Shown here one piece after another: positions 1 to 64,000 of a stretch of 64,000 nucleotides of DNA. Location of the stretch: IMG/VR virus record IMGVR_UViG_3300035208_008180, one strand, 5' to 3'. The notes under the pieces were generated by a model. That model had not been told where the DNA came from. It saw only the letters and a list, made by a program, of their open reading frames with translations, and made no database searches. Both the position numbers and the translations under genes were made by a program. The stretch is from a virus (Duplodnaviria; Caudoviricetes). Within the stretch, counting starts at the first letter, position 1. Each line of letters opens with the position of its first letter.

Positions 1-212
1 CCGTTTCGCTTATAACAGAATTTGCAGCCGCTTTTGCACTTGCCAGAAGAAATCTCCAAATCTAAAATTTCTGGACCATAGGGCGAAAAAGCAGGATCAT
101 CATCTAAGTTAGTGCCCCATCTTACAAACAATCCATTTTCTTTATGGAAGGTATAGTTATACCCTGAAGAACGCACCATTTTCATCTTAACCGTGTCTTT
201 AATCTGCATCAT
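1..212 (-). CDS. Radical SAM protein, N-terminal part (runs off the window)
   Basis: Manual translation from ATG 212: MMQIKDTVK...RWGTNLDDDP...PEILDLEISSGKCKSGCKFCYKRN, containing the CxxxCxxC motif; absent from the ORF track. Confidence 0.8.
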   Translation of the reverse strand, partial: MMQIKDTVKMKMVRSSGYNYTFHKENGLFVRWGTNLDDDPAFSPYGPEILDLEISSGKCKSGCKFCYKRN

Positions 213-217
213 GCTTC

Positions 218-445
218 CTACAGAACTGATCTAATTGCCAAAACAAAACAACAAATCGTCCCAGCCGCAGATGAGAATGTCAAAAACCAAAGAAGGATGA
301 TGACTGCCCATTCTTTTGCGGTAATATATCCTTTATCGCTTGCCATAAAAGATAAGCAAGAAACGACGAAAAGACAATAGGTAAAAAATCCCATTGCCAC
401 CATACACACCAAATAATACAAGAGCCAAAGAAACCACATTGTCAA
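218..445 (-). CDS. Small membrane protein
   Basis: Two hydrophobic segments; tightly packed with neighbours. Confidence 0.55.
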   Translation of the reverse strand: MTMWFLWLLYYLVCMVAMGFFTYCLFVVSCLSFMASDKGYITAKEWAVIILLWFLTFSSAAGTICCFVLAIRSVL

Positions 446-738
446 TAAGTGGGGTTAATATCCATTACTTGTCTCAAATCCGCATTGGATACGCATACGT
501 TGTGCCCTAGTTTCAAATCGGGAGCAGAAAGCCTAACCGTTGATTTGTTGTTTTCTAAATCTTCTCCCAACACTGTTACTAACAACCATCCTGCCTGGAT
601 AGGGCTATCCTTCACAGCCACAACGTCCCAATAGGGCACATTTATGCTAAAGGATGTGCCATCCATTAGTTTGCCCATTACAACTCGCATGCTGCTGGTT
701 TCTTTGATGATTTGACACGCCAAATATTTTTCACTCAT
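442..738 (-). CDS. Hypothetical protein
   Basis: AGGTAG RBS-like sequence; operon packing. Confidence 0.6.
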   Translation of the reverse strand: MSEKYLACQIIKETSSMRVVMGKLMDGTSFSINVPYWDVVAVKDSPIQAGWLLVTVLGEDLENNKSTVRLSAPDLKLGHNVCVSNADLRQVMDINPTY

Positions 739-751
739 TATTTTCTACCTT

Positions 752-1366
752 TCATGCCGATAGTTTACCACATTTACTTTTTAAATAAAAGACCAATTTT
801 TTCTTCAAATGCGTGTGCTGCGAATAAACTCTCCAGATTAACAAATCGAGTTTTGCCGGGGGTTTGTCAACCAGTTTGCACAATCTGAGGAAACTTGCCT
901 CTATTTCCTTGTACTTTTTTTTACTTCCTGGTGTAGCATTGGGCACATTCATTCCCAAATCCTGTAAAAATTTTAAGATATGCACATCCAAACCAGCACA
1001 ATCAGCATCTTTCCTGCTGTGCATAATAAAGCATCGAGAAGTTTTTCTTCCCAATCCCCAAACACTCTCTAAATCATCTACGGTACAAGTACGGAGATTG
1101 AGATTGCTACGAGCCAATAAATACAAAGTCTTGGCTTTTTGATTAAAACAACCAATGCCACATTTTTTTAACTTGTTGGCAATTCTTTTTTGCCCAAGTT
1201 TTCGCAATACCTCGAAAGGATTGCCAAGAGTGCCCGTCCAGAATTTTTCGAGAGCAACAGAAATTGTAGAGGCTTTTTTGCCCGCTACACATATCCAAAA
1301 AACAAGATGTTCCTCTAATTGTTTGTTGGATAAATTGTATTTTGTAATATCATTAGGATCAACCAT
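752..1366 (-). CDS. HhH-GPD superfamily DNA glycosylase (OGG2/8-oxoguanine glycosylase-like)
   Basis: HhH motif LESVWGLGRKTSRCF followed by LDVHILKFL and a C-terminal LDLLIW. Confidence 0.75.
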   Translation of the reverse strand: MVDPNDITKYNLSNKQLEEHLVFWICVAGKKASTISVALEKFWTGTLGNPFEVLRKLGQKRIANKLKKCGIGCFNQKAKTLYLLARSNLNLRTCTVDDLESVWGLGRKTSRCFIMHSRKDADCAGLDVHILKFLQDLGMNVPNATPGSKKKYKEIEASFLRLCKLVDKPPAKLDLLIWRVYSQHTHLKKKLVFYLKSKCGKLSA

Positions 1367-1386
1367 GTAGGGATTTTATCATAAAT

Positions 1387-2016
1387 TTAAAATTTACGCA
1401 AGTAAATTGCTTCTTCATTGCTCATTGGAACGTTTGTGTATATGGGCAATGTTCTAAAAGTCTCTTCATTTATAAAATCTGTTACTGTTGGTCCTTTTTT
1501 CATTACAACACTACAAAGAAAACTTCCTAAGTAATGAATTTCAAGTCTTAAAGTATTAACTAATAATTCATATCCATTCAATCTAGATAATTCTGCAAAG
1601 AAAGCAGGTCTGTAATAATAACACTCTTTGTGTCCATCGAAATACGGCTGGCCAGGAAGTTCATGCAGAAATAACCCTCCTGGCTTCACTAAATCATGTG
1701 CATTTTTAAAAAGATGATATTGATTAGACACATGCTCTCCAAACCCAATATCAGTCAATACGTCAAAATTTAATTTTAAATACGAGTGCGAGTCTGGAAT
1801 TGGCTGAGACATATCTAACGGTAATGCACCTCCCTTTCCATTGATATCAATAGAAGTATGATCTATACCAGCTAGTTCAAAAAAGCTCTTTATCCAATGA
1901 TAGGATAATTCATGTCCTACATAAATTTCTTGATCTCCAAGTTCAATCATTTTTAAACCTGGATACAACACCAAGTTGCGATTAAAAAACTCTAATACAC
2001 CAGCAGTAATTCCCAT
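1387..2016 (-). CDS. Class I SAM-dependent methyltransferase-like protein
   Basis: MIELG...SIDING...FDVLTD...EHV...LVKPGGLFLH pattern. Confidence 0.65.
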   Translation of the reverse strand: MGITAGVLEFFNRNLVLYPGLKMIELGDQEIYVGHELSYHWIKSFFELAGIDHTSIDINGKGGALPLDMSQPIPDSHSYLKLNFDVLTDIGFGEHVSNQYHLFKNAHDLVKPGGLFLHELPGQPYFDGHKECYYYRPAFFAELSRLNGYELLVNTLRLEIHYLGSFLCSVVMKKGPTVTDFINEETFRTLPIYTNVPMSNEEAIYLRKF

Positions 2017-2664
2017 TTATATCTCCATAATTTCTGAAACTTCTGGATATACTTGTCCTAATTCAAAATCTAAATATTTTGTAAATACATAAGCTATTTT
2101 TTCTCTCTTTTTACCATACTGATCCCATCCTATGACGTTTTTATTTCTTAACTCAGCCTCCTTTATACCGGGCAAAGGAGCTTTAAGACGAAATCTTAAA
2201 TTCAAATAAGGCTCTTTGTGATGTTTGGCTATTTCTCCCTTCCAAGGTGAATCACCAGTTGCAACTAAAGGTTCGGTTGTTACTAAATCTTTGCCAGCCC
2301 CTTCTATAAATTGTTGCCAAACTCTTTTGGCATCTGCGTTTATTTCTCTGGCAACTCGATTGGGAATTAAACCATTGGGGGATCGATGCATTAGCAACAA
2401 ATAAAGCAATGGTCCATAACCATGCTGACTAGCTATTCCTGTGCTTTCATTGGCATTATGGATACTATTTTTGCGGAAAGAAGCCGCTCCCACAATAGTC
2501 TTCATCATTTCTTGCCAATCGCCTTTTTCTAAAGCAATTTTCATAGCATCGGCGTTGTAGAGTCCCACTAAACGGGCATCATTAAATAGTGCCACATTAG
2601 AAAGGCCCTGCATAGCCATTTCCAAATATTGTTCTTCTCGGTATTCTTGAAATGTTTTAATCAT
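2017..2664 (-). CDS. Hypothetical protein with capsid-targeting-like N-terminus (MIKTFQEYREE)
   Basis: Start refined to ATG 2664, overlapping the upstream stop. Confidence 0.6.
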   Translation of the reverse strand: MIKTFQEYREEQYLEMAMQGLSNVALFNDARLVGLYNADAMKIALEKGDWQEMMKTIVGAASFRKNSIHNANESTGIASQHGYGPLLYLLLMHRSPNGLIPNRVAREINADAKRVWQQFIEGAGKDLVTTEPLVATGDSPWKGEIAKHHKEPYLNLRFRLKAPLPGIKEAELRNKNVIGWDQYGKKREKIAYVFTKYLDFELGQVYPEVSEIMEI

Positions 2665-2951
2665 TTTCCACAACTAAAAGCTAAAATAAATCCAGCCAAA
2701 CAAGCCGCTGGGAGTATCAACCCCCACAGCCAACGTAAACTGCCTCTATATGCACCAATAAGGCTCAATATCCACGCTATGATCCAAGCTGGTATCCATA
2801 ATAAAATGCAATCAACAGCTAAATACGCTGTCCAGTCCGCATATGGACTATCCAATAGCATGGCAGAAAACAATGCTGGCAATATATCAAGCCCAATAGC
2901 CAAAACAGCTATTACACCTACAGCTTCACAGGCTTTTTTTGATTTTTCCAT
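2661..2951 (-). CDS. Membrane protein
   Basis: Three hydrophobic segments. Confidence 0.55.
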   Translation of the reverse strand: MEKSKKACEAVGVIAVLAIGLDILPALFSAMLLDSPYADWTAYLAVDCILLWIPAWIIAWILSLIGAYRGSLRWLWGLILPAACLAGFILAFSCGK

Positions 2952-2968
2952 AACTCTATATATCTTTG

Positions 2969-3580
2969 ATGAATCGACTTATCTTTATTATAATTATACT
3001 GAATCAGATATTAATGGCAACTCTTGTTCATTGCAAAAGATATCCTGTGCCGGAAAGTTTTATGATACAAAACTTCCCCACCATTACACAACCAGATGAT
3101 ATTTCTTGTGGACCCACAAGTTGTGTAATGGTTGCTGAATATTATGGCAAAAAACTAACGGTTGTAGAAGCAAAAAAACTCGGGAAAACTATCTGGGGAA
3201 CATATAAAGGAAAAGAAATAGGCATGACATCTCCAGATTATGTTCCTGTTATTTTGCAAAAAGTGGGTTTATCTATCACGTTAGAAAAAGGTAATCTAAA
3301 TAAATTGCAGCATTATGTCTCCCTCAATAAGCCAATTATGGTGCTTGTGCGTACTGGGGATAAATTTTGGCATTATGTAGTAGTTATTGGCTATAATCAA
3401 GATAAAATCTTTATTTCTGACCCTGGTTTTGGCGAAATTTACAGCATATCGAATAAAGATTTCTTGTCCGCATGGAGTTTTTCTGGTACTTTGCGTGGCG
3501 AAAAAATACCAACAAATTTGTATGGAATGATAGTAGAATGGGCAGATGTTAAAGGAAATTTAATGTTTGTCCCTAAATAA
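2969..3580 (+). CDS. C39-family cysteine peptidase-like protein
   Basis: Q-x4-SCGPTS, HYVVVIGY and ISDPG motifs (Cys-His-Asp); hydrophobic N-terminus. Confidence 0.8.
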   Translation: MNRLIFIIIILNQILMATLVHCKRYPVPESFMIQNFPTITQPDDISCGPTSCVMVAEYYGKKLTVVEAKKLGKTIWGTYKGKEIGMTSPDYVPVILQKVGLSITLEKGNLNKLQHYVSLNKPIMVLVRTGDKFWHYVVVIGYNQDKIFISDPGFGEIYSISNKDFLSAWSFSGTLRGEKIPTNLYGMIVEWADVKGNLMFVPK

Positions 3581-3584
3581 TAAT

Positions 3585-4328
3585 ATGAATTTCAAACAAT
3601 GGCTAGAATCAGTAGGAATTATAGGCTCTGTACCCGAAGCTTTAAGCACTTTGGGGCTAAAACCAGGGGCATCTAAAGAAGAAATTGCAAAAGCATTTAG
3701 AGCAATGTCTATGCGACACCATTCTGATGTAGGCGGCTCTGATACTATACAAAAACGACTTAATGCTGCATTTGACCTGTTAAAGAGTCGTGATTTTCAG
3801 ACGGCTGGCGGTAGAGGACCAGAGTGGAATCCACCTGAACCTCCTAGATGGGATGGAAGCAATGGGCCGGGAGCACGTTGGGCTGCTTATCAACAAAGAA
3901 GAAATAATGATTTGCCACCTTGGCAAACAGACGAAAGATCATCTAATAACTCAGTTGGCGGCAGTCGCAAAAACATTAATTATTGCTTGAAGGAAATATA
4001 TGAAAAAGCAATGGAAAATGGCGGCAATGTTAAAAAATATACTTTTGACGCTTTTGATGGAAGATTTTTCAGAGGAATATTCACTGCTTATTGCAACCCA
4101 CAAACATTAGGCTTTGCTGGCGAAGTAATGGATGATTGGAATAGTAAGGGAGCTAATTCATACGAAACTTATGCGGTACTAGCATCAAGAGACAATTCTG
4201 CACTTCTTGTTCGGTTACGAGGAAAAGATGTGTCAAATATGCATATGGGCTGGGAATTTTCCAATGAAGATAGAAATAGTGAGCATTGGAGAAGAGAATT
4301 TAAAAAAGAATTAGATGAAATTCAATAG
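3585..4328 (+). CDS. J-domain (DnaJ-like) protein with HSD in place of HPD
   Basis: ALSTLGLKPGASKEEIAKAFRAMSMRHHSDVGG...LNAAFDLL; start refined to MNFKQWLE. Confidence 0.75.
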   Translation: MNFKQWLESVGIIGSVPEALSTLGLKPGASKEEIAKAFRAMSMRHHSDVGGSDTIQKRLNAAFDLLKSRDFQTAGGRGPEWNPPEPPRWDGSNGPGARWAAYQQRRNNDLPPWQTDERSSNNSVGGSRKNINYCLKEIYEKAMENGGNVKKYTFDAFDGRFFRGIFTAYCNPQTLGFAGEVMDDWNSKGANSYETYAVLASRDNSALLVRLRGKDVSNMHMGWEFSNEDRNSEHWRREFKKELDEIQ

Positions 4329-4408
4329 TTCATACTACATTAAATTTACATTCCGGTGAAATATTCAATTTCACCACTTATCACACCTTTTTATAAATCG
4401 GAGGTTCT

Positions 4409-4993
4409 ATGTCTCAGAGTATGGGCATTGGTGCTCTTGGCGGCGGCGACGTAACATTCGCCAGAAAGTTTCGTTGGATACTTTCAAGTAAAGAAATTCC
4501 TTTAGAGATTATAACACAAACCGTTCATGTAGATTTTATTAATAAGTTTTTAAAACTTGATATAATGATGGTTTATTGCGAAAACAAGGATGTAATGGTC
4601 GATGAATGGCTAGGAAAAATAATTGACAAAACGATTAGAGAAAAACTTTGTCTCACCACATATGACGGATGTGGCAATGCTTTAGATCAATATACATTTG
4701 ATATTGACGACGTGAAAGAACAAGCAATGGATTTCGATTACGCCAGCAACGATGTTCTTAATATGAATGTAGTCTTGTCATTTAGACAATATGGGCGTCA
4801 GTTTTGCCTTAGGAAAAAACTTGGCGACAAACTTGAAGCAACGAAATGCTCGACAACACTGCCGCCACCGGGCGAGCTTAAAAGACTTAAAGATTTAAAT
4901 GGGACTTTTGAAGAAACAACAGTCCATCACTTAAATGGCTCAGTCGTATTGCCAGGAAGGTTTATAAACAAAAATGAACTATCAAGACAATAA
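4409..4993 (+). CDS. Divergent gp19-like tail tube paralog
   Basis: Shares RKFRW, YDGCGN and the C-terminal strands with 49466-49972 and 50053-50610. Confidence 0.65.
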   Translation: MSQSMGIGALGGGDVTFARKFRWILSSKEIPLEIITQTVHVDFINKFLKLDIMMVYCENKDVMVDEWLGKIIDKTIREKLCLTTYDGCGNALDQYTFDIDDVKEQAMDFDYASNDVLNMNVVLSFRQYGRQFCLRKKLGDKLEATKCSTTLPPPGELKRLKDLNGTFEETTVHHLNGSVVLPGRFINKNELSRQ

Positions 4994-5165
4994 TTTGGGG
5001 AATAGCAAACCCCAGAGTTGCAAAACCCAGATTGCGTAGTGATTTTTTCCAATACTTGTCCCAGGAAGAACCATCAGCCCGTTTGAAAATTAAGCCTGTG
5101 CCGAATATTAGCACAACTATAAATACATATAGGGCTGCTACCACCCAATAATTTGGAAGACTCAT
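4962..5165 (-). CDS. Small membrane protein
   Basis: Two hydrophobic helices. Confidence 0.55.
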   Translation of the reverse strand: MSLPNYWVVAALYVFIVVLIFGTGLIFKRADGSSWDKYWKKSLRNLGFATLGFAIPQIIVLIVHFCL

Positions 5166-5473
5166 AAGGACTCAACGGTAATGGTGATGCGATAAGATTT
5201 ATTACGTCCCACTTTTAATTTCTTCATGATGTCATCGGGGTAAAGACGGGCAAGAGTTGCCTTGGCCATTCTAATGGAGGTTTTGTGATATTCCTCTAGC
5301 CCGTCTTCTACCTCTTCATTCTCGCAAGTTTGCACTGCACGTAAAAAATCTACATCCATAGCATGTGATTTTTTACCAACGATAGCCTTTCGTTGGTCCA
5401 CGGGAACATCATCCCAACAGAAACATTCTGAATCGCCACTTTGACGACCTATAAATGATATACTACGGCTCAT
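5162..5473 (-). CDS. Hypothetical protein
   Basis: Start refined to ATG 5473 (ATGA overlap with the upstream stop). Confidence 0.55.
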   Translation of the reverse strand: MSRSISFIGRQSGDSECFCWDDVPVDQRKAIVGKKSHAMDVDFLRAVQTCENEEVEDGLEEYHKTSIRMAKATLARLYPDDIMKKLKVGRNKSYRITITVESL

Positions 5474-5661
5474 CCCGTTCGCTCCCTTCCGCATTTTGCA
5501 CAACGAAAAGGCCCTGTGTAAAGAAACCCTTCAAGTCTTGTGAGATTTGGTGGAGGAACTGGTTTCATTCCTTTTGGGAATGGAATCCTCTCACGAAGAA
5601 CATCTTCATAATAGTCGCAATCACAAATGACTGGACGATTTGCAGAACGATCTTCAGGCAT
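5470..5661 (-). CDS. Small Cys-containing hypothetical protein
   Basis: Start refined to MPEDRS directly after the csrA stop; CDC...CAKC. Confidence 0.5.
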   Translation of the reverse strand: MPEDRSANRPVICDCDYYEDVLRERIPFPKGMKPVPPPNLTRLEGFLYTGPFRCAKCGRERTG

Positions 5662-5662
5662 A

Positions 5663-5842
5663 TTATTCCTGCGGAGCGGGCTCTCTATGGATAGCGTCGA
5701 ACACTTCACGGCGATGGACGGGCACCTCCTTGGGGGCCTCGACACCCAATCGTACCTTGTCACCTCTAATCTCCACTACAGTGATTGTAATATCGTCGTT
5801 GATTACAATCGATTCGTTTTTCTTGCGGCTAAGTACCAGCAT
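5663..5842 (-). CDS. csrA: Carbon storage regulator CsrA/RsmA (59 aa, below the ORF-track cutoff)
   Basis: [59 protein letters not shown]; AAAGGAG RBS. Confidence 0.95.
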
Positions 5843-5877
5843 GATACACTCCTTTGTTGAAGAAAGTAACTAAACTA

Positions 5878-5906
5878 AGTATAGCAACTTGAAGGTCAAC
5901 TGTCAA
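5878..5906 (-). promoter_or_regulatory. Sigma-70-type promoter for csrA
   Basis: TTGACA-17 nt-TATACT. Confidence 0.75.
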
Positions 5907-6206
5907 TTACACTTTAAAGGATAGCTCGCTGCCTGGACTCGCTTCATCGATCTCTATAACCCTATAATTACATATGCCCGAGACCAAATAGCCTATTACA
6001 GCTTGTTGTCGGCTATCAAGTTGTCTTTTCAAATCAGCAATGTCATCCAACATTTGGTCAGGACAGTCTCCAAAATCAGCAAACTCTTCCGCCATTTGAA
6101 CCACTAAATCAATGCATTTCTTATATGGTTTTGGACCTTTTTTACAAGGTGTTTTGATTGCTGTTTTTTTCTTTGGTGTTTTTTTCACTGATGTTTTTTT
6201 ATTCAT
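5907..6206 (-). CDS. Hypothetical protein with Lys-rich N-terminus
   Basis: AAGGA RBS before ATG 6206. Confidence 0.55.
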   Translation of the reverse strand: MNKKTSVKKTPKKKTAIKTPCKKGPKPYKKCIDLVVQMAEEFADFGDCPDQMLDDIADLKRQLDSRQQAVIGYLVSGICNYRVIEIDEASPGSELSFKV

Positions 6207-6220
6207 AATTTTCCTTATTT

Positions 6221-6667
6221 TTAACATGCATATTCTCCTGTGAAAAAATCTGCCTCCCTTCCAAAGAGAGCCATCATTTTTTCATTCACTTCTTTAAGCT
6301 CATCTAATCGATTCACAGCAGCCCTTTTGCCGCCTCGTCCTTTTAGATTATTACCTATATAGACACCATCACCCAAATCCGTTTCAGAATACAACACCCA
6401 ACCAAGCTCATTGAGTTTTTCTTCTCTTTCTTCATAGTCGGGGGCTTTGTGTCCACGTACTGTGCGATACGACTTTACGCCACACTCAGGACAGAATTTC
6501 ATATTGCCCCGATTAAATTCATGTTTGCAATTGGGCACCTGTGTGTCGGGTTCTGGTTTGAAATCGGGAAACAAAACTTTGGTTAACTCATCCCAAGTAG
6601 TTTGCACCCCAAAAATAGAAAAAGAACTGCTACTGCTGTTAGACACAAATCCCAAACGAACTTTCAT
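6221..6667 (-). CDS. Phage protein of the MKxRxGFVSNSSSSSF family with a Zn ribbon
   Basis: N-terminal FVSNSSSSSF motif; CxH...CPEC. Confidence 0.7.
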   Translation of the reverse strand: MKVRLGFVSNSSSSSFSIFGVQTTWDELTKVLFPDFKPEPDTQVPNCKHEFNRGNMKFCPECGVKSYRTVRGHKAPDYEEREEKLNELGWVLYSETDLGDGVYIGNNLKGRGGKRAAVNRLDELKEVNEKMMALFGREADFFTGEYAC

Positions 6668-6676
6668 GGTTTTCTC

Positions 6677-6883
6677 CTAATGGTCAGATAATTCGTGCCA
6701 AGGCACCCAATTGTCGGGTACTTCTACTGGTTCTCTAAACTGATAATTGTGTTGCTCACCATCTTCCTGAGCAGATTCCTTTGTGTCGAAAGGCCCTCTG
6801 GGAATCCAATTATGGTCACATCTAAAATACCAGTAAACCCATTTCATAGAGCCTCTTATACCATAAAGTTTATGATTGTGCAA
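6677..6883 (-). CDS. Hypothetical protein
   Basis: ORF only; start uncertain. Confidence 0.45.
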   Translation of the reverse strand: MHNHKLYGIRGSMKWVYWYFRCDHNWIPRGPFDTKESAQEDGEQHNYQFREPVEVPDNWVPWHELSDH

Positions 6884-6910
6884 GGTATATAGAAATAGGA
6901 GGACAAAACA

Positions 6911-7105
6911 ATGTTAGCATTACTTTGTGTTATTGTGGGGGCTTTTCTTTTAGGCAAAGCATTTGCCAAGAAGAATAATCAAGAAAAGGGTATTGTCGTT
7001 ATTTTGGGCGGAACTCTTTTACTAATCTACTTTTTCCCTGGGATTGCACTATTGATTCTGGGATTAGTATTATTGTCGTTCTTTGGGGTGAGTTTTGGAT
7101 TTTAA
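6911..7105 (+). CDS. Small membrane protein
   Basis: AGGAGG RBS; hydrophobic. Confidence 0.65.
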   Translation: MLALLCVIVGAFLLGKAFAKKNNQEKGIVVILGGTLLLIYFFPGIALLILGLVLLSFFGVSFGF

Positions 7106-7309
7106 AGTTACAATAATAGCTCCTAAATTCCAATCATTTTCCACCGCATAAGAAAAATTATGTCGATCTAGCACATCTTTGACTAATTGCTGCATTATTG
7201 GGCTGTTGCCCGTTATTATCCGAGCAGGCAGATTTTTGAGAAAAACAAAATTCTCAACCAATCTGTCTACTTGATGATGCCTAACACTATGTAGGTCTAA
7301 TTCATCCAT
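7070..7309 (-). CDS. Stand-alone Smr-domain protein
   Basis: MDELDLHSV...RIITGNS...LVKDVL...NLGAIIVTL; the longer track ORF overlaps a tRNA. Confidence 0.7.
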   Translation of the reverse strand: MDELDLHSVRHHQVDRLVENFVFLKNLPARIITGNSPIMQQLVKDVLDRHNFSYAVENDWNLGAIIVTLKSKTHPKERQ

Positions 7310-7311
7310 AG

Positions 7312-7401
7312 CGGAGACTAAAGGAATCGAACCTTCACCGGGGTTTAAGCCGGGCTTGTTTTCGAAACAAGTGCGACAAAGCCAATATTCGCCTAATCTC
7401 C
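7312..7401 (-). tRNA. tRNA-Ser(CGA)
   Basis: Cloverleaf; anticodon arm CTTGT-TTCGAAA-ACAAG; long V arm; G73. Confidence 0.9.
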
Positions 7402-7839
7402 ATTTTTTGTCAATTCGTTCCAAGAACCAATTCTTTTCCAATGAACACTGCCTTTGGAAAGTTTATTGAAAAACGCCTGTGTTATACAAACCTCACAATT
7501 TTGTATAAACATCTCTCCTTCTTCTGCTTTTAAAGGATCGTTCCATCTATTTCCATCAAACAGAGCTATTAGAACAAAAGTCTCACTGGCCACCTGTGCC
7601 AGTATCCAATAGCCATGTTCATTATGAAATATATCACCACTTTTATACATCATTGGTGGTAATCTACAGAGCGTTGGTTTGCCCAAGGGAATTTCAGCAC
7701 AGGGATTTTGCACTTTGGATCGAACCTTTGGTTCCAATGGAATTTCACTGTAATAGTCCCAATTACGATTCTGTCCATATTGTTCTTCCAACCACTTATT
7801 ATAGCATTCTTCGTCTTCAATGTATGGATTGGAATACAT
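7393..7839 (-). CDS. Hypothetical protein
   Basis: ORF; its stop codon lies inside the 5' end of tRNA-Ser(CGA). Confidence 0.55.
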   Translation of the reverse strand: MYSNPYIEDEECYNKWLEEQYGQNRNWDYYSEIPLEPKVRSKVQNPCAEIPLGKPTLCRLPPMMYKSGDIFHNEHGYWILAQVASETFVLIALFDGNRWNDPLKAEEGEMFIQNCEVCITQAFFNKLSKGSVHWKRIGSWNELTKNGD

Positions 7840-7841
7840 GC

Positions 7842-8405
7842 TTATTTTTTCACAAATGAGAAACCAGCAAGGTCTTCATTTTGGCTTTCTCTGTCTTGGT
7901 CGAAACCATGAAAAAGATGATCCAATATTGCTTTGCTGTCTACCAATCCACAATGCTTGTAATGTACCACTTTCTCTCCACCATGTCGCACCACAACAAT
8001 TATTGCTTTGATTCTAATGAGCCAATCTACCACATGCTTATAAAGCAATGCATCCATTCCCTTATCTGTCATTTCTTCTATTGTTAGTAATTCGTATTCC
8101 TTATAATAACCACGAGGGGTTATGATAAAACCACAACGATCAGGACGGAGGTTGGCTGCTAATTTCTTGTTTCGTAGCCATGTGCATTTATAATCTCTGC
8201 ACAACTGGGGACGGGTTTCATAACAATCACAACCCCCACCCTCTCTTATGTATGCACACATTGCTTTTGCAGGTTTGTCCCCTTGTTCAAAAAGAAAACA
8301 ACAGGCATAACAATCACCACAACTATGTGGACGATCTCGAAATAATTGCTGCTTTTTATTCCGCTCAGCAGCTTTCTTTTTCTTTTTTTCTAGCTTTTTA
8401 TTCAT
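7842..8405 (-). CDS. YkgJ-like CxxCxxCC cysteine-cluster protein
   Basis: CGDCYACC...CYETRPQLCRDYKC; start refined to just after the tRNA. Confidence 0.7.
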   Translation of the reverse strand: MNKKLEKKKKKAAERNKKQQLFRDRPHSCGDCYACCFLFEQGDKPAKAMCAYIREGGGCDCYETRPQLCRDYKCTWLRNKKLAANLRPDRCGFIITPRGYYKEYELLTIEEMTDKGMDALLYKHVVDWLIRIKAIIVVVRHGGEKVVHYKHCGLVDSKAILDHLFHGFDQDRESQNEDLAGFSFVKK

Positions 8406-8407
8406 AG

Positions 8408-8490
8408 TGCCCAGGACAGGAGTCGAACCTGCACGGGATTGCTCCCGCCAGCCCCTCAAGCTGGTGCGGCTGCCATTTCGCCACCTGGGC
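8408..8490 (-). tRNA. tRNA-Leu(GAG), long V arm
   Basis: CCAGC-TTGAGGG-GCTGG; GGTTCGACTCC; A73. Confidence 0.92.
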
Positions 8491-9111
8491 TTACAAATGT
8501 TGCTTATCTATCCAACCCCTGCTTTTTCTTCCTTTGCCACGATTTCTTCCAGCGAAGGTAGGCAATTGCATATCGCAGTTACCACAAACCAACCTTACAT
8601 TTTCTAATCTATGGTCTTCGGGATCGCCGTTGATGTGATCCAAAATAAGCGGGATAGGTTTTCCCATCCATTCGCTATTATTGCAGATTTCACATTGCCT
8701 TCCTCTAGTTTCAGCTAAATACTTTTTCGCCATGCTCGGATTATATCCGTAACCACAATTGGTTGGCAACAAAGCATTACTACTCTCGATCAATTCCTTC
8801 TTTTTCTTCCATTTCGATTCATTATTGCAGGCGTAGGAACAGTATTTTTTGTTCGTGGTTAAAGAGCCACAATTTAAACACTTGCAAAGTACCGGGCTTT
8901 GGGTGTTCCTCGCCACTCCTTTGTTGTTGAAGCTTGCCGAACAGCCACTACTACAGAAGTCATTCCTTCTTTTCTCATACGCTATTGTGAGTCCACAATT
9001 TTTACATAATTTAGGCTTCAGCAAGTACCGATCAAGGCATCTTTTGTGCTTTTCTCGCTGATAATGTCTGTTTTTTAATCCGCCTAATCTTCCACATTCG
9101 CTTTTATTCAT
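8491..9111 (-). CDS. HNH homing endonuclease with N-terminal Zn-finger repeats
   Basis: CEIC...LILDHINGD...NVRLVCGNCD. Confidence 0.85.
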   Translation of the reverse strand: MNKSECGRLGGLKNRHYQREKHKRCLDRYLLKPKLCKNCGLTIAYEKRRNDFCSSGCSASFNNKGVARNTQSPVLCKCLNCGSLTTNKKYCSYACNNESKWKKKKELIESSNALLPTNCGYGYNPSMAKKYLAETRGRQCEICNNSEWMGKPIPLILDHINGDPEDHRLENVRLVCGNCDMQLPTFAGRNRGKGRKSRGWIDKQHL

Positions 9112-9191
9112 TGCTACCTCTGTTTCTTGAAAATAATTATAAGATTATATAGTAATCCTACATTCATTTTTCGAGAAACAAATTTGGCAAG

Positions 9192-9263
9192 AGCTACTTA
9201 TTGGAATTACACCAATGCCTTCGCATTACGAGTGCGATATACTGCTGACTATACGAAAGTAGC
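9192..9263 (-). tRNA. tRNA-Thr(CGT), non-canonical T loop
   Basis: Acceptor GCTACTT/AAGTAGC; TCGCA-CTCGTAA-TGCGA; T loop TGTAATT. Confidence 0.8.
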
Positions 9264-9268
9264 ATAAG

Positions 9269-9354
9269 CGGAAGGTGTGGGAGTCGAACCCACAAGGCTT
9301 TTTACACTCGTCCGCTTTCCAAGCGGGTGCCGTCGCCAATCGGCTAGACCTTCC
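9269..9354 (-). tRNA. tRNA-Ser(GGA)
   Basis: CCGC-TTGGAAA-GCGG; long V arm; G73. Confidence 0.92.
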
Positions 9355-9661
9355 TTTTAAACAACTCTGGATTTTCTGCTACAATGCGTTTTGTTTCTTC
9401 GTGACGCAACCGCCAATCCTCTTCTTCCTGGGCCATATCACGAATCAACTGCCCAGTAGCCAGAAATTTGTCCACACAATCATCACAGATGCCGAAAATA
9501 AATCGTTCTAAATCATGTCTCGACCCATAGCCAGCCATGAAACCATCCACGTTAGCATCATCCCAGCAACTGCTTTGCGGCGTGCCATCCGACGTTTCGG
9601 GGTAGGGTTGCAATTGCTTGCAACAGCCTATACAGAGGATTTTAACATCTTTTGCCTTCAT
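9344..9661 (-). CDS. Hypothetical Cys-containing protein
   Basis: GGAG RBS before MKAKDVK; stop inside tRNA-Ser(GGA). Confidence 0.6.
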   Translation of the reverse strand: MKAKDVKILCIGCCKQLQPYPETSDGTPQSSCWDDANVDGFMAGYGSRHDLERFIFGICDDCVDKFLATGQLIRDMAQEEEDWRLRHEETKRIVAENPELFKRKV

Positions 9662-9673
9662 TACAATCTCCAG

Positions 9674-9756
9674 CGGAAGCGACAGGATTCGAACCTGCAA
9701 CCCGTCTTAGGGGCAACGGTTTTCAAGACCGCCCGCTAACCATTCGCCTCGCTTCC
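9674..9756 (-). tRNA. tRNA-Ser(TGA)
   Basis: CGGT-CTTGAAA-ACCG; long V arm; G73. Confidence 0.92.
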
Positions 9757-10022
9757 TAATGAGCCTCAAATCCCTTCTTCTCAATATCCTGTTTAATTTG
9801 TTCTATTACCTTAGTTCTGTTCACATAAGATTGGATCACGTATTGTCTGCCACTTGATGTAGTCAATTCGTTTGTTTCCTCATCAAAAACTTTAGGTGTA
9901 GAAACAAACACCGATTTTCCATCTTCAAAATTAGGATGCCCATAGACTTGCCCAGATAGCCTCCAAACATCCATCCCACAACCTAATTCCATTTCGTATT
10001 TTGCATTTTCTAATATAACCAT
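9756..10022 (-). CDS. Conserved-looking phage hypothetical protein
   Basis: GQVYGHPNFEDG...TTSSGRQY. Confidence 0.65.
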   Translation of the reverse strand: MVILENAKYEMELGCGMDVWRLSGQVYGHPNFEDGKSVFVSTPKVFDEETNELTTSSGRQYVIQSYVNRTKVIEQIKQDIEKKGFEAH

Positions 10023-10447
10023 TAAAAATTTCCTTCTGTCATGGCTTTGACAAATGCTTTTGCCATCACCATCCCGCCAGTTGTGGGAACAAATCTCGCA
10101 ATTGGTGAATAAAAATCAGGATTGTTGGAAAAATGTGGATCAATACTACCTTGTGCCAATAAATCCGCCACTGTTCCCTCAGCATAGACCAAGATTTTTA
10201 CACCCTCAAAGTTTGTGCAATCAGGATATTTAATCCTGACAATCAAAAATTCTCCAATTTGTTCCGAATATAAAATCTCAAAATTCTTTGGATTAGGATT
10301 CGGAAATTTCTTTTTTGCCTTCCTCCTCCCCTGTGTTTGCACCTGACAAGTCTCTGGTGATTGCTGCTGGTTACAATTGCAATATACAACCGTTGGCTTA
10401 TCGTATGAAGAAGAACTGCCACCAAAACCAAGTCCCATGATTAGCAT
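10022..10447 (-). CDS. Hypothetical protein
   Basis: AGGAGG RBS; YPDCTNFEGVKILVY...DPHF. Confidence 0.65.
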   Translation of the reverse strand: MLIMGLGFGGSSSSYDKPTVVYCNCNQQQSPETCQVQTQGRRKAKKKFPNPNPKNFEILYSEQIGEFLIVRIKYPDCTNFEGVKILVYAEGTVADLLAQGSIDPHFSNNPDFYSPIARFVPTTGGMVMAKAFVKAMTEGNF

Positions 10448-11865
10448 GCCTCCTTTTGTAATTTAGCATCCCTGCGAGCTTTCTTTAATCTATTCGAACA
10501 ACTTACAGAGCAGGTTTCGTGAGTTGCTTTGCGTTTGGTGTACACTTTTTTACACACCAAACAACGAGCCGTTTTTTTTGCCACTGAAGCTTTGAAACAT
10601 TCTTGGCTGCAAAATCTTGATTGGGCTTTTGTTCTTGCATGAAACTTTTGACGACAAAATTCACAACAGTAAATTGGCCACGATTGTTTTCGACATTCTT
10701 CACTGCAATACTTGGCACCATTTGATTGTTTGGAAAGAATCTTAAATATATTGCCACAAATTTTGCATTTCTTTTTTGTCAAAAGTCCTTTTGCCGATGC
10801 CTCTACATTCTCTTTCTTTAACTGTTGGATTTTATAATAATCAGTGTTCCAACACTTTTTACTGCAATACATTTGTGTGGCATAATTTACGCCAAATTCT
10901 TTTTTGCAACAAATGCAAATTCTTTTGTTTTTTCCACGTTTTCTGTGTTTTTCTGCCCACCAAGCATTACAACATTTTTTTGAGCAAAATAATGAAATAT
11001 AGGATTTTGGCTTAAATATATTCCCACAATTCTTGCAGGGACGTGGATTCAGCAGTTCTGGGAACTTTCGCCTCACCAAGCTTTTGCATTTTACACTACA
11101 ATATATCTTTCTAGAGGTTGGTACATCAAACACGTTTCCACAAATACATATCCTGCGTTGCTCTAGCCACCGCAACACTTTTTTCAAACGTATGCGAATT
11201 GCTTCTTTGGTTAGTCCTAATTCATCGCCTATCTCTTTAAGGGTCATTCTGCGACCCTTCAAACCGTAATATCGAAAAAGGACATCTCTGTATTTTTTAG
11301 GTATTTGTTTACGACGCACTAAAGACAACACTTCGTCAACCTGTTTTGCAACTTCGCTTTGTTGTCCTCTGTTAATATTATCAATTGGCTCTAAGGTTTT
11401 GTCTTCTTCAATACAACAACTAAAAGACCCAACAGTTTTTACTTTATTTATTTGTTGAAGAAGGGCTTCGTCTTTTGAAGATATTTCTTCTTTATCTTGA
11501 GATAGCCGAAATGCTCTTTTGTTTGCCCATTGCGGGATATAAATAATTTTTTTCTGAGCACGGGCATCATTTATAGCATGTTCAACCGCTGTGCTGACAT
11601 AAGTTGACAGCTTTGCTGTGATTCCATCCCAATGATCTACAGCACGACATATGGCTATGCTGGCTTCTGTTAAAAACTCATCATCTATTTCTTTGCCCTT
11701 ACAGGCGTCTCTTACTTTGCTAAACGCTAGACGCAAACAAGATTCGATGAGCTTGTGTCTTGCTTCTTGGTTGCCTGCCTTTGCTTTTGGAAGCAATTCC
11801 AAACACTCTTGATGACTTAGTATTTTGACATGTTTTAAATCATTTAAATAAGCATCAATATCCAC
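10441..11865 (-). CDS. Sigma-70-family factor fused to six C-terminal CxxC...CSxxC Zn-finger repeats
   Basis: Region 1.2/2 (AYLNDLKHVKILS...EARHKLIESCLRL) and region 4 HTH (MTLKEIGDELGLTKEAIR); GTG start at 11865 after AGGAAG. Confidence 0.85.
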   Translation of the reverse strand: MDIDAYLNDLKHVKILSHQECLELLPKAKAGNQEARHKLIESCLRLAFSKVRDACKGKEIDDEFLTEASIAICRAVDHWDGITAKLSTYVSTAVEHAINDARAQKKIIYIPQWANKRAFRLSQDKEEISSKDEALLQQINKVKTVGSFSCCIEEDKTLEPIDNINRGQQSEVAKQVDEVLSLVRRKQIPKKYRDVLFRYYGLKGRRMTLKEIGDELGLTKEAIRIRLKKVLRWLEQRRICICGNVFDVPTSRKIYCSVKCKSLVRRKFPELLNPRPCKNCGNIFKPKSYISLFCSKKCCNAWWAEKHRKRGKNKRICICCKKEFGVNYATQMYCSKKCWNTDYYKIQQLKKENVEASAKGLLTKKKCKICGNIFKILSKQSNGAKYCSEECRKQSWPIYCCEFCRQKFHARTKAQSRFCSQECFKASVAKKTARCLVCKKVYTKRKATHETCSVSCSNRLKKARRDAKLQKEAC

Positions 11866-11900
11866 AATAAACTTCCTTGTGTTTGTATCATCTTGCAGAG

Positions 11901-11976
11901 TAGCACCAGGGGGATTCGAACCCACCACTACCCAGTGTTTAAAACTGGTGACTTCTGCCAATTGGTCTATGGTGCC
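11901..11976 (-). tRNA. tRNA-Leu(TAA), short variable loop
   Basis: CCAGT-TTTAAAC-ACTGG; G1-U72; A73. Confidence 0.85.
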
Positions 11977-11981
11977 ATGAG

Positions 11982-12055
11982 TAGCGAGGAGGGGATTCGA
12001 ACCCCTACTGTCTGGTTCCTAAGACCAGTGCCGCTGCCAATTGGGCTACCTCGCC
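11982..12055 (-). tRNA. tRNA-Leu(TAG), short variable loop
   Basis: CTGGT-CTTAGGA-ACCAG. Confidence 0.88.
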
Positions 12056-12057
12056 AT

Positions 12058-12375
12058 TTATGATTGTTCTATATCCTGAACATCAACTCTTTTCCTAAGT
12101 TCTTTGAAAATTTCGTGTGCAGCTTCTTTTCCAGTTGTTGCAGCATCAAGCTTCTTTATCAATTCTGTTGTGCCTAATTTCCACACAGCATATTCTTCAT
12201 CGGTTTCACAGAGTATTAAATTCAGTTTACCAAACCGAACTACAGTCGAATGAGGATTGTCAGACAACCTTCGTAACGATTGTGCTGTTCCTGTGTTGAC
12301 TCGGATAACAAGGTCTACATCTGAGTTTGCGTTTGGCTTGCCGTAAGCTCTACTGCCCGTAATAAATGCGTTCAT
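12058..12375 (-). CDS. Minimal nucleotidyltransferase (MNT / Pol-beta family)
   Basis: FITGSRAYG-x5-SDVDLVI (GS...DxD motif). Confidence 0.8.
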   Translation of the reverse strand: MNAFITGSRAYGKPNANSDVDLVIRVNTGTAQSLRRLSDNPHSTVVRFGKLNLILCETDEEYAVWKLGTTELIKKLDAATTGKEAAHEIFKELRKRVDVQDIEQS

Positions 12376-12650
12376 TTTTTTACCTTGTCATCGTTCACTG
12401 GCCAATGCTTTCTGCCTTCTGAAACATGCTCTAATGCTTCTCGGATTATTTCAGGTGATTCCTCAATCTCAACAAAAGCCCACCCTGGCGGGCAATTGCC
12501 TACATTTTTCTTGGGAGATACCATCACCCCCAAGTGTTCGCCACAAGTTGCTAGCCCGCCACCAATCGATTTGAGAAATTCCGCATAACTGAGATTATCT
12601 GGAACTTCCAAATCATTCCCATGTTCATCCTTGCGACCAATGACTTTCAT
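12372..12650 (-). CDS. Hypothetical protein
   Basis: GGAG RBS before MKVIGRK. Confidence 0.55.
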   Translation of the reverse strand: MKVIGRKDEHGNDLEVPDNLSYAEFLKSIGGGLATCGEHLGVMVSPKKNVGNCPPGWAFVEIEESPEIIREALEHVSEGRKHWPVNDDKVKK

Positions 12651-12662
12651 TTTTTCTCCAAG

Positions 12663-12748
12663 CGGAAACGGAGGGAGTCGAACCCCCAAGGCTTTTTACA
12701 CTCATCTGTTTTCAGAACAGGTTTCGTCACCAATCGATTTGCGTTTCC
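12663..12748 (-). tRNA. tRNA-Ser(TGA) with C33
   Basis: Same V arm as Ser(GGA); CTGT-TCTGAAA-ACAG; G73. Confidence 0.75.
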
Positions 12749-12753
12749 GAAAG

Positions 12754-12827
12754 TAGCACCAGAAGGATTCGAACCTTCACTGAACAGTGTTTGAAACTGT
12801 TGCCGCTGCCAATTGGGCTATGGTGCC
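12754..12827 (-). tRNA. tRNA-Leu(CAA), short variable loop
   Basis: ACAGT-TTCAAAC-ACTGT. Confidence 0.88.
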
Positions 12828-12832
12828 ATAAG

Positions 12833-12906
12833 TAGCATCGGTGGGATTCGAACCCACAACCTCTACATTTTGAGTGTAGCGACTCTGCCAGTTGGTCTAC
12901 GATGCC
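12833..12906 (-). tRNA. tRNA-Leu(CAA), short variable loop
   Basis: CTACA-CTCAAAA-TGTAG. Confidence 0.88.
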
Positions 12907-12912
12907 AAAATA

Positions 12913-13608
12913 TCAAACAACCCCTAGTTGTGTCAGGATTGTCGCATGTTGCTCAGTCATGGTTGTCAGTTGTGTATTGAGGGATGCAAGTGATGCTTCC
13001 AAATCCGACTTCTCTGCCAGTATTACAGCATGCTGTTCTGTCAAGACTGCTAATTGTGCATTTAAAGATTCAAGAGATGCTTCCAAATCTGCTTTTTCTA
13101 TCAACAGTTCTTCCGCTGGTGTTTCTCCACTTGCATCAATGCCCGCATTTACAACCACCAGTCTTTCAGTCTTTGTTAGTATGTCAGCATTTATCAGGTC
13201 AATAGATGCTCCACTTGCATCAACGCTCGCACTTACAACTGCCAGTCTTTCAGTATTTGTTTGTATGCCAGGATTTATCGCATTTATTGCGGCAACAAGT
13301 TGTCGCAATTGATATTCTAATGAAAACAGTAATGCCATGCCCCCAACAACTTGAGCAGCTAAAGGGTGAGTATAAACCAATTCCCAAATATTATCAAAAA
13401 ATTCAACTTTGTCCTGATCTGCACCCGGATATAGTTGTTTTGTGGTGTAATTGTAGGGTCTAAAAACAATTGTCAATGGTTGTTTTGTAGCATCAACGTT
13501 TATCGTTTGCACGTTAAATGCCACAATATAAAGCTCGTTATACACAGCCTCAACAGTGGCAGGAACTATTAGTGGGCTTGGATTAGGAATCAGAGGTAAA
13601 TCAGCCAT
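12913..13608 (-). CDS. Coiled-coil protein with two pairs of internal repeats
   Basis: TERLxVVxAxxDASG twice and EKxDLEASLxSLNxQL...TEQHA twice. Confidence 0.7.
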   Translation of the reverse strand: MADLPLIPNPSPLIVPATVEAVYNELYIVAFNVQTINVDATKQPLTIVFRPYNYTTKQLYPGADQDKVEFFDNIWELVYTHPLAAQVVGGMALLFSLEYQLRQLVAAINAINPGIQTNTERLAVVSASVDASGASIDLINADILTKTERLVVVNAGIDASGETPAEELLIEKADLEASLESLNAQLAVLTEQHAVILAEKSDLEASLASLNTQLTTMTEQHATILTQLGVV

Positions 13609-13622
13609 ATTTTTTCCTTTGT

Positions 13623-13832
13623 TTAATTCAAATGTACTGTACCACGACCTTTGGTGGTTCTTACGATTTTTGTTATACCATCTTTTTCAACTTTTACAAT
13701 ACGAAGTGGATCACTTGGATACAAAGAGTCAAATGCGTCTACATAACCATCGCAATAAGCTCTTGTTTTATGCTCTATAAAAGATACTTTACGCCATCCA
13801 AGATCGCCACTGTTTCTCTCTACGTAATACAT
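13623..13832 (-). CDS. Hypothetical protein
   Basis: GGAG RBS before MYYVER. Confidence 0.55.
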   Translation of the reverse strand: MYYVERNSGDLGWRKVSFIEHKTRAYCDGYVDAFDSLYPSDPLRIVKVEKDGITKIVRTTKGRGTVHLN

Positions 13833-13845
13833 TTTTTTCTCCAAG

Positions 13846-13920
13846 TGCCACGAGCGAGATTCGAACTCGCACTGTCTAGTATCTCGGACTAGCGACTCCT
13901 ACCAATTGGTCTACCGTGGC
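13846..13920 (-). tRNA. tRNA-Leu(GAG), short variable loop, C33
   Basis: CTAGT-CCGAGAT-ACTAG. Confidence 0.8.
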
Positions 13921-13925
13921 GTACA

Positions 13926-14081
13926 TCACATATAATGATCTTGATCTTTTTCTCGCCAATATTCATCCTCTTTTTGCCGATACTCAGCATACTCTGCGTT
14001 TGTATAGTATTGATACGATCCACAGGCACACGGATTACAATTACATATTCTGCATACTGCTGCATTATCTATATCATTCAT
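13926..14081 (-). CDS. Small Cys-rich ORF (51 aa)
   Basis: MNDIDNAAVCRICNCNPCACG...; fills the gap between two tRNAs. Confidence 0.4.
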   Translation of the reverse strand: MNDIDNAAVCRICNCNPCACGSYQYYTNAEYAEYRQKEDEYWREKDQDHYM

Positions 14082-14104
14082 TATTATTTCTCGGGTGTGT
14101 AAAG

Positions 14105-14178
14105 TAGCGAGGAGGGGATTCGAACCCCTACTGGATAGTTCCTGAAACTATTGCCGCTGCCAATTGGGCTACCTCGCC
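14105..14178 (-). tRNA. tRNA-Leu(CAG), short variable loop
   Basis: ATAGT-TTCAGGA-ACTAT; body almost identical to Leu(TAG). Confidence 0.88.
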
Positions 14179-14184
14179 ATAAAG

Positions 14185-14262
14185 TGGCTGTGGCGGGTCT
14201 CGAAGCCGCAAAACATCACAAAGTTCTGGACTTTGCCGCTTTTCCGATTTGCGTACACAGCC
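14185..14262 (-). tRNA. Atypical tRNA-Leu(CAG): C33, 9-nt variable loop, T-stem mismatch
   Basis: Acceptor GGCTGTG/CACAGCC; CAAAG-TCCAGAA-CTTTG. Confidence 0.65.
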
Positions 14263-14267
14263 ATAAG

Positions 14268-14350
14268 TGCCCAAGGAGGGACTTGAACCCTCAAGAGATT
14301 TCTCTCGCCAGATTTTGAGTCTGGTGCGGTTGCCATTTCGCCACCTGGGC
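14268..14350 (-). tRNA. tRNA-Leu(CAA), long V arm
   Basis: CCAGA-CTCAAAA-TCTGG. Confidence 0.92.
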
Positions 14351-14355
14351 ATAAG

Positions 14356-14427
14356 TGGAGCAGGTGGGTATCGCACCCACGTCTACAGCTTTTCAGACTG
14401 TCACTAATCTACCTCAGTTACTGCTCC
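14356..14427 (-). tRNA. tRNA-Phe(GAA), non-canonical T loop
   Basis: ACAGT-CTGAAAA-GCTGT; T loop TGCGATA. Confidence 0.8.
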
Positions 14428-14432
14428 ATAAG

Positions 14433-14505
14433 TGGTAGGGGTCGGAGTCGAACCGACACTTCCACGTTTTCAGCGTGGCACTCAGACCAGCTAAGTTACC
14501 CTACC
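14433..14505 (-). tRNA. tRNA-Phe(GAA)
   Basis: CCACG-CTGAAAA-CGTGG; GGTTCGACTCC. Confidence 0.9.
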
Positions 14506-14956
14506 TCATTCCATCATGTATTTCTCTATGACAATTACTACAAACAAGCACACATTTTTTTACTTCTTCGATAAGTTTGTCCCAACGTGCTAACATTCCT
14601 TTGCTGGAAAATCCAAAACTTTTTTCTTGTTTTTCATCCATGTTTTTGTGATGAAACTCAAGAGCCTTCATACAACGATTATACCCACATTCTGAACAAG
14701 CACCGCCACACATTTTGACTAATTCAATCTTTCTGTTCTTTCTGGCTTTTCTTTGCCATTTTTTATATTTTTCATTATCACGCTTTCTTTTTTCTTCAGT
14801 TGTTAGCGGGATATGTTGAATTTCTAGTTTTTTTGTGTTGCCACAACCAAAAGGCGAACATTCAAGGCAATATTTGCGATTGTGCAGGTTTCTTATTTTT
14901 CCATCTATTTTAAGTTTTGATGGGAACTTTTTTTTACATAATTTACATAATGGCAT
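14501..14956 (-). CDS. HNH endonuclease-like protein
   Basis: CSECGY...LEFHH...KCVLVCSNCHREIH. Confidence 0.8.
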   Translation of the reverse strand: MPLCKLCKKKFPSKLKIDGKIRNLHNRKYCLECSPFGCGNTKKLEIQHIPLTTEEKRKRDNEKYKKWQRKARKNRKIELVKMCGGACSECGYNRCMKALEFHHKNMDEKQEKSFGFSSKGMLARWDKLIEEVKKCVLVCSNCHREIHDGMR

Positions 14957-15030
14957 AGTTTTTCTCCTATGCTATTATGTAGTAAAGTAGTATCAAAAAA
15001 TCCAACTTTTTTAGGCTACTTTTTCCTCAG

Positions 15031-15123
15031 TGGGAAGTGACGGAATCGAACCGCTCAAAGTCATACCACCCCAAATTCTTTAACGACTAACAGATTTACA
15101 GTCTGCCTTGGGGAACACCTCCC
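15031..15123 (-). tRNA. tRNA-Tyr(GTA)-like RNA lacking a D arm, with an enlarged V arm
   Basis: Acceptor GGGAGGT/ACTTCCC-A; GCAGA-CTGTAAA-TCTGT; GGTTCGATTCC; only 10 nt between acceptor and anticodon stems. Confidence 0.75.
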
Positions 15124-15127
15124 ATTT

Positions 15128-15283
15128 TGGTTCTCAGTGTGTTATTACACCAAAGGCAAGAGCGACAATACACACTCTTTGCGACACCCAGTATTGTTCT
15201 TTCCAGGTGATTGCTTTTCGCCACGCAGCTAACGCTACCACTCTTTAAATGCTGGACACTCCTAATCCCACATCCTGAGAACC
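15128..15283 (-). ncRNA. Unknown ~156-nt multi-helix structured RNA
   Basis: Closing stem GGTTCTCAG/CTGAGAACC plus nested helices; spaced 3-4 nt from the flanking tRNAs. Confidence 0.65.
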
Positions 15284-15286
15284 AAG

Positions 15287-15368
15287 TGTGCCGAGCCGGA
15301 ATTGAACCGACAAGTCCCGAAGGAGTCTCGTTTACAGCGAGGTGGGCCTGCCAATGCCCAATCGACAC
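15287..15368 (-). tRNA. tRNA-Tyr(GTA)
   Basis: CTCG-CTGTAAA-CGAG; V arm with TTCG loop; A73. Confidence 0.9.
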
Positions 15369-15370
15369 AT

Positions 15371-15733
15371 TTATTTTTCTTTCAAGTAACCTTTTTCCTG
15401 TGCGTGTTTGTCACATAGGGTTTTAACCCAACCATTTTTGTTCGTGTGCCTACATCCTTGTTCACCACAAACTTCGCAAATATGATATGAATCTCTTTCT
15501 GCCTGTTCAATTAAATTTAGAACAGAATGAACATCCCCGCCACCAGTGTCAATTGAGTAGTAGAACCTAAGTCCTCCAAATTTTTCTTTTATTTGCAGAA
15601 CTTTTAAATCCACCTTATTGGCACGAATCGCCGTAAACAATCGATCTACAAGATCATTCCAACCTTCCGCTATGGCAATTTCCACATAGCCTGTTGCTGG
15701 GAAAAACTCAGGATATTTTTCCTTGAAATTCAT
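15371..15733 (-). CDS. Phage hypothetical protein (QIKEKFGGLRFY family)
   Basis: Motif plus C-terminal CEVC...LCDKH. Confidence 0.7.
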   Translation of the reverse strand: MNFKEKYPEFFPATGYVEIAIAEGWNDLVDRLFTAIRANKVDLKVLQIKEKFGGLRFYYSIDTGGGDVHSVLNLIEQAERDSYHICEVCGEQGCRHTNKNGWVKTLCDKHAQEKGYLKEK

Positions 15734-16044
15734 TTCTTTTTACCAAAAATTTTCTTGTGGGCTTGCATGTATTTGTTTGTTCTCTCTGCCCAATCTTTTA
15801 TGATTGCTTCAATTTTATTTTGTGAAACCCTTGTTCCAATCAACGCATCCGTTCCCTTGTATTGGCCAGCATAACGATGGTGTTTCGTAAGCATATTTGC
15901 TAGTTCATCTGCCAAAAGTGTAGCATCATCCAAATCCTCTCTACAACCAGCCGCCTCTATTTTACCATTAGTATGAACCGCATAAGCATAATAAAGTGGC
16001 GGGCATTGTTTATCAACATACACTTGTGGGTTCCAACGGGGCAT
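15730..16044 (-). CDS. Hypothetical protein
   Basis: Operon packing. Confidence 0.55.
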   Translation of the reverse strand: MPRWNPQVYVDKQCPPLYYAYAVHTNGKIEAAGCREDLDDATLLADELANMLTKHHRYAGQYKGTDALIGTRVSQNKIEAIIKDWAERTNKYMQAHKKIFGKKK

Positions 16045-16047
16045 TTT

Positions 16048-16365
16048 CTATTCCTGTATTTGCTTGATAACCATGAAATGTTGTTTTTTGCCGATTCGAA
16101 TTATTCCCCATCCTGGCCAAATGAATTTAACCAGCGATTCAGGATCGGTTACTTTTTCGCCATTCCAAGACAAAGAACCTTCTTTAACTTTGCGTCTAAC
16201 TTCACTGATGCTTGGTAAGGCACCGCCATCAACACAAATCTGTGCTATTTTTCCATCCTGCACTGTTTTAGGACGCATCCACCACCACATGCTGGCAAAT
16301 GTTTCTTGACAAACAGCCTTGGGCTTGTTTAGTATTTCCCATAATTCATCAAATGTCAACATCAT
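16048..16365 (-). CDS. Stand-alone S4-like RNA-binding domain resembling the TyrRS C-terminus
   Basis: SISEVRRKVKEGSLSWNGEKVTDP...IIRIGKKQHF; GGAG RBS before ATG 16365. Confidence 0.7.
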   Translation of the reverse strand: MMLTFDELWEILNKPKAVCQETFASMWWWMRPKTVQDGKIAQICVDGGALPSISEVRRKVKEGSLSWNGEKVTDPESLVKFIWPGWGIIRIGKKQHFMVIKQIQE

Positions 16366-16379
16366 AATTTCTCCAAAAG

Positions 16380-16468
16380 CGGAAGTGACTAGAATCGAAC
16401 TAGCACTGGCTTTGACACCAGAACGGTTTAGCAAACCGCCGCAACAAACCAATATTTGCCTCACTTCC
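16380..16468 (-). tRNA. tRNA-Ser(GCT)
   Basis: GCGGT-TTGCTAA-ACCGT; long V arm; G73. Confidence 0.92.
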
Positions 16469-16483
16469 GAAGGCGTTTTTCAA

Positions 16484-16495
16484 TTGTCAAAGAAC
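16484..16495 (-). promoter_or_regulatory. boxA-like antitermination element
   Basis: GTTCTTTGACAA compared with rrn boxA (T)GCTCTTTAACA; lies between the first two tRNAs. Confidence 0.55.
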
Positions 16496-16503
16496 TCTCA
16501 CAG

Positions 16504-16587
16504 TGGTCTCGGCGGGAGTCGAACCCGCACGGGCATTACACCCAGGAGATTTTAAGTCTCCATTGTCTACCATTCCAACACGAGACC
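16504..16587 (-). tRNA. tRNA-Leu(TAA), long V arm
   Basis: GGAGA-CTTAAAA-TCTCC. Confidence 0.92.
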
Positions 16588-16613
16588 GTTCATAATATTC
16601 CTGCGGCCAAACA

Positions 16614-17084
16614 TTATCCATTTTTTATTTTTGCCCAGTTTACAAACTGTTCAAAGACCCATTGCATGGTGCCTTTGCTCACAAGTTCTGTTTGTTTACC
16701 CTCATCAGTTTGCCTAAATTCCTCCACATCTTTTTCCAACCTTTCAAGATAATCTTTTTTCATTCCTTCCAACATCATTGGCAGCACAATTTCATCCATC
16801 ATCAAGCCACCAGGGCTTTCATCCCATTCGACTTTATCCATTGGAACGCCGATTTTTTCCAAAAAGGCTTCCATATCAAAGTTATCCATCCATGTTTCGC
16901 CGCCAATCATTTCATCATTACTGCGAATCGTCCAGGCATCTTCCTCAGCCCAAGACATACCCATTTCTTTTCCAATAATTGCGTGGTCTGCAATCTTGCC
17001 TATTTGATCTTCGGACAAATATTTTTTTAGGATAGCGAAGCTTGAGCTTGAGCTATTGGACACAAATGTAGTTCTTATTTTCAT
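16614..17084 (-). CDS. Phage protein of the FVSNSSSSSF family
   Basis: MKIRTTFVSNSSSSSF; GAGGTG RBS. Confidence 0.7.
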   Translation of the reverse strand: MKIRTTFVSNSSSSSFAILKKYLSEDQIGKIADHAIIGKEMGMSWAEEDAWTIRSNDEMIGGETWMDNFDMEAFLEKIGVPMDKVEWDESPGGLMMDEIVLPMMLEGMKKDYLERLEKDVEEFRQTDEGKQTELVSKGTMQWVFEQFVNWAKIKNG

Positions 17085-17124
17085 ATTTCACCTCATGCAC
17101 ACATTATATCATATTTCAGGCAAT

Positions 17125-17164
17125 AAAAAAAGCCCGCTGACGGTTGACCGCCAGCGGGCTTTTT
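17125..17164 (-). terminator. Attenuator terminator (3:4 hairpin)
   Basis: AGCCCGCTGGCGG-TCAA-CCGTCAGCGGGCT followed by a T run. Confidence 0.9.
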
Positions 17165-17194
17165 GAAATGATCCTAGATCAGCCCAGGGCGGTC
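17146..17194 (-). promoter_or_regulatory. Antiterminator (2:3 hairpin)
   Basis: Leader 3' end GACCGCC-CT-GGGCT pairs with the terminator left arm AGCCC-GCT-GGCGGTC (7+5 bp). Confidence 0.75.
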
Positions 17195-17259
17195 CATACG
17201 CTCGTAAATAAATACGAGAGTGACAAGAGACTGCTCAGACTGGAATAGGACTTTTTCAT
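17179..17259 (-). CDS. Attenuator leader peptide MKKSYSSLSSLLSLSYLFTSVWTALG (26 aa)
   Basis: Codons 4-20 are exclusively Ser/Leu/Tyr/Phe/Thr(ACG), matching the downstream tRNAs; AAGGTTGAG before the ATG. Confidence 0.8.
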   Translation of the reverse strand: MKKSYSSLSSLLSLSYLFTSVWTALG

Positions 17260-17310
17260 TTGTTCTCAACCTTATATACGCTTCTCGCAACAATTCTGTT
17301 CAACATCCCT

Positions 17311-17339
17311 ATTATACTTCAGTTTTTTTGAATTGTAAA
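17311..17339 (-). promoter_or_regulatory. Sigma-70-type promoter of the leader/tRNA operon
   Basis: TTTACA-17 nt-TATAAT. Confidence 0.8.
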
Positions 17340-17351
17340 GAGGGAAAACAG

Positions 17352-17392
17352 AAAAATTTCACCCGCCCCCATTTATAGGGGGCAGATGAAAT
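17352..17392 (-). terminator. Intrinsic terminator insulating the tRNA operon from upstream genes
   Basis: ATTTCATCTGCCCCC/GGGGGCGGGTGAAAT stem plus T run. Confidence 0.7.
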
Positions 17393-17402
17393 CAGATCGG
17401 TA

Positions 17403-17984
17403 TTATTTACCGCAACCGCACCCGCCATCGCAATTGGCTTTACGGTATGGAGGCAAAACAGCCTTTACGGCCTTGCCTGCGACTTTTACAGATTTACGCA
17501 CTGGTTGAGCCGCAACAACGGCTTTCACCGGACCAGCAACGGCTGCACAAGCTGCCGGGGCACAAGCCTTGACAGGGGCACAAGCTGCTGGAGTATTTTC
17601 GCAACAACGTCTTCCCAAAAGCGGTCGCTCCACTCTTACTCGAACGACTCGGACTTTTTGGGTGGCAACAGGAGCACACGCTGCTACTGGGGCACACGCT
17701 GCTGGAGCACACGCCTTTGGTGTACAAGTCTTCGGGGTACGTACTTTTTTCACCCGAACAACTTCCTTCACTACCACTCTCTGACAAACCGCTGGGGCAC
17801 ACGCCTTGACGGCTTCACAAGCCTTAGGGGTAACCACCACCGGAGCGACTGGCGTACAAGCTGCTGGGGCACATGCCTTGACAGGCTCACAAGCCCCGCC
17901 AGTCCTGACTCTTGATGCCTGTGCAACCGAGCACATAGCAACCAAAGCCACAACACAAACTAAAGCGATAAAACGCTTCATCAC
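17403..17984 (-). CDS. Secreted Cys/Ala/Pro-rich repeat protein
   Basis: Signal peptide ending AQA; repeated (K)ACAPAAC units; AGGAGG RBS. Confidence 0.75.
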   Translation of the reverse strand: MMKRFIALVCVVALVAMCSVAQASRVRTGGACEPVKACAPAACTPVAPVVVTPKACEAVKACAPAVCQRVVVKEVVRVKKVRTPKTCTPKACAPAACAPVAACAPVATQKVRVVRVRVERPLLGRRCCENTPAACAPVKACAPAACAAVAGPVKAVVAAQPVRKSVKVAGKAVKAVLPPYRKANCDGGCGCGK

Positions 17985-18021
17985 ACACCTCCTTGGTTAA
18001 AGGGTTTCTCAAACAGAAAAT

Positions 18022-18324
18022 CTATTCTAACATACTCTTCTTCTTTTGTCTACCCCGCTTTTCAGATTTTTGACCGACTTTTTGGAATCTTGCGGCATAA
18101 TCTCTTAGCCCAATTTCCTTAAAAACTGTCAATTTCCACCTTTGTTTACATTCGGGGCACCTACGACGCAACACACAAGCTATCTTATCGAGAGGAATTT
18201 GTTTCAATCCCGCTCCACAGCCACAATAAAGTGTGAGACCTTTTCCCTCTTTGAAGGCTTCGGCCAACGTTTCGTTTTGATGTGTGAATGCGTGTTGTAA
18301 CATAATATATGCTTCCTGAATCAA
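18022..18324 (-). CDS. Hypothetical Zn-ribbon protein
   Basis: CGCG...CPEC. Confidence 0.5.
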   Translation of the reverse strand: MIQEAYIMLQHAFTHQNETLAEAFKEGKGLTLYCGCGAGLKQIPLDKIACVLRRRCPECKQRWKLTVFKEIGLRDYAARFQKVGQKSEKRGRQKKKSMLE

Positions 18325-18327
18325 TTT

Positions 18328-19074
18328 TTAGCGAACGTATGGCGGGTCTTCTGCCACTATCTGAGACTGCGGTTTAGTCTTTTTTTCCGGCTTTGGCGGC
18401 ACTTGCAGATTTATTTCAATGCCGTGGAAAATCCAATCGGAAATCCAGTTGTAGAAACCAGCAGTCCAACGTTGCAACCTTGCATAGAAGCCCATAATGA
18501 AGCCACTGCAAAGCCACCAGAACATGCTGGGAATCCACCAGAACATATCACGGGTAATATCGACTTTGAAATCCCGTGCTCGCAATTTAATGCGTGGAGT
18601 ATATGTGCGGTCGGATCGATCACCATAGGTGCCATCACAATCACACCATCGATATTTACCACGCATATCGGAGCGATTGCATAAGTATTCCAACCAGTCC
18701 CTCATTTTTTCAGGTGGTGGAACCTTCAAATTCGTGTCAAGATGATTCATTTCTAGCCAATTGGCCAACAAATCTTGATATGCATGTTTGCGACTAAAAC
18801 AACGGATGATCCAGTGAATCGTTGCCCATACTACACCGCAAGCAACAAATTCAAGCACATGCCAGAGCACGTTGTAGGGATGCTCTATGGACCAAGACAC
18901 CACATCCTTGCCGTTTCCGAAAAAATAAACCAAGGCACAGAAACCGGCCAACAGAATGGTGGCTACAAAGCCTTTTTCCCAATCGACTGCCCACACAATA
19001 AAACCAAACACGACGGCAGTCAAAATCCAAAAGATTGGATTAGTGACTATCAATAAAGTCCACACAGCTTCCAT
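18328..19074 (-). CDS. Membrane protein
   Basis: Several hydrophobic, Trp-rich segments. Confidence 0.65.
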   Translation of the reverse strand: MEAVWTLLIVTNPIFWILTAVVFGFIVWAVDWEKGFVATILLAGFCALVYFFGNGKDVVSWSIEHPYNVLWHVLEFVACGVVWATIHWIIRCFSRKHAYQDLLANWLEMNHLDTNLKVPPPEKMRDWLEYLCNRSDMRGKYRWCDCDGTYGDRSDRTYTPRIKLRARDFKVDITRDMFWWIPSMFWWLCSGFIMGFYARLQRWTAGFYNWISDWIFHGIEINLQVPPKPEKKTKPQSQIVAEDPPYVR

Positions 19075-19091
19075 TTTCTTACCCTTTCATA

Positions 19092-19262
19092 TTAGACTTC
19101 AAGAACCACACAGGTTTCCAACTCAGTATCGACTTCGAGGGTGCAACATTCACCCCATTGAAACCATCTTTTAAGAAGCTCCATTATTTTTTCTTCCTGA
19201 TCTTCTGGCAATTCCACATGAGCGAGAGCATCAGGGGTTTTCATGTGAATTCTTAGCTTCAT
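19092..19262 (-). CDS. Small hypothetical protein (56 aa)
   Basis: MKLRIHMKTPDAL...WFQWGECCTLEVDTE; fills the gap. Confidence 0.55.
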   Translation of the reverse strand: MKLRIHMKTPDALAHVELPEDQEEKIMELLKRWFQWGECCTLEVDTELETCVVLEV

Positions 19263-19785
19263 TTTTTCTTTCCTTTTCTTTGGCGGCTGCTACTGAAGCA
19301 TATGCAAATGCTTGATGTACTTCCGCATCCATTGTATTCTCTGGTAGTGCTTCCATTTCGGCATCCCAAGCACCATCAATTTTCATATCTCTTTCCACTG
19401 GTTTTTGTGGCTTTTGATTTCTCTTTTTACAACACCACTTCACAATTCCCCATTTTTCATTTTTTATTTTGTAAATGGCGGCAAGATCATCAAACATCAA
19501 TGGTTCGGAATCTGCACAAGCCCAGGCAAATACATCACTGCAATTTATGTGTATATTAACTAATCCTTCTTTGTTGCCAAACACCAAAAACTGATCTGTG
19601 TCCAGAAGCTCCTTTAATGCCACTACTTCATCGCAACACTCTTCTCCACCCACATCAAAAATCGCACTTTCCTCTTTTTCTGACGGATGTTGCGACTCCC
19701 AATCATCAAGCATATCCGAGATATTGTGAACAGATTCTCCCGCCGATGTAAGTAGTTCCCGCCATTCTTGCGGTGTGCGGCTCAT
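19231..19785 (-). CDS. Hypothetical protein
   Basis: INCSDVFAWACADSE motif. Confidence 0.6.
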   Translation of the reverse strand: MSRTPQEWRELLTSAGESVHNISDMLDDWESQHPSEKEESAIFDVGGEECCDEVVALKELLDTDQFLVFGNKEGLVNIHINCSDVFAWACADSEPLMFDDLAAIYKIKNEKWGIVKWCCKKRNQKPQKPVERDMKIDGAWDAEMEALPENTMDAEVHQAFAYASVAAAKEKERKNEAKNSHENP

Positions 19786-20189
19786 TTAATCGTGCCTTTT
19801 GAAAACAAAGCAGCTTCTTCGTCCATTTCTTGAAGTGCTTGCATCAAACCAAAACATTGAAATTGGTCTTCATAAGCTACATCGGCAGAGACAACTCCTC
19901 CACCACTTTCCTGCATATATGAAATAATTTCTTTTTTGTCGTCTTCACTTAATTTAGGTGAAATCACCCCATCTACGGTCAAATCCAATACAAATGAAGC
20001 TGCCGAGAAAATTCTACTTGTCATAAGATGTGAATCTTTCTCGAAGTCCACTGTTTTCACATCAAAAAATCCGCATCTTCTATCCAGAGTTTCTGGAGAA
20101 ATATTTTTTTTGGTTCTGGCATCACGCACCGCATCCACCAGATTTTTTTGCATTTGTTCCCAGCTACCGTAATATTTTAACATTTTCAT
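19782..20189 (-). CDS. XRE-like helix-turn-helix protein
   Basis: VRDARTKKNISPETLDRRCG...VDFEK. Confidence 0.45.
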   Translation of the reverse strand: MKMLKYYGSWEQMQKNLVDAVRDARTKKNISPETLDRRCGFFDVKTVDFEKDSHLMTSRIFSAASFVLDLTVDGVISPKLSEDDKKEIISYMQESGGGVVSADVAYEDQFQCFGLMQALQEMDEEAALFSKGTIK

Positions 20190-20767
20190 GATTGTTCCTC
20201 GCAGGTCTTTTTGTTTTTATCAACATACCTACTGATTTTATGGAAATTTTTTGCCTCTTTTGCAAGATCGGGCAATTGTTGTTTCTCCATATGTTCTAAC
20301 ACTCGTCGTAGTTCTATTGTTGTTGCATCACTCTTGATGGTGTTCGCACGATGGGATATTACCTGAACATTTCCCTTCACATAACCATATTGTGGATTGA
20401 TTCTATCTAACGATGGTGAATTTGGCGATGGATGACCTGTGCCTATTATAAGAGGAATTCCTAAGATAGGACATTTCTCTGGGATCACTATGTCTTTGTG
20501 AGTTAAATTAAAAGGAATACCTCTTTTTTTTGCCCTGCTTTTTACATTCCATAACATATATGCTATGGGATTTTTTCTGATAGATTCCCTTTTTTTTGCA
20601 TTTGTCTTTACCCTATCTTTGTTGATGTTTTTTTTCGCTCTTGCGATTTCTTGCTCTCTGTGTGTTTTATAATATTCTTGACACTTCTTGTAGCACTCTC
20701 TGCATTTCAATTTTCCGTGAATGAAATCATCTGGGCTTTTGTCTACTTTACATCTGTTGCAAATCAT
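20186..20767 (-). CDS. HNH-type homing endonuclease
   Basis: CPILG...SLDRINPQYGYVKGNVQVISHRANTIK. Confidence 0.8.
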   Translation of the reverse strand: MICNRCKVDKSPDDFIHGKLKCRECYKKCQEYYKTHREQEIARAKKNINKDRVKTNAKKRESIRKNPIAYMLWNVKSRAKKRGIPFNLTHKDIVIPEKCPILGIPLIIGTGHPSPNSPSLDRINPQYGYVKGNVQVISHRANTIKSDATTIELRRVLEHMEKQQLPDLAKEAKNFHKISRYVDKNKKTCEEQS

Positions 20768-20825
20768 TTTTTCTCCATTGCCGAATACCTATCATTATAT
20801 AGTATTTCGGCAATGGAAATTTTAA

Positions 20826-21764
20826 TTATTTGAAAAATTCTTCTGGTTTTGCAAATTCCATACCCAATCGGGTGGCAAAAGTTCTGTCGCTGGTAGAATC
20901 TCCGACAAAAATGCATTTTTGTGGGTTGAGTTTCCAACTCTCGATTAGTTGCACCCCCATCCCACTCGCTGGCTTTCTGCAATAGCAAGTCGGCGGCACA
21001 TAATGTGGGCAAATAACCGTTTCAGCAATCACCCCATCCAACAATTTATTGGTGCGTTCAATTGCTGCCAATGCGTTCGCTGCCGTGACCGTTCCTTTTG
21101 CGATTCCCGATTGGTTACTGGCAGCCAGCACCATATAACCATCTTTTTTGTATTTTTGCAATACCTCTTTTCGCTTTGGAAGAATCACAACCTCCTCTGG
21201 AGAGGTAGGGTATGGCTCGGGACTTCCAGAGGGAGTGGATCGCACCGTATCATCCAAATCACAAATAATCGCCTTACCAGCGTAGGCTGATGAGCGACGA
21301 ACAAAAGGAATTTTTTTGACACTGGTAAATCCCTCACCAGTGGTCGGTTTTTGCAATTCTTTGCGGTATCGGAAAAACACAGCAATGGGAAACATATTAG
21401 GGTCTTTAACATCCTTCAAAGACTCAGGCGTTAAAAATAATTTTCCATAACGCTCCCACATGCGATGCAACGCATTGATAATTGCATCTTCAATACTGGT
21501 GCTCATCCATTGACAATGAATATCTGCCCCATGTTTTTTAGCAGCGACAATAAAAGGTGCCCTGCCCAATTCTGTGGCAAATAAATTGTCAATAACGATA
21601 TTTTGTTTGGCTTGCAAGGCTGCCTCGAAGGCAGGCAACAGGTCTATGACCTTGCCACCGGCTTTGTCCCGATTCAAATAAGTATATCCCTTGTCGGCAA
21701 AGCCTTTGGAAACCGTGCTTTTGCCTGATGCTGGACAACCACAAACCAAAACCACTTCTGACAT
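20826..21764 (-). CDS. Polynucleotide kinase/3'-phosphatase (PseT/PNKP-like)
   Basis: P-loop GCPASGKST plus HAD domain DLDDT...SNQSG...CRKP...VGD. Confidence 0.85.
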   Translation of the reverse strand: MSEVVLVCGCPASGKSTVSKGFADKGYTYLNRDKAGGKVIDLLPAFEAALQAKQNIVIDNLFATELGRAPFIVAAKKHGADIHCQWMSTSIEDAIINALHRMWERYGKLFLTPESLKDVKDPNMFPIAVFFRYRKELQKPTTGEGFTSVKKIPFVRRSSAYAGKAIICDLDDTVRSTPSGSPEPYPTSPEEVVILPKRKEVLQKYKKDGYMVLAASNQSGIAKGTVTAANALAAIERTNKLLDGVIAETVICPHYVPPTCYCRKPASGMGVQLIESWKLNPQKCIFVGDSTSDRTFATRLGMEFAKPEEFFK

Positions 21765-21767
21765 TTA

Positions 21768-21929
21768 TTATTCCTCCGAAAAAATCCAATAGATACAATA
21801 AAGCCAGCCCAGCAGGAACGCAATGATAGCCCAAATAATATCTTTATTACGTTTCCAAGACAACAGTGCAGCAATAATGTTGCCAACACCAATATACAAC
21901 ATCGGATTTTCAATGGTAATCGATGGCAT
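21768..21929 (-). CDS. Small membrane protein (53 aa)
   Basis: MPSITIENP...LSWKRNKDIIWAIIAFLLGWLYCIYW; exact gap fill. Confidence 0.6.
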   Translation of the reverse strand: MPSITIENPMLYIGVGNIIAALLSWKRNKDIIWAIIAFLLGWLYCIYWIFSEE

Positions 21930-22156
21930 CAGTCTACCTTTTTATATTTAACTGCGACTCTTAATTGTTTTCCAATTTCTGTGTGATCTATTGTTTTGTT
22001 TTTTGCAACCCACACAACAAATGCGTCTCTTGAATCCAAGCATTTAAATTGAAAAATATCGTGATTTTGAAGGGGGAAAATCATTTCACCTTTCAACGAG
22101 GCGGCTTTTTCTCGTATTTTTTCTCGACGTTGTTCGTCAAAATTATGCTTGGCCAT
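21929..22156 (-). CDS. Hypothetical protein
   Basis: Operon packing. Confidence 0.55.
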   Translation of the reverse strand: MAKHNFDEQRREKIREKAASLKGEMIFPLQNHDIFQFKCLDSRDAFVVWVAKNKTIDHTEIGKQLRVAVKYKKVD

Positions 22157-22834
22157 TTAGTTGACTGCCTCCAATTCTTTTTGGGCTTGTTCCCTGATGG
22201 CAGGCTCAACACAAATATCATAAACAGCGACAAAGCTGGAAAGGGTCTTCCAGTCAAAAGTCTCCTGTCGTTCGTCCGTCAATGTCTTGAAACCTTTTTC
22301 TCGACGGCAATGATCGCACACCAAAAATATTTTGTCGCCAAGCATTTGTCCCGCCATCTGAATTAGCTCATACACTCGCTTGGGAACGGTAATTTTTGTG
22401 TTTTCTTTATCCCATCTAGCATACCAGAGAACGGTTTCACCCATCAATGACCCGGCAGATTCTTTTATTTCTTCGGGATCAAACATGTTGTGTGAACGAC
22501 CATGAACAATCTCGAATTTTTTTTGTTCGATCAAAAGCCGAGAGAAAAAGTCATCTTGTTTCATTCCTTGCCGGTGACAAATCCAACAACGGGGCTTGAG
22601 AGGTTCTACAGGTGTTGGCTCTGCTGGATACCAATCTTCTCTACGCCAAGTAGCTTTCTTCCACTTTTCTTTTTCTTTTTCTTTGGCAAATTTCTCACCA
22701 GCCCGCATATCCTCAGCAGCAGCTTGTGTTTCAGAATGTTTGCGGCATGCCCGTTTGCCATCACCCAAATGCAATGTTTGGCGATGAGTAACCGTTTCAC
22801 CACAGACCGAACAGACTACGGTTTTTACGGGCAT
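22157..22834 (-). CDS. Hypothetical Zn-finger protein
   Basis: CSVC...CRKH and CWIC...CDHC. Confidence 0.6.
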   Translation of the reverse strand: MPVKTVVCSVCGETVTHRQTLHLGDGKRACRKHSETQAAAEDMRAGEKFAKEKEKEKWKKATWRREDWYPAEPTPVEPLKPRCWICHRQGMKQDDFFSRLLIEQKKFEIVHGRSHNMFDPEEIKESAGSLMGETVLWYARWDKENTKITVPKRVYELIQMAGQMLGDKIFLVCDHCRREKGFKTLTDERQETFDWKTLSSFVAVYDICVEPAIREQAQKELEAVN

Positions 22835-23037
22835 TGTACAACTTCCTTTATTTCAAACACATAATCTTCTGGCGAAATCATTTTAAGTCGTTGAAGAGTC
22901 ATTTCTAATCTTGCTCTATCTAGCCCAATCACATCCCTTCGTTCGCCACGGGGAAGAAAATACTCCAAATAATCCTTCAACAGAAGGGTTGTTGGGCCAC
23001 TTTTCGCTGGATATGTGCAGACAATTTCGTAAAGCAT
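22825..23037 (-). CDS. Hypothetical protein
   Basis: Follows the promoter at 23045-23072. Confidence 0.5.
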   Translation of the reverse strand: MLYEIVCTYPAKSGPTTLLLKDYLEYFLPRGERRDVIGLDRARLEMTLQRLKMISPEDYVFEIKEVVQCP

Positions 23038-23044
23038 TAGCCTC

Positions 23045-23072
23045 ATTATACTTCAGAAATGAAGGATGTAAA
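23045..23072 (-). promoter_or_regulatory. Sigma-70-type early promoter
   Basis: TTTACA-16 nt-TATAAT; shares CTGAAGTATAAT with the 17311 promoter. Confidence 0.65.
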
Positions 23073-23076
23073 CTCC

Positions 23077-23118
23077 AAAAAATAAGGGGAATTGGGCTTT
23101 ACGCACAATTCCCCTTAT
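23077..23118 (-). terminator. Intrinsic terminator
   Basis: ATAAGGGGAATTG/CAATTCCCCTTAT stem plus T run. Confidence 0.7.
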
Positions 23119-23129
23119 ATCCCAAGAGT

Positions 23130-23972
23130 TTACGACTTCCAGGCAGCTTTAGCTCCTGTGCTGAAAACAGCAGCACCACCAGTAGAACACGATACAGCGG
23201 GGGTATCGACATCAATGGATTTATCCAAATCTGCGGAATCAGCACTTGCATAATCTGCAAGGCATTCATCCGAATCAGAATACATGTTTTTGCAAGATGA
23301 GCCACCGATGCCACGTACCATATTCAACGCAGCAGCATATACTCGTTTACTGCTATTTCTGTGACCTGTTCTTGCACCCTTGACAGTTTTATTGTCCCAA
23401 AGAGCCACGTTTGCCATTGGAACATTCAAAGCGGCAGCAGCCTCAGTGAGGTAATGTCGGTCGCAACCCATAAAACTAAATGTCCAGCGACCACTGGCTT
23501 CCAATGGCTTCATGAGTTCATCCAACGGAAGTCGAGGATCAGGCTTTTGTCCAGCCTTGATTTGTGCCTCGGTCAGATGTTCCTGCACCCATTTGTAGTG
23601 CGATGATTTATTTTCTTGGCCATCGGTGACAATCACAAAAATATAGTTATTGTCAGGATCGTTGTAATTAGTGGTTTCACGGAGTTTTTCGATGGAGTAT
23701 CCGATGCCATCGAGCATAGCCGTCCAACCATCGGCATTAAAATCTCCTTGTTTGCATTCTTGGAGATCGGAAGCTGGCACTTCCCACAGGTGTTCAAAAA
23801 CTTCTGTGGCAAAAGTAATCAGGGATACTTTGACTTCTGCGGTGCCTGCTGTTTCTTCTGCCATTTTCTTGAACAAACGAACTTGATCGTTGTAATTATT
23901 TACAGCTTCTTCGGCTGTGGACGACATCGACCCTGAGCGGTCGATTACAAAAACGACATGAGTAGTCTTCAT
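23130..23972 (-). CDS. von Willebrand factor A domain protein
   Basis: MIDAS motif DRSGSM, TAMLDG, VIVTDGQEN. Confidence 0.85.
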   Translation of the reverse strand: MKTTHVVFVIDRSGSMSSTAEEAVNNYNDQVRLFKKMAEETAGTAEVKVSLITFATEVFEHLWEVPASDLQECKQGDFNADGWTAMLDGIGYSIEKLRETTNYNDPDNNYIFVIVTDGQENKSSHYKWVQEHLTEAQIKAGQKPDPRLPLDELMKPLEASGRWTFSFMGCDRHYLTEAAAALNVPMANVALWDNKTVKGARTGHRNSSKRVYAAALNMVRGIGGSSCKNMYSDSDECLADYASADSADLDKSIDVDTPAVSCSTGGAAVFSTGAKAAWKS

Positions 23973-23998
23973 TATATTTTTCCTTGTTGGTGAATTGT

Positions 23999-24035
23999 AA
24001 AAAAGCAGGCACCCCGGCAATACACCGGGGGCCTG
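23999..24035 (-). terminator. Intrinsic terminator
   Basis: CAGGCCCCCGG/CCGGGGTGCCTG stem plus T run. Confidence 0.65.
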
Positions 24036-24046
24036 TGATTACGGAT

Positions 24047-25090
24047 TTAGCCGTTCCAATGACGGGCTCGCACCGCATGTCCCCAAACGCCTGTACCTTG
24101 CGGAGTTGGAGAATAATAATTGGCATACGGCACAGGCTGTTGCCAAGCTACCTGTGCCCCTCCATCAAAAGGGTTTGGAGTTTTCCCCTGTGGAGCCGGT
24201 TGTCCAAGTGCAATCTGCAAATCGGGCAATTTGTTGTGGCTCTTCAATTCGTCAAACTTCACCTTGGTTGTGCCGTAGCGTTTGCACAATCTATCCCAGG
24301 CATCAGGCAACAAAGCCATATCCAAGAAAGAATGAGCATCTTCGATGCGAGTGATTTTAATTTCACCCGCCTGCAAACCGACACGGAGAAATTGACGGAC
24401 TGCCAGAAGCACACCAGCCCAACTACGATTGGTTTGGTCGCAGGTTCCATCAGGACGGAGGGGACGACCCGGATAGAGCGGATTTTCTTCCGCAAAATTT
24501 TCCGGCAGATAGCCGATTGGATAAGCGGGTTTCGTGGTTCCACGCACATCCACAATGGCCCATACTTCTCCCTTGGCTTGTGGACGTGGCGGATATTTCC
24601 GCTTGAGTTCATCCACCAAAGAATATGTGGCATCCACATCTACTACTCGACTGCCGGGCTTGTCGAATACAATGCAGGGACTTCTCCCCACAATTCCCTG
24701 AAGTCGTTTGCCCACTTCGCTTTCGGGCTCTTCGGGGTCGAAATGTTCTACCAATTGGCGAACAGTCATCTGACGAACTTTTTTCGGACCCACATAACTG
24801 GGCTTGTCGGATGTGTCAGCTTCATCCGATTTGTTGCGGAAAATATCGGCAATATCTTTTGCCAATTGTTCCGGTTTCACTGGGCAATCGACAATGAGAG
24901 CATTGCCGAGACACATGGAAATTTGTTCCCACTTCAGGGAACCAAGGGCTGCCTCGGTTGTTCCACCAAGAGCCTTAAGAAATGTGGCAAACTTACCAAT
25001 GTCAACCGTTCCAGGGTTGCCAGTTCCCACAACCTCATTGTGCTTCTCAATAAGCACAACAGCAGCATCAACACGATCCTGATACGACAT
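24047..25090 (-). CDS. Hypothetical protein
   Basis: GAGGTG RBS; own promoter and terminator. Confidence 0.7.
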   Translation of the reverse strand: MSYQDRVDAAVVLIEKHNEVVGTGNPGTVDIGKFATFLKALGGTTEAALGSLKWEQISMCLGNALIVDCPVKPEQLAKDIADIFRNKSDEADTSDKPSYVGPKKVRQMTVRQLVEHFDPEEPESEVGKRLQGIVGRSPCIVFDKPGSRVVDVDATYSLVDELKRKYPPRPQAKGEVWAIVDVRGTTKPAYPIGYLPENFAEENPLYPGRPLRPDGTCDQTNRSWAGVLLAVRQFLRVGLQAGEIKITRIEDAHSFLDMALLPDAWDRLCKRYGTTKVKFDELKSHNKLPDLQIALGQPAPQGKTPNPFDGGAQVAWQQPVPYANYYSPTPQGTGVWGHAVRARHWNG

Positions 25091-25154
25091 AAAACACCTC
25101 TGCTTTCTTCTATGGTGGTCTTGACAGCGGCACCACCATCTAACCGCTACCCAT

Positions 25155-25183
25155 ATTATAGTGTCAGAACATTGATTTGTAAA
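25155..25183 (-). promoter_or_regulatory. Sigma-70-type early promoter
   Basis: TTTACA-17 nt-TATAAT. Confidence 0.7.
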
Positions 25184-25240
25184 GTGGATTCCAAAAAAAT
25201 TTTTTTGGAGCTAAGAAGCCCCACTAATGGGGCATTATGA

Positions 25241-26257
25241 CTAAGACAATATTCTGTTCGCTTCCCTTATGTTGTTAAATATCCAATCTTCCATTTTGGG
25301 AAAATTAGTAAAACATACGCCATCCACATCGGCATATACGGAAACAGGGGCACAAATCAAGCCTTCCAACCCCAATTGTTTTGCTTTATGTGCATTTTCT
25401 ATGACATGTTTTGGACCCTCGGCTCCAGTATACGTGGGGCAAATTTTTGCTTGAGCAGCAGCTATGTTTGTCCACCAATCATTGCCAAAAGCAGAAAAAA
25501 GAATTGTTTTTAAACCATCTTTATTTTCTAATATTACATTTTCACACCCAACATTACCAAATACATTATTGTTGGGATCATTATAATAGGGCACATATTG
25601 CAACCATTTTTCTTGGTATAAATTTATTCTTTCTTTTGAAATTCTCGAAAGTTCTCCCACAATCCATTCTTCCGATGGTTTGCCAGATTCTTGGCATTTT
25701 TGCTGAGCAAAAGAATCAAACCACCAAGGCGAATCATGTATGTTTACCTTTTCCCGGCCATCCGACGACATAAAACAAGTTGCTGGAAATAAATATTCAC
25801 CACACTGTCCTATTGATGAAATGCAAACAGCATGCTTTAAAACTTCTCGTAGTTTCTTGATATATGTTTGAACATAATTTTCTGCGACTTGGTTCCAATA
25901 GCTAAATATCCTCCCAGCCAGCACAAGAATGTGACTGAATGAAATGGAATCTTTAGCATTATACAATTTTGCATAACTGGAAAAATTATTTTTTTCTCCA
26001 CAACAATTCGACAAATACCAAGATGGATCGTCAGCCCAAAATGGCACTCCAATGGGCGTTTGAATCAATAGTTTTACCCCATGTCTGTTTAACATATCTT
26101 CATAAGCCAACCAATCACCAAAATCATAAACACCAGGGGAAGGTTCAGTTTGCCACCACCAATCAAACGCCACAATTGTTTTTGTTCCAGCATCAGCAAA
26201 TTTCTTTATATCTTCTTCTTGGAAGTTTCGATTATAATCCAAAAGCATAATATCCAT
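25241..26257 (-). CDS. Glycoside hydrolase-like TIM-barrel protein (paralog B)
   Basis: WWQTEPSPGVYDF...GVKLLI...PFW, typical of GH14/35/42-like N-termini. Confidence 0.6.
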   Translation of the reverse strand: MDIMLLDYNRNFQEEDIKKFADAGTKTIVAFDWWWQTEPSPGVYDFGDWLAYEDMLNRHGVKLLIQTPIGVPFWADDPSWYLSNCCGEKNNFSSYAKLYNAKDSISFSHILVLAGRIFSYWNQVAENYVQTYIKKLREVLKHAVCISSIGQCGEYLFPATCFMSSDGREKVNIHDSPWWFDSFAQQKCQESGKPSEEWIVGELSRISKERINLYQEKWLQYVPYYNDPNNNVFGNVGCENVILENKDGLKTILFSAFGNDWWTNIAAAQAKICPTYTGAEGPKHVIENAHKAKQLGLEGLICAPVSVYADVDGVCFTNFPKMEDWIFNNIREANRILS

Positions 26258-26262
26258 GATGC

Positions 26263-27000
26263 TTAACCTATGGTGGGGCGTTGTTTAATGTTATCATATT
26301 TCCAACCATCTTCCATATTGATTAAACATGATTTTGCAAGCATTTCCACAATGTCCTGGGGGGTGTAACCATCATTTCTGCAATCAGCAATTTTGAAGTT
26401 GCCTGCTGTTTTACTTACATCTGACAAATCTGTTATGACATTGTTTTTTTGTTGCATCAATTTAGGAAGAAAATACAATGCGGGAATAGGAATGTCTAAC
26501 AATGTGCAAAAATGACAATACAAACTATATTCAGACAATAAATCCTCGCCACGAATGATTGTATTACATCCTTCCCTGCAATCTTGAACTACTTTGATTG
26601 CTGTGAGATAAGGAACATATGGATAAGGTCGATCTATGCTTTTGATATGAAGATGTTCATAGTGAGCAAAATGAGCCGAATCTGGATTCCCATCACCAAT
26701 ATCTGGGTCTATACCTCGCATACCCCGCAAATATGACTCATTTTCTTTTTTTTCTTTGCTTTCATAGGAATATAAATCTGGAACAATGCCCATCCATTCC
26801 AAATCTTCTTTGATAAGTTGACAATATTCTTCTATTTTTTCTATTCCAATGTTTTTGATCCAATAGGATTGATCGTCGTCAAACCTTACAATAAATTTAC
26901 CACCAGTAGATTTGGCAGTATGATAATTTACTAGTATTAAATAAAGATGGCCTAAATGAAGGCGACCATTTGCGGTGGGATTAAACCTTGTAGTTTTCAT
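26263..27000 (-). CDS. Truncated glutamyl-tRNA synthetase-like (GluQ/YadB-like) catalytic domain
   Basis: TRFNPTANGRLHLGH (HIGH), VRFDD, IIRGEDLL, VSKT (KMSKS-like); no anticodon-binding domain. Confidence 0.8.
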   Translation of the reverse strand: MKTTRFNPTANGRLHLGHLYLILVNYHTAKSTGGKFIVRFDDDQSYWIKNIGIEKIEEYCQLIKEDLEWMGIVPDLYSYESKEKKENESYLRGMRGIDPDIGDGNPDSAHFAHYEHLHIKSIDRPYPYVPYLTAIKVVQDCREGCNTIIRGEDLLSEYSLYCHFCTLLDIPIPALYFLPKLMQQKNNVITDLSDVSKTAGNFKIADCRNDGYTPQDIVEMLAKSCLINMEDGWKYDNIKQRPTIG

Positions 27001-27003
27001 ATT

Positions 27004-28023
27004 CTATGATAGTAACCATATCTTGTTTGCCTTTTTTACATTATCAAATACCCAATTTTCCAAGTGAACGGAATTGACCAAACCACAATGCATAATATTC
27101 ATAGTGCCACAAATTAAACCACGAAAGCCCAGATTTTTTGCCTTGTGTGCGTTTTCTACAACATTTTCTGCCCCTTCCGCCCCTGCATATGTGGGACAAA
27201 TTCTTGCCTGAGCAGTAGCCATGCTTAGCCAATTAGGCATATCGTAGAAGGCCGAAAATAAAATTGTGGTCAAATCTTCTTTGTTTTCTAATATTACATT
27301 TTCGCACCCAACATTGCCCCAATTCATAGCTGGTCCGAAACTACCATTGTTATAATAGGGCACATATTGCAACCATTTTTCTTGGTATAAATTTATTCTT
27401 TCTTTTGAAATTCTCGAAAGTTCTCCCACAATCCATTCTTCTGCTACTTTGCCAGATTCTTGGCATTTTTGTTGAGCAAAAGAATCAAACCACCAAGGCG
27501 TTGGATATACGCATGCCCCCATCATGCCAGCAATTGGAGGAAATAAAAATTCTCCACACTCTCCTATAGAAGGAATACAAGTGGAATATTTTAATGTTTC
27601 TCTTATTTTCCTAATATATTTCCTAACATAATCTTCAGCTTCAGGATTCCAGTAACTGAATATCCTTCCGCACAATATAAAAAAATGGCAAAAGGGCATA
27701 GGGTCTTTAATATTGTATAATTTTGTCCATTGAGCAAAATCATTTTTTTGGTTATAATAATTTGATAAATACCAAGCAGGATCATTAGCCCAAAATGGAG
27801 TTCCCATTGGTGTTTGAATAAGTAGTTTTACCCCATTCCTTTTTAACATATCTTCATAATGCAACCAATCATCAAAATCGTAAACGCCAGGAGAAGGTTC
27901 TGTTTTCCACCACCAATCAAAGGCTAAAATCGTATCAACCCCAGAATCAACAAATTTTTTAACATCTTCTTCTTTAAAATTTTTGTTATAATCTAAGACA
28001 ATTATATTTGAAGTGGAACTCAT
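27004..28023 (-). CDS. Glycoside hydrolase-like TIM-barrel protein (paralog A)
   Basis: Collinear paralog of 25241-26257. Confidence 0.6.
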   Translation of the reverse strand: MSSTSNIIVLDYNKNFKEEDVKKFVDSGVDTILAFDWWWKTEPSPGVYDFDDWLHYEDMLKRNGVKLLIQTPMGTPFWANDPAWYLSNYYNQKNDFAQWTKLYNIKDPMPFCHFFILCGRIFSYWNPEAEDYVRKYIRKIRETLKYSTCIPSIGECGEFLFPPIAGMMGACVYPTPWWFDSFAQQKCQESGKVAEEWIVGELSRISKERINLYQEKWLQYVPYYNNGSFGPAMNWGNVGCENVILENKEDLTTILFSAFYDMPNWLSMATAQARICPTYAGAEGAENVVENAHKAKNLGFRGLICGTMNIMHCGLVNSVHLENWVFDNVKKANKIWLLS

Positions 28024-28057
28024 AAATATTATATAGTCAATTTAAAAGAAATGAATT

Positions 28058-28666
28058 ATGATAAATTTAAATGTAGTAAACGGTGCTGATGCTCTTTTGT
28101 TGAAATATGCTCAATTTTTGACAGAAAAAATAAAGGATATTCCTTTAATTGGTGCTGAGCTAGGAATCGCCTATGGAGGTGGAGTAGAAGCAATTGGGAA
28201 GATGTGGAAAGATTGCGGCGGCACCATTTATGGTTTAGATACTTTTTCTGGACATCCGAAACAATTATCAAGCTCACCAGACAATTTTGAAGCAACGTGT
28301 ATGGACGGATGGTATCAAAATTACGGGATAGAGGCCCTAGAATATGACTATCAAAGAAAAACTTTAGATGAGCAAAATTTATCGAATGTAATCCTGATAA
28401 AAGGGCTTATCAATTCGCAGAGTTTAGCGAATGTTCCGTATTTGCACTATGCCTTGCTTGATATGGATTTAATTGCTTCTATGACCGTGGGATGGGAGAT
28501 TGTGCGACCACTTATGAAAAAAGGTGGATATCTTTGCCTTCATGATGTGGTGCCAAGAGGGCATATAACTGGTTTGTGGGAATTATATCAAGAAATATTG
28601 GCACAAGGCTACAAAGTAGTTGAAGAAGCTCCCTCTTCATATTTGGCTGTATTAGAGAAAACTTAA
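28058..28666 (+). CDS. TylF/MycF-like O-methyltransferase
   Basis: AELGIAYGG, YGLDTFSG, ALLDMDL, GGYLCLHD. Confidence 0.7.
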   Translation: MINLNVVNGADALLLKYAQFLTEKIKDIPLIGAELGIAYGGGVEAIGKMWKDCGGTIYGLDTFSGHPKQLSSSPDNFEATCMDGWYQNYGIEALEYDYQRKTLDEQNLSNVILIKGLINSQSLANVPYLHYALLDMDLIASMTVGWEIVRPLMKKGGYLCLHDVVPRGHITGLWELYQEILAQGYKVVEEAPSSYLAVLEKT

Positions 28667-29592
28667 AATCCCAATGTCGAAAGTGTCCACTTGTCGCCAA
28701 AATATTTTTTTATATACAACCTAAGCTCGGCAGCATCATTTGCTGTTTGCAAGGTTTTCAGTGGCTCATCATTACTGCCACTCGTGAAATCAGGGTATTT
28801 CTTGGACTCTTCGCACAACTTGACGGCTCTTGCAATTTGCCACTGCATAAATGCTTTAAAATCAACATCCTTGGAGTCCACCTTGTAAATGAGACAGAGT
28901 GCCAAATTGTTAAATTCCATCATAAACTGCACAGTGTCTGCTCTCCGTCCCCAATTCCACTTACCAGTAGCCGCTAAATCTATTCCTGTTTCTGATCCAT
29001 TAGTGTATGCTACAAATTCATCTATTAAGTAAAGTGGTTCATTATTCCAGCCGCCACCACGCAACATTTTGCTACACAAGGTTTTGCAGACGCCAAGCTT
29101 GGGGTCTGGCTTCATCATTGCAACTTTTTTGGACTGCATGTTGATAACGTAGTTCTTGTACATCAATCCACGTAGTGATTTTGGCACTACTTTGGCTATT
29201 TCGGACAAGGTGGTACTCGGCTCAGGCAGAACTACAGCTTTGTTGTCAAAACAATAAAATGCATTTATTTTGCCCTGGCTGGAGTACTTCATTCTAACAT
29301 ATGAATTAATTCCGTGGGTATCTTCATGGGCATTGGTGACACGATCAGAATCGCCGTAGGGGTGTCCTTTAGGCAAGTGGCTCTCAAGATCATTCAATTT
29401 ACCCTCACGATTGGTGACTTGCCTGACTGGGGGATATTCTACCCATTTTGGCGTTATTTCTACTATTGGTTCTGGCTTCGGCGGCACTGGCTCTACATGA
29501 ATATTGGCTGGTTGCAAATAAAAATATACACCAACACCGCACAGCAATAATACAGCCACAACGACCACAAGAATACCAATTAGTTTATTCAT
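28663..29592 (-). CDS. Membrane-anchored protein with an HExxH (zincin-like) motif
   Basis: N-terminal TM helix; AHEDTHG and a downstream DE. Confidence 0.55.
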   Translation of the reverse strand: MNKLIGILVVVVAVLLLCGVGVYFYLQPANIHVEPVPPKPEPIVEITPKWVEYPPVRQVTNREGKLNDLESHLPKGHPYGDSDRVTNAHEDTHGINSYVRMKYSSQGKINAFYCFDNKAVVLPEPSTTLSEIAKVVPKSLRGLMYKNYVINMQSKKVAMMKPDPKLGVCKTLCSKMLRGGGWNNEPLYLIDEFVAYTNGSETGIDLAATGKWNWGRRADTVQFMMEFNNLALCLIYKVDSKDVDFKAFMQWQIARAVKLCEESKKYPDFTSGSNDEPLKTLQTANDAAELRLYIKKYFGDKWTLSTLGF

Positions 29593-29651
29593 AATTTGCC
29601 CCTGTATCTTATTTAGATGGATCAAAATAAATATCAGACATCTATATATTA

Positions 29652-30056
29652 ATGATGAAAACGTTTAAAGATTATGTAATATTGCTTGAGCAAGACCCGA
29701 TGGGCGGCATGGGTGGTGCCCCTGGTGGAATGCCGGGAATGCCTCCAGGTGGCGGCATGGGTGGTCCACCGGGAATGGACCCAGGAATGGGCGGCGGTAT
29801 GGGTGGTCCACCACCAATGGGCGGCGGTATGGGTGGTCCACCTGGAATGGACCCAATGGGCGGCGGTATGGGTGGTCCACAACAGCAGCCTCCACCAAGT
29901 CAGCCCGCTGCATTGACTGCTAAGCCAAAAACAGTCTGGGAAGCGATGGAATCACTTTTGCAGAAAACTCCAAATCAACCCGTGGTTCAACAACAGCAAC
30001 AACAGCAAAACCCAAGACCTCAATTGAGTTTCTTAAAAGGCGTGCCAGGAATGTAA
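29652..30056 (+). CDS. Gly/Met/Pro-rich low-complexity protein
   Basis: MGGGMGGPP repeats; N-terminus MKTFKDYVILLE. Confidence 0.7.
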   Translation: MMKTFKDYVILLEQDPMGGMGGAPGGMPGMPPGGGMGGPPGMDPGMGGGMGGPPPMGGGMGGPPGMDPMGGGMGGPQQQPPPSQPAALTAKPKTVWEAMESLLQKTPNQPVVQQQQQQQNPRPQLSFLKGVPGM

Positions 30057-30281
30057 TGGATAAACCAATAGAAAAATATCCCGTCAACGGCTGTTTAACC
30101 ATTATAATAACTATCTTTTTAATGTATTTGCTTTTGAGAGCTTGCAATTCATTAACATTTCCTTGGTACTAGGCTTGACTGTTTTTCGGTAATTGTGTAT
30201 AAATTAGGAGACAGGGACGAACATTCATTTCCATTCATATTCATCATATGTCCCTGTCTTTCTTTTTTATATGAGGTATTT

Positions 30282-31370
30282 GTGAGTAAAATATTATTGG
30301 TTGCCGACGCCCATATCCATCCACACAAAAATTCCGACGAGCGGTTGAAAGACTGCATCAAGGCTCTAGACTGGGTATTTGAAACCGCACATGCCCACAA
30401 CATAGATAATATCTGTTTTTTGGGAGATTTATTTCATAGTCGCCAAAAAATCGGTGTCAGTGTCTATCAATGGACTTTTGAAGTTTTCAGCAAATGGATG
30501 CAAAATAAAAAGAGTTGGCCGAATGTTTATTTGTTGGTTGGCAACCATGATATGGTGCATAAATTCACAACAGACGTTTGCAGCATTAAGCCATTAAATG
30601 TTATTGATGGTGTTGTTGTTGTAGACAAACCCGTTGTGCTTCAAATTGACGAACATTCCGTTGCTTTTTTACCTTATACGGAAAATCCTCTTGAATCCTT
30701 GGGAATTTTGAAAGATGCTCCCAAGGATTTGTTACTAGGGCACATTGCTTTAGACGGGGCTATTTTAAATTCGCTGCATCAAACACATTCAGAAGTTGTG
30801 GTTGAACATGATGGCGACATGACTGTGGTGGATGCTGATGTTTTCAAAGATTGGAAACAAGTGTTTTTAGGACATTATCATGGCGAACAAAAAGTAAGGG
30901 CAAATGTTGAATATGTTGGATCGCCACTTCAATTGAGCTTTGGAGAGACCAAACAGGACAAGCATCTAATCATATATGATCTGGACACGCATGAGAAGGA
31001 ATATGTGATAAATGATTTTAGTCCCAAACATTTTATTATCTCTCAAGAGGATATCGGCAAATTCGATTTGACAAATAATTTTGTAAGAATTATTGTGGAT
31101 GATATTTCGTCCGCTGAGTTAATAGAATTTCGCAACGATGTACTATCCAAGAATGTTGGCAGTTTAGACATCCGACAAAAACCCAAGAAAGAGGAAGATG
31201 GAGAAGCTGTAGATGTGGCCTTGGCAGCAGTATTGCAAAATGACTTGGTAATAGAAAAATACGTGGAATACAAGGATGAATTTGATGAATTAAATGGACT
31301 TGATAAAGTCGAATTATTATCAATAGGCAATAAAATTATTGAAACGGCAACTAATCAAATCAATCAATGA
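30282..31370 (+). CDS. Mre11/SbcD-like recombination nuclease (T4 gp47-like)
   Basis: ADAH, GDLFH, GNHD, LGHYH motifs; GTG start after GAGG. Confidence 0.92.
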   Translation: MSKILLVADAHIHPHKNSDERLKDCIKALDWVFETAHAHNIDNICFLGDLFHSRQKIGVSVYQWTFEVFSKWMQNKKSWPNVYLLVGNHDMVHKFTTDVCSIKPLNVIDGVVVVDKPVVLQIDEHSVAFLPYTENPLESLGILKDAPKDLLLGHIALDGAILNSLHQTHSEVVVEHDGDMTVVDADVFKDWKQVFLGHYHGEQKVRANVEYVGSPLQLSFGETKQDKHLIIYDLDTHEKEYVINDFSPKHFIISQEDIGKFDLTNNFVRIIVDDISSAELIEFRNDVLSKNVGSLDIRQKPKKEEDGEAVDVALAAVLQNDLVIEKYVEYKDEFDELNGLDKVELLSIGNKIIETATNQINQ

Positions 31371-33385
31371 AAAACCTAAAATTTAAATATTTCTCAGCTA
31401 AAAATTTCGTTTGCTTCGGTCCAGAAGGTATTGAAATTGATCTCACGAAAAAGGGGAATGTTATCCTTGTTCGTGGAGAAAATCTGGATGTTATAGATGA
31501 AGAAGAGAAGGAAGGTGACGAGCGAGTTGCTTCTAATGGCATAGGCAAAAGCACCATCCCCGATATTCTTGTCTATGGCCTCTTCGGCAAACCTCTCAAA
31601 CATCCCTCTAAGATCAAGCATGAGGATGTAATCAATAATCGCATTCGTAAAGATATGCGAATAGAAGTTCGTTGGGATGACTACAGAGTAGTTAGACAAC
31701 GAAGCCCAAATAAGCTGCGTTTTTGGCAAAGCAGCAATGAAGATTGGAACAAAGATACGGAACTAACTTTGGGCGGCATGCCAGATACACAGAATTTGAT
31801 TGAGCAACATTTGGGATTAAATTATGAGACATTCCTAAATCTTATGGTATTTGCCGACCAAGGGCATTGCACTTTCTTGGAATGCACCAATCCTCAAAAA
31901 CGAACGGTTGTTGAGGATTTAATGGCTTTGCAAGTTTTTCGCATTTATTCAGATGTCGCTAAAGAAGAGAAAAACAACTTAAAGAATAAAATAAAGCTAC
32001 TAGCATCAGAATACGAGCACAGCATATATGAGTTAAAGTCTGCTCGGGAACGTATTGATGAAATTAACCAAGAGGAAAAATCCTGGCGGGATGGCAGAAA
32101 CAAAGAATTAATTGCTCTTCAAAATGTGCGTTCATCGAAGCAATCACTGTTGGAGTCTTCCGATATCGGAGCAGCATTAGCCAAATACGAAAATGCTCAA
32201 AAAACAATCCAAGAGACAAATGATAAAATCGTTGATTTAGATGCAAAAATTGCCGAAATTCGCACACAACTGCCCCAAGTGGAAGAAAAGGTAAACTCAA
32301 GGAAACAGGAGCGAGGTCAATTAGATCAACAAATTCTTGTATTGCGAAACAAAATCATTACTGCCAATAATGAAATTAAAAGCAAAGAAAAAATTCTCAA
32401 GGTCAAAGATCGCAAAGGGCAAGTTTGCAGCGAATGTTTTAGCGTTGTGGATGAAGCTAATTATTTAACTTTTGTGGACAATGCTCAAAAAAGTGTTGAT
32501 GAAAATGAAAAATTAATTGCAGAAAACAATGTTGTATTAGAGCAATTGAATAAAGAATTGGCTGAAATCAAAGAAAAGATCACCAAGGGCACCAATCTTA
32601 TTGCTACTAAGCAAGCTCAAGAAAGACAATTATCCTCTTCGATAGATAATTCCCGAAAAGAAATTCAAAAGCTTACAGCAATTCAAAAACCGACAGCCAA
32701 CGATCAAGAGCAAGTTTTATTAACCGAGATTACAGAAATCGATAAACAGATTGTTGACAAAACGCAGCAAATAAATGGACCCTCGCCTTATGTAAGTCTG
32801 CATACATCTGCGGAGGAAGATGCCAAGAAAAAAGAGACAGAAAGCGAAGTAAAGAAGGCAGAATTACAAAAGGTAGAGTCGCTTTTGCCTTATTACGAAT
32901 GGTGGGCCGATGGCTTTGGACCAAAAGGCATTCCGAAGTTTGCTATTAACCACATCATTTCTCCGTTAAACACTCAAATTGCACATTGGCTAGAGTTTTT
33001 AATCAATGGTAAGATTAAATTGTTGTTTAATAATGAGTTAGAAGAATCTATTGAACGCAATCCATCTGATGGTGATCCTTTTGTGTATTATCAGATGTCA
33101 GGAGGAGAAAAAAGACGGCTAAATTTAGCAGTTTCACAGGCGTTTGCTTATATTATGTCGCATAGTTCTAAAGCATCTCCTTCAGTTGTTTTTCTGGATG
33201 AAGTTACAACTAATATTGACCCAATGGGCGTTGTTGGTGTATACAATATGATTATAGAATTGGCAAAAGATAAGCAAGTTTTTGTTACAACACACGATCA
33301 AGGATTGCAAGAATTGCTGCAAGGTTGTGAGACATTGTATCTTAGGAAAAAGGACGGATTCACAACTGTAATTAATAAAAATTAG
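31367..33385 (+). CDS. Rad50/SbcC-like ATPase (T4 gp46-like)
   Basis: NGIGKST, coiled coil with CSEC hook, MSGGE, FLDE. Confidence 0.93.
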   Translation: MKNLKFKYFSAKNFVCFGPEGIEIDLTKKGNVILVRGENLDVIDEEEKEGDERVASNGIGKSTIPDILVYGLFGKPLKHPSKIKHEDVINNRIRKDMRIEVRWDDYRVVRQRSPNKLRFWQSSNEDWNKDTELTLGGMPDTQNLIEQHLGLNYETFLNLMVFADQGHCTFLECTNPQKRTVVEDLMALQVFRIYSDVAKEEKNNLKNKIKLLASEYEHSIYELKSARERIDEINQEEKSWRDGRNKELIALQNVRSSKQSLLESSDIGAALAKYENAQKTIQETNDKIVDLDAKIAEIRTQLPQVEEKVNSRKQERGQLDQQILVLRNKIITANNEIKSKEKILKVKDRKGQVCSECFSVVDEANYLTFVDNAQKSVDENEKLIAENNVVLEQLNKELAEIKEKITKGTNLIATKQAQERQLSSSIDNSRKEIQKLTAIQKPTANDQEQVLLTEITEIDKQIVDKTQQINGPSPYVSLHTSAEEDAKKKETESEVKKAELQKVESLLPYYEWWADGFGPKGIPKFAINHIISPLNTQIAHWLEFLINGKIKLLFNNELEESIERNPSDGDPFVYYQMSGGEKRRLNLAVSQAFAYIMSHSSKASPSVVFLDEVTTNIDPMGVVGVYNMIIELAKDKQVFVTTHDQGLQELLQGCETLYLRKKDGFTTVINKN

Positions 33386-33416
33386 TCTATTATTTTTCTA
33401 GTTCATAACCATAGGT

Positions 33417-36071
33417 ATGAAAGTTAATCTAATGAGAAAGAGTGAAAATATGGTAAAGTTTGAAGACGTGAAGGGGCAGACAACAGAGGAATATTTTAAT
33501 GGAAATGAATTTAGTATCGATGCATTCAATAAAAAATACACAATACAAAAAGGCGAAACATACGTACAAGCTGTGAAACGTGTGTGTGATTATATTGCTT
33601 CGGTTGAAGCTACGAAAGAGTTGAGAGAATATTGGTCCGAGCGATGGTTTGATGAAATTTATAATGATTGGTGGCATCCCGCTGGAAGTATTATGCAAGG
33701 TGCCGCATCGGGCAGAAAAATTAGTTTGGCGAATTGCACCACATTGAGTTTGGGTGCAGGACTTCCCGAAGAGGAATGGGATAATCTAGAGAGTATTATT
33801 CGTAATGCAGGGTTCACTATTGCGAAAACGGCTGCCTATCGACAAGGCTTGGGACTAGAGTTTTCTCGTCTGCGTCCTGTGGGCACAAAAGTCATGAATT
33901 CTGCCAATGAATCCTCGGGTGCAATTCATTGGATGAAGTTTCTTGATTCTATTGGCTACTACGTTGGACAGCAGGGCCGTATTCCAGCTATGTTGTTCAG
34001 CCTTGCATGTGACCATCCCGATATTGAAGATTTTATCAAGGTAAAGTCTGACCATACCAAAATTCAAAATGCCAATATTTCCGTGCAATGCTCAGACGCA
34101 TTTTACGCTGCGGTAAGAAAAGACGCTGATTGGCGTCTTTCTTTTAATATTCCTGAGGTGAAGAAAGGAGATCGTATTTATTTGGATTCTCAGAGCAAAT
34201 GTATGGATGCTCACTTCGACAAAGAAAAGAAGAAGTGGTATACAACGGCATTGCGAGATCGCAAAGGCGAGACAATCGAAAGAACCGTCAAAGCCCGTAA
34301 GTTGCTGGAACTCATTGCACAGAATATGCACACTCATGCAGAGCCGGGTATTCAAAACATAGATGTAGCTCGCAAATATTCTAATTCTGACTATGTGTAT
34401 AATCCCGAGGATGAGTATGATTCGAGGATTGTTAGCACAAATGCCTGCTCAGAACAATATCTTTCCCGTGAAAGTTTGTGTGTTTTGGCATCACTAAATG
34501 CGGGTAAATTTTCTATTCATGATGACAATTGTAAAAAAGAGTTGGCAAAGATTGCTTATTCTATGAATCGATTCTTAGATAATGTGAACGAGGCAGAATT
34601 GAGAAACGGCACTTATGCCACTCCTCATCAAAAATTGGCAATTGAGAAGCTACGACGCACAGGGGCTGGCTTTACCAATATGTGTGCTTGGCTCTTTAAA
34701 CAAAACCTAGAATACGGCACAGAAGATGGCAATAAAGCAGTTGCCAATTTTATGAAATGGTATAATTTCTATCTCTACGAATCTTCTATTGCACTAGGCA
34801 AAGAGAAAGGTAGTTTTGAACTATTTGACGAAGAAAAATATTGTCAATCGCCATTTATCAAACGGTTGATGAAACTGGGACTGAAGTTTAAAACGATGAG
34901 AAATAGCACACTCACCAGTATTGCCCCTACTGGCACACTCACCACGCAATTTAGGGACAATGCCATGTCTTATGGCATTGAGCCATCAACTTATTTGTAT
35001 TGGTGGAAACGCACCCGCATGAATGGCCAATATGAATTCTATTTCTGTGTGCCATCTGTTGTGCGAGAATTCTTCGCCCAAAAAGGCTGTCCGTTGCCAA
35101 TGGACAAAGATACGATCAAGGATACTTGGGATGGGAAGATTGGCAAGCCAATTGCTGAATTCATCGAAGCTCACAAAAATGAAATTGGCATTAAATTCCG
35201 CTGTGCTACAGAAATTCATCCCAATGAAAAATTAGACTTAATGGCACAAGTCATGACATGGGTAGATTCTTCTATTTCTGTAACCTACCTATTGCCAGAA
35301 GGTAGCGACTGGAAGACTGTATATGACTTCATTTTGTTAGCACATGAAAAAGAAGTCAAATCAATTGCCGCTTTTCCAGACAAGAAAATGTATGGAATTA
35401 TTTCCATAATTCCATTTAAGGATTTGGCGAAGAAATTGATCTCAGAAGGCGTCGTTATTCATGAACAAAACTTCTGCAAAGAAGAGTTGGAAGAATTGTA
35501 TGGCACTACTTATTTGTCGCCCAATGAATATCAGATTCAAAAAACTAAAGCTCCAATCCGCCCCCAGAGATTGCCTTGTGATATTCACCACACCAAGGTT
35601 ACAAAAAAGCTTGATAAAATTCGCACATTTGATTATATTGTTTTGGTAGGCATTATGCCGCCCAATGATCCTTACGAAATCTTTGTGGCTGAAAATGGCA
35701 TCCTCGATAAGAAATACAAGCGTGGCGTACTTATCAAAAAGGCAAGGGGTGTTTATGCTTTGGAAATAGAAGGCAAAATAGTTATAGAGAACATTGCCAA
35801 AGACGCCACAGAATCAGAAGATGTTTTGACACGCATGGTGAGCACGAGTTTGAGACATGGTGCGGATATTCATTTCATAGTGCAGCAACTCGAAAAGTCT
35901 CAAGGTGATTTGTTTGCTTTTTCAAAAGCCATTTATCGCATTTTGAAGAAGTATGTTCCTGACAACACTAAGATTACTGGCATGACTTGTCCATCCTGTG
36001 GGTGTAATGAATTTATTAGAATTGAAGGTTGTGCAACCTGTGTTAAGTGTGGGCATAGCAAGTGTAGCTAA
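33417..36071 (+). CDS. nrdJ: Ribonucleotide reductase, probably class II (B12-dependent)
   Basis: ANC, TNACSEQ, SIAPTGT and C-terminal CPSC...CVKCGHSKC; no adjacent R2 gene. Confidence 0.88.
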   Translation: MKVNLMRKSENMVKFEDVKGQTTEEYFNGNEFSIDAFNKKYTIQKGETYVQAVKRVCDYIASVEATKELREYWSERWFDEIYNDWWHPAGSIMQGAASGRKISLANCTTLSLGAGLPEEEWDNLESIIRNAGFTIAKTAAYRQGLGLEFSRLRPVGTKVMNSANESSGAIHWMKFLDSIGYYVGQQGRIPAMLFSLACDHPDIEDFIKVKSDHTKIQNANISVQCSDAFYAAVRKDADWRLSFNIPEVKKGDRIYLDSQSKCMDAHFDKEKKKWYTTALRDRKGETIERTVKARKLLELIAQNMHTHAEPGIQNIDVARKYSNSDYVYNPEDEYDSRIVSTNACSEQYLSRESLCVLASLNAGKFSIHDDNCKKELAKIAYSMNRFLDNVNEAELRNGTYATPHQKLAIEKLRRTGAGFTNMCAWLFKQNLEYGTEDGNKAVANFMKWYNFYLYESSIALGKEKGSFELFDEEKYCQSPFIKRLMKLGLKFKTMRNSTLTSIAPTGTLTTQFRDNAMSYGIEPSTYLYWWKRTRMNGQYEFYFCVPSVVREFFAQKGCPLPMDKDTIKDTWDGKIGKPIAEFIEAHKNEIGIKFRCATEIHPNEKLDLMAQVMTWVDSSISVTYLLPEGSDWKTVYDFILLAHEKEVKSIAAFPDKKMYGIISIIPFKDLAKKLISEGVVIHEQNFCKEELEELYGTTYLSPNEYQIQKTKAPIRPQRLPCDIHHTKVTKKLDKIRTFDYIVLVGIMPPNDPYEIFVAENGILDKKYKRGVLIKKARGVYALEIEGKIVIENIAKDATESEDVLTRMVSTSLRHGADIHFIVQQLEKSQGDLFAFSKAIYRILKKYVPDNTKITGMTCPSCGCNEFIRIEGCATCVKCGHSKCS

Positions 36072-36377
36072 ATGAAGAAAAACAAATCGCCAGATCATTG
36101 CCCCATCTGTGGGCAATATATGGAAGTAATCTGTTCTGGGTTTCAGCGGCACCCTTTTGTGGATGGTCGATGTTATGAAAACATTTGCCACATATGTTTT
36201 TCTGCTCCTTGCACCTGTCGTTTTGACGAAGGTGTGATGTGGAAACATTATGATTATGAGGATCAAGAACTGCATACCGCTGAGGAAATGATGCGGTTTG
36301 GGTTCACAAAAGCCGAAGTAGCCATTTCCTTAAAAGCAGTAAAATTGGCTATAAAAAATGGTAAGCACCCTAAATAG
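36072..36377 (+). CDS. Hypothetical Zn-finger protein
   Basis: CPIC...CHIC. Confidence 0.55.
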   Translation: MKKNKSPDHCPICGQYMEVICSGFQRHPFVDGRCYENICHICFSAPCTCRFDEGVMWKHYDYEDQELHTAEEMMRFGFTKAEVAISLKAVKLAIKNGKHPK

Positions 36378-36380
36378 GGT

Positions 36381-37373
36381 ATGGATTTTAAGGGCTTTTT
36401 ACTGAGCGAAATGATGGTTCATCGCCTTGGGGGAGAGCCATATAGAAATTTTATTGCTTTTCGAGGGCATCTATGGCTATTTGATGATGAGCCAACACAA
36501 AAAGAAGCCAAAGCCATTAACCGCATTATTCTCAAAGAACATCCTCAACACAAAGAATTAAAAGAAAAGCACAGGAAATTCGGCAAGTATTCATTTGATA
36601 TTCAGGATTGGGTAAGAGAAAATATCCAAGATGCTTTTGTGGGAAGTTGGGATGCTAAAACAAAAATTATTTGGACTGGCGAAGATTCGATCAGTCCAGT
36701 GACTTCTCCATTAGTCAAAAAGGTTGTAGCTGCACTGAAAGCCAAATCTGTACAATTTGAAACCAATCAATCGTTCTCAAAAGAACAAGATGTGCCATCT
36801 TATCAAAGACAGGACAACACAAGCTATTGGGATCGCACTGAAATTTATCGTCGCAAAGATATCTTAGGACAAATTCCAGAAACTGCATTTCATGGCACTT
36901 CTACCAAATATTTGCCTGATATTCTGAAATGGGGGCTAATGCCTGGACAAGCTGAGTCTAATTATGGGGACATTATGCATGAGGATAAGATATTTTTGGC
37001 ATTCAAGTTCTCAGAAGCAGAATCACATGCTACGCATACAGGTGGTCGCACTAAAAACTATCCGGTTGTAATTCAAGTCAAAATACCCGATAGAGCCCGA
37101 TTGTTGCCTGATTATGATGCTGATAAATCAACATCCACACCCACCTATCCAGATTTTGTTGGCGGCAAACCGAATACATATTCTTCGGTTAGTCCAATGA
37201 AAGCTAGTAAACATCAAGGAGTTGTCGGATACAAAGGTCGTATCCCAGCCAATTTCATCGAAGCTGTATATCTAAGAATGGGGAATAATTGGAAAAAAGT
37301 CAAATTAGATACTCTTAGAAAGAGGGTTGCAGAAGACCCTTGGGAATGGCAATATAAATACGGATTTGAATAG
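36381..37373 (+). CDS. ADP-ribosyltransferase-fold (Tpt1/KptA-like) domain protein
   Basis: AFHGTS...ILKWGLMP...IFLA...PVVIQV...GRIP. Confidence 0.6.
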   Translation: MDFKGFLLSEMMVHRLGGEPYRNFIAFRGHLWLFDDEPTQKEAKAINRIILKEHPQHKELKEKHRKFGKYSFDIQDWVRENIQDAFVGSWDAKTKIIWTGEDSISPVTSPLVKKVVAALKAKSVQFETNQSFSKEQDVPSYQRQDNTSYWDRTEIYRRKDILGQIPETAFHGTSTKYLPDILKWGLMPGQAESNYGDIMHEDKIFLAFKFSEAESHATHTGGRTKNYPVVIQVKIPDRARLLPDYDADKSTSTPTYPDFVGGKPNTYSSVSPMKASKHQGVVGYKGRIPANFIEAVYLRMGNNWKKVKLDTLRKRVAEDPWEWQYKYGFE

Positions 37374-37381
37374 GACAATTT

Positions 37382-37867
37382 ATGGAATTTAAATATTTTA
37401 TTTTAAATGAAGGCAGGGCTTATCTGGGCATACGTTTGGGGGACATTCTCAATGCAACTCAGGATTTAGAGCAAAATGCCAAAAGTATGGGCTCTCGTCA
37501 ACTTGTCAGTAATGCTGAGGGCATTGTAAATCAAATTCGCAGAGTGTTACACACCCATTGGGATAAGCAGGAAGAAGAGTCCCTCAAAAAGTTGCAAAAG
37601 GCAGCAGTAGCTTTAGCCAGAGCTATCGAAGAAAAAGATGATCTCTTAAACACGATTACATCGGTTAAGGGAGAGCTTGAGGAATTAGTGGGTGATTTAG
37701 GGCAGCCAATTGGGGAACTAGGCAAGCCAGAAGGCGGCAAAGAAGCCAAAGAACAAGAAGAAACGCCACAGCCTCAGCCTCAGCAAACTCAACAGCCAGG
37801 ACCGCCACCAGCAGGACCACCGCAGCCTCAACAGCCGTCACCCCAAATGCCTGGGCAACCTCAATAA
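37382..37867 (+). CDS. Hypothetical protein with a Pro/Gln-rich tail
   Basis: N-terminus MEFKYFILNE. Confidence 0.7.
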   Translation: MEFKYFILNEGRAYLGIRLGDILNATQDLEQNAKSMGSRQLVSNAEGIVNQIRRVLHTHWDKQEEESLKKLQKAAVALARAIEEKDDLLNTITSVKGELEELVGDLGQPIGELGKPEGGKEAKEQEETPQPQPQQTQQPGPPPAGPPQPQQPSPQMPGQPQ

Positions 37868-37925
37868 TCTATTTACTTTATTGTTTGTTTTTGCTAAGAT
37901 GATGGAAATATAAGGAGATTTTATC

Positions 37926-39086
37926 ATTTGTGGCATAGTGGGATTTATAGGCAAGAGCAAAGACCCAACAGCGTCCTACGATTTAGCAACTCAATTGTTT
38001 CTTAAAACAGAGAGTCGTGGCGAGGATGCCACTGGTATTTGGGGAACTGAACCTGGGAATGGTAAAATTATTTACCATAAAGAGCCGGTAAAAGTAAAAG
38101 AATTTGTTACTGGTGATATGTGGAAAAGGGTCAGAAAACTAAACCCTGATTTGCTATTGATGCATGCCAGGGCCGCTTCTTCAGGTGTTGGCAGCCCCAA
38201 AGTCAACAAAAACAACCATCCATTCGTTAGCAAAGATTGCACAACGGCACTCATTCACAATGGAAGAATACCAGATGTGGAATATGGACAATTAAAGAAA
38301 CAATATGCTGTAGAATCTGATTGCGATTCAGAGATGTTTTTGCGGGTATTTGAACATGGATCAGGAATGGCACATGGCATTCAAGATATATGGTCCTATA
38401 TGCATCGTAGTCATATGGCCATTGCTATTGGCGAACGAATAGCACAAAGCCGTAGATTGTGGCTTTTCCGCAACACTCATCGGCCACTTTGGCTGACAGA
38501 TATGCGAAGTACATTGGGACAAATATTTTTCTTCTCCGATCCCGACATTTGGGATGAAGCAACAGCCGCTTGCAAAAATGTTTGGAATTACTTAGGAAAA
38601 ATAAAATTATTTAATTTGACAACAGAGATGATATGGTGTTTTAATTCAGACGCCAAAGGTCAAATAAATTTACAGAAGTTTAAAATTTGTGTTAAAGATA
38701 ACACTCCTTGGCAAACAAAAAAAGAAAAACTTGAAATTAGGCTCAAAGGCCCAGACTCGAAGGTTGAAATCATAACTGGATTAAATGAAAAAGACGAATT
38801 GCCCGAGAAACAAAAGCCTGTGGTAGTTGCACCATTCTCTCATGCTTATCAAGATGAAGAGGGGCTCTTTACCGACACATCTGACAATAAGAAAAACCTA
38901 GAAAAGCTTAGCGAACAAATTAAAGCAATTGAGCTATTACTTAATGATGTTTCAACTGCCACGGAAAACCTTGTGTGGGAAAATACGATAGATGGGGATG
39001 ATTTTTTAGAATTATTTACGTCTTTATCTAATGTCGATATGGAGTTGCAAGGGACTTTGCGATTGTTAGAAGATGGTAAACGATAA
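37926..39086 (+). CDS. Class II (Ntn) glutamine amidotransferase; probable ATT start
   Basis: ATT-TGT-GGC-ATA-GTG-GGA reads (M)CGIVG; RGEDATG, HAR, NNHPF, HNG, CDSE motifs. Confidence 0.8.
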   Translation: MCGIVGFIGKSKDPTASYDLATQLFLKTESRGEDATGIWGTEPGNGKIIYHKEPVKVKEFVTGDMWKRVRKLNPDLLLMHARAASSGVGSPKVNKNNHPFVSKDCTTALIHNGRIPDVEYGQLKKQYAVESDCDSEMFLRVFEHGSGMAHGIQDIWSYMHRSHMAIAIGERIAQSRRLWLFRNTHRPLWLTDMRSTLGQIFFFSDPDIWDEATAACKNVWNYLGKIKLFNLTTEMIWCFNSDAKGQINLQKFKICVKDNTPWQTKKEKLEIRLKGPDSKVEIITGLNEKDELPEKQKPVVVAPFSHAYQDEEGLFTDTSDNKKNLEKLSEQIKAIELLLNDVSTATENLVWENTIDGDDFLELFTSLSNVDMELQGTLRLLEDGKR

Positions 39087-39106
39087 TTCATTTACTATAT
39101 TAGTGA

Positions 39107-39700
39107 ATGAGTGAATTTAATGATGATTTAGATGTTGAAGATGTATTAAAAGAAAAGCCCAAAAAAATAAAATCTGGGGCCAAAGGCAAGGCGGCAGAAA
39201 GAGATATCTGTCACATTCTTAATAAACGTTTTGCCAACATTCTGTTAGCACACCCATCTTGGGGAACGTTTTCCAGAAGCGTGGGTTCTGGCAATCGTTG
39301 GGGACAGGGAGTGATGTTATCAGAGCAGGCAAAGAATGTTTATGCTTCTGATATTTGTTGCCCCGAGCATTTTTTGTTCGTGATTGAGAGCAAAAAAGGC
39401 TACAATGAGATCGATTTATGCACTTGCTTTAGTGGCAAATGTCCAGGCTTGGATACCTTTTTGCAACAGGTGTTAGATGATTCCTTGAGAGTGAATCGTA
39501 AACCCTTGTTGATTTGGAAGAAGGATCGCAAGCCAGCCATTGCATTTATACGAGAGCCTATGACATGGGCTGGCCCCAATTGGCCGGAAGAATTTCAAGC
39601 AACAGCGGATATGTTTTACACAGGCGTTGGCGGTTGGTCGGCATTGCCATTTACGGAATTGTTGACTTCAACCCCAGATACGTTTTGGTTTTCAACATGA
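39107..39700 (+). CDS. Holliday junction resolvase-like PD-(D/E)xK nuclease
   Basis: KGKAAER...SDI...FVIESKK. Confidence 0.7.
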   Translation: MSEFNDDLDVEDVLKEKPKKIKSGAKGKAAERDICHILNKRFANILLAHPSWGTFSRSVGSGNRWGQGVMLSEQAKNVYASDICCPEHFLFVIESKKGYNEIDLCTCFSGKCPGLDTFLQQVLDDSLRVNRKPLLIWKKDRKPAIAFIREPMTWAGPNWPEEFQATADMFYTGVGGWSALPFTELLTSTPDTFWFST

Positions 39701-40422
39701 GGCTTCTTGTGTAAGGCTTTCCAGTGATGAGCGGCAGCCACTGCCATTAAACACCATTCATCATCTTGTAGATCAGATGTGAGAAAATCTGCCATAATCT
39801 GAGCATCATTCTTTTTTAGATTTTCTATTTCATCATTGGGTTTGAAGTGCGTGTCTATTTTTGCCGCCAGTGTTGCTACTTTTTGCACTTCTTTATTTTT
39901 TTTGGCTGCCCAAGGTTGAGGCAAACCAGCCTCTTTGGCAGCCTTTCTTTGAGCCCTCATGCTCACGGCTGGTCCAGTATAATCATCATTCCAGTCAAAC
40001 ACATCTTGTTTTACATTTCTCAATTCGCTGAGAGTTCGTCGTCCTTCACAATGAGCCCGAGCAGCACAAACGGCTTTGTTGTAGAAAGTTGGGAAAGACG
40101 GACCAGGATGGTTGAGAAATTTCCACAAAAGATGGGCTGGATCATCCTGTCCCTGAAATTTACATTCCTTCATGACAGACAGAAATTCTTTTGCCTTATC
40201 TGCCCCGTATTTGATAGCACATTTGCAAGCTACTGCCCCCAATGCAGCACTATAAGTACCGTCCGGGCTCCCAGGCAAGCACTTGGTGATTTCTGCTGCC
40301 AATGCCTCGAAACGATCATAGAATTCCGCACGTTTTTCAGCAGGAAGCTGAACTTCTGCCTTGCCTCTATTGCCAATGCCTTTCAGCATTTGATTGCAAA
40401 CTCGCTCGATGAATTCATTCAT
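39616..40422 (-). CDS. Hypothetical protein homologous to the C-terminal half of 42042-43136
   Basis: A..YGADK..F...DDP...KQDVFDW aligns with A..YGMDK..F...EDP...KKDVFEW. Confidence 0.65.
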   Translation of the reverse strand: MNEFIERVCNQMLKGIGNRGKAEVQLPAEKRAEFYDRFEALAAEITKCLPGSPDGTYSAALGAVACKCAIKYGADKAKEFLSVMKECKFQGQDDPAHLLWKFLNHPGPSFPTFYNKAVCAARAHCEGRRTLSELRNVKQDVFDWNDDYTGPAVSMRAQRKAAKEAGLPQPWAAKKNKEVQKVATLAAKIDTHFKPNDEIENLKKNDAQIMADFLTSDLQDDEWCLMAVAAAHHWKALHKKPHVENQNVSGVEVNNSVNGNADQPPTPV

Positions 40423-42024
40423 TTATGCTGCTCCCAAAATACTTCTCATTTGATCTTTAATTTTTTCAATACGGCCCAGTTCCTCTTGTTGGCTATTTTG
40501 AGCCTCTTGAACGTCGCTCAACAACCTTGTTTCTTGCACCACATAGTCTTGCATTCTGTTTTCCGCTTCATTCAAGTCCTTTTTTAATGCATCCAATCGC
40601 ATTTGCAAGCCCGACATAGCATCATGAGTGGTTTGCAGGTCTTTTTGTGCCTGTTCTATAATTTCACCATAAGTATTGACAGATTCTTGAACTGTGTCAA
40701 TTTGTTTGGCCAAAGGTTCTAGATTTGACATTTCACTTGCTACCTTTGAAAGCGGAACAGCAAGAATGGGTTCTGACGAATGAATTGGCTCGGGGAGCGA
40801 TGTATCAGGTGCCAGAGCAATTGCCGACAGAGGTTTGGCCAGGGCTTTATTTGATTCTTCGGCAGTGAGTTGTTGCACCAATTTGGGATGTTTTTTGAAC
40901 TCTTCCATCCCATCACAAGTTAACCAAAATCCCTTTGTTCTCTGGTCTTTTACAGACCGATACTCACGACGCAGCCATCTTTCCTCGCACAAAGCTTTCA
41001 GAAGGAAAGATATGATTTTGGTGCCATCCGTGTAATAGTCTTGTTGCCGAAGGAATTGATCGATGCCTAATTCAAATTTTAATGCATTGAGCGTCAATTC
41101 CAGACTTAGATACCCATTCCTTCCCGATACTGCCACAAACGCAGCCAGGGTGTTTAAACAGGCAACTGGACTGTGATGTACCGGAGCATTTGCCGATATA
41201 TCACGATGGCTTAAACAAAACCGTGCTCGCTTGCCGCAGTTAAAATAATTACTGGGCAATTTCCAAAAGATTTTTGAATGGAAATCAAGCACTTCGATAC
41301 CCATTTGATCTCTTGCCGCAAGCATAACTTTTTCTTCAAATGGCCATTGATGACCAATGAATTCTGATATGCTCAATCCCTTCTCGGTATACATCGCCAG
41401 CTTGACTTCAATCCATCTAATGGCTTCATTGACTAGCTTGGGATCGGGCTGTGCCAATCGTTGTTGAACTTCTTGGTCCACTTCTGCCAAGGCATTGATT
41501 TCTGCTTCCTTTTTGGCAATTTGCTCCGCTTTTTGGACGATACCAACCGATTTGGCAGGATCAGGACTCAAGAGGGCATTTTTGATATCTGCTGACGTTG
41601 GCAACCGTGGTTTCGGCGGAAATGGCGAAGTTAGCAGAGGCGATTGTGTTGCTTTCTCCACCATCTGTTTGGTAAGGGGCTCAACAGTTAGTTTCTTTGG
41701 ATGCACTCGCCTGAAAGCAGAAATTACATTTTTTCTATCATACATTTTCGGGCAAGTAAGAACAGAATCCCAACAAGTTTCTGGTCCTCCCGGCATTGTA
41801 CGAATCAAAAGTGATTGTGGCCCATTGGAGGCTTCTCTTGCAAACATAAAGCGGAAATCAGAACGCTTTCCGCTTTGTTTGAAAAAAGCCAAATCCCATG
41901 TGCCGTGGTATTGTAAAGCCGTAAGAACTTGCTCTACAATTTTGACACTATCTTCAACGAGCCGATCCTTTCGCAAGATAGTGTGAATAACCCTCACAAC
42001 CAGAGGGGGCGGTTTCTTAGACAT
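40423..42024 (-). CDS. Hypothetical protein with a C-terminal coiled coil
   Basis: GGAGG RBS; long ORF. Confidence 0.7.
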   Translation of the reverse strand: MSKKPPPLVVRVIHTILRKDRLVEDSVKIVEQVLTALQYHGTWDLAFFKQSGKRSDFRFMFAREASNGPQSLLIRTMPGGPETCWDSVLTCPKMYDRKNVISAFRRVHPKKLTVEPLTKQMVEKATQSPLLTSPFPPKPRLPTSADIKNALLSPDPAKSVGIVQKAEQIAKKEAEINALAEVDQEVQQRLAQPDPKLVNEAIRWIEVKLAMYTEKGLSISEFIGHQWPFEEKVMLAARDQMGIEVLDFHSKIFWKLPSNYFNCGKRARFCLSHRDISANAPVHHSPVACLNTLAAFVAVSGRNGYLSLELTLNALKFELGIDQFLRQQDYYTDGTKIISFLLKALCEERWLRREYRSVKDQRTKGFWLTCDGMEEFKKHPKLVQQLTAEESNKALAKPLSAIALAPDTSLPEPIHSSEPILAVPLSKVASEMSNLEPLAKQIDTVQESVNTYGEIIEQAQKDLQTTHDAMSGLQMRLDALKKDLNEAENRMQDYVVQETRLLSDVQEAQNSQQEELGRIEKIKDQMRSILGAA

Positions 42025-42041
42025 AATAATCCTCCCCTGGA

Positions 42042-43136
42042 TTACTCTTCGTCAGCAAAAGTGGGCTTGGTGGGAACCGTATAGTTCGGCCCCCATTCAA
42101 ACACGTCCTTTTTACGCTCGATGAGATTGATGCACGGTCTGTTGTAAACAAAACAAATCACGCCGTGTAGAACTCTTCGATAGATTTTGACTGGCGGGGC
42201 TGTGCGTCTGCCTTTGATGCTGTTGACCCATTTATAGGTAGCTCGAACAGGGTCTTCGGCTTGAAAGCCTTCAACTTTCTGGAAACGCTCACAGAAGGGA
42301 GCTATTTTGTCCATTCCGTACCATAGAGCAGCTTTGGCGATTGCTGCCTGTACATCGGATCGCTCTTTTTTGAGATAGTGTCCTACCCATTTGATGACTT
42401 CGTTGTACTTGAGCAAAAAGTCAGCAATTTCAGAGTCTGTAATCTTTTTGCCCCGATTGACGCCCAGCATCATGGATTTGCAAATGGATGTTGCTTTGTC
42501 TTTGACAACATCTTTGCCGAGAAGCAGTGCTAGTTTTTGCCCTGTGGGACGCTTCATGCCAGAATCGACAACAAATCGAGCAATTACTGGCACTTGGAAG
42601 GTGACGTACAACGGCACATCTATATCCGCCACACGAACAGCCGCAATGCGATGTTGTCCTTGGTACAAGTCGCCATTGATATCGATTCCAAGGCTTTCCT
42701 CTGTTTGCAAATAACTACCGTTACGCATGTCTCTTGAAAGGGACTCAATCCATGCTCCGTCACGGGGTCGATTTGCATGGTTGAAGGTTTCCAACACTTC
42801 ACACATTGCACGATTCAACAGCACATATTCTGAGTATTGGTGCGGCTTTTTGGGGCAGTGACACCACGGCTTGCCAGTTAATTTGGCTTGCTCCAAGTAG
42901 TATCGCTGGTTGTCGAAAGCTTCCTGCAAAGTTTCCCGATCCATATGTCGATTACGAGCCAGAAGTTCCTCTGGCAGTGTCCGACCTGTGTTTCTTACGG
43001 GAAAAGGAACCTTTAGCGGTGTAGCAGGAACAACAAGAGGTGTTTTAGCAAGCACCCCTATTTGAGCGAGACGGTCATAAAAATGCTCCACTACAGTGCT
43101 TCCAAGTGTCGGAATGGCTGCGTCGTCTGACATCAT
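42042..43136 (-). CDS. ParB/Srx-like N-terminal domain protein
   Basis: NRP...LSRDMRNG...GDLYQGQHRIAA. Confidence 0.65.
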   Translation of the reverse strand: MMSDDAAIPTLGSTVVEHFYDRLAQIGVLAKTPLVVPATPLKVPFPVRNTGRTLPEELLARNRHMDRETLQEAFDNQRYYLEQAKLTGKPWCHCPKKPHQYSEYVLLNRAMCEVLETFNHANRPRDGAWIESLSRDMRNGSYLQTEESLGIDINGDLYQGQHRIAAVRVADIDVPLYVTFQVPVIARFVVDSGMKRPTGQKLALLLGKDVVKDKATSICKSMMLGVNRGKKITDSEIADFLLKYNEVIKWVGHYLKKERSDVQAAIAKAALWYGMDKIAPFCERFQKVEGFQAEDPVRATYKWVNSIKGRRTAPPVKIYRRVLHGVICFVYNRPCINLIERKKDVFEWGPNYTVPTKPTFADEE

Positions 43137-43177
43137 TTGTTCTCCGTGTGATGGAATATCTTGGACACCTGTGAAGC

Positions 43178-43205
43178 ATTATACTCCAGGCTTTAAGCTT
43201 GTAAA
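43178..43205 (-). promoter_or_regulatory. Sigma-70-type promoter
   Basis: TTTACA-16 nt-TATAAT. Confidence 0.65.
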
Positions 43206-43313
43206 GTGCTTTTGCTCAAAAAAAGGAAGACCTTTGCTGCAAGTCTTTGTTTTGTAACGACTTACAACTTGAAAATTTTTGGAAAAAGATCAGATGCCCT
43301 TAGGCATCCTCAC

Positions 43314-43350
43314 TGCACTTGCATTGCACTTGTATTGCACTTGCATTGCA
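43314..43350. repeat. 11-bp tandem repeat (TGCACTTGYAT, 3.4 copies)
   Basis: TGCACTTGCAT TGCACTTGTAT TGCACTTGCAT TGCA. Confidence 0.85.
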
Positions 43351-43433
43351 TGCTGCAAAAGGGGGGTATAAAAAAAGGGGTTGCCGGGGATTTCCGCCAA
43401 GAAATCATACCATTAACCCCCCAAGAACTTAGC

Positions 43434-44174
43434 TTAAAATATTTGAAGTTGCATTTTCTCAGAAACATAAGTACAATCGCCAAAATCCATTTCGATCCAC
43501 ACATTATAGATTCCGACTGCCAAATCCAATCCATTTTCTGATGTATCTAAGAGATAATATCCGAGGCATTTTTCCCTATATTGTATGTCTTCACCCTCTA
43601 CAACCATACGCAGGTCTTGCTCTTCTGGCATACACTCAACACATTCCTGCTCGATGTATATCCTAAGAGGAGCGGCTATTGCAAGGTTTGTATAATATTC
43701 CTCTAGTTCGGACATTTGTCTTACATTAGGTTTGACCTGAATTATTAAATATTGTTTGCCACCTTGTCGAATACGATTCGGTTGAAACCTAAAATTGAAA
43801 TCATATACAATCGGGGTAGTGCCAGTATACCACAAATCGGGGTATATTTGGAATTGTTTTTCTTCGACAATGGGCTCATCATCTTCTCGAAAAACTACAT
43901 ACCACAAATCTAGATATTCGCCAATAACATACAAATTTCCAGCCACAGTGGTTGACGCAACATATTGTCCTGTTTCTGTATTTGTGACATTGGTGATTGT
44001 TTCTACCAATCGTCTGCCATCGGGATTATCAGTCGTTTTTTCACTAGGGTCTAAAAACCATATTTCTACTTTTTGTACTTCATGTACATCCATTCTGTTA
44101 TTAGAATTATATGTAAAGAACCTTAAATCAAGAGTATCGCCTATAACTGGATTTTGATATCTTTCTTTAGCCAT
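43434..44174 (-). CDS. Putative virion structural protein
   Basis: Beta-rich; CTAAATA late-type motif upstream; in the morphogenesis block. Confidence 0.55.
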   Translation of the reverse strand: MAKERYQNPVIGDTLDLRFFTYNSNNRMDVHEVQKVEIWFLDPSEKTTDNPDGRRLVETITNVTNTETGQYVASTTVAGNLYVIGEYLDLWYVVFREDDEPIVEEKQFQIYPDLWYTGTTPIVYDFNFRFQPNRIRQGGKQYLIIQVKPNVRQMSELEEYYTNLAIAAPLRIYIEQECVECMPEEQDLRMVVEGEDIQYREKCLGYYLLDTSENGLDLAVGIYNVWIEMDFGDCTYVSEKMQLQIF

Positions 44175-44196
44175 TAGTTGTTTTCCTCTGATTTAT

Positions 44197-44367
44197 TTAG
44201 TGTCTTTTTGATTTTTGTTTTGCAGCTTCTATTGCTTCATTTTCTTTTTCTTTTTGTTGAATAAATCGTTCAATAAACCATTTTCTTTCAAAGATCGGAA
44301 ATGACATTGCCACTTCTGGTTTTTGACGTAAATGATACATGAAAAAGAACTTCTCCTCCATTAGCAT
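44197..44367 (-). CDS. Small gp51-like baseplate/tail assembly ORF (possibly a -1 frameshift extension of the upstream gene)
   Basis: MLMEEKFFFMYHLRQ...MSFPIFERKWFIERF; missed by the ORF track. Confidence 0.65.
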   Translation of the reverse strand: MLMEEKFFFMYHLRQKPEVAMSFPIFERKWFIERFIQQKEKENEAIEAAKQKSKRH

Positions 44368-44396
44368 TTCCCACAATTGCAGGGACGGTGGGGGTT

Positions 44397-45461
44397 TTAC
44401 TCCTCCTCGTTCTCCATCTTGTTCCCCTTCTTCCGTTTGCGTGGGAAGAAAAAATCTGCTTCAAGTGGCAAATCAATGGTGAATTCTTCCAAACACCCAG
44501 GACAGTAAATATCTACACTGGTATCCACACCAAATGGCGGCTCGGCAATAGTATTGCGGATATGAGCCACATCATTGATATGCATTTCCTTTAACAACTG
44601 CAAGATTTCTCTTTTCTCTGTGCAGCCGCCCAAATTCTCTACCAACAAAGAGCTACGATAAAGCAATGTATCGTCTGTGCCCGTGGTATTTTTTCCTTTG
44701 CGTTCCCTGTAGTCCTGCACTCTTTGTTCATCTTCTCCTCTAGACAAACGATATGTGAAAGGAATGCTTGTTTGCGGCGTTTGATCCTTGAGTGAATTTG
44801 CATCAAAATCGGCTGGACAGGCATCTACGTACAAACCATTTAGATCGATAACATGTCCAAAACGTCGATCACAACCGGGGCATTTTACTTCTACGTCATA
44901 TTGCGGCGTATAAGAGATACCACGCAGGTAAATGAGCAAATAGGTGCGGTCTTCAGTCAAAAATTTCTCGGCATCATAATCCTCTTGTATACAGTGATTG
45001 AAGATCATGTTCATGGCTTTGCCCTTTTTGACAAATCGGCTTGTGGCCAGAATTTCTTCTTCTTGTCCTGTCATGGGTCTAATGTGTAGTTTTCCATTTC
45101 TTGGGCCATCTGTACCATCGTAGAATTTGCCTTTTGAAGGAAGTTCGATTTCTTCAAAGGTTGCTTTGGATTGCTTGATTCTGGCCCGCATTTGTTGAAA
45201 GGCGTCACCACCATCAAGAGGCTCTTCAGACATGGCTTCTGGCCTTCTTTGCGGACCCTTTAGTTGCTGGTCCAGAATTTTCTGGGCAAAGGGAGGGATT
45301 TTCCCCGTAATCGGCAATTGTGCTGGACTGGCTGGCGATGTTTCCAACTCTTCTTCAACTGCTCTACGCACCTGGGAAATTTCATTCAGTGCATTTTGAT
45401 CTGATTTGATCTCATCTGGACTTATTGGTTTACGTTGTGGTCTAAAAGCTTCTTCTGGCAT
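44397..45461 (-). CDS. gp26-like baseplate hub assembly protein
   Basis: IELPSKG...IRPMTGQEEEIL...DRTYLLIYLRGISY...CPGC twice; C-terminal DFFFP. Confidence 0.75.
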   Translation of the reverse strand: MPEEAFRPQRKPISPDEIKSDQNALNEISQVRRAVEEELETSPASPAQLPITGKIPPFAQKILDQQLKGPQRRPEAMSEEPLDGGDAFQQMRARIKQSKATFEEIELPSKGKFYDGTDGPRNGKLHIRPMTGQEEEILATSRFVKKGKAMNMIFNHCIQEDYDAEKFLTEDRTYLLIYLRGISYTPQYDVEVKCPGCDRRFGHVIDLNGLYVDACPADFDANSLKDQTPQTSIPFTYRLSRGEDEQRVQDYRERKGKNTTGTDDTLLYRSSLLVENLGGCTEKREILQLLKEMHINDVAHIRNTIAEPPFGVDTSVDIYCPGCLEEFTIDLPLEADFFFPRKRKKGNKMENEEE

Positions 45462-45507
45462 ATTTGCTCCTGTTTAATTATTGCTTTCTAACTATGATAG
45501 TAAATAA

Positions 45508-45864
45508 ATGCTGATAATAAATTTTAACAATGTTGAAAATTTAGTTTTTTACAACGAAAAGGTTCAGGCGTTACTTCCTGAATTCATACATTTATTTAAT
45601 TCTTGGAAATTTGCTGTAAAAAATCCATCTTTTCGAAGCCTTGGCAAACGATCTATAGCCGATTTTCTCAATCACTTAACAGAGGATAATATCGAGGTTT
45701 TGACTAAATACTTTGGGGACAAAATACAAATCGATAGGATTGATTATCATATAGTTAAAAATTCAGAGTACAGCGTTGATACTACCGAGGTTTTGCAAGA
45801 TGCTTTCTCTAATATAGTATTGTTCAGAAAAAATAATCATTTATATGTATCTTCTTGGAGATAA
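45508..45864 (+). CDS. Hypothetical protein
   Basis: ORF only. Confidence 0.6.
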   Translation: MLIINFNNVENLVFYNEKVQALLPEFIHLFNSWKFAVKNPSFRSLGKRSIADFLNHLTEDNIEVLTKYFGDKIQIDRIDYHIVKNSEYSVDTTEVLQDAFSNIVLFRKNNHLYVSSWR

Positions 45865-45866
45865 TT

Positions 45867-46247
45867 ATGGCAAATTTAATTTTATTTCTCTTAGCTTCTG
45901 TTGGGCTTTCTCACATCTTGGTGGAAAGCACCATATGTGATCCTTTGAGAACATGGTTTAAAGATAGGTCTCCCAAAGAAGGCGACCCTTGTCCAAAGCC
46001 ACTATCCTTTAAGTGGTTGTGTGGCAAAACTTCATATATACTGGGTTGTTACCAATGTAGTGGCGTATGGTCTGGCTGGATTATGGCTGGTTTTATTTTG
46101 ACCAGTTGGAATGTTGATGTCTCCATAATATACAACTTGTTTACAAATCTGGCAGTAATAATACCAGCGGGCTTTGCCGCCAGTATTATTTCTAATCTAG
46201 TGGCTATCTTACTGACTTATTTAGAAGCAAACTCCTTGGTTAAATAA
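45867..46247 (+). CDS. DUF1360-like membrane protein
   Basis: I..PLR...LGCYQCSGVW plus TM helices. Confidence 0.6.
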   Translation: MANLILFLLASVGLSHILVESTICDPLRTWFKDRSPKEGDPCPKPLSFKWLCGKTSYILGCYQCSGVWSGWIMAGFILTSWNVDVSIIYNLFTNLAVIIPAGFAASIISNLVAILLTYLEANSLVK

Positions 46248-46636
46248 TGGGCGAAATATATCAATTATTTTGTAATAACTGTTGCTGGAAAAGAATTAGT
46301 GAAAATCTAGAAGCCAAGGATTTAACCGAGGTAAAAACCACTGACGTTCCCAAGGGCATTCCTCATATAGACCCAGTAAACGGAGATATGATAATCCCCA
46401 AACCGCTTAAACGCAACAAGAAGTATAAATGTCCAAATTGTGGGTTTGTTATAATTCCTCGCAAAATAGAAAACCCACAAGAAAATGTAGAACAAAACAT
46501 GGATATGCAAAGACGCATACAGAAACGATTGGAAAATGACGAGAAAGAAAAGGTGAAACAACTTGAGAGAGAACAGCTTAAAAAACAACGTGGGGCTGAT
46601 GGAAGTGAAACAAGCCCTGGCAGACGGACGCTTTAG
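46247..46636 (+). CDS. Hypothetical Zn-ribbon protein
   Basis: CNNC...CPNC. Confidence 0.6.
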   Translation: MGEIYQLFCNNCCWKRISENLEAKDLTEVKTTDVPKGIPHIDPVNGDMIIPKPLKRNKKYKCPNCGFVIIPRKIENPQENVEQNMDMQRRIQKRLENDEKEKVKQLEREQLKKQRGADGSETSPGRRTL

Positions 46637-46958
46637 AGATGCGTTGCCCTTAGAAATCAGGGATGATGTCGCCAAATATCTACATTGCCCCAGTTGTGCC
46701 TCTAATGTAAATTTTTTCAGGAACGTTCTAAAAACTTGCAAAAAGCAACTCAGCGATTATTATCCGGGCAGAGAGTTTTTTGATGAAGAAAAAGAAATAG
46801 AGACACTGGCCGCCAATCATTGGTCTGTGTTTTCTTGTCACATCAATGATTTGGAAGGTAAATTACGAGCTTTGCCCAAGGGCAGAAAACAAATTGCTAT
46901 GGCTCGCTGGGAAGATCAAATCACTGTAGTAGTCAACGAAATTGATTATATTTATTGA
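46563..46958 (+). CDS. Hypothetical protein
   Basis: ORF; start uncertain. Confidence 0.55.
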   Translation: MRENSLKNNVGLMEVKQALADGRFRDALPLEIRDDVAKYLHCPSCASNVNFFRNVLKTCKKQLSDYYPGREFFDEEKEIETLAANHWSVFSCHINDLEGKLRALPKGRKQIAMARWEDQITVVVNEIDYIY

Positions 46959-47530
46959 TGGTAAAAGAATTGTTTTTGCAAACGAACATATATCCATTCC
47001 TTGGGCATCGTGCTCAAGGATTCTACAAAATTGTAGAACATCTTGAAAACAATCCTCATGGGTATATTATAGAAACAGGAACAACAAGAGGGGTAGGCGG
47101 TTGGTATAGCGAGGGACAAAGCACGTTGATTTGGGATTGGGTCAAGACGCTATTGCCAGACATTAAAATCATATCAATAGACAAAGATCAGTCCTGTATC
47201 AATATCGCAAAATCGCAAACCAAGCATGTTGAATATGTCTGTGATGATTCTGTGAATGCACTGAACACAATGAGTGGTTCAATAACAAAGGATACAATAC
47301 TTTTGTATTTAGACAGCATGGATTGGAGTGAAAAAGCAGCCCTCGAATCCAGCTTGCATCATCTGTGCGAATTGGCATGTGTTTGGACAAGCTTACCAAA
47401 GGGATGTCTTATTGTTGTAGATGATCGACACTCAGAGACAATGGGCAAACATATTATGGTCGAACAGTTTATGAACAAACTTGGCATAATTCCTTTTTTC
47501 AAAGAATATCAAATAGCATGGATTAAATAG
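46955..47530 (+). CDS. SAM-dependent methyltransferase-like protein
   Basis: IIETGT, SIDK, DSV, LLYLDS, LIVVDD. Confidence 0.7.
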   Translation: MMVKELFLQTNIYPFLGHRAQGFYKIVEHLENNPHGYIIETGTTRGVGGWYSEGQSTLIWDWVKTLLPDIKIISIDKDQSCINIAKSQTKHVEYVCDDSVNALNTMSGSITKDTILLYLDSMDWSEKAALESSLHHLCELACVWTSLPKGCLIVVDDRHSETMGKHIMVEQFMNKLGIIPFFKEYQIAWIK

Positions 47531-48473
47531 ATTTGCTTTCATGACAATAATGTTTTGATTTTTTGATATTGGAACAACTGTTTATCATTTTCTGAGGATA
47601 TGATTTATACTTACTGATTTCTATTGGCCACTCATCAGACAAATCCCTACGGCCCCCCAAAATCAAAGCATTTTCATAGAATATCATGGCCTTTTGGAAA
47701 TTGTCTTGTTGGTAGTAAATATCTCCCAATAAGCACCAAAATTCGGACATGATGGGGCGAACGGCCAGACAAGGCAATATGTGTTTAAAAGCAGAGTGTA
47801 AATCTTTAAATTGATAGCAGTAAACCATAGCAAGATAATATTTGAGCATTACGGCTGATATGCCTTCTTTTTCCAGAAAAAGGTAATGATTTGATATAGC
47901 CACAAATTCTCGATACTTAGCTTGTTGCAGCAAAATACAAGCTTCGTAATAATACGGATTAGGTGACGTAGGTTGTTCTTTTTTCCAACTTCTTATAACA
48001 TCCAGTTGTCCTTGAAGGGGTGGTTGTTTTTTACTATAAATTATCACTTCTTTAAGTAGTTTTGCGTTTGGATCATATAAAGTTTCAAATATTGGATTTA
48101 CAAATCTAAATCCACTAGACATGCTCCACAATCTTATTTCCTTAGAAACAATATTTTCTTGAAATATTTGACATAACCAAGAATTGCTTTGTAGGTTTTC
48201 TAAATGTCTGTGCCCTTGTGCTAACACTTCCCAAGGCTGAATGTAAAAAGCCCAGGGAGTTTTGGTGTTTTCTATCAAAACATTGCGGGCAACCGAACAG
48301 TTGTTTGTAACTGGGATAATTTTTGCTTTAAACTTGCGACAGATTGCGAGAGAATTATCTGTTGAGCCCTGATCGCCTATTAGAATTGGGCAATCTAAAA
48401 CAACAAGTGATTGCAACGATTGCTCAATATCCTGTTCATTGTTTCTAACCAGAAGATGAACTGTCAGGTTCAT
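47523..48473 (-). CDS. GT2-like glycosyltransferase with TPR repeats
   Basis: LLVRNNEQ...DQGSTDNS...ARN; C-terminal TPR helices. Confidence 0.7.
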   Translation of the reverse strand: MNLTVHLLVRNNEQDIEQSLQSLVVLDCPILIGDQGSTDNSLAICRKFKAKIIPVTNNCSVARNVLIENTKTPWAFYIQPWEVLAQGHRHLENLQSNSWLCQIFQENIVSKEIRLWSMSSGFRFVNPIFETLYDPNAKLLKEVIIYSKKQPPLQGQLDVIRSWKKEQPTSPNPYYYEACILLQQAKYREFVAISNHYLFLEKEGISAVMLKYYLAMVYCYQFKDLHSAFKHILPCLAVRPIMSEFWCLLGDIYYQQDNFQKAMIFYENALILGGRRDLSDEWPIEISKYKSYPQKMINSCSNIKKSKHYCHESKSI

Positions 48474-48670
48474 GTTTTGCCCGCCTCTCCGCTAATAACA
48501 ACATAGCATCTGCTTCTTCTGTGCGATTTATAGATTTTAGGTATTTTGCAAAATCCTCATATGGTTTTTTAGCAGTTGGTTGCTCTATTATAGATAAAAT
48601 GAGATTAATTGGATTTGACATTTAATTTTATTAAGCAGACATATTTAATACTTTATATTAAAGGAGTTTC

Positions 48671-49201
48671 ATGGCCAGCGAATATATCAACAATCAACAA
48701 TTTGAACGAAATATAGCACAGTATCAGAATGCAAAGAAAAAGAAAGCAAGGTGTTTGTTGGTTATTGAAGATTTAAGAGATACCATTAAAAGGAAAGGCA
48801 TCAGGAAGGTCATATGTGCCTCCGAGCGAAAAGTATTAAAATCATATCAGTTGACCTATCAATCTGCTGAAAATGACTATAAAGATGCTGAAATAAAGCT
48901 GGCCTCTGATTTTTTTCTCTTGGCTGAAAATCTAACTCGTTACTTTAAGTTTCACTTAATAGAACCAGATGACGCAATCCAAGAAGGTGTAATGATTTGC
49001 TTTGAGAAAATAGATAGATTTAATCCTATTAAGGGCAAAGCTTTCAACTATATGACCACCTGCTGTGCCAACCATTTTCGACAGCTACACAGGACATCAA
49101 AGAATTACAATGAGCTAAAAAAGAAGTTTTTTACCTTCAAACAGACCTGCGAACAACGAACAATCATAAAAAACGGAAAAGAAATACCATTTTTTACATA
49201 A
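48671..49201 (+). CDS. Late-transcription sigma factor (T4 gp55-like)
   Basis: YINN...LLAENL...DDAIQEGV..C...DRFNP...AFNYMT. Confidence 0.75.
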   Translation: MASEYINNQQFERNIAQYQNAKKKKARCLLVIEDLRDTIKRKGIRKVICASERKVLKSYQLTYQSAENDYKDAEIKLASDFFLLAENLTRYFKFHLIEPDDAIQEGVMICFEKIDRFNPIKGKAFNYMTTCCANHFRQLHRTSKNYNELKKKFFTFKQTCEQRTIIKNGKEIPFFT

Positions 49202-49241
49202 TTTAGTAGAAAAGGTGTTGCAAAAGTAATATAATAATGTT

Positions 49242-49469
49242 ATGAAGTATAATCCATTAGAACAATTAGAAACAGCCGAGTTAATAGAAAAGTTAAAAAG
49301 TTGGGGTTATGGGGACTTAATAAAAGTTCTCTTAGAAGATGCAGAGGTCTATACTAAAAAGGGCAGATTGAACAAATCAGGTGCTTGCCGAGTTTTGGAC
49401 TGGAAAAGCAAACAACTTGAAGATGCCCTTGCAGCCTGTAAACAAATACTGCACAACGAATTTGATTAG
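49242..49469 (+). CDS. Hypothetical protein
   Basis: ORF only. Confidence 0.55.
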   Translation: MKYNPLEQLETAELIEKLKSWGYGDLIKVLLEDAEVYTKKGRLNKSGACRVLDWKSKQLEDALAACKQILHNEFD

Positions 49470-49972
49470 TTATTGATATAGGCCCTGTCATATCGAAGCG
49501 ACAGATCGCAGGTACAATATTCTGATGTACCCATATCTAAATCTCCGAATTCTATAGATTCTGGCCATACATTCTCTAGTATCCATTCTTCTACAACGCT
49601 TCCGCACCCATCTAACATTTCTAAAGTAACTCTGGGAATTACAAATGCAGTTGATGGGTCTTTCCAAGTTGCATCATTTTGTGGATCATATTGTTTTTTA
49701 AGCCATTCGAAAACTGGATGTTTGTTTTTTTTGAGATCAAATAATGTTAGAGTAATCGGCTTCCAGTCTGGTTTGGTGGGTCGATAAATTATCTCATTCA
49801 GATGTTGTATTTCCATTGTCTTAAAACTAAGACCAGGACGTGATGCCTTAGATGGCGGCAAACAATTAGTGCCGGAAGCAGATATGTTTTCAATTTTCAG
49901 AAGCCATCTGAATTTTTGTTTATAACAAGTTGTTGGCTTTTCAAGACCAAACTGAAGACCCATTAAACCCAT
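49466..49972 (-). CDS. gp19-like tail tube paralog
   Basis: SRPGLSF...WKPITLT...W.LENVWP.SIEFGDLD...LRYD. Confidence 0.8.
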   Translation of the reverse strand: MGLMGLQFGLEKPTTCYKQKFRWLLKIENISASGTNCLPPSKASRPGLSFKTMEIQHLNEIIYRPTKPDWKPITLTLFDLKKNKHPVFEWLKKQYDPQNDATWKDPSTAFVIPRVTLEMLDGCGSVVEEWILENVWPESIEFGDLDMGTSEYCTCDLSLRYDRAYINN

Positions 49973-49986
49973 ATTTATTGTTCTCC

Positions 49987-50028
49987 AAAAAACAATGGTA
50001 CGTGAACATATTTTTCACGTACCATTGT
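49987..50028 (-). terminator. Intrinsic terminator after the tail tube gene
   Basis: ACAATGGTACGTGAA/TTCACGTACCATTGT stem plus T run. Confidence 0.65.
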
Positions 50029-50052
50029 ATAATAGTCAATAACCATGCGATT

Positions 50053-50610
50053 TTATTCTTGGCAATCCAAGCAACCGCAGCTACCCTGTTGAACTGGGCA
50101 ACGGCTTTCGTATTTGACGTTTGTATATCGAAGCGTAAGTTTCACTTCGCAAATGTCATTACTATCCATTGCCAAATCCCCGAAATCGATAGCTTTGGGC
50201 CAAACGGCATCCAGTGTCCATGTTTCCATGTCGTTTCCGCAACCATCATACAAGACTAGTGTAGCAACACCCTTGTATTTTTGGAGCTTGGAGTTTTGTT
50301 GCAACTCAACTGGTTTCGTAAAGTCGTAAGTTGCAGTAAGCCATCGGAACAAAGTTCCAATTTCCGTACTGTTGCAATCATAATACGTTACTTCTAATGG
50401 TTGCCAAGTGCCCTTGCCAGGAATCCATGTTTTAGCATTGAGGAAGTTCACTTCTGTTTCTTCAATGTCTAAATTAGGTCTAGCTGCTGTCTTAACAAAG
50501 TGATAGTCGATATCGCCGCACTCTGTTTTTAGCTTAAAAGTCCATCGAAACTTCCTTTTAAACACTCTAGTATCAAGGCCAATTGGACCTAAACCCATTG
50601 GTATACCCAT
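50053..50610 (-). CDS. Tail tube protein (T4 gp19-like)
   Basis: Directly after the sheath gene; RP...WQPLEVTYYD...W.LDAVWP..IDFGDL. Confidence 0.85.
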   Translation of the reverse strand: MGIPMGLGPIGLDTRVFKRKFRWTFKLKTECGDIDYHFVKTAARPNLDIEETEVNFLNAKTWIPGKGTWQPLEVTYYDCNSTEIGTLFRWLTATYDFTKPVELQQNSKLQKYKGVATLVLYDGCGNDMETWTLDAVWPKAIDFGDLAMDSNDICEVKLTLRYTNVKYESRCPVQQGSCGCLDCQE

Positions 50611-50690
50611 AGTATCTTCTCCTTTTATTTATTAAACAAGAGCCTGTGGCGGTCTTTTAGACCGCCACCGGCTTATTTTGTGTGGCCCTA

Positions 50691-53051
50691 TTATGTATAG
50701 GGTTGTTCGGTATTTTCGGTCCAGCTACCAGTACGATGGATGCTGAATTCAATAAACATAAATTCGACTGCCTTAACCGGCTGTACACCGATCTTCGCAC
50801 GGAATTCATTGCGGTCAACTACATCTGGGGTGTTGATGTCCCAGCCGCATTCTATGATATAATCATATAGACCTCTGCCAATTTTAATTTGTTCCAAGAT
50901 ACCCGAAGCTAAGGTGATGAATTTCTTGTGGAATTCATCATCATGGGGATCGAACAACATAAGTTTGGACTGTGATCTGATTTGTTTTTCAATAACAAAC
51001 ATCAGGCGGCGAACATTAACCCGATCCAATGCTGTTGGGGAACGTTGCATCGTTTTTTGTCCCCATACCACAAAGTTCTGCAAGTCGTTGAATTGAACGA
51101 CAGGATTGATGCAGTTTCTGTTTCCATACATTGCATCTCTTTCCGCCAATGTCGGACGACTGAATACGTCAGTGATATTGGGAACGATACCACGAGTCGC
51201 ACCAGCGGGAGCAAACCACGGCTCTGTCAAGAAATCGTTCCTGGCATAAACTGCCATGATGCTTCCAGATGGCGGTATCCATACGTCTACGTGATTGTAA
51301 GTATCACGCAGTTTCAACCACGGCCAGTAAAGTGCCAAGAAGTCTGAATTGAAACGAGTGCCGTTCAATGGATGTGTACCATTTTGCCAAGCAATGATTT
51401 CATTGACAGTGAGACCAAATGGCGGGTCTACAATTCCCATGCAGTCCATTCGATAGTTTTGGCACAAATCAATCATTGCTTCAACGATATCTGTGGAACT
51501 ACGACCAGGAACAGCGACCATATCAATGTCAATTTGTTCTGGTTCGGATACGGCGAACATTCCCGTGTATCCCAAAGCACTACCAATCAACAGTGTGTCT
51601 TGATCTACTGGATCGGCAGGAATACCATCCGAGCCACCAGACAAGGTATACACACCATCTAAAGGCGATGCATGATTTGTTGCGTCATCTGTAACCCTAA
51701 CGAAATCTGAAACCAGTGACAAATAGCTTTCTACATAAAAACGACTGGTTTGATCTTTGGTAAGATTACCCCATGCCTCTACTTCGACGCCATTGTTGTA
51801 AACCATCATGGAGAACACGCCTTCTCGAATATCGTTTACAATTTCAACTGTGGTTTCGTTGCCTTCGATACCCGGCGAATCGGCTTGTAATGTGAAAGTA
51901 TAAGTTCCAGGTGTTGCTGTTCCACCAACAACCTTGCCATAGGTATAAACAGCGGCATCACCACTCACACCCTCTGGTTCGCAATTGCCAACTGCATAGC
52001 AACCACGATGGGTGCTGTTGTCTAGTCCAAACATGGATGCAGTGCTGTCGGATTTGACCAACAAGCGGGCATCAATGCCTTTGTGCAAAGTAGTTAAAGT
52101 TAAATTGCTTCCGCTTGCAGACGCTTCAAATCCGCCAGGAATTGTACCGGCTGTAATTTGATCGTTGATTTCAGTTACAACGTCAGCAGTAGTAATAGGC
52201 TGTGACAATAGTTCTAAGGCCGATAAATCTATTGTTTGCACCACATTATCAATTAGCACACTATCTGTGCCATCGATGACAACTTGCAAATTAAGATTAG
52301 TTACGCCAGTAAGATTCCATGTGCCAGCAGCAGTGTATCCATCATCTGGATATTTGGCCAACAAACCTGTTAGCGTTGCTTCGACCATATCTGTGCCGAT
52401 ACCCATCACAGTATACGCATCATTCAGAACAGATAACAATTCTAAACTAGAGTCTGGACCATAAGCCCAAATAGTTCTTAGTCCAATTTTGTCGCCAGTG
52501 CCGACAAAGAATTCAATGCCATCATATGTGGCATCTAATTGTTCGTTGAGCAATGCAACCAATTCAGTGCATGTATAAGTGCCGTGCAACACAAACAATG
52601 TTTTGGATGCATCAACACCATTGAGCGACCATTTGAAAAAATAGTCATTCGGACCAGCAAAAACATAGTCACCAGCGGTGTTAGATTGTATAACAATCTG
52701 AGTACCTGCTGCATCAACTCCTATTTCGGCGGTTGCTGCATATTCATCACTCACTTGGTCTTGATCTCCTACACGCACAATATAAAGCTCGTTAGCAACG
52801 GTTAAATATTGTTCGGCAGCATAGATCAAGTAAGGATCGCCCACATCAGGATGTGGGTAACCAAAAGTTCTATGAAGCGTATTGTAGTCTGTTACCAATG
52901 TGGGTTGGTTGATTGGACCTTTGCTAGCAAATCCTATCAAAGCAGCCCTATGAAACGTCTGCTCGGTAGCGATAAAACTAAGGTCTTGCTCTGTAATTCG
53001 CACGCTTGGCGAAATTGTATTGCTTGGCGGAAATCCCCTTAAAATCGGCAT
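50691..53051 (-). CDS. Tail sheath protein (T4 gp18-like)
   Basis: SPSVRITEQD, GFASKGP, YWPW, PPSG, WFAPAG, WGQKT, RVNVRRL. Confidence 0.95.
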   Translation of the reverse strand: MPILRGFPPSNTISPSVRITEQDLSFIATEQTFHRAALIGFASKGPINQPTLVTDYNTLHRTFGYPHPDVGDPYLIYAAEQYLTVANELYIVRVGDQDQVSDEYAATAEIGVDAAGTQIVIQSNTAGDYVFAGPNDYFFKWSLNGVDASKTLFVLHGTYTCTELVALLNEQLDATYDGIEFFVGTGDKIGLRTIWAYGPDSSLELLSVLNDAYTVMGIGTDMVEATLTGLLAKYPDDGYTAAGTWNLTGVTNLNLQVVIDGTDSVLIDNVVQTIDLSALELLSQPITTADVVTEINDQITAGTIPGGFEASASGSNLTLTTLHKGIDARLLVKSDSTASMFGLDNSTHRGCYAVGNCEPEGVSGDAAVYTYGKVVGGTATPGTYTFTLQADSPGIEGNETTVEIVNDIREGVFSMMVYNNGVEVEAWGNLTKDQTSRFYVESYLSLVSDFVRVTDDATNHASPLDGVYTLSGGSDGIPADPVDQDTLLIGSALGYTGMFAVSEPEQIDIDMVAVPGRSSTDIVEAMIDLCQNYRMDCMGIVDPPFGLTVNEIIAWQNGTHPLNGTRFNSDFLALYWPWLKLRDTYNHVDVWIPPSGSIMAVYARNDFLTEPWFAPAGATRGIVPNITDVFSRPTLAERDAMYGNRNCINPVVQFNDLQNFVVWGQKTMQRSPTALDRVNVRRLMFVIEKQIRSQSKLMLFDPHDDEFHKKFITLASGILEQIKIGRGLYDYIIECGWDINTPDVVDRNEFRAKIGVQPVKAVEFMFIEFSIHRTGSWTENTEQPYT

Positions 53052-53053
53052 AG

Positions 53054-53281
53054 TTATTCTCCCTTATTAAGTTCTTTATTTGGTATATACTTCGTGGTTA
53101 TAAGTTTAAGTTGTTTTTCAGCCCTTTGAACATATTCGGTAGTAAGTTCATCGGCTAAATAATAAACGTTGTGACCACTACCCAATCCAGGTATGTTTAA
53201 ACAAGTCATTGAGTGTGGCTGTTTCCTATTCTTGATAACCAGTTGTATGGGGCTTCTTTGTTTGTTGGTAATTTCAATCAT
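53054..53281 (-). CDS. Hypothetical protein
   Basis: Operon packing. Confidence 0.6.
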   Translation of the reverse strand: MIEITNKQRSPIQLVIKNRKQPHSMTCLNIPGLGSGHNVYYLADELTTEYVQRAEKQLKLITTKYIPNKELNKGE

Positions 53282-53293
53282 TGTCTTTTTCCA

Positions 53294-54280
53294 CTATTTG
53301 TCCAAATCATTTACAGCAACTTCTATTCTGTTGAATACTTCAGTGATGTCTTCTTCTTTCACCGAATTGTAAACATCTGTTTTCATATCCAACACAGCTT
53401 TTCTACGAATGATTGGCTGTGGTATATATGTTTCTGCTGTTAAATTAAATTCGTATTTTATTACTCTTTTTTTTTCTCCCGGTTCTACATCTAAATTATT
53501 GGCCACACTGTCCAAGGTGACAATTGATTCCCATTGCACACCCCTAACAGCTATGTATGCAATGGGGCTAAATTTTAATTGGATTTGTTCCACTATTTGG
53601 TTCATATCTTCCACATAAAGCGTCCAAGCATATAAAGTATAGCCAATTTTTACGGGAAGTCCCCATGCCACGCCAAAAACTGTATCTCTTTCTTTGCGTT
53701 CTTTTACAGTAAAAGTAGGCTTATTATCGGGACGATACTTCAGGTAATTTACAGCCTTGTGATAAATATATCGATCTCTAAATAATTCAAAACTAGTATC
53801 ACGGATAGCCAGCATTGGCAATTTAGGACGATCTGTTACCAAAGAATTATCTTTGCGAACATTATGCTGGAGAATAACAGCCACAGCCCTTTCTTGACTT
53901 CCCCAAATAATAGGCACCGGATGTGCTTTTCCATGAGTATCAATAGTCACAAGTCCTGTAAACAAATCTCTTACCGCTTCATCACACCCTCTTTTAGCTT
54001 TTGTGTATCGATAAACATATTCTCTGGTAGGGTGCTCTAAATCATTGATAATTTGGCCTGTTTGCATTGGATCGCAATTGCGATGCTTGCCAAGTGGAGA
54101 ATTTTCACAATTAGCATCAAGCCAGCCATAATCTATCCCTGTTTTTACTCTATTTAAACTATCTCGATCATCTTCACAGTATTTTGGTGTGATATCGTTA
54201 TTCATGTCTCCTTGCAAACCAATATCATTGCAAGGATTCAAGGATTGCTGATCGGGATTACCAGGGTTTACATTTGCCAC
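53294..54280 (-). CDS. Tail terminator/sheath stabiliser (T4 gp15-like)
   Basis: VPIIWGSQER, LPMLAI, PVKIGYTL...DMNQIVEQI...FSP; GTG start after AGGAG. Confidence 0.75.
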   Translation of the reverse strand: MANVNPGNPDQQSLNPCNDIGLQGDMNNDITPKYCEDDRDSLNRVKTGIDYGWLDANCENSPLGKHRNCDPMQTGQIINDLEHPTREYVYRYTKAKRGCDEAVRDLFTGLVTIDTHGKAHPVPIIWGSQERAVAVILQHNVRKDNSLVTDRPKLPMLAIRDTSFELFRDRYIYHKAVNYLKYRPDNKPTFTVKERKERDTVFGVAWGLPVKIGYTLYAWTLYVEDMNQIVEQIQLKFSPIAYIAVRGVQWESIVTLDSVANNLDVEPGEKKRVIKYEFNLTAETYIPQPIIRRKAVLDMKTDVYNSVKEEDITEVFNRIEVAVNDLDK

Positions 54281-54418
54281 AAAAACTCCTAAATGAAATA
54301 CTTCAATATTCAAAAATCCACAAAACGTATTCCAACTTATTCAGTGGTTGTTTCTCAGAAGTATTTATCCAAACCACAATTACCTTTACGATGGTTTAGA
54401 AACACTCCAAAAATCACA

Positions 54419-54958
54419 TCACTTGCCGACCGGGGCAACGGACTTACCTTTGTTTCCTAAAACCTTAAATGGTTCAACTGTTCCGTTTTGAGCCACATGT
54501 CCTTTATAATCAGCACTTAAATCTTTTGTTAAATCACGAGTGCCTTTGGATTTCTTTTCATCACAAGCACATTTCTTCATGCCATGAGGTGCAGTAGGAC
54601 GACCATCACACTCTCTTAACTCTACCCATTTGCCAAATTTCATAATGTTTCCTTCGTGTCTGTATGGAAGTTCTGAACGATCACCCGAAGCAGCAGCCAT
54701 TGCCCTTAGTTGCGTAACATCAGGACTGTAAGGAGTTGCTGATCCTCTGGTCAGGGCGGTTGGTGGCAAGTTTCTTTTGGATGGTCGAATTGACCAAACA
54801 AGCTTGCCACTTAAAGGGGTTCTCGCAAGCCAATATTCTTCTCCTTCATGGTTGACCAAAGTTTCGTATCCATGTCTTGGTAGTTTGCCTTTCGCAAGTG
54901 CCAGAGCGTCTTGTTGGCTTATTTGAAGAAACCCATGATCGATTGGTGTTGTTTTCAT
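54419..54958 (-). CDS. Hypothetical protein (possible internal start at 54643, MKFGKWVELRE)
   Basis: GAGG RBS; second RBS-like GAAGGA before the internal ATG. Confidence 0.55.
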   Translation of the reverse strand: MKTTPIDHGFLQISQQDALALAKGKLPRHGYETLVNHEGEEYWLARTPLSGKLVWSIRPSKRNLPPTALTRGSATPYSPDVTQLRAMAAASGDRSELPYRHEGNIMKFGKWVELRECDGRPTAPHGMKKCACDEKKSKGTRDLTKDLSADYKGHVAQNGTVEPFKVLGNKGKSVAPVGK

Positions 54959-54964
54959 AATACC

Positions 54965-55504
54965 TCAGTTTATTTTAAAGTCTGGTTTTTTTTGAGTAAC
55001 TGTTCCCTCGCCCGTGGTGGTGCTTTCTTGGAATCTGACACAAACTAATTGCAAGCGAATCTCTGCCCACATTTTGTATTCACTTAATTTTCTTTGCACA
55101 ATTTCCCAGTTTTCACCCTTATGAGGAGTGTAAATTCTAGACCCGACCTTGGGAGGATGTCCAACAGTATCAAGAACCGCTCTATAATTTAATTCAAAGG
55201 TCATCTCATCATTAGAATCAATTCCATATGAGGATTGATAATTTTGTTGAGTTACTGGCTCATACAGAGCCCACAATTGTATAGGAACGTTTGAAAATAA
55301 TTTTCCCCTATCTTCCCAATACAACTCATCAACTGTATTGCTGGTCTGAATATAAACTTCATAATAGATAATAGGAGCCCCGGTACGTTGGATAAGTTCT
55401 TGATCCCAGAGATTAAAGGTATTAATTTCAGGATTGTTAGGATCAAATTGTTGAGCAGAGCCAACTACGTTATAGGGCAACCCATCACTTCTTCTGATAG
55501 TCAT
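54965..55504 (-). CDS. Neck/head-closure protein (T4 gp14-like)
   Basis: ELI..G..I.Y...DELYWED...YGIDSNDE...PKVGSRIY. Confidence 0.65.
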   Translation of the reverse strand: MTIRRSDGLPYNVVGSAQQFDPNNPEINTFNLWDQELIQRTGAPIIYYEVYIQTSNTVDELYWEDRGKLFSNVPIQLWALYEPVTQQNYQSSYGIDSNDEMTFELNYRAVLDTVGHPPKVGSRIYTPHKGENWEIVQRKLSEYKMWAEIRLQLVCVRFQESTTTGEGTVTQKKPDFKIN

Positions 55505-55533
55505 ATGGGTATTTATCCCCACAAGTTATATTT

Positions 55534-55944
55534 TTAGCCACCGCCTGCTAATTCAATTCTCGGACTCACAGCAATTGTTCCACCACCAGCAGGTAAATTA
55601 AATGGAGCACCAGCAAAACGCTCGGCCCATAATAACTCAAGCCCAGTAATATCAGTTACATAATAGCCGTACACTGTTGCCCCTGTTGTAAAAGTAAAAG
55701 TTTGCTGAGAATATAATCCAGTAGTTGTACCGCCAACTGATTGAACGGTCCACTGTGCAGAATCTAGTGTAATGGGACCATTATTATCAGTTGCAGGTGT
55801 GAATGTGCCCAAAGTATCTCCATGAGCAGGAGTAGTATCACTTTTATAGAGAACCATTACTTTGTCGTCCGCTGGGGCTGGGGACATATTCAAAATATAT
55901 TGAAGTAAAAGAACTTCACCAACATCAGGACATACTATAGCCAT
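55534..55944 (-). CDS. Putative virion structural protein
   Basis: Beta-rich; VYGYYV...LLWAERF. Confidence 0.55.
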   Translation of the reverse strand: MAIVCPDVGEVLLLQYILNMSPAPADDKVMVLYKSDTTPAHGDTLGTFTPATDNNGPITLDSAQWTVQSVGGTTTGLYSQQTFTFTTGATVYGYYVTDITGLELLWAERFAGAPFNLPAGGGTIAVSPRIELAGGG

Positions 55945-56011
55945 AATTTAACCTCGCTCTTTTTAAATATTTAAGCACCAAAAATGATTTCTTTACTCCA
56001 TTAATAGAGTA

Positions 56012-56593
56012 ATGGCAATTAAAAACAAAGATGGCAGTATTTATCAGCTTAATAAGCCAAATCCATTGACCGATGGGCAGGTTTGGCGGGATATGGTTTT
56101 TTACAATTGTTATTGGGAAGGCGAAACAGTCCCCGACACAACTGTAAAACTTCCCCCCAAGAAATTTGAGTTACCTAAAATTGCTGCAAAGGAAATGGAA
56201 CCCTTATCCAAACCAGAGCCTGTTCAGCCCTTGCCCGAACTTGATAAAAGCGAAATTCCAGAACGAGTGCTTAAAAATATTGTAAGTGTATATTGTCTGC
56301 CAGCAAAAATTGAAACGGAAAAAGATGAGCTATATGATGAAGAAAGAGAAGTTGTAAAATATGGGGAAAAATTCTCTTTTGAAGCTATTATGGTGGAACG
56401 AACTGATTTGTATATAAAAATATGGACACGCAAAATTTTACCAACACAATCAATTATTTACCCATCTGTATTTGTCAAGGGAGAAATAAAGTTTGGCGAC
56501 TATCGTTGGTGGAAAGTGGTAGAAATGGAAGAAAAGTCAGGAGGTTATTTAGTAACATCCACACCCTCTGAACTGCAACCAGATTTTTCCTGA
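56012..56593 (+). CDS. Hypothetical protein
   Basis: ORF only. Confidence 0.6.
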   Translation: MAIKNKDGSIYQLNKPNPLTDGQVWRDMVFYNCYWEGETVPDTTVKLPPKKFELPKIAAKEMEPLSKPEPVQPLPELDKSEIPERVLKNIVSVYCLPAKIETEKDELYDEEREVVKYGEKFSFEAIMVERTDLYIKIWTRKILPTQSIIYPSVFVKGEIKFGDYRWWKVVEMEEKSGGYLVTSTPSELQPDFS

Positions 56594-56883
56594 AATATAG
56601 GCTTTGGATTTGTAAGTTCCCCAGATTTAATAATTGCTTTATGACCAGCCGACTCTAATGCTTGATGATGGTCTTCTACACATTTCAAATAAGCCACCTC
56701 ATAGATGTCTACTACAAATCTACCGAAATCCTCCAAATCCTTTTGCGTAACTAACACGCCACAGATACGTTGCATTAGCTCATCGTGTTGCCCATATCTG
56801 TCTTTCAAAATCTGACTTACATATTTTCTTATCATCACAAGTTGTGGATGACTAAGAGCATTGACCCAATTTTCATTTGCCAT
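56545..56883 (-). CDS. Hypothetical protein
   Basis: ORF only. Confidence 0.6.
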   Translation of the reverse strand: MANENWVNALSHPQLVMIRKYVSQILKDRYGQHDELMQRICGVLVTQKDLEDFGRFVVDIYEVAYLKCVEDHHQALESAGHKAIIKSGELTNPKPIFQEKSGCSSEGVDVTK

Positions 56884-57046
56884 TTTGTTTTTTCTCTTTT
56901 TTCTTCAACTTAACATCTCCTACTGACCGGAGTTTTCCACCGGATGGAGCCCCCTGCCAACCGCCAGACGCTCCCCCAGGGTCTTGCCCCACATAAGGCA
57001 CACCAGCACCTGCTTCTCTCATTTTTATCCATTCAGAAAATTTCAT
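56873..57046 (-). CDS. Small protein starting MKFSEWIKMRE
   Basis: GGAGG RBS before ATG 57046. Confidence 0.6.
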   Translation of the reverse strand: MKFSEWIKMREAGAGVPYVGQDPGGASGGWQGAPSGGKLRSVGDVKLKKKEKKQNGK

Positions 57047-57075
57047 ATTTGCACCTCCGTGCTCTATATATCCGT

Positions 57076-57957
57076 ATGAACAACACATTAGCCATTTCCA
57101 CGCCAAGCAAAACTTCAATGGCATCCGTTACATGTAATGCGTCTTGTAGCGACCTCGGCCCAACAGACCCACTATACAAAAATCAATTGGGACCACGCAA
57201 AAAAAGAGAGCAAGTCCGAGAGCAAATCAAAGACTACGTTCTGCTAATGCTAGGAGCCCCTGTAAATAAAATAGAATTGGATCAACAAAATTTAGACTTC
57301 TGCGTAGATCAATCATTAAAAATTATTGAAGATTATGCCCCAAGGGAATACTTCAATTACTACACATTCATAGCCACCCCAGGTAAAAGTGTTTATGAAA
57401 TGCCGCCCGAAGTTGGCATTATTAGAAATGTATATTATAAAAAACATGGAACTTTTGCCTTCCAAGCATCAGACTTAGATGGAGCCATTCCTATAGAATA
57501 TTTCTACCCAGGCGGAAGCTATGCCAGCATTCAGGGAGGTTTAATTGACCCCATTCAACCCATTTGGGGGAGAATGGGAGAGTGGACATTGTATAAACAA
57601 TACGAACAAACCTATTCTAGAATTAGTTCTAATATTGGTGGTTGGGAATTTATTAATGATATGAGAGCCGTCAAATTATATCCAACCCCCTATGCGGCCC
57701 AAAAAGTAATTGTCCAGTATTTACAAAAAATGAAAGACTGGGGCGAAGTTACACAATCCATGCAAGAACTCGCACTTACCTATGCCAAGGAAATGTTGGG
57801 AAGAATTAGAAGCAAATTCCAAACAGCCCCAGGCCCAGGTGGCGGGATTCAATTAGATGGACAAGCACTTCTGCAAGAAGCAAGAGAAGATAGAAAGCAA
57901 CTTTTTGAAGATTTGATATACAAATTCGGTGAGCCTATGGGTCCATCGCTCGATTAG
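57076..57957 (+). CDS. Neck protein (T4 gp13-like)
   Basis: KDYVLLMLGAPVNKIELD...AKEMLGRIRSKF...PGGGIQLDG. Confidence 0.85.
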   Translation: MNNTLAISTPSKTSMASVTCNASCSDLGPTDPLYKNQLGPRKKREQVREQIKDYVLLMLGAPVNKIELDQQNLDFCVDQSLKIIEDYAPREYFNYYTFIATPGKSVYEMPPEVGIIRNVYYKKHGTFAFQASDLDGAIPIEYFYPGGSYASIQGGLIDPIQPIWGRMGEWTLYKQYEQTYSRISSNIGGWEFINDMRAVKLYPTPYAAQKVIVQYLQKMKDWGEVTQSMQELALTYAKEMLGRIRSKFQTAPGPGGGIQLDGQALLQEAREDRKQLFEDLIYKFGEPMGPSLD

Positions 57958-58018
57958 TGGGACCAACTCTTGATTGAAAATCAAAATTTCTTTACTATAT
58001 AATGTAAGGAGATTTTTT

Positions 58019-58768
58019 ATGTTACAAAGAACGACAAAAGAGGTTGCACAATACTTTTCAGATAATAGATGCGAATTACTTGATGAATATATTGGTTGTA
58101 TGAATAAAATGAAATATCGATGTTCTTGTGGCAACATTTCATCAATTACTTGGAATAATTTTACTAAGGGCAAACGATGTGGGTGTGGCTCCAAGTATAG
58201 GAGAAGATATACATTTGAAGATGTAAATAAAATATTTACAGATTATGGATTTGTTCTTATATCAAATGAATATCCTGGTTATAAAAACCCACTAAAATAC
58301 AAGTGTAAATGTGGAGCAAATAGAGAAAAATCATTATATCATTTTTTACATAATGGCAAACATTGTGATAAATGTGCTCATAAAATTATGGGTATGAAAA
58401 GACGCAATCCCAATCGCTCATTCGAACGTAAATTCAAAGCAAAAATGCATAAAGCTTTGCGAACTTGTCTACAAGCTATCGGCAAGACTAAGGCAGGACA
58501 CACCGCCGATCTCTTGGGATATGGACCAAAGGACTTGCAAACAAGAGTTACTAATCACCCAGACTGGCATAATGTAAAAGATCAAGTTTGGCATCTCGAT
58601 CATATTTTCCCTATTCAGGCATTTATCCGCTATAAAATCAATGATTTAAAACTCATCAATTGCCTTGAAAACCTTCGCCCAATGAATGGAAAGGAAAATG
58701 ACATCAAGCACAATAGATACAATAAGCAGGATTTTGAGTTTTGGCTAAGACTCAAAGGAGCATTATGA
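58019..58768 (+). CDS. HNH homing endonuclease
   Basis: Treble-clef Zn repeats plus WHLDHIFP...NLRPM...N..K. Confidence 0.8.
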   Translation: MLQRTTKEVAQYFSDNRCELLDEYIGCMNKMKYRCSCGNISSITWNNFTKGKRCGCGSKYRRRYTFEDVNKIFTDYGFVLISNEYPGYKNPLKYKCKCGANREKSLYHFLHNGKHCDKCAHKIMGMKRRNPNRSFERKFKAKMHKALRTCLQAIGKTKAGHTADLLGYGPKDLQTRVTNHPDWHNVKDQVWHLDHIFPIQAFIRYKINDLKLINCLENLRPMNGKENDIKHNRYNKQDFEFWLRLKGAL

Positions 58769-58938
58769 TTACGTTTAAAGAATGGCAAGAGGGAACAATT
58801 AAAGGGCTTCCAGAACTTGGATTTACGGGTGGACCCCCAGCTTTTCACGACATAGAAGATCGGGTTGAACAACTAGAAAACAAAGTTGATTTGTTGATGA
58901 AAATAGTACGACCCGAAACTATGCGGATTGCTTCTTAA
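58765..58938 (+). CDS. Small protein starting MITFKEWQE
   Basis: AAGGAG RBS. Confidence 0.6.
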   Translation: MITFKEWQEGTIKGLPELGFTGGPPAFHDIEDRVEQLENKVDLLMKIVRPETMRIAS

Positions 58939-58968
58939 AATCCTTTTACAAAAACTACATACTTTAGC

Positions 58969-59424
58969 ATGAATTTTAAAGAATTTATTACTGAGTCTAC
59001 GACATCCAGGTATAGTGTCGAGGTAAATTACCGCACCAGAAAACAAGAGGTTTTAGAAGCGGCGGGCAAAATTACCTTGGGCTATGTTAGTGCTGCTCTC
59101 AAACAAAATGGATATCATGTTAAACAATTGTTTGACGAAACACCTATTCGCATTGTTGTTTCAACTCGCAATTTTGAAGAAGGCGAATGGGTTGGCTTCC
59201 TGATATTTTATTCTAAAGATGGCGGAAAATATGTGATTGCTAATGGATTTTATAACAGAGGACAAAAAAGCGTATCATTACAAACTTGGAAGGATGCCAA
59301 AGGTGATTCCCCCGCTGAACTAGCCGCCGAGATGAGAACGGTTATGTTTGAATTAAAAGAACGCAAAGATCGACATTTGCCCAGCTTGAAGCCCATTCCT
59401 TTAAAAAGAGGACCAAAGAAATGA
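58969..59424 (+). CDS. Hypothetical protein starting MNFKEFITE
   Basis: CTACATA late-type motif upstream. Confidence 0.7.
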   Translation: MNFKEFITESTTSRYSVEVNYRTRKQEVLEAAGKITLGYVSAALKQNGYHVKQLFDETPIRIVVSTRNFEEGEWVGFLIFYSKDGGKYVIANGFYNRGQKSVSLQTWKDAKGDSPAELAAEMRTVMFELKERKDRHLPSLKPIPLKRGPKK

Positions 59425-59729
59425 AAACATATAAGGAATTTGCGGAACAAGTTGGTGATTTTAAAGATCAGGAAACTTTATTAAAGACCTTGGGCTTAAA
59501 ATCTGTGCCTCCAAAAAAACAATTAAAAGTAGTTGGTAATACAGAGCCTGAATATGATCCCCAAGCAGAAAAGGCACAAGGTGATTTATATGCCTCTTTG
59601 GTAAAAGAATTACAAGATTTATTGGACACTTTGGACTGGGATGAAAGCAATGTGGTGGGAATTCAACAAGCTCTTGCTAAAATCAATCACCAGGGACAGG
59701 CTTATCTCAAGCATATATCAAGCAAATGA
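59421..59729 (+). CDS. Hypothetical protein starting MKTYKEFAE (internal-head-protein-like)
   Basis: N-terminus nearly matches the T4 capsid targeting sequence MKTYQEFIAE. Confidence 0.65.
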   Translation: MKTYKEFAEQVGDFKDQETLLKTLGLKSVPPKKQLKVVGNTEPEYDPQAEKAQGDLYASLVKELQDLLDTLDWDESNVVGIQQALAKINHQGQAYLKHISSK

Positions 59730-60571
59730 AATTTTTAGAATGGGCAGAACAACGCCAACAACAACCGATAGCCGCACAACCAGTCATTTCCTATGACTTC
59801 GATGGTGTTTTACACACGGACGTTTACCCTGGAACCATTCACCCCGTAGATTTTGATACCGCTGATCTTACCCCTAATTTACCAATGCATCGACAACTCA
59901 GAGACGATGCCAGAAAAGCCAAAATCATTGTTGTTACCGCTCGAAACCAAGATGGAATAATGGACGATGCCGCCAGACAGTTTGTTAGAAAGCATAATCT
60001 ACCCGTCTCTGCTTTTTTCTTTACAAATGGTGGACAAAAGGTTTCTATACTCAAACAACAACACGCAATTAAACATTATGATGACGATCCCCGGATGAGG
60101 GCTCAATTGATGGACACAGGCATTGAATTTGTTCTAGTGCGACCACAAATGGAATCGACAATATATGAGTCAGTAAAGAAAAGAAAGAAAACCAAACCTG
60201 CCGCTGGTATATTTTTCACAGACGGCAGAGCGGTGCTAATGCTCAAGCGACGACCACCAGGAAGCAATCCTAATACATGGGGACTTCCAGGCGGTCACTC
60301 AGAGGGCGAAGAAACGCCACTTATGGCCGCTCAAAGAGAAGCACGAGAAGAATGCGGCAAAATGACCGGCAAGAAATTCGGTGTGCTAACCAGCGGTGCT
60401 TGGACTTGTTTTTTTTACCAAGTGCCAAAGACTTTTCGTTGTGAAATTAGCGAGGAACACGACGCTTGGGAATGGGTAAAATTTGAAGAACTTAAACACT
60501 TGCAATTACATCCCCAATTCAAAAAACAAATGCAAAGATATATTGCATTTGTGAAAAGACACTTTGCCTAA
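59726..60571 (+). CDS. HAD-like phosphatase fused to a Nudix hydrolase
   Basis: DFDGVL...VTAR...DDD plus GGHSEGEETPLMAAQREAREECG. Confidence 0.85.
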   Translation: MKFLEWAEQRQQQPIAAQPVISYDFDGVLHTDVYPGTIHPVDFDTADLTPNLPMHRQLRDDARKAKIIVVTARNQDGIMDDAARQFVRKHNLPVSAFFFTNGGQKVSILKQQHAIKHYDDDPRMRAQLMDTGIEFVLVRPQMESTIYESVKKRKKTKPAAGIFFTDGRAVLMLKRRPPGSNPNTWGLPGGHSEGEETPLMAAQREAREECGKMTGKKFGVLTSGAWTCFFYQVPKTFRCEISEEHDAWEWVKFEELKHLQLHPQFKKQMQRYIAFVKRHFA

Positions 60572-60780
60572 ATTCTAGTGTTCCAGGCTTCTATAATTCT
60601 TTCTTCCAACACACTAAATTTTGTTTTTTCGTCCTCCGGTGGAGGCTCTACAGGAGATTGTGGGTGAATTATGCAATTTTTATTTTTGCATCCCACACGA
60701 GGCATGCTTGTCCATTTTGCTTCCCATAAAACTGCTTCACCACCGCAAAATGGACAAGGTTTAAGATCGGGGTAGCTCAT
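60568..60780 (-). CDS. Lar-family (restriction alleviation-like) Zn-finger protein
   Basis: LKPCPFCGG...IEAWNTR. Confidence 0.75.
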   Translation of the reverse strand: MSYPDLKPCPFCGGEAVLWEAKWTSMPRVGCKNKNCIIHPQSPVEPPPEDEKTKFSVLEERIIEAWNTRI

Positions 60781-61055
60781 CGTGTCTTCCCTCTACCTCT
60801 TTCAACGATAATTTCCTGTCGATCACCACTGAGATTGTTTTCTACCACTCTATAACCGATGGCATTAAAGCAAAGAACAGTACGATCAAAGAGCCATCGA
60901 TCTTTCATTTCCCCGCCAAGAAAAAGGATTTCCTTTTTAGTATGGAAAAACTGAAAACGTTGACCTGTGTCTGGAATCTTCCAGATGCCGCCCTCTTTCA
61001 AAAGAGAGACTATTCTTCGACCCCAGGTAATATCACTTGGACTAGGTTTCCACAT
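60777..61055 (-). CDS. Hypothetical protein
   Basis: MWKPSPSDI...GGIW. Confidence 0.5.
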   Translation of the reverse strand: MWKPSPSDITWGRRIVSLLKEGGIWKIPDTGQRFQFFHTKKEILFLGGEMKDRWLFDRTVLCFNAIGYRVVENNLSGDRQEIIVERGRGKTR

Positions 61056-61058
61056 AAT

Positions 61059-61100
61059 AAAAATCCGCACCCGCCCAAAATTGCTTCTGAGCGGGTGCGG
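61059..61100 (-). terminator. Intrinsic terminator after the MVP-like gene
   Basis: CCGCACCCGCTCA/TGGGCGGGTGCGG stem plus T run. Confidence 0.75.
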
Positions 61101-61115
61101 TCGAAAGGAGGCTAC

Positions 61116-63569
61116 TTACTCACGAGGGCTGGGAATTGAAACTCCCATGCGTCGTGTATGCTTGGCAACCGAATCAGCCAGCGGAGTGCCAGCGAAAATT
61201 TTCGCAACAGCATCCACAATGCTGTCACCACCAACAAAACGTTGAATCGAACCAGCCTCCGCAATCTTGACCATCGTTTCATTGCTGGACAATGCCAACA
61301 ATGCTTCCGAGAAGCCAGTTTGAGCAGCGGCGAATCGATCCACGCAAGCCTTGGTTTCGGCTTCCAATTTCTCCAAGAATTGAGTTTGATGTGCTTCCTC
61401 AATTTGAATATCTTGGTCAGCTTTGGCTTTTTCACGAGCCAACTCAGCCTTGGCTTGCAAATCTCTGGTTGCTTGTTCAACAGCTACCCTGGCTTTTTCC
61501 AGGTCTCGTTGCTTGATTTGAGAAGTAATGTTTGTCAACGCTACTTCTGCATCCTTGTTGGTTTTGGCAATTGCCAGAGATAGCTGCAAATCGGCAGTAT
61601 TCCATTGCTCTTCGGCTTTGGCACGAACAACCGCTTGTGTGCGTTTGGTAATTGCCAAATCTTTTTCTGCTTCGTTGGCAGCAATATTGGACGACACCAT
61701 TTTACGTTGTGTCTCATGCAGCATTTGGGCTACCTGAGTGTCTTTAATGTCGATAGCCAAAACTTCGACATCATTGACGATCATGCCGTTTTCTTCAAAA
61801 GACTGTCCTTTTCTGACGCCATCCACCGATGGACCAAGGATACCATCACGAATAATGGCGGTTCCATCACTGTAGAAGGTTTCCACATCCAGCTTGCGAA
61901 TCATGCCCTTCAGCATGGATCGAACATGATCGCACAACAGCTTGACGTAGTTTTCGCATTCAAACCATTTGTCTTTGTGCTCTTCGAGGAAATTGACACG
62001 GAAGGACAATTTGATTTCAATCGGCACATGATCTTTTGTTTCCACAGCGATAATGTCGGAAACTTTATTGTTTTTCGTGCGAAGGTAAACGGTTCGCTCA
62101 ACCTTATCCGTATTCTTCGGCTTGCCAGTGGAAAGCTGCAAAACTTCCAGTGATTCGTCGTAATTCAACAGAATGGTTGTGGGGCCAATTTCTACCCGTC
62201 GTTTGCTGCTCTTGTCCACTACCATGACGGCATAACCAGTCCATACTTGGATGGTTGGCACACCTTCATATTTGGTGTCAAGGGTCAGCATGCGTGGTTG
62301 GGTATATTTGGTGCCACGGCGGATCGAATCCATGCCTTCCAAACCACGGGCAGTGTGTTCATAAGTATCTGCCATCAGGCAGGAAACTTCTTCTTCCACA
62401 TAGCCTTGAGTGGCATTAGTAAAACGCAAACTTTCGTTGTACGCTTTTGCCTCTTCGTTGGATGGATAAAGCAAAGCACATTCGCTCTCTGTCAAAATAC
62501 GGCGAACGAAAACCTGGAACACAGGATTTGGCAGGCTCATCGTGGGACCACGAACCAAATCAATTTCACCAGTTTTGCGATTCATGAGATATCGACCTTC
62601 ACCGGGCGGGATTGCCGTGGCGAAATGCTTCTCACGATCCCCATACTTCACAATGCTGTGTTCAGGCCGGGGATAATAAATCGCACATTCTTTGCCAGTG
62701 ATGAAAATTTCATCACCTTCCTTGTATTTTTTGCCACCCTCTTCGTAAGGGGCAATCACCTTGATGTGCAAACCCTGAATTTCGTTCAGATCGACTGCAC
62801 GGAATTTGCGTTTGCTGTTTTCGGTGAAGAAGGTTTCGGTGGGCTTCGGAAACACCACATCAGGACCACGGGCGTATCGTTTGTTGCCGTTTTCATCGAT
62901 CAAGATAGAATATTCCAGCCGCTCCAGTGTTACCGCTTCCTGCACCATTTTACGGTTGGAATCGGGAACAACTTCAACCCCGGTTGGCGGAATATAGAAA
63001 CTAACTTCCGTGCCCTTGATGATGAGCAGTTTGCCCATTGTCAAGCCGAGTTGATCGGCAGCTTTTGTGGCCACTTCTTCATCGGCGGGAGTCTCGGCAG
63101 TTTTAATAACTGCCTTGGACCAATTGGCTTTGGCTTGAGCTTCGTTATAAACTCGCACCTGTACATATTGGTTACTACGGAGATTATGCCCAGGAATAAC
63201 ACGAGCGGTTTGTCCAGGCCAAAGAGCAAAGGAAGTCGGGCCTGGAAGGTTGACGCAAGTGCCATATTGCAATTCCATATCCTGGGCTACGCCACCACGG
63301 GGCGGGAATTGTTCATTGGCTTTTTTGGACGGATTATCCAACACCACATAATCACCCTCGCCAGCGACGATGATTGGTTTTACCGCTTGCTCCAAAGAGC
63401 AAGGAACAAATGCATTGCCATTATACGTCACAGGTCTCTCTTGGCCTGTTTGGTTAATGACAGTCGGACCAACATAGGTCTTGACGGAACCCTTGGTGGT
63501 ATCTTGCATATAAGCAAAGGAACCAGGGGCCAAGGGCAGTTCTCGGTTTTCTGCACCGGGATTAGCCAT
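61116..63569 (-). CDS. Major vault protein (MVP) homolog
   Basis: Repeated ...GP... MVP-type repeats; shoulder (SPFH-like) segment RRVEIGP...LSTGKPK...DIIAVETKDHV; C-terminal coiled coil; AGGAG RBS. Confidence 0.8.
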   Translation of the reverse strand: MANPGAENRELPLAPGSFAYMQDTTKGSVKTYVGPTVINQTGQERPVTYNGNAFVPCSLEQAVKPIIVAGEGDYVVLDNPSKKANEQFPPRGGVAQDMELQYGTCVNLPGPTSFALWPGQTARVIPGHNLRSNQYVQVRVYNEAQAKANWSKAVIKTAETPADEEVATKAADQLGLTMGKLLIIKGTEVSFYIPPTGVEVVPDSNRKMVQEAVTLERLEYSILIDENGNKRYARGPDVVFPKPTETFFTENSKRKFRAVDLNEIQGLHIKVIAPYEEGGKKYKEGDEIFITGKECAIYYPRPEHSIVKYGDREKHFATAIPPGEGRYLMNRKTGEIDLVRGPTMSLPNPVFQVFVRRILTESECALLYPSNEEAKAYNESLRFTNATQGYVEEEVSCLMADTYEHTARGLEGMDSIRRGTKYTQPRMLTLDTKYEGVPTIQVWTGYAVMVVDKSSKRRVEIGPTTILLNYDESLEVLQLSTGKPKNTDKVERTVYLRTKNNKVSDIIAVETKDHVPIEIKLSFRVNFLEEHKDKWFECENYVKLLCDHVRSMLKGMIRKLDVETFYSDGTAIIRDGILGPSVDGVRKGQSFEENGMIVNDVEVLAIDIKDTQVAQMLHETQRKMVSSNIAANEAEKDLAITKRTQAVVRAKAEEQWNTADLQLSLAIAKTNKDAEVALTNITSQIKQRDLEKARVAVEQATRDLQAKAELAREKAKADQDIQIEEAHQTQFLEKLEAETKACVDRFAAAQTGFSEALLALSSNETMVKIAEAGSIQRFVGGDSIVDAVAKIFAGTPLADSVAKHTRRMGVSIPSPRE

Positions 63570-63605
63570 AGCAACACTCCTTGTTTAAAGACTGGGGGAT
63601 AGAAA

Positions 63606-63803
63606 CTAGCCTAATTGAATTCTTATTTGTTGATTGTTGCTGCAATAACAGCATCGAAAAGAACCATTCACGGTGCCGGAATTGCCTTGTCCGGTATTTG
63701 TTCCTGGCTGTTGTTTTCCACAAGCTTCACAGACACGAACATAAGTGTAATAATTTCTGTTGCCTTCACTGATGATTCGGGCACCCGTAATTGCGTAAGC
63801 CAT
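63606..63803 (-). CDS. Small Zn-ribbon protein
   Basis: CEAC...CYC. Confidence 0.5.
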   Translation of the reverse strand: MAYAITGARIISEGNRNYYTYVRVCEACGKQQPGTNTGQGNSGTVNGSFRCCYCSNNQQIRIQLG

Positions 63804-63812
63804 GATCGCACC

Positions 63813-64000
63813 CTAGTTTTTAGAGGGCATCCAGTCCTTGATTCTATTCACAGGAATAGAAGGATTGGGTTGTTCTTTTTTCTTTCCAGAGGAAGGATCA
63901 GGATCAGGGATAGGTTTCTTGTCATCATCTCCCCGGTCATCATTTTTACCAAAAATCGCCGCCAACACCAGAAATGAAATTATCATGCCAACCGGCATTC
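63813..64000 (-). CDS. Membrane-anchored protein, probably only its C-terminal part
   Basis: Hydrophobic segment then a charged/Pro-rich tail; at the window edge. Confidence 0.4.
   Translation of the reverse strand, partial: MPVGMIISFLVLAAIFGKNDDRGDDDKKPIPDPDPSSGKKKEQPNPSIPVNRIKDWMPSKN

Follow-up and report, generated by a model that had tools for sequence, protein, structure and literature searches.

We report a family of phage genes, likely tyrosine tRNAs, which lack a D hairpin, have a pseudoknotted core and are conserved in approximately 100 phage tRNA arrays. The member examined here is a 93-base gene in a giant-phage tRNA cluster, at 15031-15123 on the minus strand of the window, i.e., the whole 64,000-nt stretch of viral DNA that was analysed (Caudoviricetes, IMG/VR record IMGVR_UViG_3300035208_008180). 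It is likely a working phage tRNA-Tyr(GUA) with a non-cloverleaf core in which both helices of the pseudoknot are formed. Charging, decoding and the L shape are inferred, and no expression, processing, aminoacylation or structure-probing data stand behind the tRNA reading.

Bacterial and phage tRNAs are all assumed to fold as a cloverleaf whose D hairpin is local. If our reading is correct, the L shape can also be reached by another chain topology, and this pseudoknotted core is widespread and conserved. The family would also explain the apparent lack of tRNA-Tyr in many phage arrays, which would then reflect a blind spot of ARAGORN and the Rfam tRNA model. Such genes would be a natural means of asking which tRNA features TyrRS, RNase P, EF-Tu and the ribosome truly require, and the design is possibly a new scaffold for engineered orthogonal tRNAs. 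One copy lies unannotated in the cultured gut phage crAss001, making a bench test feasible.

Anatomy of the gene and its detection by standard tools

An earlier sequence-only reading transcribed this gene, claimed that its D hairpin is missing and pointed to CCCCAA as complementary to TTGGGG in the variable-arm loop. These claims held. The letters at 15031-15123 (minus strand) are identical to that transcription, and the acceptor and anticodon stems are separated by only nine bases, none of them locally paired. CCCCAA (15113-15108) is the perfect complement of TTGGGG (15074-15069), which the hairpin AGTCGT/ATGACT holds in its loop, with TGG directly after it. We refer to the pairing of these two strands, the second of which lies 36 nt downstream of the first, as helix X.

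Read 5′ to 3′ on the minus strand, the gene begins with the 8-nt acceptor strand GGGAGGTG (15116-15123), which pairs with 15032-15039; all eight pairs are kept in A1, our alignment of the subfamily to which the gene belongs. The connector TT (15114-15115) leads from the acceptor stem to helix X and corresponds to A1 columns 10 and 11, which hold T in 52/59 and 54/59 sequences, respectively. The helix X 5′ strand CCCCAA (15108-15113) occupies the D position and continues directly into the anticodon arm (15090-15107), which consists of a G followed by GCAGA-CTGTAAA-TCTGT. Its 5-bp stem covaries, the anticodon GTA is at 15097-15099, and the 7-nt loop has U33, G34-U35-A36 and A37-A38, with a purine at position 37. 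G15107 may pair with T15089 to give a sixth anticodon-stem pair (GU in 49 and AU in 8 family sequences).

The variable stem starts one base (a T) after the anticodon stem, with the 5′ strand AGTCGT (15083-15088) pairing with ATGACT (15059-15064). Its loop holds the A/U-rich linker TAAAGAAT (15075-15082), which is 4-10 nt long in the family and contains one nearly invariant A (A1 column 47, A in 57/59). This is followed by the helix X 3′ strand TTGGGG (15069-15074), which is supported by covariation as well as by its complementarity to 15108-15113, and by UGG (15066-15068), the proposed equivalent of the D-loop G18-G19, with a single T after it. The gene has a long variable arm with its loop engaged in helix X. 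As the variable hairpin encloses the 3′ strand of helix X in its loop, the two helices make a pseudoknot. Beyond the variable stem come the tail TTGA and the T arm (15040-15054), with a 4-bp stem GCGG/CCGT and the loop TTCGATT, which is canonical but was fixed by our search pattern. The gene ends with the acceptor 3′ strand CACTTCCC and the discriminator A73 (together 15031-15039, with A73 at 15031), and no CCA is encoded.

One sequence alone proves little, because its complementarity is only weakly beyond chance: a perfect 6-bp match between a 9-base connector and an 18-base loop has a chance p of approximately 0.013-0.026. For this sequence alone, the nested minimum-free-energy fold contains CCCCAAG/TTTGGGG and the 8-bp acceptor stem, drops the variable stem and has a z-score of −1.38.

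The expectation that standard tRNA finders would probably miss the gene also held. Of the tRNAs reported for the window, 17 by ARAGORN and 14 by Rfam at its gathering score, none is the gene at 15031-15123. With permissive settings, its best Rfam match was tRNA-Sec (24.6 bits against a cut-off of 47), and it scored below the 29-bit gathering threshold of the general tRNA model RF00005. The problem is shared by the family: ARAGORN called none of 74 isolated members, and only one element when given whole loci.

Covariation in two subfamilies

Relatives were collected by scanning viral contigs for a Tyr anticodon loop, a gap of 32-50 nt and a T loop. This gave 103 stretches, 100 of which (on viral contigs) share the gene's anatomy, in agreement with the earlier reading, which mentioned similar sequences in other tRNA arrays. 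They include 59 distinct sequences (this gene among them) with an 8-bp acceptor stem and 4-bp T stem, i.e., an 8/4 branch, which we call group 1. A second subfamily (group 2) has 11-12 distinct sequences with a normal 7/5 acceptor/T branch and U8-A9. Family members are 85-96 nt long. Because the search pattern prescribed both loops, their being conserved cannot count as evidence, and the census of the family is biased.

Alignment A1 contains the 59 group-1 sequences and was made with MAFFT without structural input. Its nested structure has 95.6% of cells paired, against 35-55% after sliding the partners by 1-3 columns, and none of 500 shuffles reached the observed value on any of five measures. 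Helix X covaries as strongly as the acceptor stem, with all six pairs varying on both sides and approximately 100% of cells paired. For example, the pair at columns 15-53 occurs as UA (38), CG (12), GC (4), AU (3) and GU (2), and another as AU (33), GC (12), CG (6), UA (6) and UG (2). Run unguided, RNAalifold predicted helix X and the 8-bp acceptor stem, plus the sixth anticodon-stem pair.

A1 also resolves the branch geometry. The sequence-only reading had divided the branch as 7/5 with a bulged T stem, and this failed: the gene has 8 bp (GGGAGGTG/CACTTCCC) and 4 bp (GCGG/CCGT). The eighth acceptor pair covaries (GC in 45, AU in 9, UG in 4), which supports the 8/4 branch, and the 7/5 alternative is unpaired. 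The T stem is weak across the family, with three firm Watson-Crick or wobble pairs and one more that is mostly U.U or else G.U.

MAFFT misplaces the 3′ strand of the variable stem in group 1, so this stem was analysed separately by script. It is 4-6 bp long, and by our own reading of the listing all 16 sequences that depart from the consensus TGCC in the 5′ strand have a compensating 3′ strand. Variants include TGCC/GGCA, TGGC/GCCG, TGTC/GACG, TGAC/GTCA and TACC/GGTA, as well as the AGTCGT/ATGACT of this gene. Alignment A2 comprises 12 sequences of the 7/5 subfamily with the pseudoknot written explicitly. It has 97.8% of cells paired, and both helix X and the variable stem show compensatory pairs (35-66 and 36-65 in the variable stem).

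The sequence-only reading had named covariation of CCCCAA with TTGGGG among homologues as a check on its proposal, and the check held, with compensatory changes in both A1 and A2. Its proposal of a pseudoknot from the variable arm held as well: RNAalifold finds helix X without guidance, and the variable-arm stem that encloses the helix X 3′ strand also covaries, which is why we regard the pseudoknot as real. Linker lengths are narrow (4-10 nt ahead of the 3′ strand, UGG plus 0-3 nt behind it) and fit one compact fold. That both helices form at the same time is inferred from the covariation of each and has no structural test behind it.

The other conserved positions are those of a tRNA. UGG is invariant in 59/59 group-1 and 12/12 group-2 sequences; the D-loop-like TGGT of the earlier reading thus held in part, the conserved motif being UGG and not UGGU. 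A73 is present in 59/59 relatives, with CCA encoded immediately after it in 46/59. On the window's own contig, CCA is absent from every tRNA gene examined.

Distribution and array context

The window gene scores 72.4 bits (E = 2.6e-19) with a covariance model derived from the 8/4 alignment. The model found no second copy in the same genome, its next-best match there being the host tRNA-Sec, and a search of this genome and 60 relatives gave a single copy only. With the same pattern, a scan of one genome per species (185,579 species) found true members in only five records, all bacterial: two Phycisphaerae metagenome-assembled genomes (MAGs), Neorhodopirellula pilleata (two copies), Tateyamaria omphalii and a Neisseriaceae MAG. 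N. pilleata Pla100 is a cultured planctomycete in which a single contig (NZ_SJPM01000014.1) carries tRNA arrays of 22 and 26 genes (loci L112 and L120), each including a rewired Tyr gene whose UGG is replaced by CGG.

Among phages with cultured or curated records, BLAST with a 7/5 member as query showed that 31 Kehishuvirus (crAss-like) records carry the gene, which is annotated in none of them. In the Bacteroides phage crAss001 (MH675552.1), where it is 95 nt long and lies at about 4141-4235, it fills an unannotated 170-nt gap between tRNA-Lys and tRNA-Phe. The paper describing this phage reports 25 tRNAs covering 17 amino acids (PMC6235969), and a Tyr tRNA was neither annotated in crAss001 nor found there by ARAGORN. 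The same genome has two odd tRNA-like genes with unreadable anticodons: a 144-nt gene at 96453-96596 (minus strand; L142:154-297) with a big insert at the anticodon-arm site, and another at 101478-101568 (minus strand; L144:129-219) with approximately 25 nt between its anticodon-stem strands.

No cultured phage gave a full-length match when the window element and two group-1 members served as BLAST queries. Partial matches in Aeromonas phage CC2 and Synechococcus phage BUCT-ZZ01 were rejected as family members, being ordinary unannotated Tyr tRNAs. Separately, one phage tRNA array that holds a rewired Tyr gene also contains a GOLLD RNA (L053:4568-5028, plus strand; RF02032, 229.5 bits).

Array context suggests what the genes do. 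All 93 of 93 elements share the strand of the nearest tRNA, often lying only a few bases from it. Among the 34 arrays for which ARAGORN called 15 or more tRNAs, a normal Tyr tRNA occurs in only 3, but any one of the other 19 amino acids has a tRNA in 23-33 of them. From this context we infer that the rewired gene takes the place of the absent Tyr tRNA. Arrays with both kinds of Tyr gene usually have them side by side, as in the window and at loci L028, L032, L040 and L089. In the window, the normal tRNA-Tyr(GTA) is at 15286-15368, 162 nt upstream of the rewired gene, so the latter is not needed here for Tyr supply. Neither a credible ORF nor an Rfam match is present in the spacer of approximately 160 nt between them (15124-15285, minus strand).

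The contig that contains the window is 340 kb long and has a tmRNA of its own as well as 65 tRNA genes, all encoded on one strand. Its genes include a tail sheath, a ribonucleotide reductase and SbcCD-like genes, and we conclude that the contig is a jumbo myophage which was binned with a bacterial genome. No TyrRS catalytic domain was found on the phage contig, and the bacterial bin has a TyrRS (contig C8). The phage tmRNA, located outside the window (G000:C200:132589-132933), encodes the tag ANDYVALAA, and that of the bacterial bin encodes ANNNSYALAA.

Several other features of the window were noted. Seven tRNA-Leu genes of 75-79 nt were called by ARAGORN at 11900-14262 (minus strand); they are too short for a long variable arm and hence would have a class I shape. 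Rfam found a tRNA at 9192-9263 (minus strand, 54.1 bits) that is not in the ARAGORN list. The 138-aa ORF at 16048-16464 (minus strand), 0.9 kb upstream of the rewired gene, matches the S4-like C-terminal domain of TyrRS (PF22421, 28.1 bits, with the cut-off at 27); a catalytic domain is absent. We considered this ORF as part of the mechanism and dropped it, as the Pfam match is marginal and the other family loci have no homologue.

Proposed fold, rival explanations and known systems

In the fold that we propose, an 8-bp acceptor stem would be followed by a 2-base connector and then by a 6-base strand running straight into the anticodon stem, with the partner of that strand downstream in the loop of a short variable-arm hairpin, just ahead of the invariant UGG. 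The upstream strand of helix X, which passes without a break into the anticodon stem's 5′ strand, would act as D-stem positions 22-25, which do likewise in a normal tRNA. The downstream strand and UGG would act as positions 10-19 (the D-stem 5′ strand and G18-G19), heading away from the anticodon stem. With the 6 bp of helix X stacked on the 5-6 bp of the anticodon stem, there would be 11-12 pairs in the stack. This equals the normal 5 pairs, 26.44 pair, 4 pairs and two tertiary layers, which would put the GG in register for the T loop. UGG is predicted to dock there, producing the L shape. The L shape and GG/T-loop contact claimed by the sequence-only reading thus remain inferences, as do tyrosylation and decoding. 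The RNA would be processed like the neighbouring tRNAs and would read UAY codons, and because the phage contig has no TyrRS catalytic domain, charging by the host TyrRS is inferred.

A return to the cloverleaf by excision or permuted-gene processing was also considered and rejected: the acceptor strands are already at the gene ends, and no single excision moves the helix X 3′ strand and UGG ahead of the helix X 5′ strand.

The strongest challenge to function is that the RNA is tRNA-like and does not decode, serving instead as a decoy or sponge for a host nuclease, TyrRS or modification enzyme, or as a regulatory RNA from the tRNA transcript. The window gives this some encouragement, with a normal tRNA-Tyr 162 nt away and a free-standing TyrRS C-terminal-like domain encoded 0.9 kb upstream, and host defences that deplete tRNA-Tyr are known, e.g., retron-Eco7 PtuAB (PMC11555353). 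However, in most arrays the rewired gene is the sole gene with a Tyr anticodon while 19 other amino acids are covered, A73 and CCA are retained, and the U33-G34-U35 and A36-A37-A38 features found in Tyr tRNAs that decode are still in place in the anticodon loop. The TyrRS-like domain, moreover, is absent from other family loci. We therefore consider a non-decoding role very unlikely. It is also very unlikely that the two helices are alternatives and do not coexist. The active form would then be either a three-way junction with a long anticodon arm, as in D-armless mitochondrial tRNAs, or an ordinary class II tRNA in which the D region is floppy, and the other pairing would serve as a folding intermediate or switch. 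In its favour, the single-sequence nested minimum-free-energy fold takes helix X and omits the variable stem, and covariation cannot prove simultaneous formation. Against it, both helices covary in both subfamilies, linker lengths are as narrow as a single compact fold predicts, and the invariance of UGG is understandable only with the helix X 3′ strand fixed at the D position.

A decayed tRNA-Tyr pseudogene, or mere chance complementarity, is practically ruled out. The modest single-sequence statistics (p of approximately 0.013-0.026, z-score −1.38) and rejection of the gene by ARAGORN and the Rfam tRNA model would agree with it. They are outweighed by more than 70 distinct relatives in which each helix shows compensatory changes, by the invariance of UGG and A73 and the presence of CCA in 46/59, and by the persistence of the design across very different phages, including cultured crAss-like phages.

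Why a phage would carry a pseudoknotted tRNA-Tyr is a more speculative matter. Published work describes hosts that defend themselves by depleting tRNA-Tyr and phages whose own tRNA-Tyr genes counteract this (PMC11555353), so evasion of host enzymes that attack tRNA-Tyr is a possible, untested reason for the rewired design. A bolder version, which we think unlikely as a whole, is that phages evolved this knotted way of folding a working tRNA and keep it for conflict with the host, its core being invisible to nucleases and defences that sense the normal D arm and core while TyrRS, EF-Tu and the ribosome still accept the knotted tRNA-Tyr.

The closest ordinary counterpart is the class II tRNA-Tyr(GUA) of bacteria and phages (the RF00005 cloverleaf), e.g., the window's own gene at 15286-15368. 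The two are alike in the GUA within a CUGUAAA loop, A73, a variable hairpin right after the anticodon stem, the TTCGAnT T loop and placement in tRNA arrays. The rewired gene differs in having no D hairpin: its D-helix strands are split around the anticodon arm and pseudoknotted with the variable-arm loop. It also differs in that its subfamily has an 8/4 branch, and in that it falls under the Rfam threshold and is missed by ARAGORN.

Allo-tRNAs of the (8/4) type, the (8/4) tRNA-Ser and tRNA-His of bacteria and phages, and tRNA-Sec (Mukai et al. 2017, PMC5389517) share with group 1 a 12-bp acceptor branch split 8/4, although a 9/3 split also counts in that class. They also share a 6-bp D-type helix instead of a 4-bp stem with tertiary layers, a long variable arm and an occurrence in phage tRNA clusters, and tRNA-Sec is the gene's best Rfam match. 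However, allo-tRNAs and tRNA-Sec retain an ordinary D stem-loop with a long stem and tetraloop (PMC5389517), whereas the rewired gene has no local hairpin. Their identity is Ser, Sec, His or Cys (with G73 or U73), whereas the rewired family is Tyr with A73 in 59/59. The second rewired subfamily differs from allo-tRNAs further, having a normal 7/5 branch.

Lack of a D hairpin is also known from D-armless mitochondrial tRNAs, e.g., metazoan mt-tRNA-Ser(AGY) and nematode mt-tRNAs (PMC7609411). In these the arm is replaced by an unpaired loop, the molecule is shortened and the canonical D/T-loop contacts are lost (PMC7609411). The rewired strand is instead fully paired to a distant partner, the GG and canonical T loop are kept, and the gene is longer than a normal tRNA. 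Plant-virus tRNA-like structures such as that of TYMV also use a pseudoknot to achieve an aminoacylatable tRNA shape; the TYMV-type pseudoknot builds the acceptor stem at the genome 3′ end, and these structures are not known to act as free decoding tRNAs. We found no description of a tRNA with the rewired topology in the literature searched (open-access papers and preprints only), which agrees with the earlier reading, where no structural description was known, and a 2020 review of non-canonical tRNAs does not list it (PMC7609411).

It is possible that the rewired scaffold is portable to other anticodons, a suggestion that rests on one UCU copy (L069:7970-8054, plus strand; identical to L092:3316-3400, minus strand). 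This copy has the rewired anatomy with a UCU anticodon loop (CTTCTAA) and G73, and it includes an 8-bp acceptor stem, a CCTCT/GGAGG long-range pairing, A-UGG and a TCAT/ATGA variable stem, scoring 48.4 bits with the family model. A pattern scan for its relatives returned chance matches only. Screening of ARAGORN-missed genes with a T loop and closed acceptor stem yielded odd tRNAs, none of the rewired architecture. Three tRNA-like genes missed by ARAGORN (L012:1557-1654, L019:9670-9768 and L054:3433-3531) combine a TAT (Ile) anticodon loop and a normal D arm with a long variable hairpin.

Follow-up and report, generated by a model that had tools for sequence, protein, structure and literature searches.

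The window, the whole 64,000-nt stretch of DNA analysed here, corresponds to positions 224001-288000 of a 340-kb phage contig (C200) that has 40% GC, 65 tRNA genes and one tmRNA gene, and that also encodes a tail sheath, many HNH endonucleases, a sigma factor and a Pnkp-like protein. Relatives of the tail sheath are only 58-60% identical, and no close cultured relative was found. C200 was binned in a MAG of ~70% GC (assembly 6.2 Mb), and the presence of a huge-phage contig in such a MAG looks like binning contamination. Beside C200, ~19 further contigs of the same MAG are <50% GC; its other large contigs have ~70% GC. Within the tRNA array, the following features succeed one another on the minus strand, the strand of all genes around them.

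15287 to 15368, minus strand: upstream canonical tRNA-Tyr(GTA), matched by ARAGORN and Rfam
15283 to 15128, minus strand: the whole element, 156 nt, RNA 5′-end at 15283, a member of the phage GAC-mimic RNA family described below
15032 to 15123, minus strand: downstream non-canonical tRNA-Tyr(GTA), a weak tRNA-clan match

A sequence-only reading had placed a discrete, structured non-coding RNA at 15128-15283, between the two tRNA-Tyr genes and as tightly spaced as the tRNAs themselves. All of this is borne out, with the RNA on the minus strand in the same orientation as the tRNA array. Gaps of 3 nt and of 4 nt (plus one A) separate its 5′- and 3′-ends from the upstream and the non-canonical tRNA-Tyr, respectively, and its minimum free energy on the minus strand is -54.4 kcal/mol, compared with -40.9 +/- 4.0 for shuffled sequences (z = -3.4); both strands of the element beat shuffles in folding. 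ARAGORN and the Rfam tRNA clan are silent across 15128-15283 with regard to T, D and anticodon arms, and no Rfam 15 family matches this interval, at the gathering score or at E ≤ 10, in keeping with the earlier view of the RNA as one outside the known families. Model searches find a single copy of the element in C200.

No terminator-like site was found on the minus strand from 17355 to 14300. The best promoter-like site (11/12 matches) lies, with a 16-bp terminator-like hairpin, upstream of the tRNA block at 17311-17412, minus strand. Also on this strand are a Pnkp-like polynucleotide kinase/phosphatase gene of the tRNA-repair type near the tRNA array (20826-21764), an ORF in which sigma-70 regions 2 and 4 are fused to HNH endonuclease-like segments (10441-11961) and an 817-aa ORF with a major vault protein shoulder domain (PF11978, 3.9e-24) and repeat domains (PF17795), which is unusual in a phage (61116-63569). 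The non-canonical tRNA-Tyr (15032-15123) was overlooked by ARAGORN; it is without a D hairpin, and a 5′-proximal CCCCAA can pair with UUGGGG in its 30-nt variable arm. Near-identical copies, with a handful of substitutions, are present in two related loci, L087 and L088.

These loci were obtained by collecting relatives of the neighbouring proteins from a large protein collection and screening their contigs for the element. Both have the same order of tRNA-Tyr, element and tRNA-Tyr, and the element is 87% identical between the window and its homologue whereas the upstream protein is only 64% identical. In a more distant syntenic relative, L085, tRNA-Tyr is directly followed by tRNA-Phe, with no element, no second tRNA-Tyr and no HNH gene, so the block of 120-aa gene, element, odd tRNA-Tyr and HNH gene acts like an indel or cassette (14501-16464, minus strand, versus L085:1-1300). 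In viral contigs, exact patterns of 23-27 nt from the element and the neighbouring tRNA had no match, the S4-domain neighbour had no relatives and the 120-aa neighbour was found at 80 loci, none with the element. Relatives of the HNH gene lie in tRNA-rich loci that are without the element.

[quoted passage not shown] The element is a free-standing copy of the GAC, consisting of the top of H42, H43 and H44 (E. coli 1047-1112). The sequence-only reading had found in it none of the signatures that it knew, and was mistaken in this, as the core is a near copy of the uL11-binding domain. In E. coli numbering the parts are as follows.

15275 to 15283, minus strand: P1 5′-strand, GGUUCUCAG, 23S 1047-1055 (H42 above kink-turn 42), pairs with 15129-15137
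15249 to 15273, minus strand: H43-like hairpin, AUGUGGGAUUAGGAGUGUCCAGCAU, 23S 1057-1081, holds the '1067 loop' and U1072
15240 to 15248, minus strand: junction, UUAAAGAGU, 23S 1082-1090
15151 to 15239, minus strand: extra domain, 89 nt, between U1090 and G1091, ends UUUG
15225 to 15238, minus strand: P3 hairpin of the extra domain
15213 to 15221, minus strand: P4 of the extra domain, GAAAA loop
15185 to 15209, minus strand: P5 of the extra domain
15192 to 15197, minus strand: P5 loop strand ACAAUA of the kissing helix, pairs with 15165-15170
15156 to 15182, minus strand: P6 of the extra domain
15165 to 15170, minus strand: P6 loop strand UAUUGU of the kissing helix, pairs with 15192-15197
15139 to 15150, minus strand: H44-like hairpin, GUGUAAUAACAC, 23S 1091-1102, with G1091-C1100, U1092-A1099 and hexaloop GUAAUA
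15129 to 15137, minus strand: P1 3′-strand, CUGAGAACC, 23S 1104-1112

P1 is followed by A15128, then AAAU and then the next tRNA, and the 89-nt insert is made up of 85 nt plus the conserved UUUG.

A covariance model (R1) built from two sequences, the window element and that of L087, scores 190 bits on the window element. In the 6.2-Mb assembly it matches only the element and the GAC of the MAG's own 23S gene, which lies 3′ of tRNA-Ile and tRNA-Ala, and with filters off its sole significant match in the E. coli rrnH operon is 23S 1047-1110. A second model (R2), in which the core helices alone were specified, is based on 15 members, none of them the window element or another of its subfamily; it finds the window element at 83.3 bits (E 1.7e-14) with ends exactly at 15128-15283 on the minus strand, and it also matches E. 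coli 23S 1047-1113, the MAG 23S gene and all of the cultured-phage members. Searched through the whole assembly, R2 finds the element and the 23S GAC and nothing else.

At the level of individual bases, 28 of 36 in the window are the same as in E. coli 23S 1052-1087, and the Smith-Waterman score against rrnH is 37, compared with 22 +/- 2.1 for dinucleotide shuffles. The order of helices and the non-canonical oppositions are those of the bacterial GAC, and the junction UUAAAGA and the hexaloop GUAAUA are exactly E. coli 1082-1088 and 1093-1098, respectively. Where H44 departs from E. coli it does so by compensatory changes, 1090-1101 from A-U to U-A and 1092-1099 from C-G to U-A, and alongside the latter U1072 replaces the E. 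coli C. With the element as query, blastn gave no match among phages or E. coli genomes, the similarity being too short for databases of such sizes.

The U/U-A state of 1072/1092/1099 also occurs in natural 23S genes. A metagenome scan identified 23S genes with U1072, U1092-A1099 and GUAACA in which this stretch runs AAAGAGU|GUGUAACAACUCAC. This corresponds to the phage core minus its insert, and these variants place the insert exactly between U1090 and G1091. Natural 23S genes with U1072, U1092-A1099 and the GUAACA H44 loop were seen at L207, L209-L225 and many other metagenome loci, including a 0.1-um groundwater fraction. The metagenome anchor scan was rejected as a measure of abundance because the majority of its matches are natural 23S genes. 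The element itself differs from a 23S gene in several respects. It stands alone in a phage and is flanked by tRNAs, its short, perfect P1 stops at 1047/1112 and leaves out kink-turn 42 as well as the lower H42, it has the 89-nt domain at 1090/1091, and A1067 and 1095-1097 are unconserved in its family. In E. coli, Kt-42 is located at ~1043-1048 (PMC1919483).

None of the predicted pairs is broken by the ~20 differences between the window and L087; both partners have changed in four pairs, and four others have changed by wobble. This pattern argues for the terminal stem and for a series of local hairpins, among them the H43-like hairpin with three compensatory changes. A larger alignment (A4) of the seven-sequence subfamily (window, L087, L109, L110, L106, L108 and L129) gives a full structure of P1, H43, H44, P4, P5, P6 and a 6-bp P5/P6 loop-loop helix that is 96% paired, compared with 34-46% for slid controls, with 22 pairs changed on both sides. 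P4, P5 and P6 are 84-100% paired in A4 with compensatory changes. All six pairs of the kissing helix are 100% paired and three of the six have changed on both sides, ACAAUA/UAUUGU in the window being replaced by UCGUUA/UAACGA in relatives. Of the helix set put forward in the sequence-only reading, the outermost helix GGTTCTCAG/CTGAGAACC was correctly drawn and is P1, and the six pairs of ACAATAC/GTATTGT are real, but form a pseudoknot, a kissing contact between the loops of two hairpins, rather than a nested helix. Three other helices of that set are refuted: AGGAGTG/CGCTCTT and TCCAG/CTGGA are disrupted in L087, and TGTG/CACA draws on strands that are part of the H43-like and H44-like helices. 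The GTAGC-GTTA-GCTGC hairpin is plausible; it is unchanged between the window and L087 and, being invariant there, lies beyond a covariation test. A role as a CsrA sponge was rejected as the loop GGA motifs are missing in L087.

A family of phage RNAs with a common core

The window element belongs to a large and unnamed family of phage RNAs that is not in Rfam 15, and a full-text search of the literature found no description of such phage RNAs. A first search anchor, the junction and H44 hairpin (1081-1089 and 1091-1102), yielded 18 viral contigs, 17 of them with full-length matches, and a second, the H43 3′-strand and junction (1071-1090) with H44 unconstrained, yielded 79 contigs. After de-duplication there are ~70 members of 105-422 nt. 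All have, in order, P1, H43, the junction, an insert, (U)UUGGUGU-NNN-A(A/G)CACAC and the P1 3′-strand, with inserts that range from 37 to 354 nt and are at the same site throughout. The window element has this arrangement, with P1, the H43-like hairpin, a UUUAAAGAGU junction (1081-1090), the insert and (U)UUGGUGU-NNN-AACACAC.

Across 62 distinct cores, P1 is 92% canonical, compared with 34-50% for shifted partners, and all four Watson-Crick types occur; pair 1058-1080 is 100% paired, again with all four types, and there are compensatory variants at 1062-1076, 1063-1075 and 1064-1074. The non-canonical U1060/U1078 and N1061/A1077 oppositions are as in rRNA. The search anchors account for part of the apparent invariance, as one covers 1071-1090 and the other 1081-1089 and 1091-1102, and invariance of the junction in the 62 cores is not independent evidence since both anchors specified most of 1082-1089. 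G1091, U1092, G1093, U1094, A1098, C1100, A1101 and C1102 are, however, invariant in members obtained with the anchor that lacks this region. Relatives in phage contigs and in isolated phages keep the fold through compensatory changes, and structural conservation, the lack of which, together with that of a discrete transcript, the sequence-only reading had named as fatal to its proposal, is strong. Position 1067 is A or G in a ~50/50 ratio, with G also in the long forms, and 1095-1097 vary (1095 is A in 94%) while the fold-forming bases are fixed. Position 1061 is mainly A or G, and U1061A is a substitution that has been used to stabilise the GAC fold (PMC1802607).

Positions 1072, 1092 and 1099 co-vary as U/U-A(G) or C/C-G, with no exception seen. 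The U/U-A(G) state is found in metagenomic members, including the window (U1072, U1092-A1099), and in Ralstonia RSP15; the C/C-G state is found in Pseudomonas pf16, Cronobacter GAP32, Pectobacterium CBB, Xanthomonas XaC1, Aeromonas 4_4572 and Vibrio 2.275.O. The members from isolated phages were found by blastn, with 1072, 1092 and 1099 unconstrained. A base triple of 1072 with 1092-1099 in the GAC was reportedly described by Conn, Gutell and Draper in 1998, and this is presumably what the three-way covariation corresponds to.

That the element might be the defunct remnant of a 23S gene captured from a host, perhaps with a degenerate intron, is suggested by the natural U1072/U1092-A1099/GUAACA 23S genes that equal the phage core without its insert. 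Decay is, however, scarcely credible as an account of ~70 diverged members that retain the fold by compensatory changes, that have a P1 unrelated in sequence to H42 in every case and that carry the insert at one site. The insert is, in addition, structured and covarying, and no intron family matched: intron models found nothing in the window, where the insert is merely 89 nt, and in 14 related long loci the only Rfam matches were tRNA and tmRNA.

One record was rejected as a family member, Paenibacillus phage Pd_22F (L205; MZ092003, 83277-84712), because it contains a real 23S fragment of Firmicutes type, with the GAC and H42 running into H41-H45; host DNA or an assembly artefact is possible. 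Two short 'Staphylococcus phage' records, with matches of the same query range and identity as that of Pd_22F, are probably to be rejected likewise.

The long forms (about 360-440 nt; Lak megaphages and L119) share with the window element the core of P1, H43, junction and H44, the insertion site and location in tRNA arrays. They differ in the insert. A sarcin-ricin-loop (SRL) hairpin, AGUACGAGAGGA, with ≤2 changes and covarying flanking stems, is present in the insert of all 11 members of ≥374 nt, and for three long inserts the best local 23S alignment is to H95. In the window, a search for AGUACGAGAGGA with up to two substitutions had no match in the element, and the 89-nt insert has a kissing two-hairpin module in place of the SRL hairpin, as also in L087, L106, L108, L109, L110 and L129. 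Smith-Waterman comparisons of inserts with other rRNA regions revealed none but the SRL, in the longest forms. At the other extreme, minimal members are 105-106 nt (L133 has 105 nt) with an insert of one hairpin, and these, together with the SRL-less element of the window, indicate that the GAC copy is the constant unit of the family. The short form suggests that a GAC copy without the SRL is a sufficient functional unit to which the insert adds a swappable accessory module. In mid-sized and long members (L148, L184, L119, L198) the insert starts (G/U)NCGAG and ends CCCUUAGAG-N-(A/C)UUUGG, and in many such members GGGGAAGGACAAG-like and GGGCGAAGCC motifs are common to the inserts. This recurrence suggests that a larger fold is conserved among these inserts.

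In every case the element has the same orientation as its neighbours. A tRNA gene lies within ≤3 kb in 48 of the 70 members and a same-strand tRNA within ≤30 nt in 25 of the 70; in L109, L110 and L115 the element is between tRNA-Thr and tRNA-Gly, with spacing of 2-5 nt, and in pf16 it is between tRNA-Asn and tRNA-Pro, at about 29,413-29,606 of NC_041881. The GAP32 copy is at about 289,513-289,761. No protein is a constant neighbour that might serve as a partner, with only HNH-type proteins recurring. None of the cultured-phage copies checked is annotated, as each lies in a gap of the annotation or in a record that has none. The 'acceptor-like stem plus A' that the sequence-only reading had picked out is not a feature of the family, in which the base after P1 varies and a same-strand tRNA is so close in that minority of members.

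With their tRNA-like spacing these RNAs resemble the T4 species 1 and 2 RNAs (rnaC and rnaD), stable RNAs at the end of a phage tRNA cluster, and the element might likewise be a tRNA-like or spacer element with a sole role in processing of the tRNA array. The near-identity with the GAC and the 1072/1092/1099 covariation are, however, left unexplained by such a role, many members have no nearby tRNA and, whereas T4 rnaC ends in a tRNA-like T arm, the element has none, so that we regard this explanation, already disfavoured, as very improbable. As relatives, rnaC and rnaD were rejected because neither R1 (filters off) nor R2 had a significant match in the T4 tRNA region.

Predicted role of the element

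From the conserved GAC fold, binding of uL11 and a decoy role are most likely, and we put at about 0.55 the probability that the element is a stable non-coding RNA from the tRNA array that, as a copy of the GAC, is bound by host uL11 as an off-ribosome decoy. It would be co-transcribed with the phage tRNA array from the minus strand, and its position suggests release by RNase P and tRNA 3′-end nucleases, with 3′-processing of the upstream tRNA-Tyr generating the 5′-end of the element and the RNase P cut at the 5′-end of the downstream tRNA-Tyr its 3′-end. The ends would then fold as the GAC, with a 9-bp stem (top of H42), H43, the UUAAAGAG junction and H44, and an 89-nt accessory domain of four hairpins, two of them kissing, would branch off between U1090 and G1091; the bases that form the tertiary fold of the rRNA are kept in the element. 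Such an RNA would bind host uL11 off the ribosome in the manner of the isolated 58-nt rRNA domain, leading to titration of uL11 or to competition with ribosomes for whatever recognises the GAC site. Isolated GAC RNA is known to bind the L11 C-terminal domain (PMC1802607).

Genes for L10, L11, L12 and RelA/SpoT were looked for in the phage contig and none was found, so that any partner of the L10/L11/L12/RelA kind would be host-encoded, and binding of uL10 is doubtful as kink-turn 42 is missing. In rRNA, A1067 and the 1095 loop contact factors and thiostrepton. With fold-forming bases fixed while A1067 and 1095-1097 are relaxed, uL11 is favoured over translation factors, but the conserved fold-forming bases fit any ligand that reads the GAC fold, uL11 among others. 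With 89 nt inserted at 1090/1091, the geometry of H44 could be disturbed, and a phage gain from titrating uL11 is speculative.

An RNA that copies an rRNA protein site off the ribosome has precedents in the leaders of r-protein operons, such as the L10(L12)4-binding rplJ leader and L1-binding leaders, which mimic the rRNA site bound by the protein (PMC10931766). These leaders are, however, cellular, copy a small motif and act in cis, on the message for the protein that they bind, whereas the element is free-standing, phage-encoded and a copy of a whole domain; r-protein genes are absent from the contig and from the region 3′ of the element, and no Rfam leader matched at E ≤ 10. The rRNA mimicry known so far has been of small motifs in r-protein mRNA leaders. 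Here, whole functional rRNA domains have been copied into stand-alone phage RNAs, and GAC-mimic RNAs are kept by selection across very different phages, including the culturable pf16 and GAP32. Should binding of uL11, or of some other stalk-base ligand, be borne out, these RNAs would represent a new viral route to manipulate or shield the translation machinery and would offer structural studies compact GAC scaffolds of natural origin.

Partners other than uL11 come into consideration because the longest relatives have a copy of the SRL, which points to imitation of the whole factor-docking site, and a GTPase, RelA or a toxin might then be the partner. A mimic of this site could sequester or mis-activate a translational GTPase or RelA, for example by damping a stringent response to a flood of uncharged phage tRNA. 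The family is linked to large tRNA arrays, long relatives unite GAC and SRL copies, and oligonucleotide mimics of both rRNA elements are said to bind EF-G (Munishkin and Wool, 1997). We nevertheless consider such a function quite unlikely, as the window member is without the SRL, 1095-1097 vary and position 1067, a nearly invariant A in rRNA that contacts factors and tRNA, is G in half of the family, including long forms.

A decoy might alternatively be directed at effectors of the host or of competitors that attack the GAC, such as RNA ADP-ribosyltransferases or nucleases, much as phage tRNAs out-compete tRNA-cleaving defences. A toxin for exactly this site exists, Tre23, which ADP-ribosylates H44 at 1095-1098 with a minimal region of 1043-1123 (PMC8661411). 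SRL-cleaving VapC toxins are cited in the same report (PMC8661411), and the long forms add the SRL, a classic toxin target. A1098 and G1093 are invariant in the family, A1095 is 94% A and the element is in a tRNA array beside the Pnkp-like gene of tRNA-repair type. A decoy for such effectors is still unlikely: 1096 and 1097 vary, the reported substrates of Tre23 are ribosomes and purified rRNA, and there would be tens of thousands of ribosomes to out-compete. We know, furthermore, of no anti-phage system that targets the GAC.

A broader proposal, which we advance only tentatively and hold to be rather less than an even chance, is that phages of many lineages make free-standing RNA replicas of the factor-docking site, with the GAC alone in short forms such as that of the window and with GAC and SRL together in long ones. 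Along with host uL11, these replicas would form a pseudo-ribosomal particle that intercepts, in the course of infection, a ribosome-directed host response, either activation of the stringent factor or a ribosome-targeting defence effector. If true, rRNA mimicry would constitute a previously unknown class of viral counter-measure.

The tRNA genes on either side of the element may have a separate connection with host defence. According to a report on Septu (PMC13096335), this defence system cuts the variable loop of tRNA-Tyr, which may have a bearing on the duplication of the tRNA-Tyr genes and on the TyrRS-like S4 domain encoded at 16048-16365.

Follow-up and report, generated by a model that had tools for sequence, protein, structure and literature searches.

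A likely leader-peptide attenuator at the head of a tRNA gene array in a large phage genome

Transfer RNA genes are carried by many large phages, and to our knowledge essentially nothing is known about how the expression of these genes is controlled. The question is raised directly by the 64,000-nucleotide stretch of phage DNA that is the subject of this analysis (the window; G000:C200:224001-288000), on the minus strand of which a promoter, a very short ORF and a terminator precede an array of tRNA genes. A reading of this DNA that had been made without database searches (the sequence-only reading) interpreted the unit as an attenuator of the trp/his type that samples the same tRNA species that are encoded by its array, and inferred that it detects the loss of specific tRNAs, for example through the action of a host anticodon nuclease. 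The first part of this interpretation stands in silico, where the evidence consists of the parts of the unit, their conservation, the alternative RNA helices, the ribosome geometry and the match between codons and anticodons, whereas for the host anticodon nuclease as the trigger we found no evidence, although it is not excluded. In the absence of any expression data, we consider it likely that the unit is a ribosome-mediated (leader-peptide) attenuator and that it heads an operon in which an ORF for a 156-aa protein is followed by a Ser/Leu/Phe/Tyr/Thr-CGT tRNA array.

Genome context and parts of the leader unit

The contig from which the window is taken, C200, comprises 340,072 bp at 40% GC. 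Its genes include those for a tail sheath, a baseplate hub, ribonucleotide reductase and SbcCD-like nucleases, and ARAGORN recognizes 65 tRNA genes, which are sorted by amino acid into three blocks; from this gene content together with the tRNA genes we infer a jumbo myovirus-like phage. The bin G000 is a mixed one, in which large contigs of 38-42% GC (C200, C137, C226, C242 and C44) occur amid contigs of ~70% GC, and it contains no readable information on the host of the phage.

The array of the window (7311-16587, minus strand) is the presumed cargo of the regulatory unit. It encodes only Leu, Ser, Phe and Tyr tRNAs and one Thr-CGT, with interleaved ORFs, and amounts to 17 tRNAs by ARAGORN and to 12 anticodon classes once additions by Rfam are included. 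The Thr-CGT tRNA (9192-9263, minus), which is the sole Thr tRNA of this array, was missed by ARAGORN and detected by Rfam, and in an alignment its anticodon loop is the same as that of the Thr-CGT that ARAGORN does call in a relative. Another tRNA-like match that ARAGORN missed (12664-12748, minus; anticodon undetermined) scores 38.1 bits against the Rfam tRNA-Sec model, which is under the gathering score of 47 bits. Several of the tRNA-Leu genes between 11901 and 14178 (minus) are just 74-77 nt in length and lack the long variable arm that is normal for bacterial tRNA-Leu; they adjoin Leu genes with the normal long arm. Between the first two tRNAs (16482-16495, minus) there is a one-mismatch copy of a TTGACA-containing 14-mer, which has three matches at no more than two mismatches in the window, a number not above chance.

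All of the elements that the sequence-only reading had named in the leader unit (referred to below as leader C, to distinguish it from two further leaders, A and B) were recovered on the minus strand where it had placed them. The gene upstream of the leader (17403-17984, minus) encodes a Cys-rich, repeat-rich protein for which no family was found, and a copy of it with a signal-peptide-like N-terminus is conserved in position in the related locus L005 (~4155-4560). The intrinsic terminator of this gene for a Cys-rich secreted protein, at 17355-17393 (minus), consists of a 16-pair stem and a T run that insulate the leader promoter, as had been proposed, and an equivalent hairpin and T run lie ahead of the leader promoter in L005. 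The promoter itself, TTTACA-17-TATAAT (17311-17339, minus), is of the sigma-70 type with a match at 11 of 12 positions, and is the best sigma-70-like match in the 13 kb that were scanned (7000-20000); L005 has TTGAAA-17-TATAAT at the same place. The 5' untranslated leader (17260-17304, minus) carries only a weak Shine-Dalgarno signal, for which AAGG (17273-17270) and GAG (17267-17265) are the candidates. Like the L005 promoter, these were read from the sequence by inspection. The GAG five bases 5' of the ATG is common to the window and L005, and leaders A and B have AAGG 6-11 bases before their ATG.

The leader ORF (17179-17259, minus) begins with ATG and has 26 codons plus TGA, with the same length in the related loci L003 and L005. 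Its control codons, 4-19 (17203-17250, minus), specify Ser, Leu, Tyr and Phe and a single Thr (ACG) and call on 11 of the 12 anticodon classes of the array. The RNA of the unit can be divided into four regions, all encoded on the minus strand. Region 1 (17213-17257) is the 5' strand of a long leader hairpin, in which it pairs with 17165-17206, and corresponds to an anti-antiterminator. Region 2 (17181-17194), the 5' arm of the antiterminator, is made of codons 22-26 and the first base of the stop codon, and pairs with region 3 (17146-17160), which by folding is the 5' arm of the terminator and is common to the antiterminator and the terminator. Regions 3 and 4 form the intrinsic terminator (17125-17164), which is as strong as had been claimed (-30.4 kcal/mol) and is followed by seven U. 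This terminator was not listed by a consensus scan, and was aligned by RNAfold and by the Rfam leader models. The attenuator terminators of leaders A, B and C and of L005 end nearly alike, with three G/C, seven T and ATTG (window 17121-17134; L005 4814-4827; C200 ~38486-38499 and ~75704-75717), and this common context may reflect either a shared origin or a requirement for the context.

The first gene after the attenuator (16614-17084, minus) encodes the 156-aa protein, the function of which is unknown. In its N-terminal domain of ~90 aa, a run of five serines is invariant and a Trp-Met-Asp-Asn-Phe-Asp-Met motif is conserved; there are 2545 relatives in metagenomes, which are mostly phage-like proteins of ~90 aa. 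No Pfam or PHROG family was found for the protein, and its predicted structure (mean pLDDT 79) yielded no convincing fold match in the PDB. A homologue of this ORF follows the leader in each of the leader lineages.

Conservation and alternative structures of the leader

The sequence-only reading had proposed a search of related phages for units of a short ORF and a terminator ahead of tRNA arrays, and a search of the relatives did detect them. Among the homologues for which DNA could be retrieved, the complete leader unit (promoter, 26-codon ORF and terminator) exists in three distinct lineages, to which the evidence from conservation is confined. These are represented by the window, with which the unit of L009 is identical, by L003 and L004, in which the neighbouring homologue of the 156-aa protein is 77% identical, and by L005 through L008, in which it is 50% identical. 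The length of the ORF is exactly 26 codons in all three. The order of the genes that follow is also the same in all of the lineages, i.e., the first ORF, tRNA-Leu(TAA), tRNA-Ser(GCT) and then further Leu, Ser, Phe and Tyr tRNAs, and the L005 array also includes Thr-CGT.

Comparison of the leaders of the window and L005 separates the ORF into segments with different patterns of change. Across the core, codons 7-20, there are four differing sites, all of which are synonymous third positions (~1% by chance), and a reciprocal exchange of TTG and TTA between codons 12 and 17 is such that both Leu isoacceptors stay represented. At codons 4-6 the amino acids change, but always inside the set Ser/Tyr/Phe, and at codons 2-3 and 21-26 the residues are unrelated. 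In the window, every codon from 4 to 20 specifies Ser, Leu, Tyr, Phe or Thr; since codon 20 is Lys in L003, we take the conserved control run to be codons 4-19, which remain within this amino-acid set in all three lineages.

Megablast and tblastn searches of GenBank phages and single-protein scans of IMG/VR detected no relatives. Scans of IMG/VR and of genomes with DNA patterns of the conserved leader core gave no hit, and in JGI metagenomes such scans gave only 4 chance matches, located inside unrelated genes. A profile search of IMG/VR yielded 80 loci with distant homologues of the N-terminal domain of the 156-aa ORF, none of them with a comparable leader upstream, from which we infer that the leader is confined to a closer clade. 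The contigs of seven further relatives, where their DNA was retrievable, have tightly packed operons without a leader.

The leader RNA folds much more stably than shuffled versions of itself, with z-scores of -4.8 (-4.76 for the whole leader of the window) and -5.0 for the leader folds. In each lineage three mutually exclusive helices are possible: a leader hairpin that spans the ORF (-25 to -30 kcal/mol across the lineages, and -29.5 kcal/mol in the window by RNAfold), an antiterminator formed by the last codons and the 5' arm of the terminator (-18.5 to -25 kcal/mol), and the terminator (-29 to -30 kcal/mol across the lineages, the value for the window being the one given above). The pairing of the last leader codons with the terminator 5' arm, which had been noticed by inspection, is well supported by calculation, in that the duplex of regions 2 and 3 in the window has an energy of -23.6 kcal/mol that is reached by only 0.06% of background 25-mers (p ~6e-4); across the lineages, only 0.05-0.07% of such 25-mers pair as strongly as the antiterminator. 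When the helices are compared among the three lineages, 91% of cells are paired in the leader hairpin and 100% in the terminator, in which 4 pairs have changed on both sides between the window and L005. Region 2 follows these changes in the 5' arm, with one C-G pair being replaced by U-A and one pair by G-U. In L003, two substitutions lengthen the antiterminator.

The position of the translating ribosome at which these helices would be exchanged was simulated with a footprint model in which the leading edge of the ribosome is placed 13 nt past the first nucleotide of the codon in the A site. In all three lineages, according to the model, the antiterminator survives when the ribosome stalls at any of codons 1-18/19 and is disrupted once the ribosome has advanced to about codon 20 or further; with the ribosome at the stop codon, region 2 would be covered and the terminator left free. 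The switch point at codon 19/20, which is simulated and not measured, falls where the conserved control run ends. When the nascent RNA is folded at equilibrium with no ribosome on it, the antiterminator is slightly preferred, by ~6 kcal/mol (-42.1 versus -36.4 kcal/mol), and the default state of an untranslated leader would therefore rest on folding kinetics.

Codon choice in three leaders of one phage

How unusual the control run is can be judged against the rest of the contig, since the set of amino acids used for the count was fixed beforehand by the composition of the array. Runs of at least 16 codons drawn from the set Ser/Leu/Tyr/Phe/Thr occur only 5 times among the 680,140 codon positions of the six frames, and 3 of the 5 are simple repeats, so that only two non-repeat runs remain. 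A scan for short ORFs followed by a terminator, in the contig (with ATG starts and a strict terminator filter) and in ~650 kb of unrelated phage loci, revealed no close rival of leader C.

If both Watson-Crick and G-U wobble pairs are allowed between leader codons and array anticodons, the window leader calls on 11 of the 12 anticodon classes, in agreement with the original count, and the class that is missing is Leu-TAG. The L005 leader also uses CTA and calls on all 12. With the peptide held fixed and synonymous codons drawn from the phage's own usage, coverage of this extent has a probability of p=0.017 for the window and p=0.0005 for L005, two values that are not independent because the lineages share ancestry. 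Isoacceptor coverage is thus higher than synonymous codon usage predicts, and the synonymous differences between the window and L005 preserve or extend it.

A rescan based on composition uncovered two further leader ORF units on C200, outside of the window. Leader A (38578-38682 of C200, equivalent to L098:779-883; minus strand) has 34 codons and precedes a block of Glu, Val, Pro, Ala, Gly, Thr, Asp, Asn, Arg and Ile-TAT tRNAs, in whose residues it is written. Leader B (75794-75862 of C200, equivalent to L099:795-863; minus strand) has 22 codons and precedes Ile-GAT, Lys, Gln, Cys, Trp and His tRNAs; from codon 3 to codon 17 it encodes only Lys, Gln, Trp, His, Cys or Ile, and two tRNA-Met genes that lie just upstream of it are outside of its control. 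Downstream of array B (C200 68353-68475, minus) there is also a repeat-rich short ORF, mostly of Met, Thr, Lys, Arg, Gly and Ile codons and 19 nt before a terminator, which lacks antiterminator complementarity and probably represents an artefact of the repeats.

The sequence-only reading would have been refuted by leaders that do not track the content of their arrays, and the opposite is seen. Leader A calls on 18 of the 21 anticodons of its own array, leader B on 8 of 8 and leader C on 11 of 12, and none of the three calls on more than 4 anticodons of any other array, so that the three-by-three comparison of leaders and arrays is cleanly diagonal. The correspondence extends to amino acids that are divided between blocks. 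The Thr codon ACG is used in leader C, whose array has Thr-CGT, as opposed to ACA and ACC in leader A, whose array has Thr-TGT and Thr-GGT; and the Ile codon ATA is used in leader A, whose array has Ile-TAT, as opposed to ATT in leader B, whose array has Ile-GAT.

Leaders A and B are each followed by a terminator with a competing helix upstream. They differ from leader C in design, since in the latter there are three helices and region 2 overlaps the stop codon, whereas in the former the chain of helices is longer and starts just after the stop codon. Simulation of the ribosome on leader A gave a sharp switch at the last two codons, and the equilibrium simulation with a masking ribosome was ambiguous for leader B.

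Proposed mechanism, rival explanations and known systems

The mechanism that we propose for leader C begins with transcription from the strong sigma-70-type promoter and the loading of a ribosome on the 26-codon ORF; that the leader is translated at all is an inference, as is its response to the supply of tRNA. If codons 4-19 were decoded rapidly, the ribosome would arrive at codons 20-27 and cover region 2, the terminator would form and transcription would stop. If a charged tRNA were scarce, the ribosome would stall within codons 4-19, where it would open the leader hairpin and leave region 2 free; the latter could then pair with the 5' arm of the terminator, and RNA polymerase would read through into the ORF and the tRNA genes. 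The newly made phage tRNAs would in turn exert negative feedback on the readthrough. Since the control codons are spread over nearly all of the anticodon classes of the array, we infer that the device reports on the decoding capacity of those tRNA species.

How far such control reaches down the array is likewise a matter of inference. The sequence-only reading had cautioned that a -10-like box downstream of the terminator might bypass the attenuator, and this caution is now strengthened, since the TATAAT is kept in three of four lineages. A candidate extended -10 box, TGnTATAAT (17103-17111, minus; identified by reading the sequence), is present as TGATATAAT at 17111-17103 between the terminator and the first ORF and might constitute a bypass promoter. 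A TATAAT occurs in this interval in the window, L003 and L094, and belongs to an extended -10 in the window as well as in L094; the conserved box may give transcription that is independent of the attenuator. L005 lacks the box, and the ribosome-binding site of its ORF directly follows the terminator. The 10-kb array itself holds more promoter-like and terminator-like sites, the first reasonable terminator being at 12493-12478, and control by the attenuator may extend no further than the first ORF and the first tRNAs, which keep their order in all of the lineages and are the only genes for which such control can be taken as secure. The sequence TATAATGTG was also considered as a recurrent promoter motif of the phage, and was ruled out with just 5 copies in 340 kb.

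The attenuator might of course be real and yet monitor starvation for the amino acids Ser, Leu, Tyr and Phe, in which case its match to the array would exist at the level of amino acids only. Classical leader attenuators all respond to the levels of charged tRNAs, which are set by the supply of amino acids, and the control run was itself first defined by amino-acid identity. Such an explanation would, however, leave it to chance that more anticodon classes are covered than synonymous usage predicts (p=0.017 and p=0.0005), that the reciprocal TTG/TTA swap keeps both Leu classes, and that Thr and Ile codons are split between the leaders according to which array holds the cognate isoacceptor. The tRNA genes under regulation could not relieve a shortage of amino acids in any case. 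Because codon choice tracks isoacceptors and tRNAs cannot make up for a lack of amino acids, we regard the starvation variant as unlikely.

Two other explanations dispense with attenuation altogether. The ORF could be a free-standing small gene that has a promoter and a terminator to itself and encodes a Ser/Leu-rich peptide of 26 residues, its likeness to an attenuator and its match to the array being coincidental, as might be suggested by a 14-residue core that is identical between lineages and changes only synonymously, by the resemblance of Met-Lys-Lys and the ensuing Ser/Leu-rich stretch to small membrane or signal-like peptides, and by the -10-like box after the terminator. We find this very improbable, since it would offer no reason for the co-variation between the C-terminal codons and the 5' arm of the terminator, for the end of the conserved run at the point at which a ribosome would start to mask region 2, or for the presence in one phage of two other, unrelated peptides that each mirror the array behind them; moreover, a core without Ile, Val, Ala, Gly and Met would be unusual for a membrane helix. 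Alternatively, the ORF might be accidental and the unit non-coding, being a small structured RNA with its 3' end at the terminator, or else merely a promoter and a terminator. A transcript that consists of a long stable hairpin and a terminator (z about -5) and has only a weak ribosome-binding signal would be compatible with this idea, which can hardly be maintained in view of the conservation of ORF length and frame in three lineages, the confinement of all four core differences to synonymous third positions (~1% by chance) and the extreme rarity of the composition run. A pyrimidine-rich strand gives the composition in one frame only, the one with the ATG and with a stop in region 2, and the co-variation of C-terminal codons and terminator arm, the position of the switch and the two other array-matched leaders would also go unexplained. 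On the ribosome-mediated attenuator, by contrast, the coding-type substitutions, compensated helices, simulated ribosome geometry, isoacceptor coverage and leaders A and B all agree.

Whether an attenuator of this kind has a role beyond the adjustment of tRNA supply is a separate question. It is possible, although we put it forward with considerable reserve, that the three leaders together constitute an isoacceptor-resolved monitor of nearly the whole decoding pool, which serves as a counter-defence in that depletion of a tRNA switches on the array with its replacement. The removal of tRNAs by a host anticodon nuclease or by some other system that depletes tRNAs would, in this scenario, cause a stall on the matching leader codon and thereby turn on the array that holds the replacements. 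A trigger of this anti-defence type remains speculation, and a simple feedback between supply and demand that acts through decoding speed explains the data equally well.

If the attenuator were confirmed, textbook attenuation would be extended to tRNA genes, in a loop in which slow decoding leads to more tRNA, more tRNA to faster decoding and faster decoding to termination, with a sensor that appears to resolve individual isoacceptors rather than amino acids. Confirmation would also explain the sorting of tRNA genes of giant phages into blocks, would yield a naturally occurring and compact sensor of tRNA availability that could be built into reporters, and would offer a direct handle on the role of phage tRNAs in compensating for codon usage versus countering defences that target tRNAs. 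The sequence-only reading knew of no described equivalent, and our search of the full-text literature for leader-peptide attenuation of tRNA genes, in phages or elsewhere, likewise found no description, with the qualification that its coverage was incomplete and that absence is unproven. What appears to be new, as supported in silico and still in need of experimental proof, is thus the application of a known kind of attenuation to tRNA genes.

Among the Rfam models, leader C has a weak full-length resemblance to those of the His and Thr operon leaders. It does not reach the gathering threshold of the leader families His_leader (31.7 bits against 49), Thr_leader (21.7 against 55), Trp_leader (12.7 against 41) or trpB, and the L005 leader scores 21.9 bits against the 55 of Thr_leader; membership in a leader family was rejected, since the matches are sub-threshold and mostly driven by the terminator. 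T-box riboswitches resemble leader C in that they report on specific tRNA species through a switch between terminator and antiterminator, and differ from it in that the T-box binds uncharged tRNA directly and without translation, whereas the sensor of leader C would be a translating ribosome; Rfam gave no T-box match in 17050-17420 at E values up to 10. The pheM leader attenuator of E. coli pheST places a component of the translation machinery, phenylalanyl-tRNA synthetase, under the control of cognate-codon decoding. It differs from leader C in that one amino acid is sensed and a synthetase is controlled, without control of tRNA and without a multiplexed set of codons.

The structural features of the classical leader-peptide attenuators (promoter, short ORF, run of regulatory codons, terminator and competing helices) are all met by leader C. 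It shares a promoter, a short ORF, regulatory codons and mutually exclusive helices with ilvGMEDA (Ile/Leu/Val), thr (Thr/Ile), trpL, hisL, leuL and pheL, and with the multivalent ilvGMEDA and thr leaders it would share, in addition, the principle that the position of the ribosome picks the helix and that several amino acids can be sensed by one leader. The leaders of the enterobacterial amino-acid operons regulate biosynthetic enzymes and repeat one or two codons, whereas leader C is a phage element that would regulate tRNA genes and phage ORFs, and that spreads its control codons over 11-12 anticodon classes.
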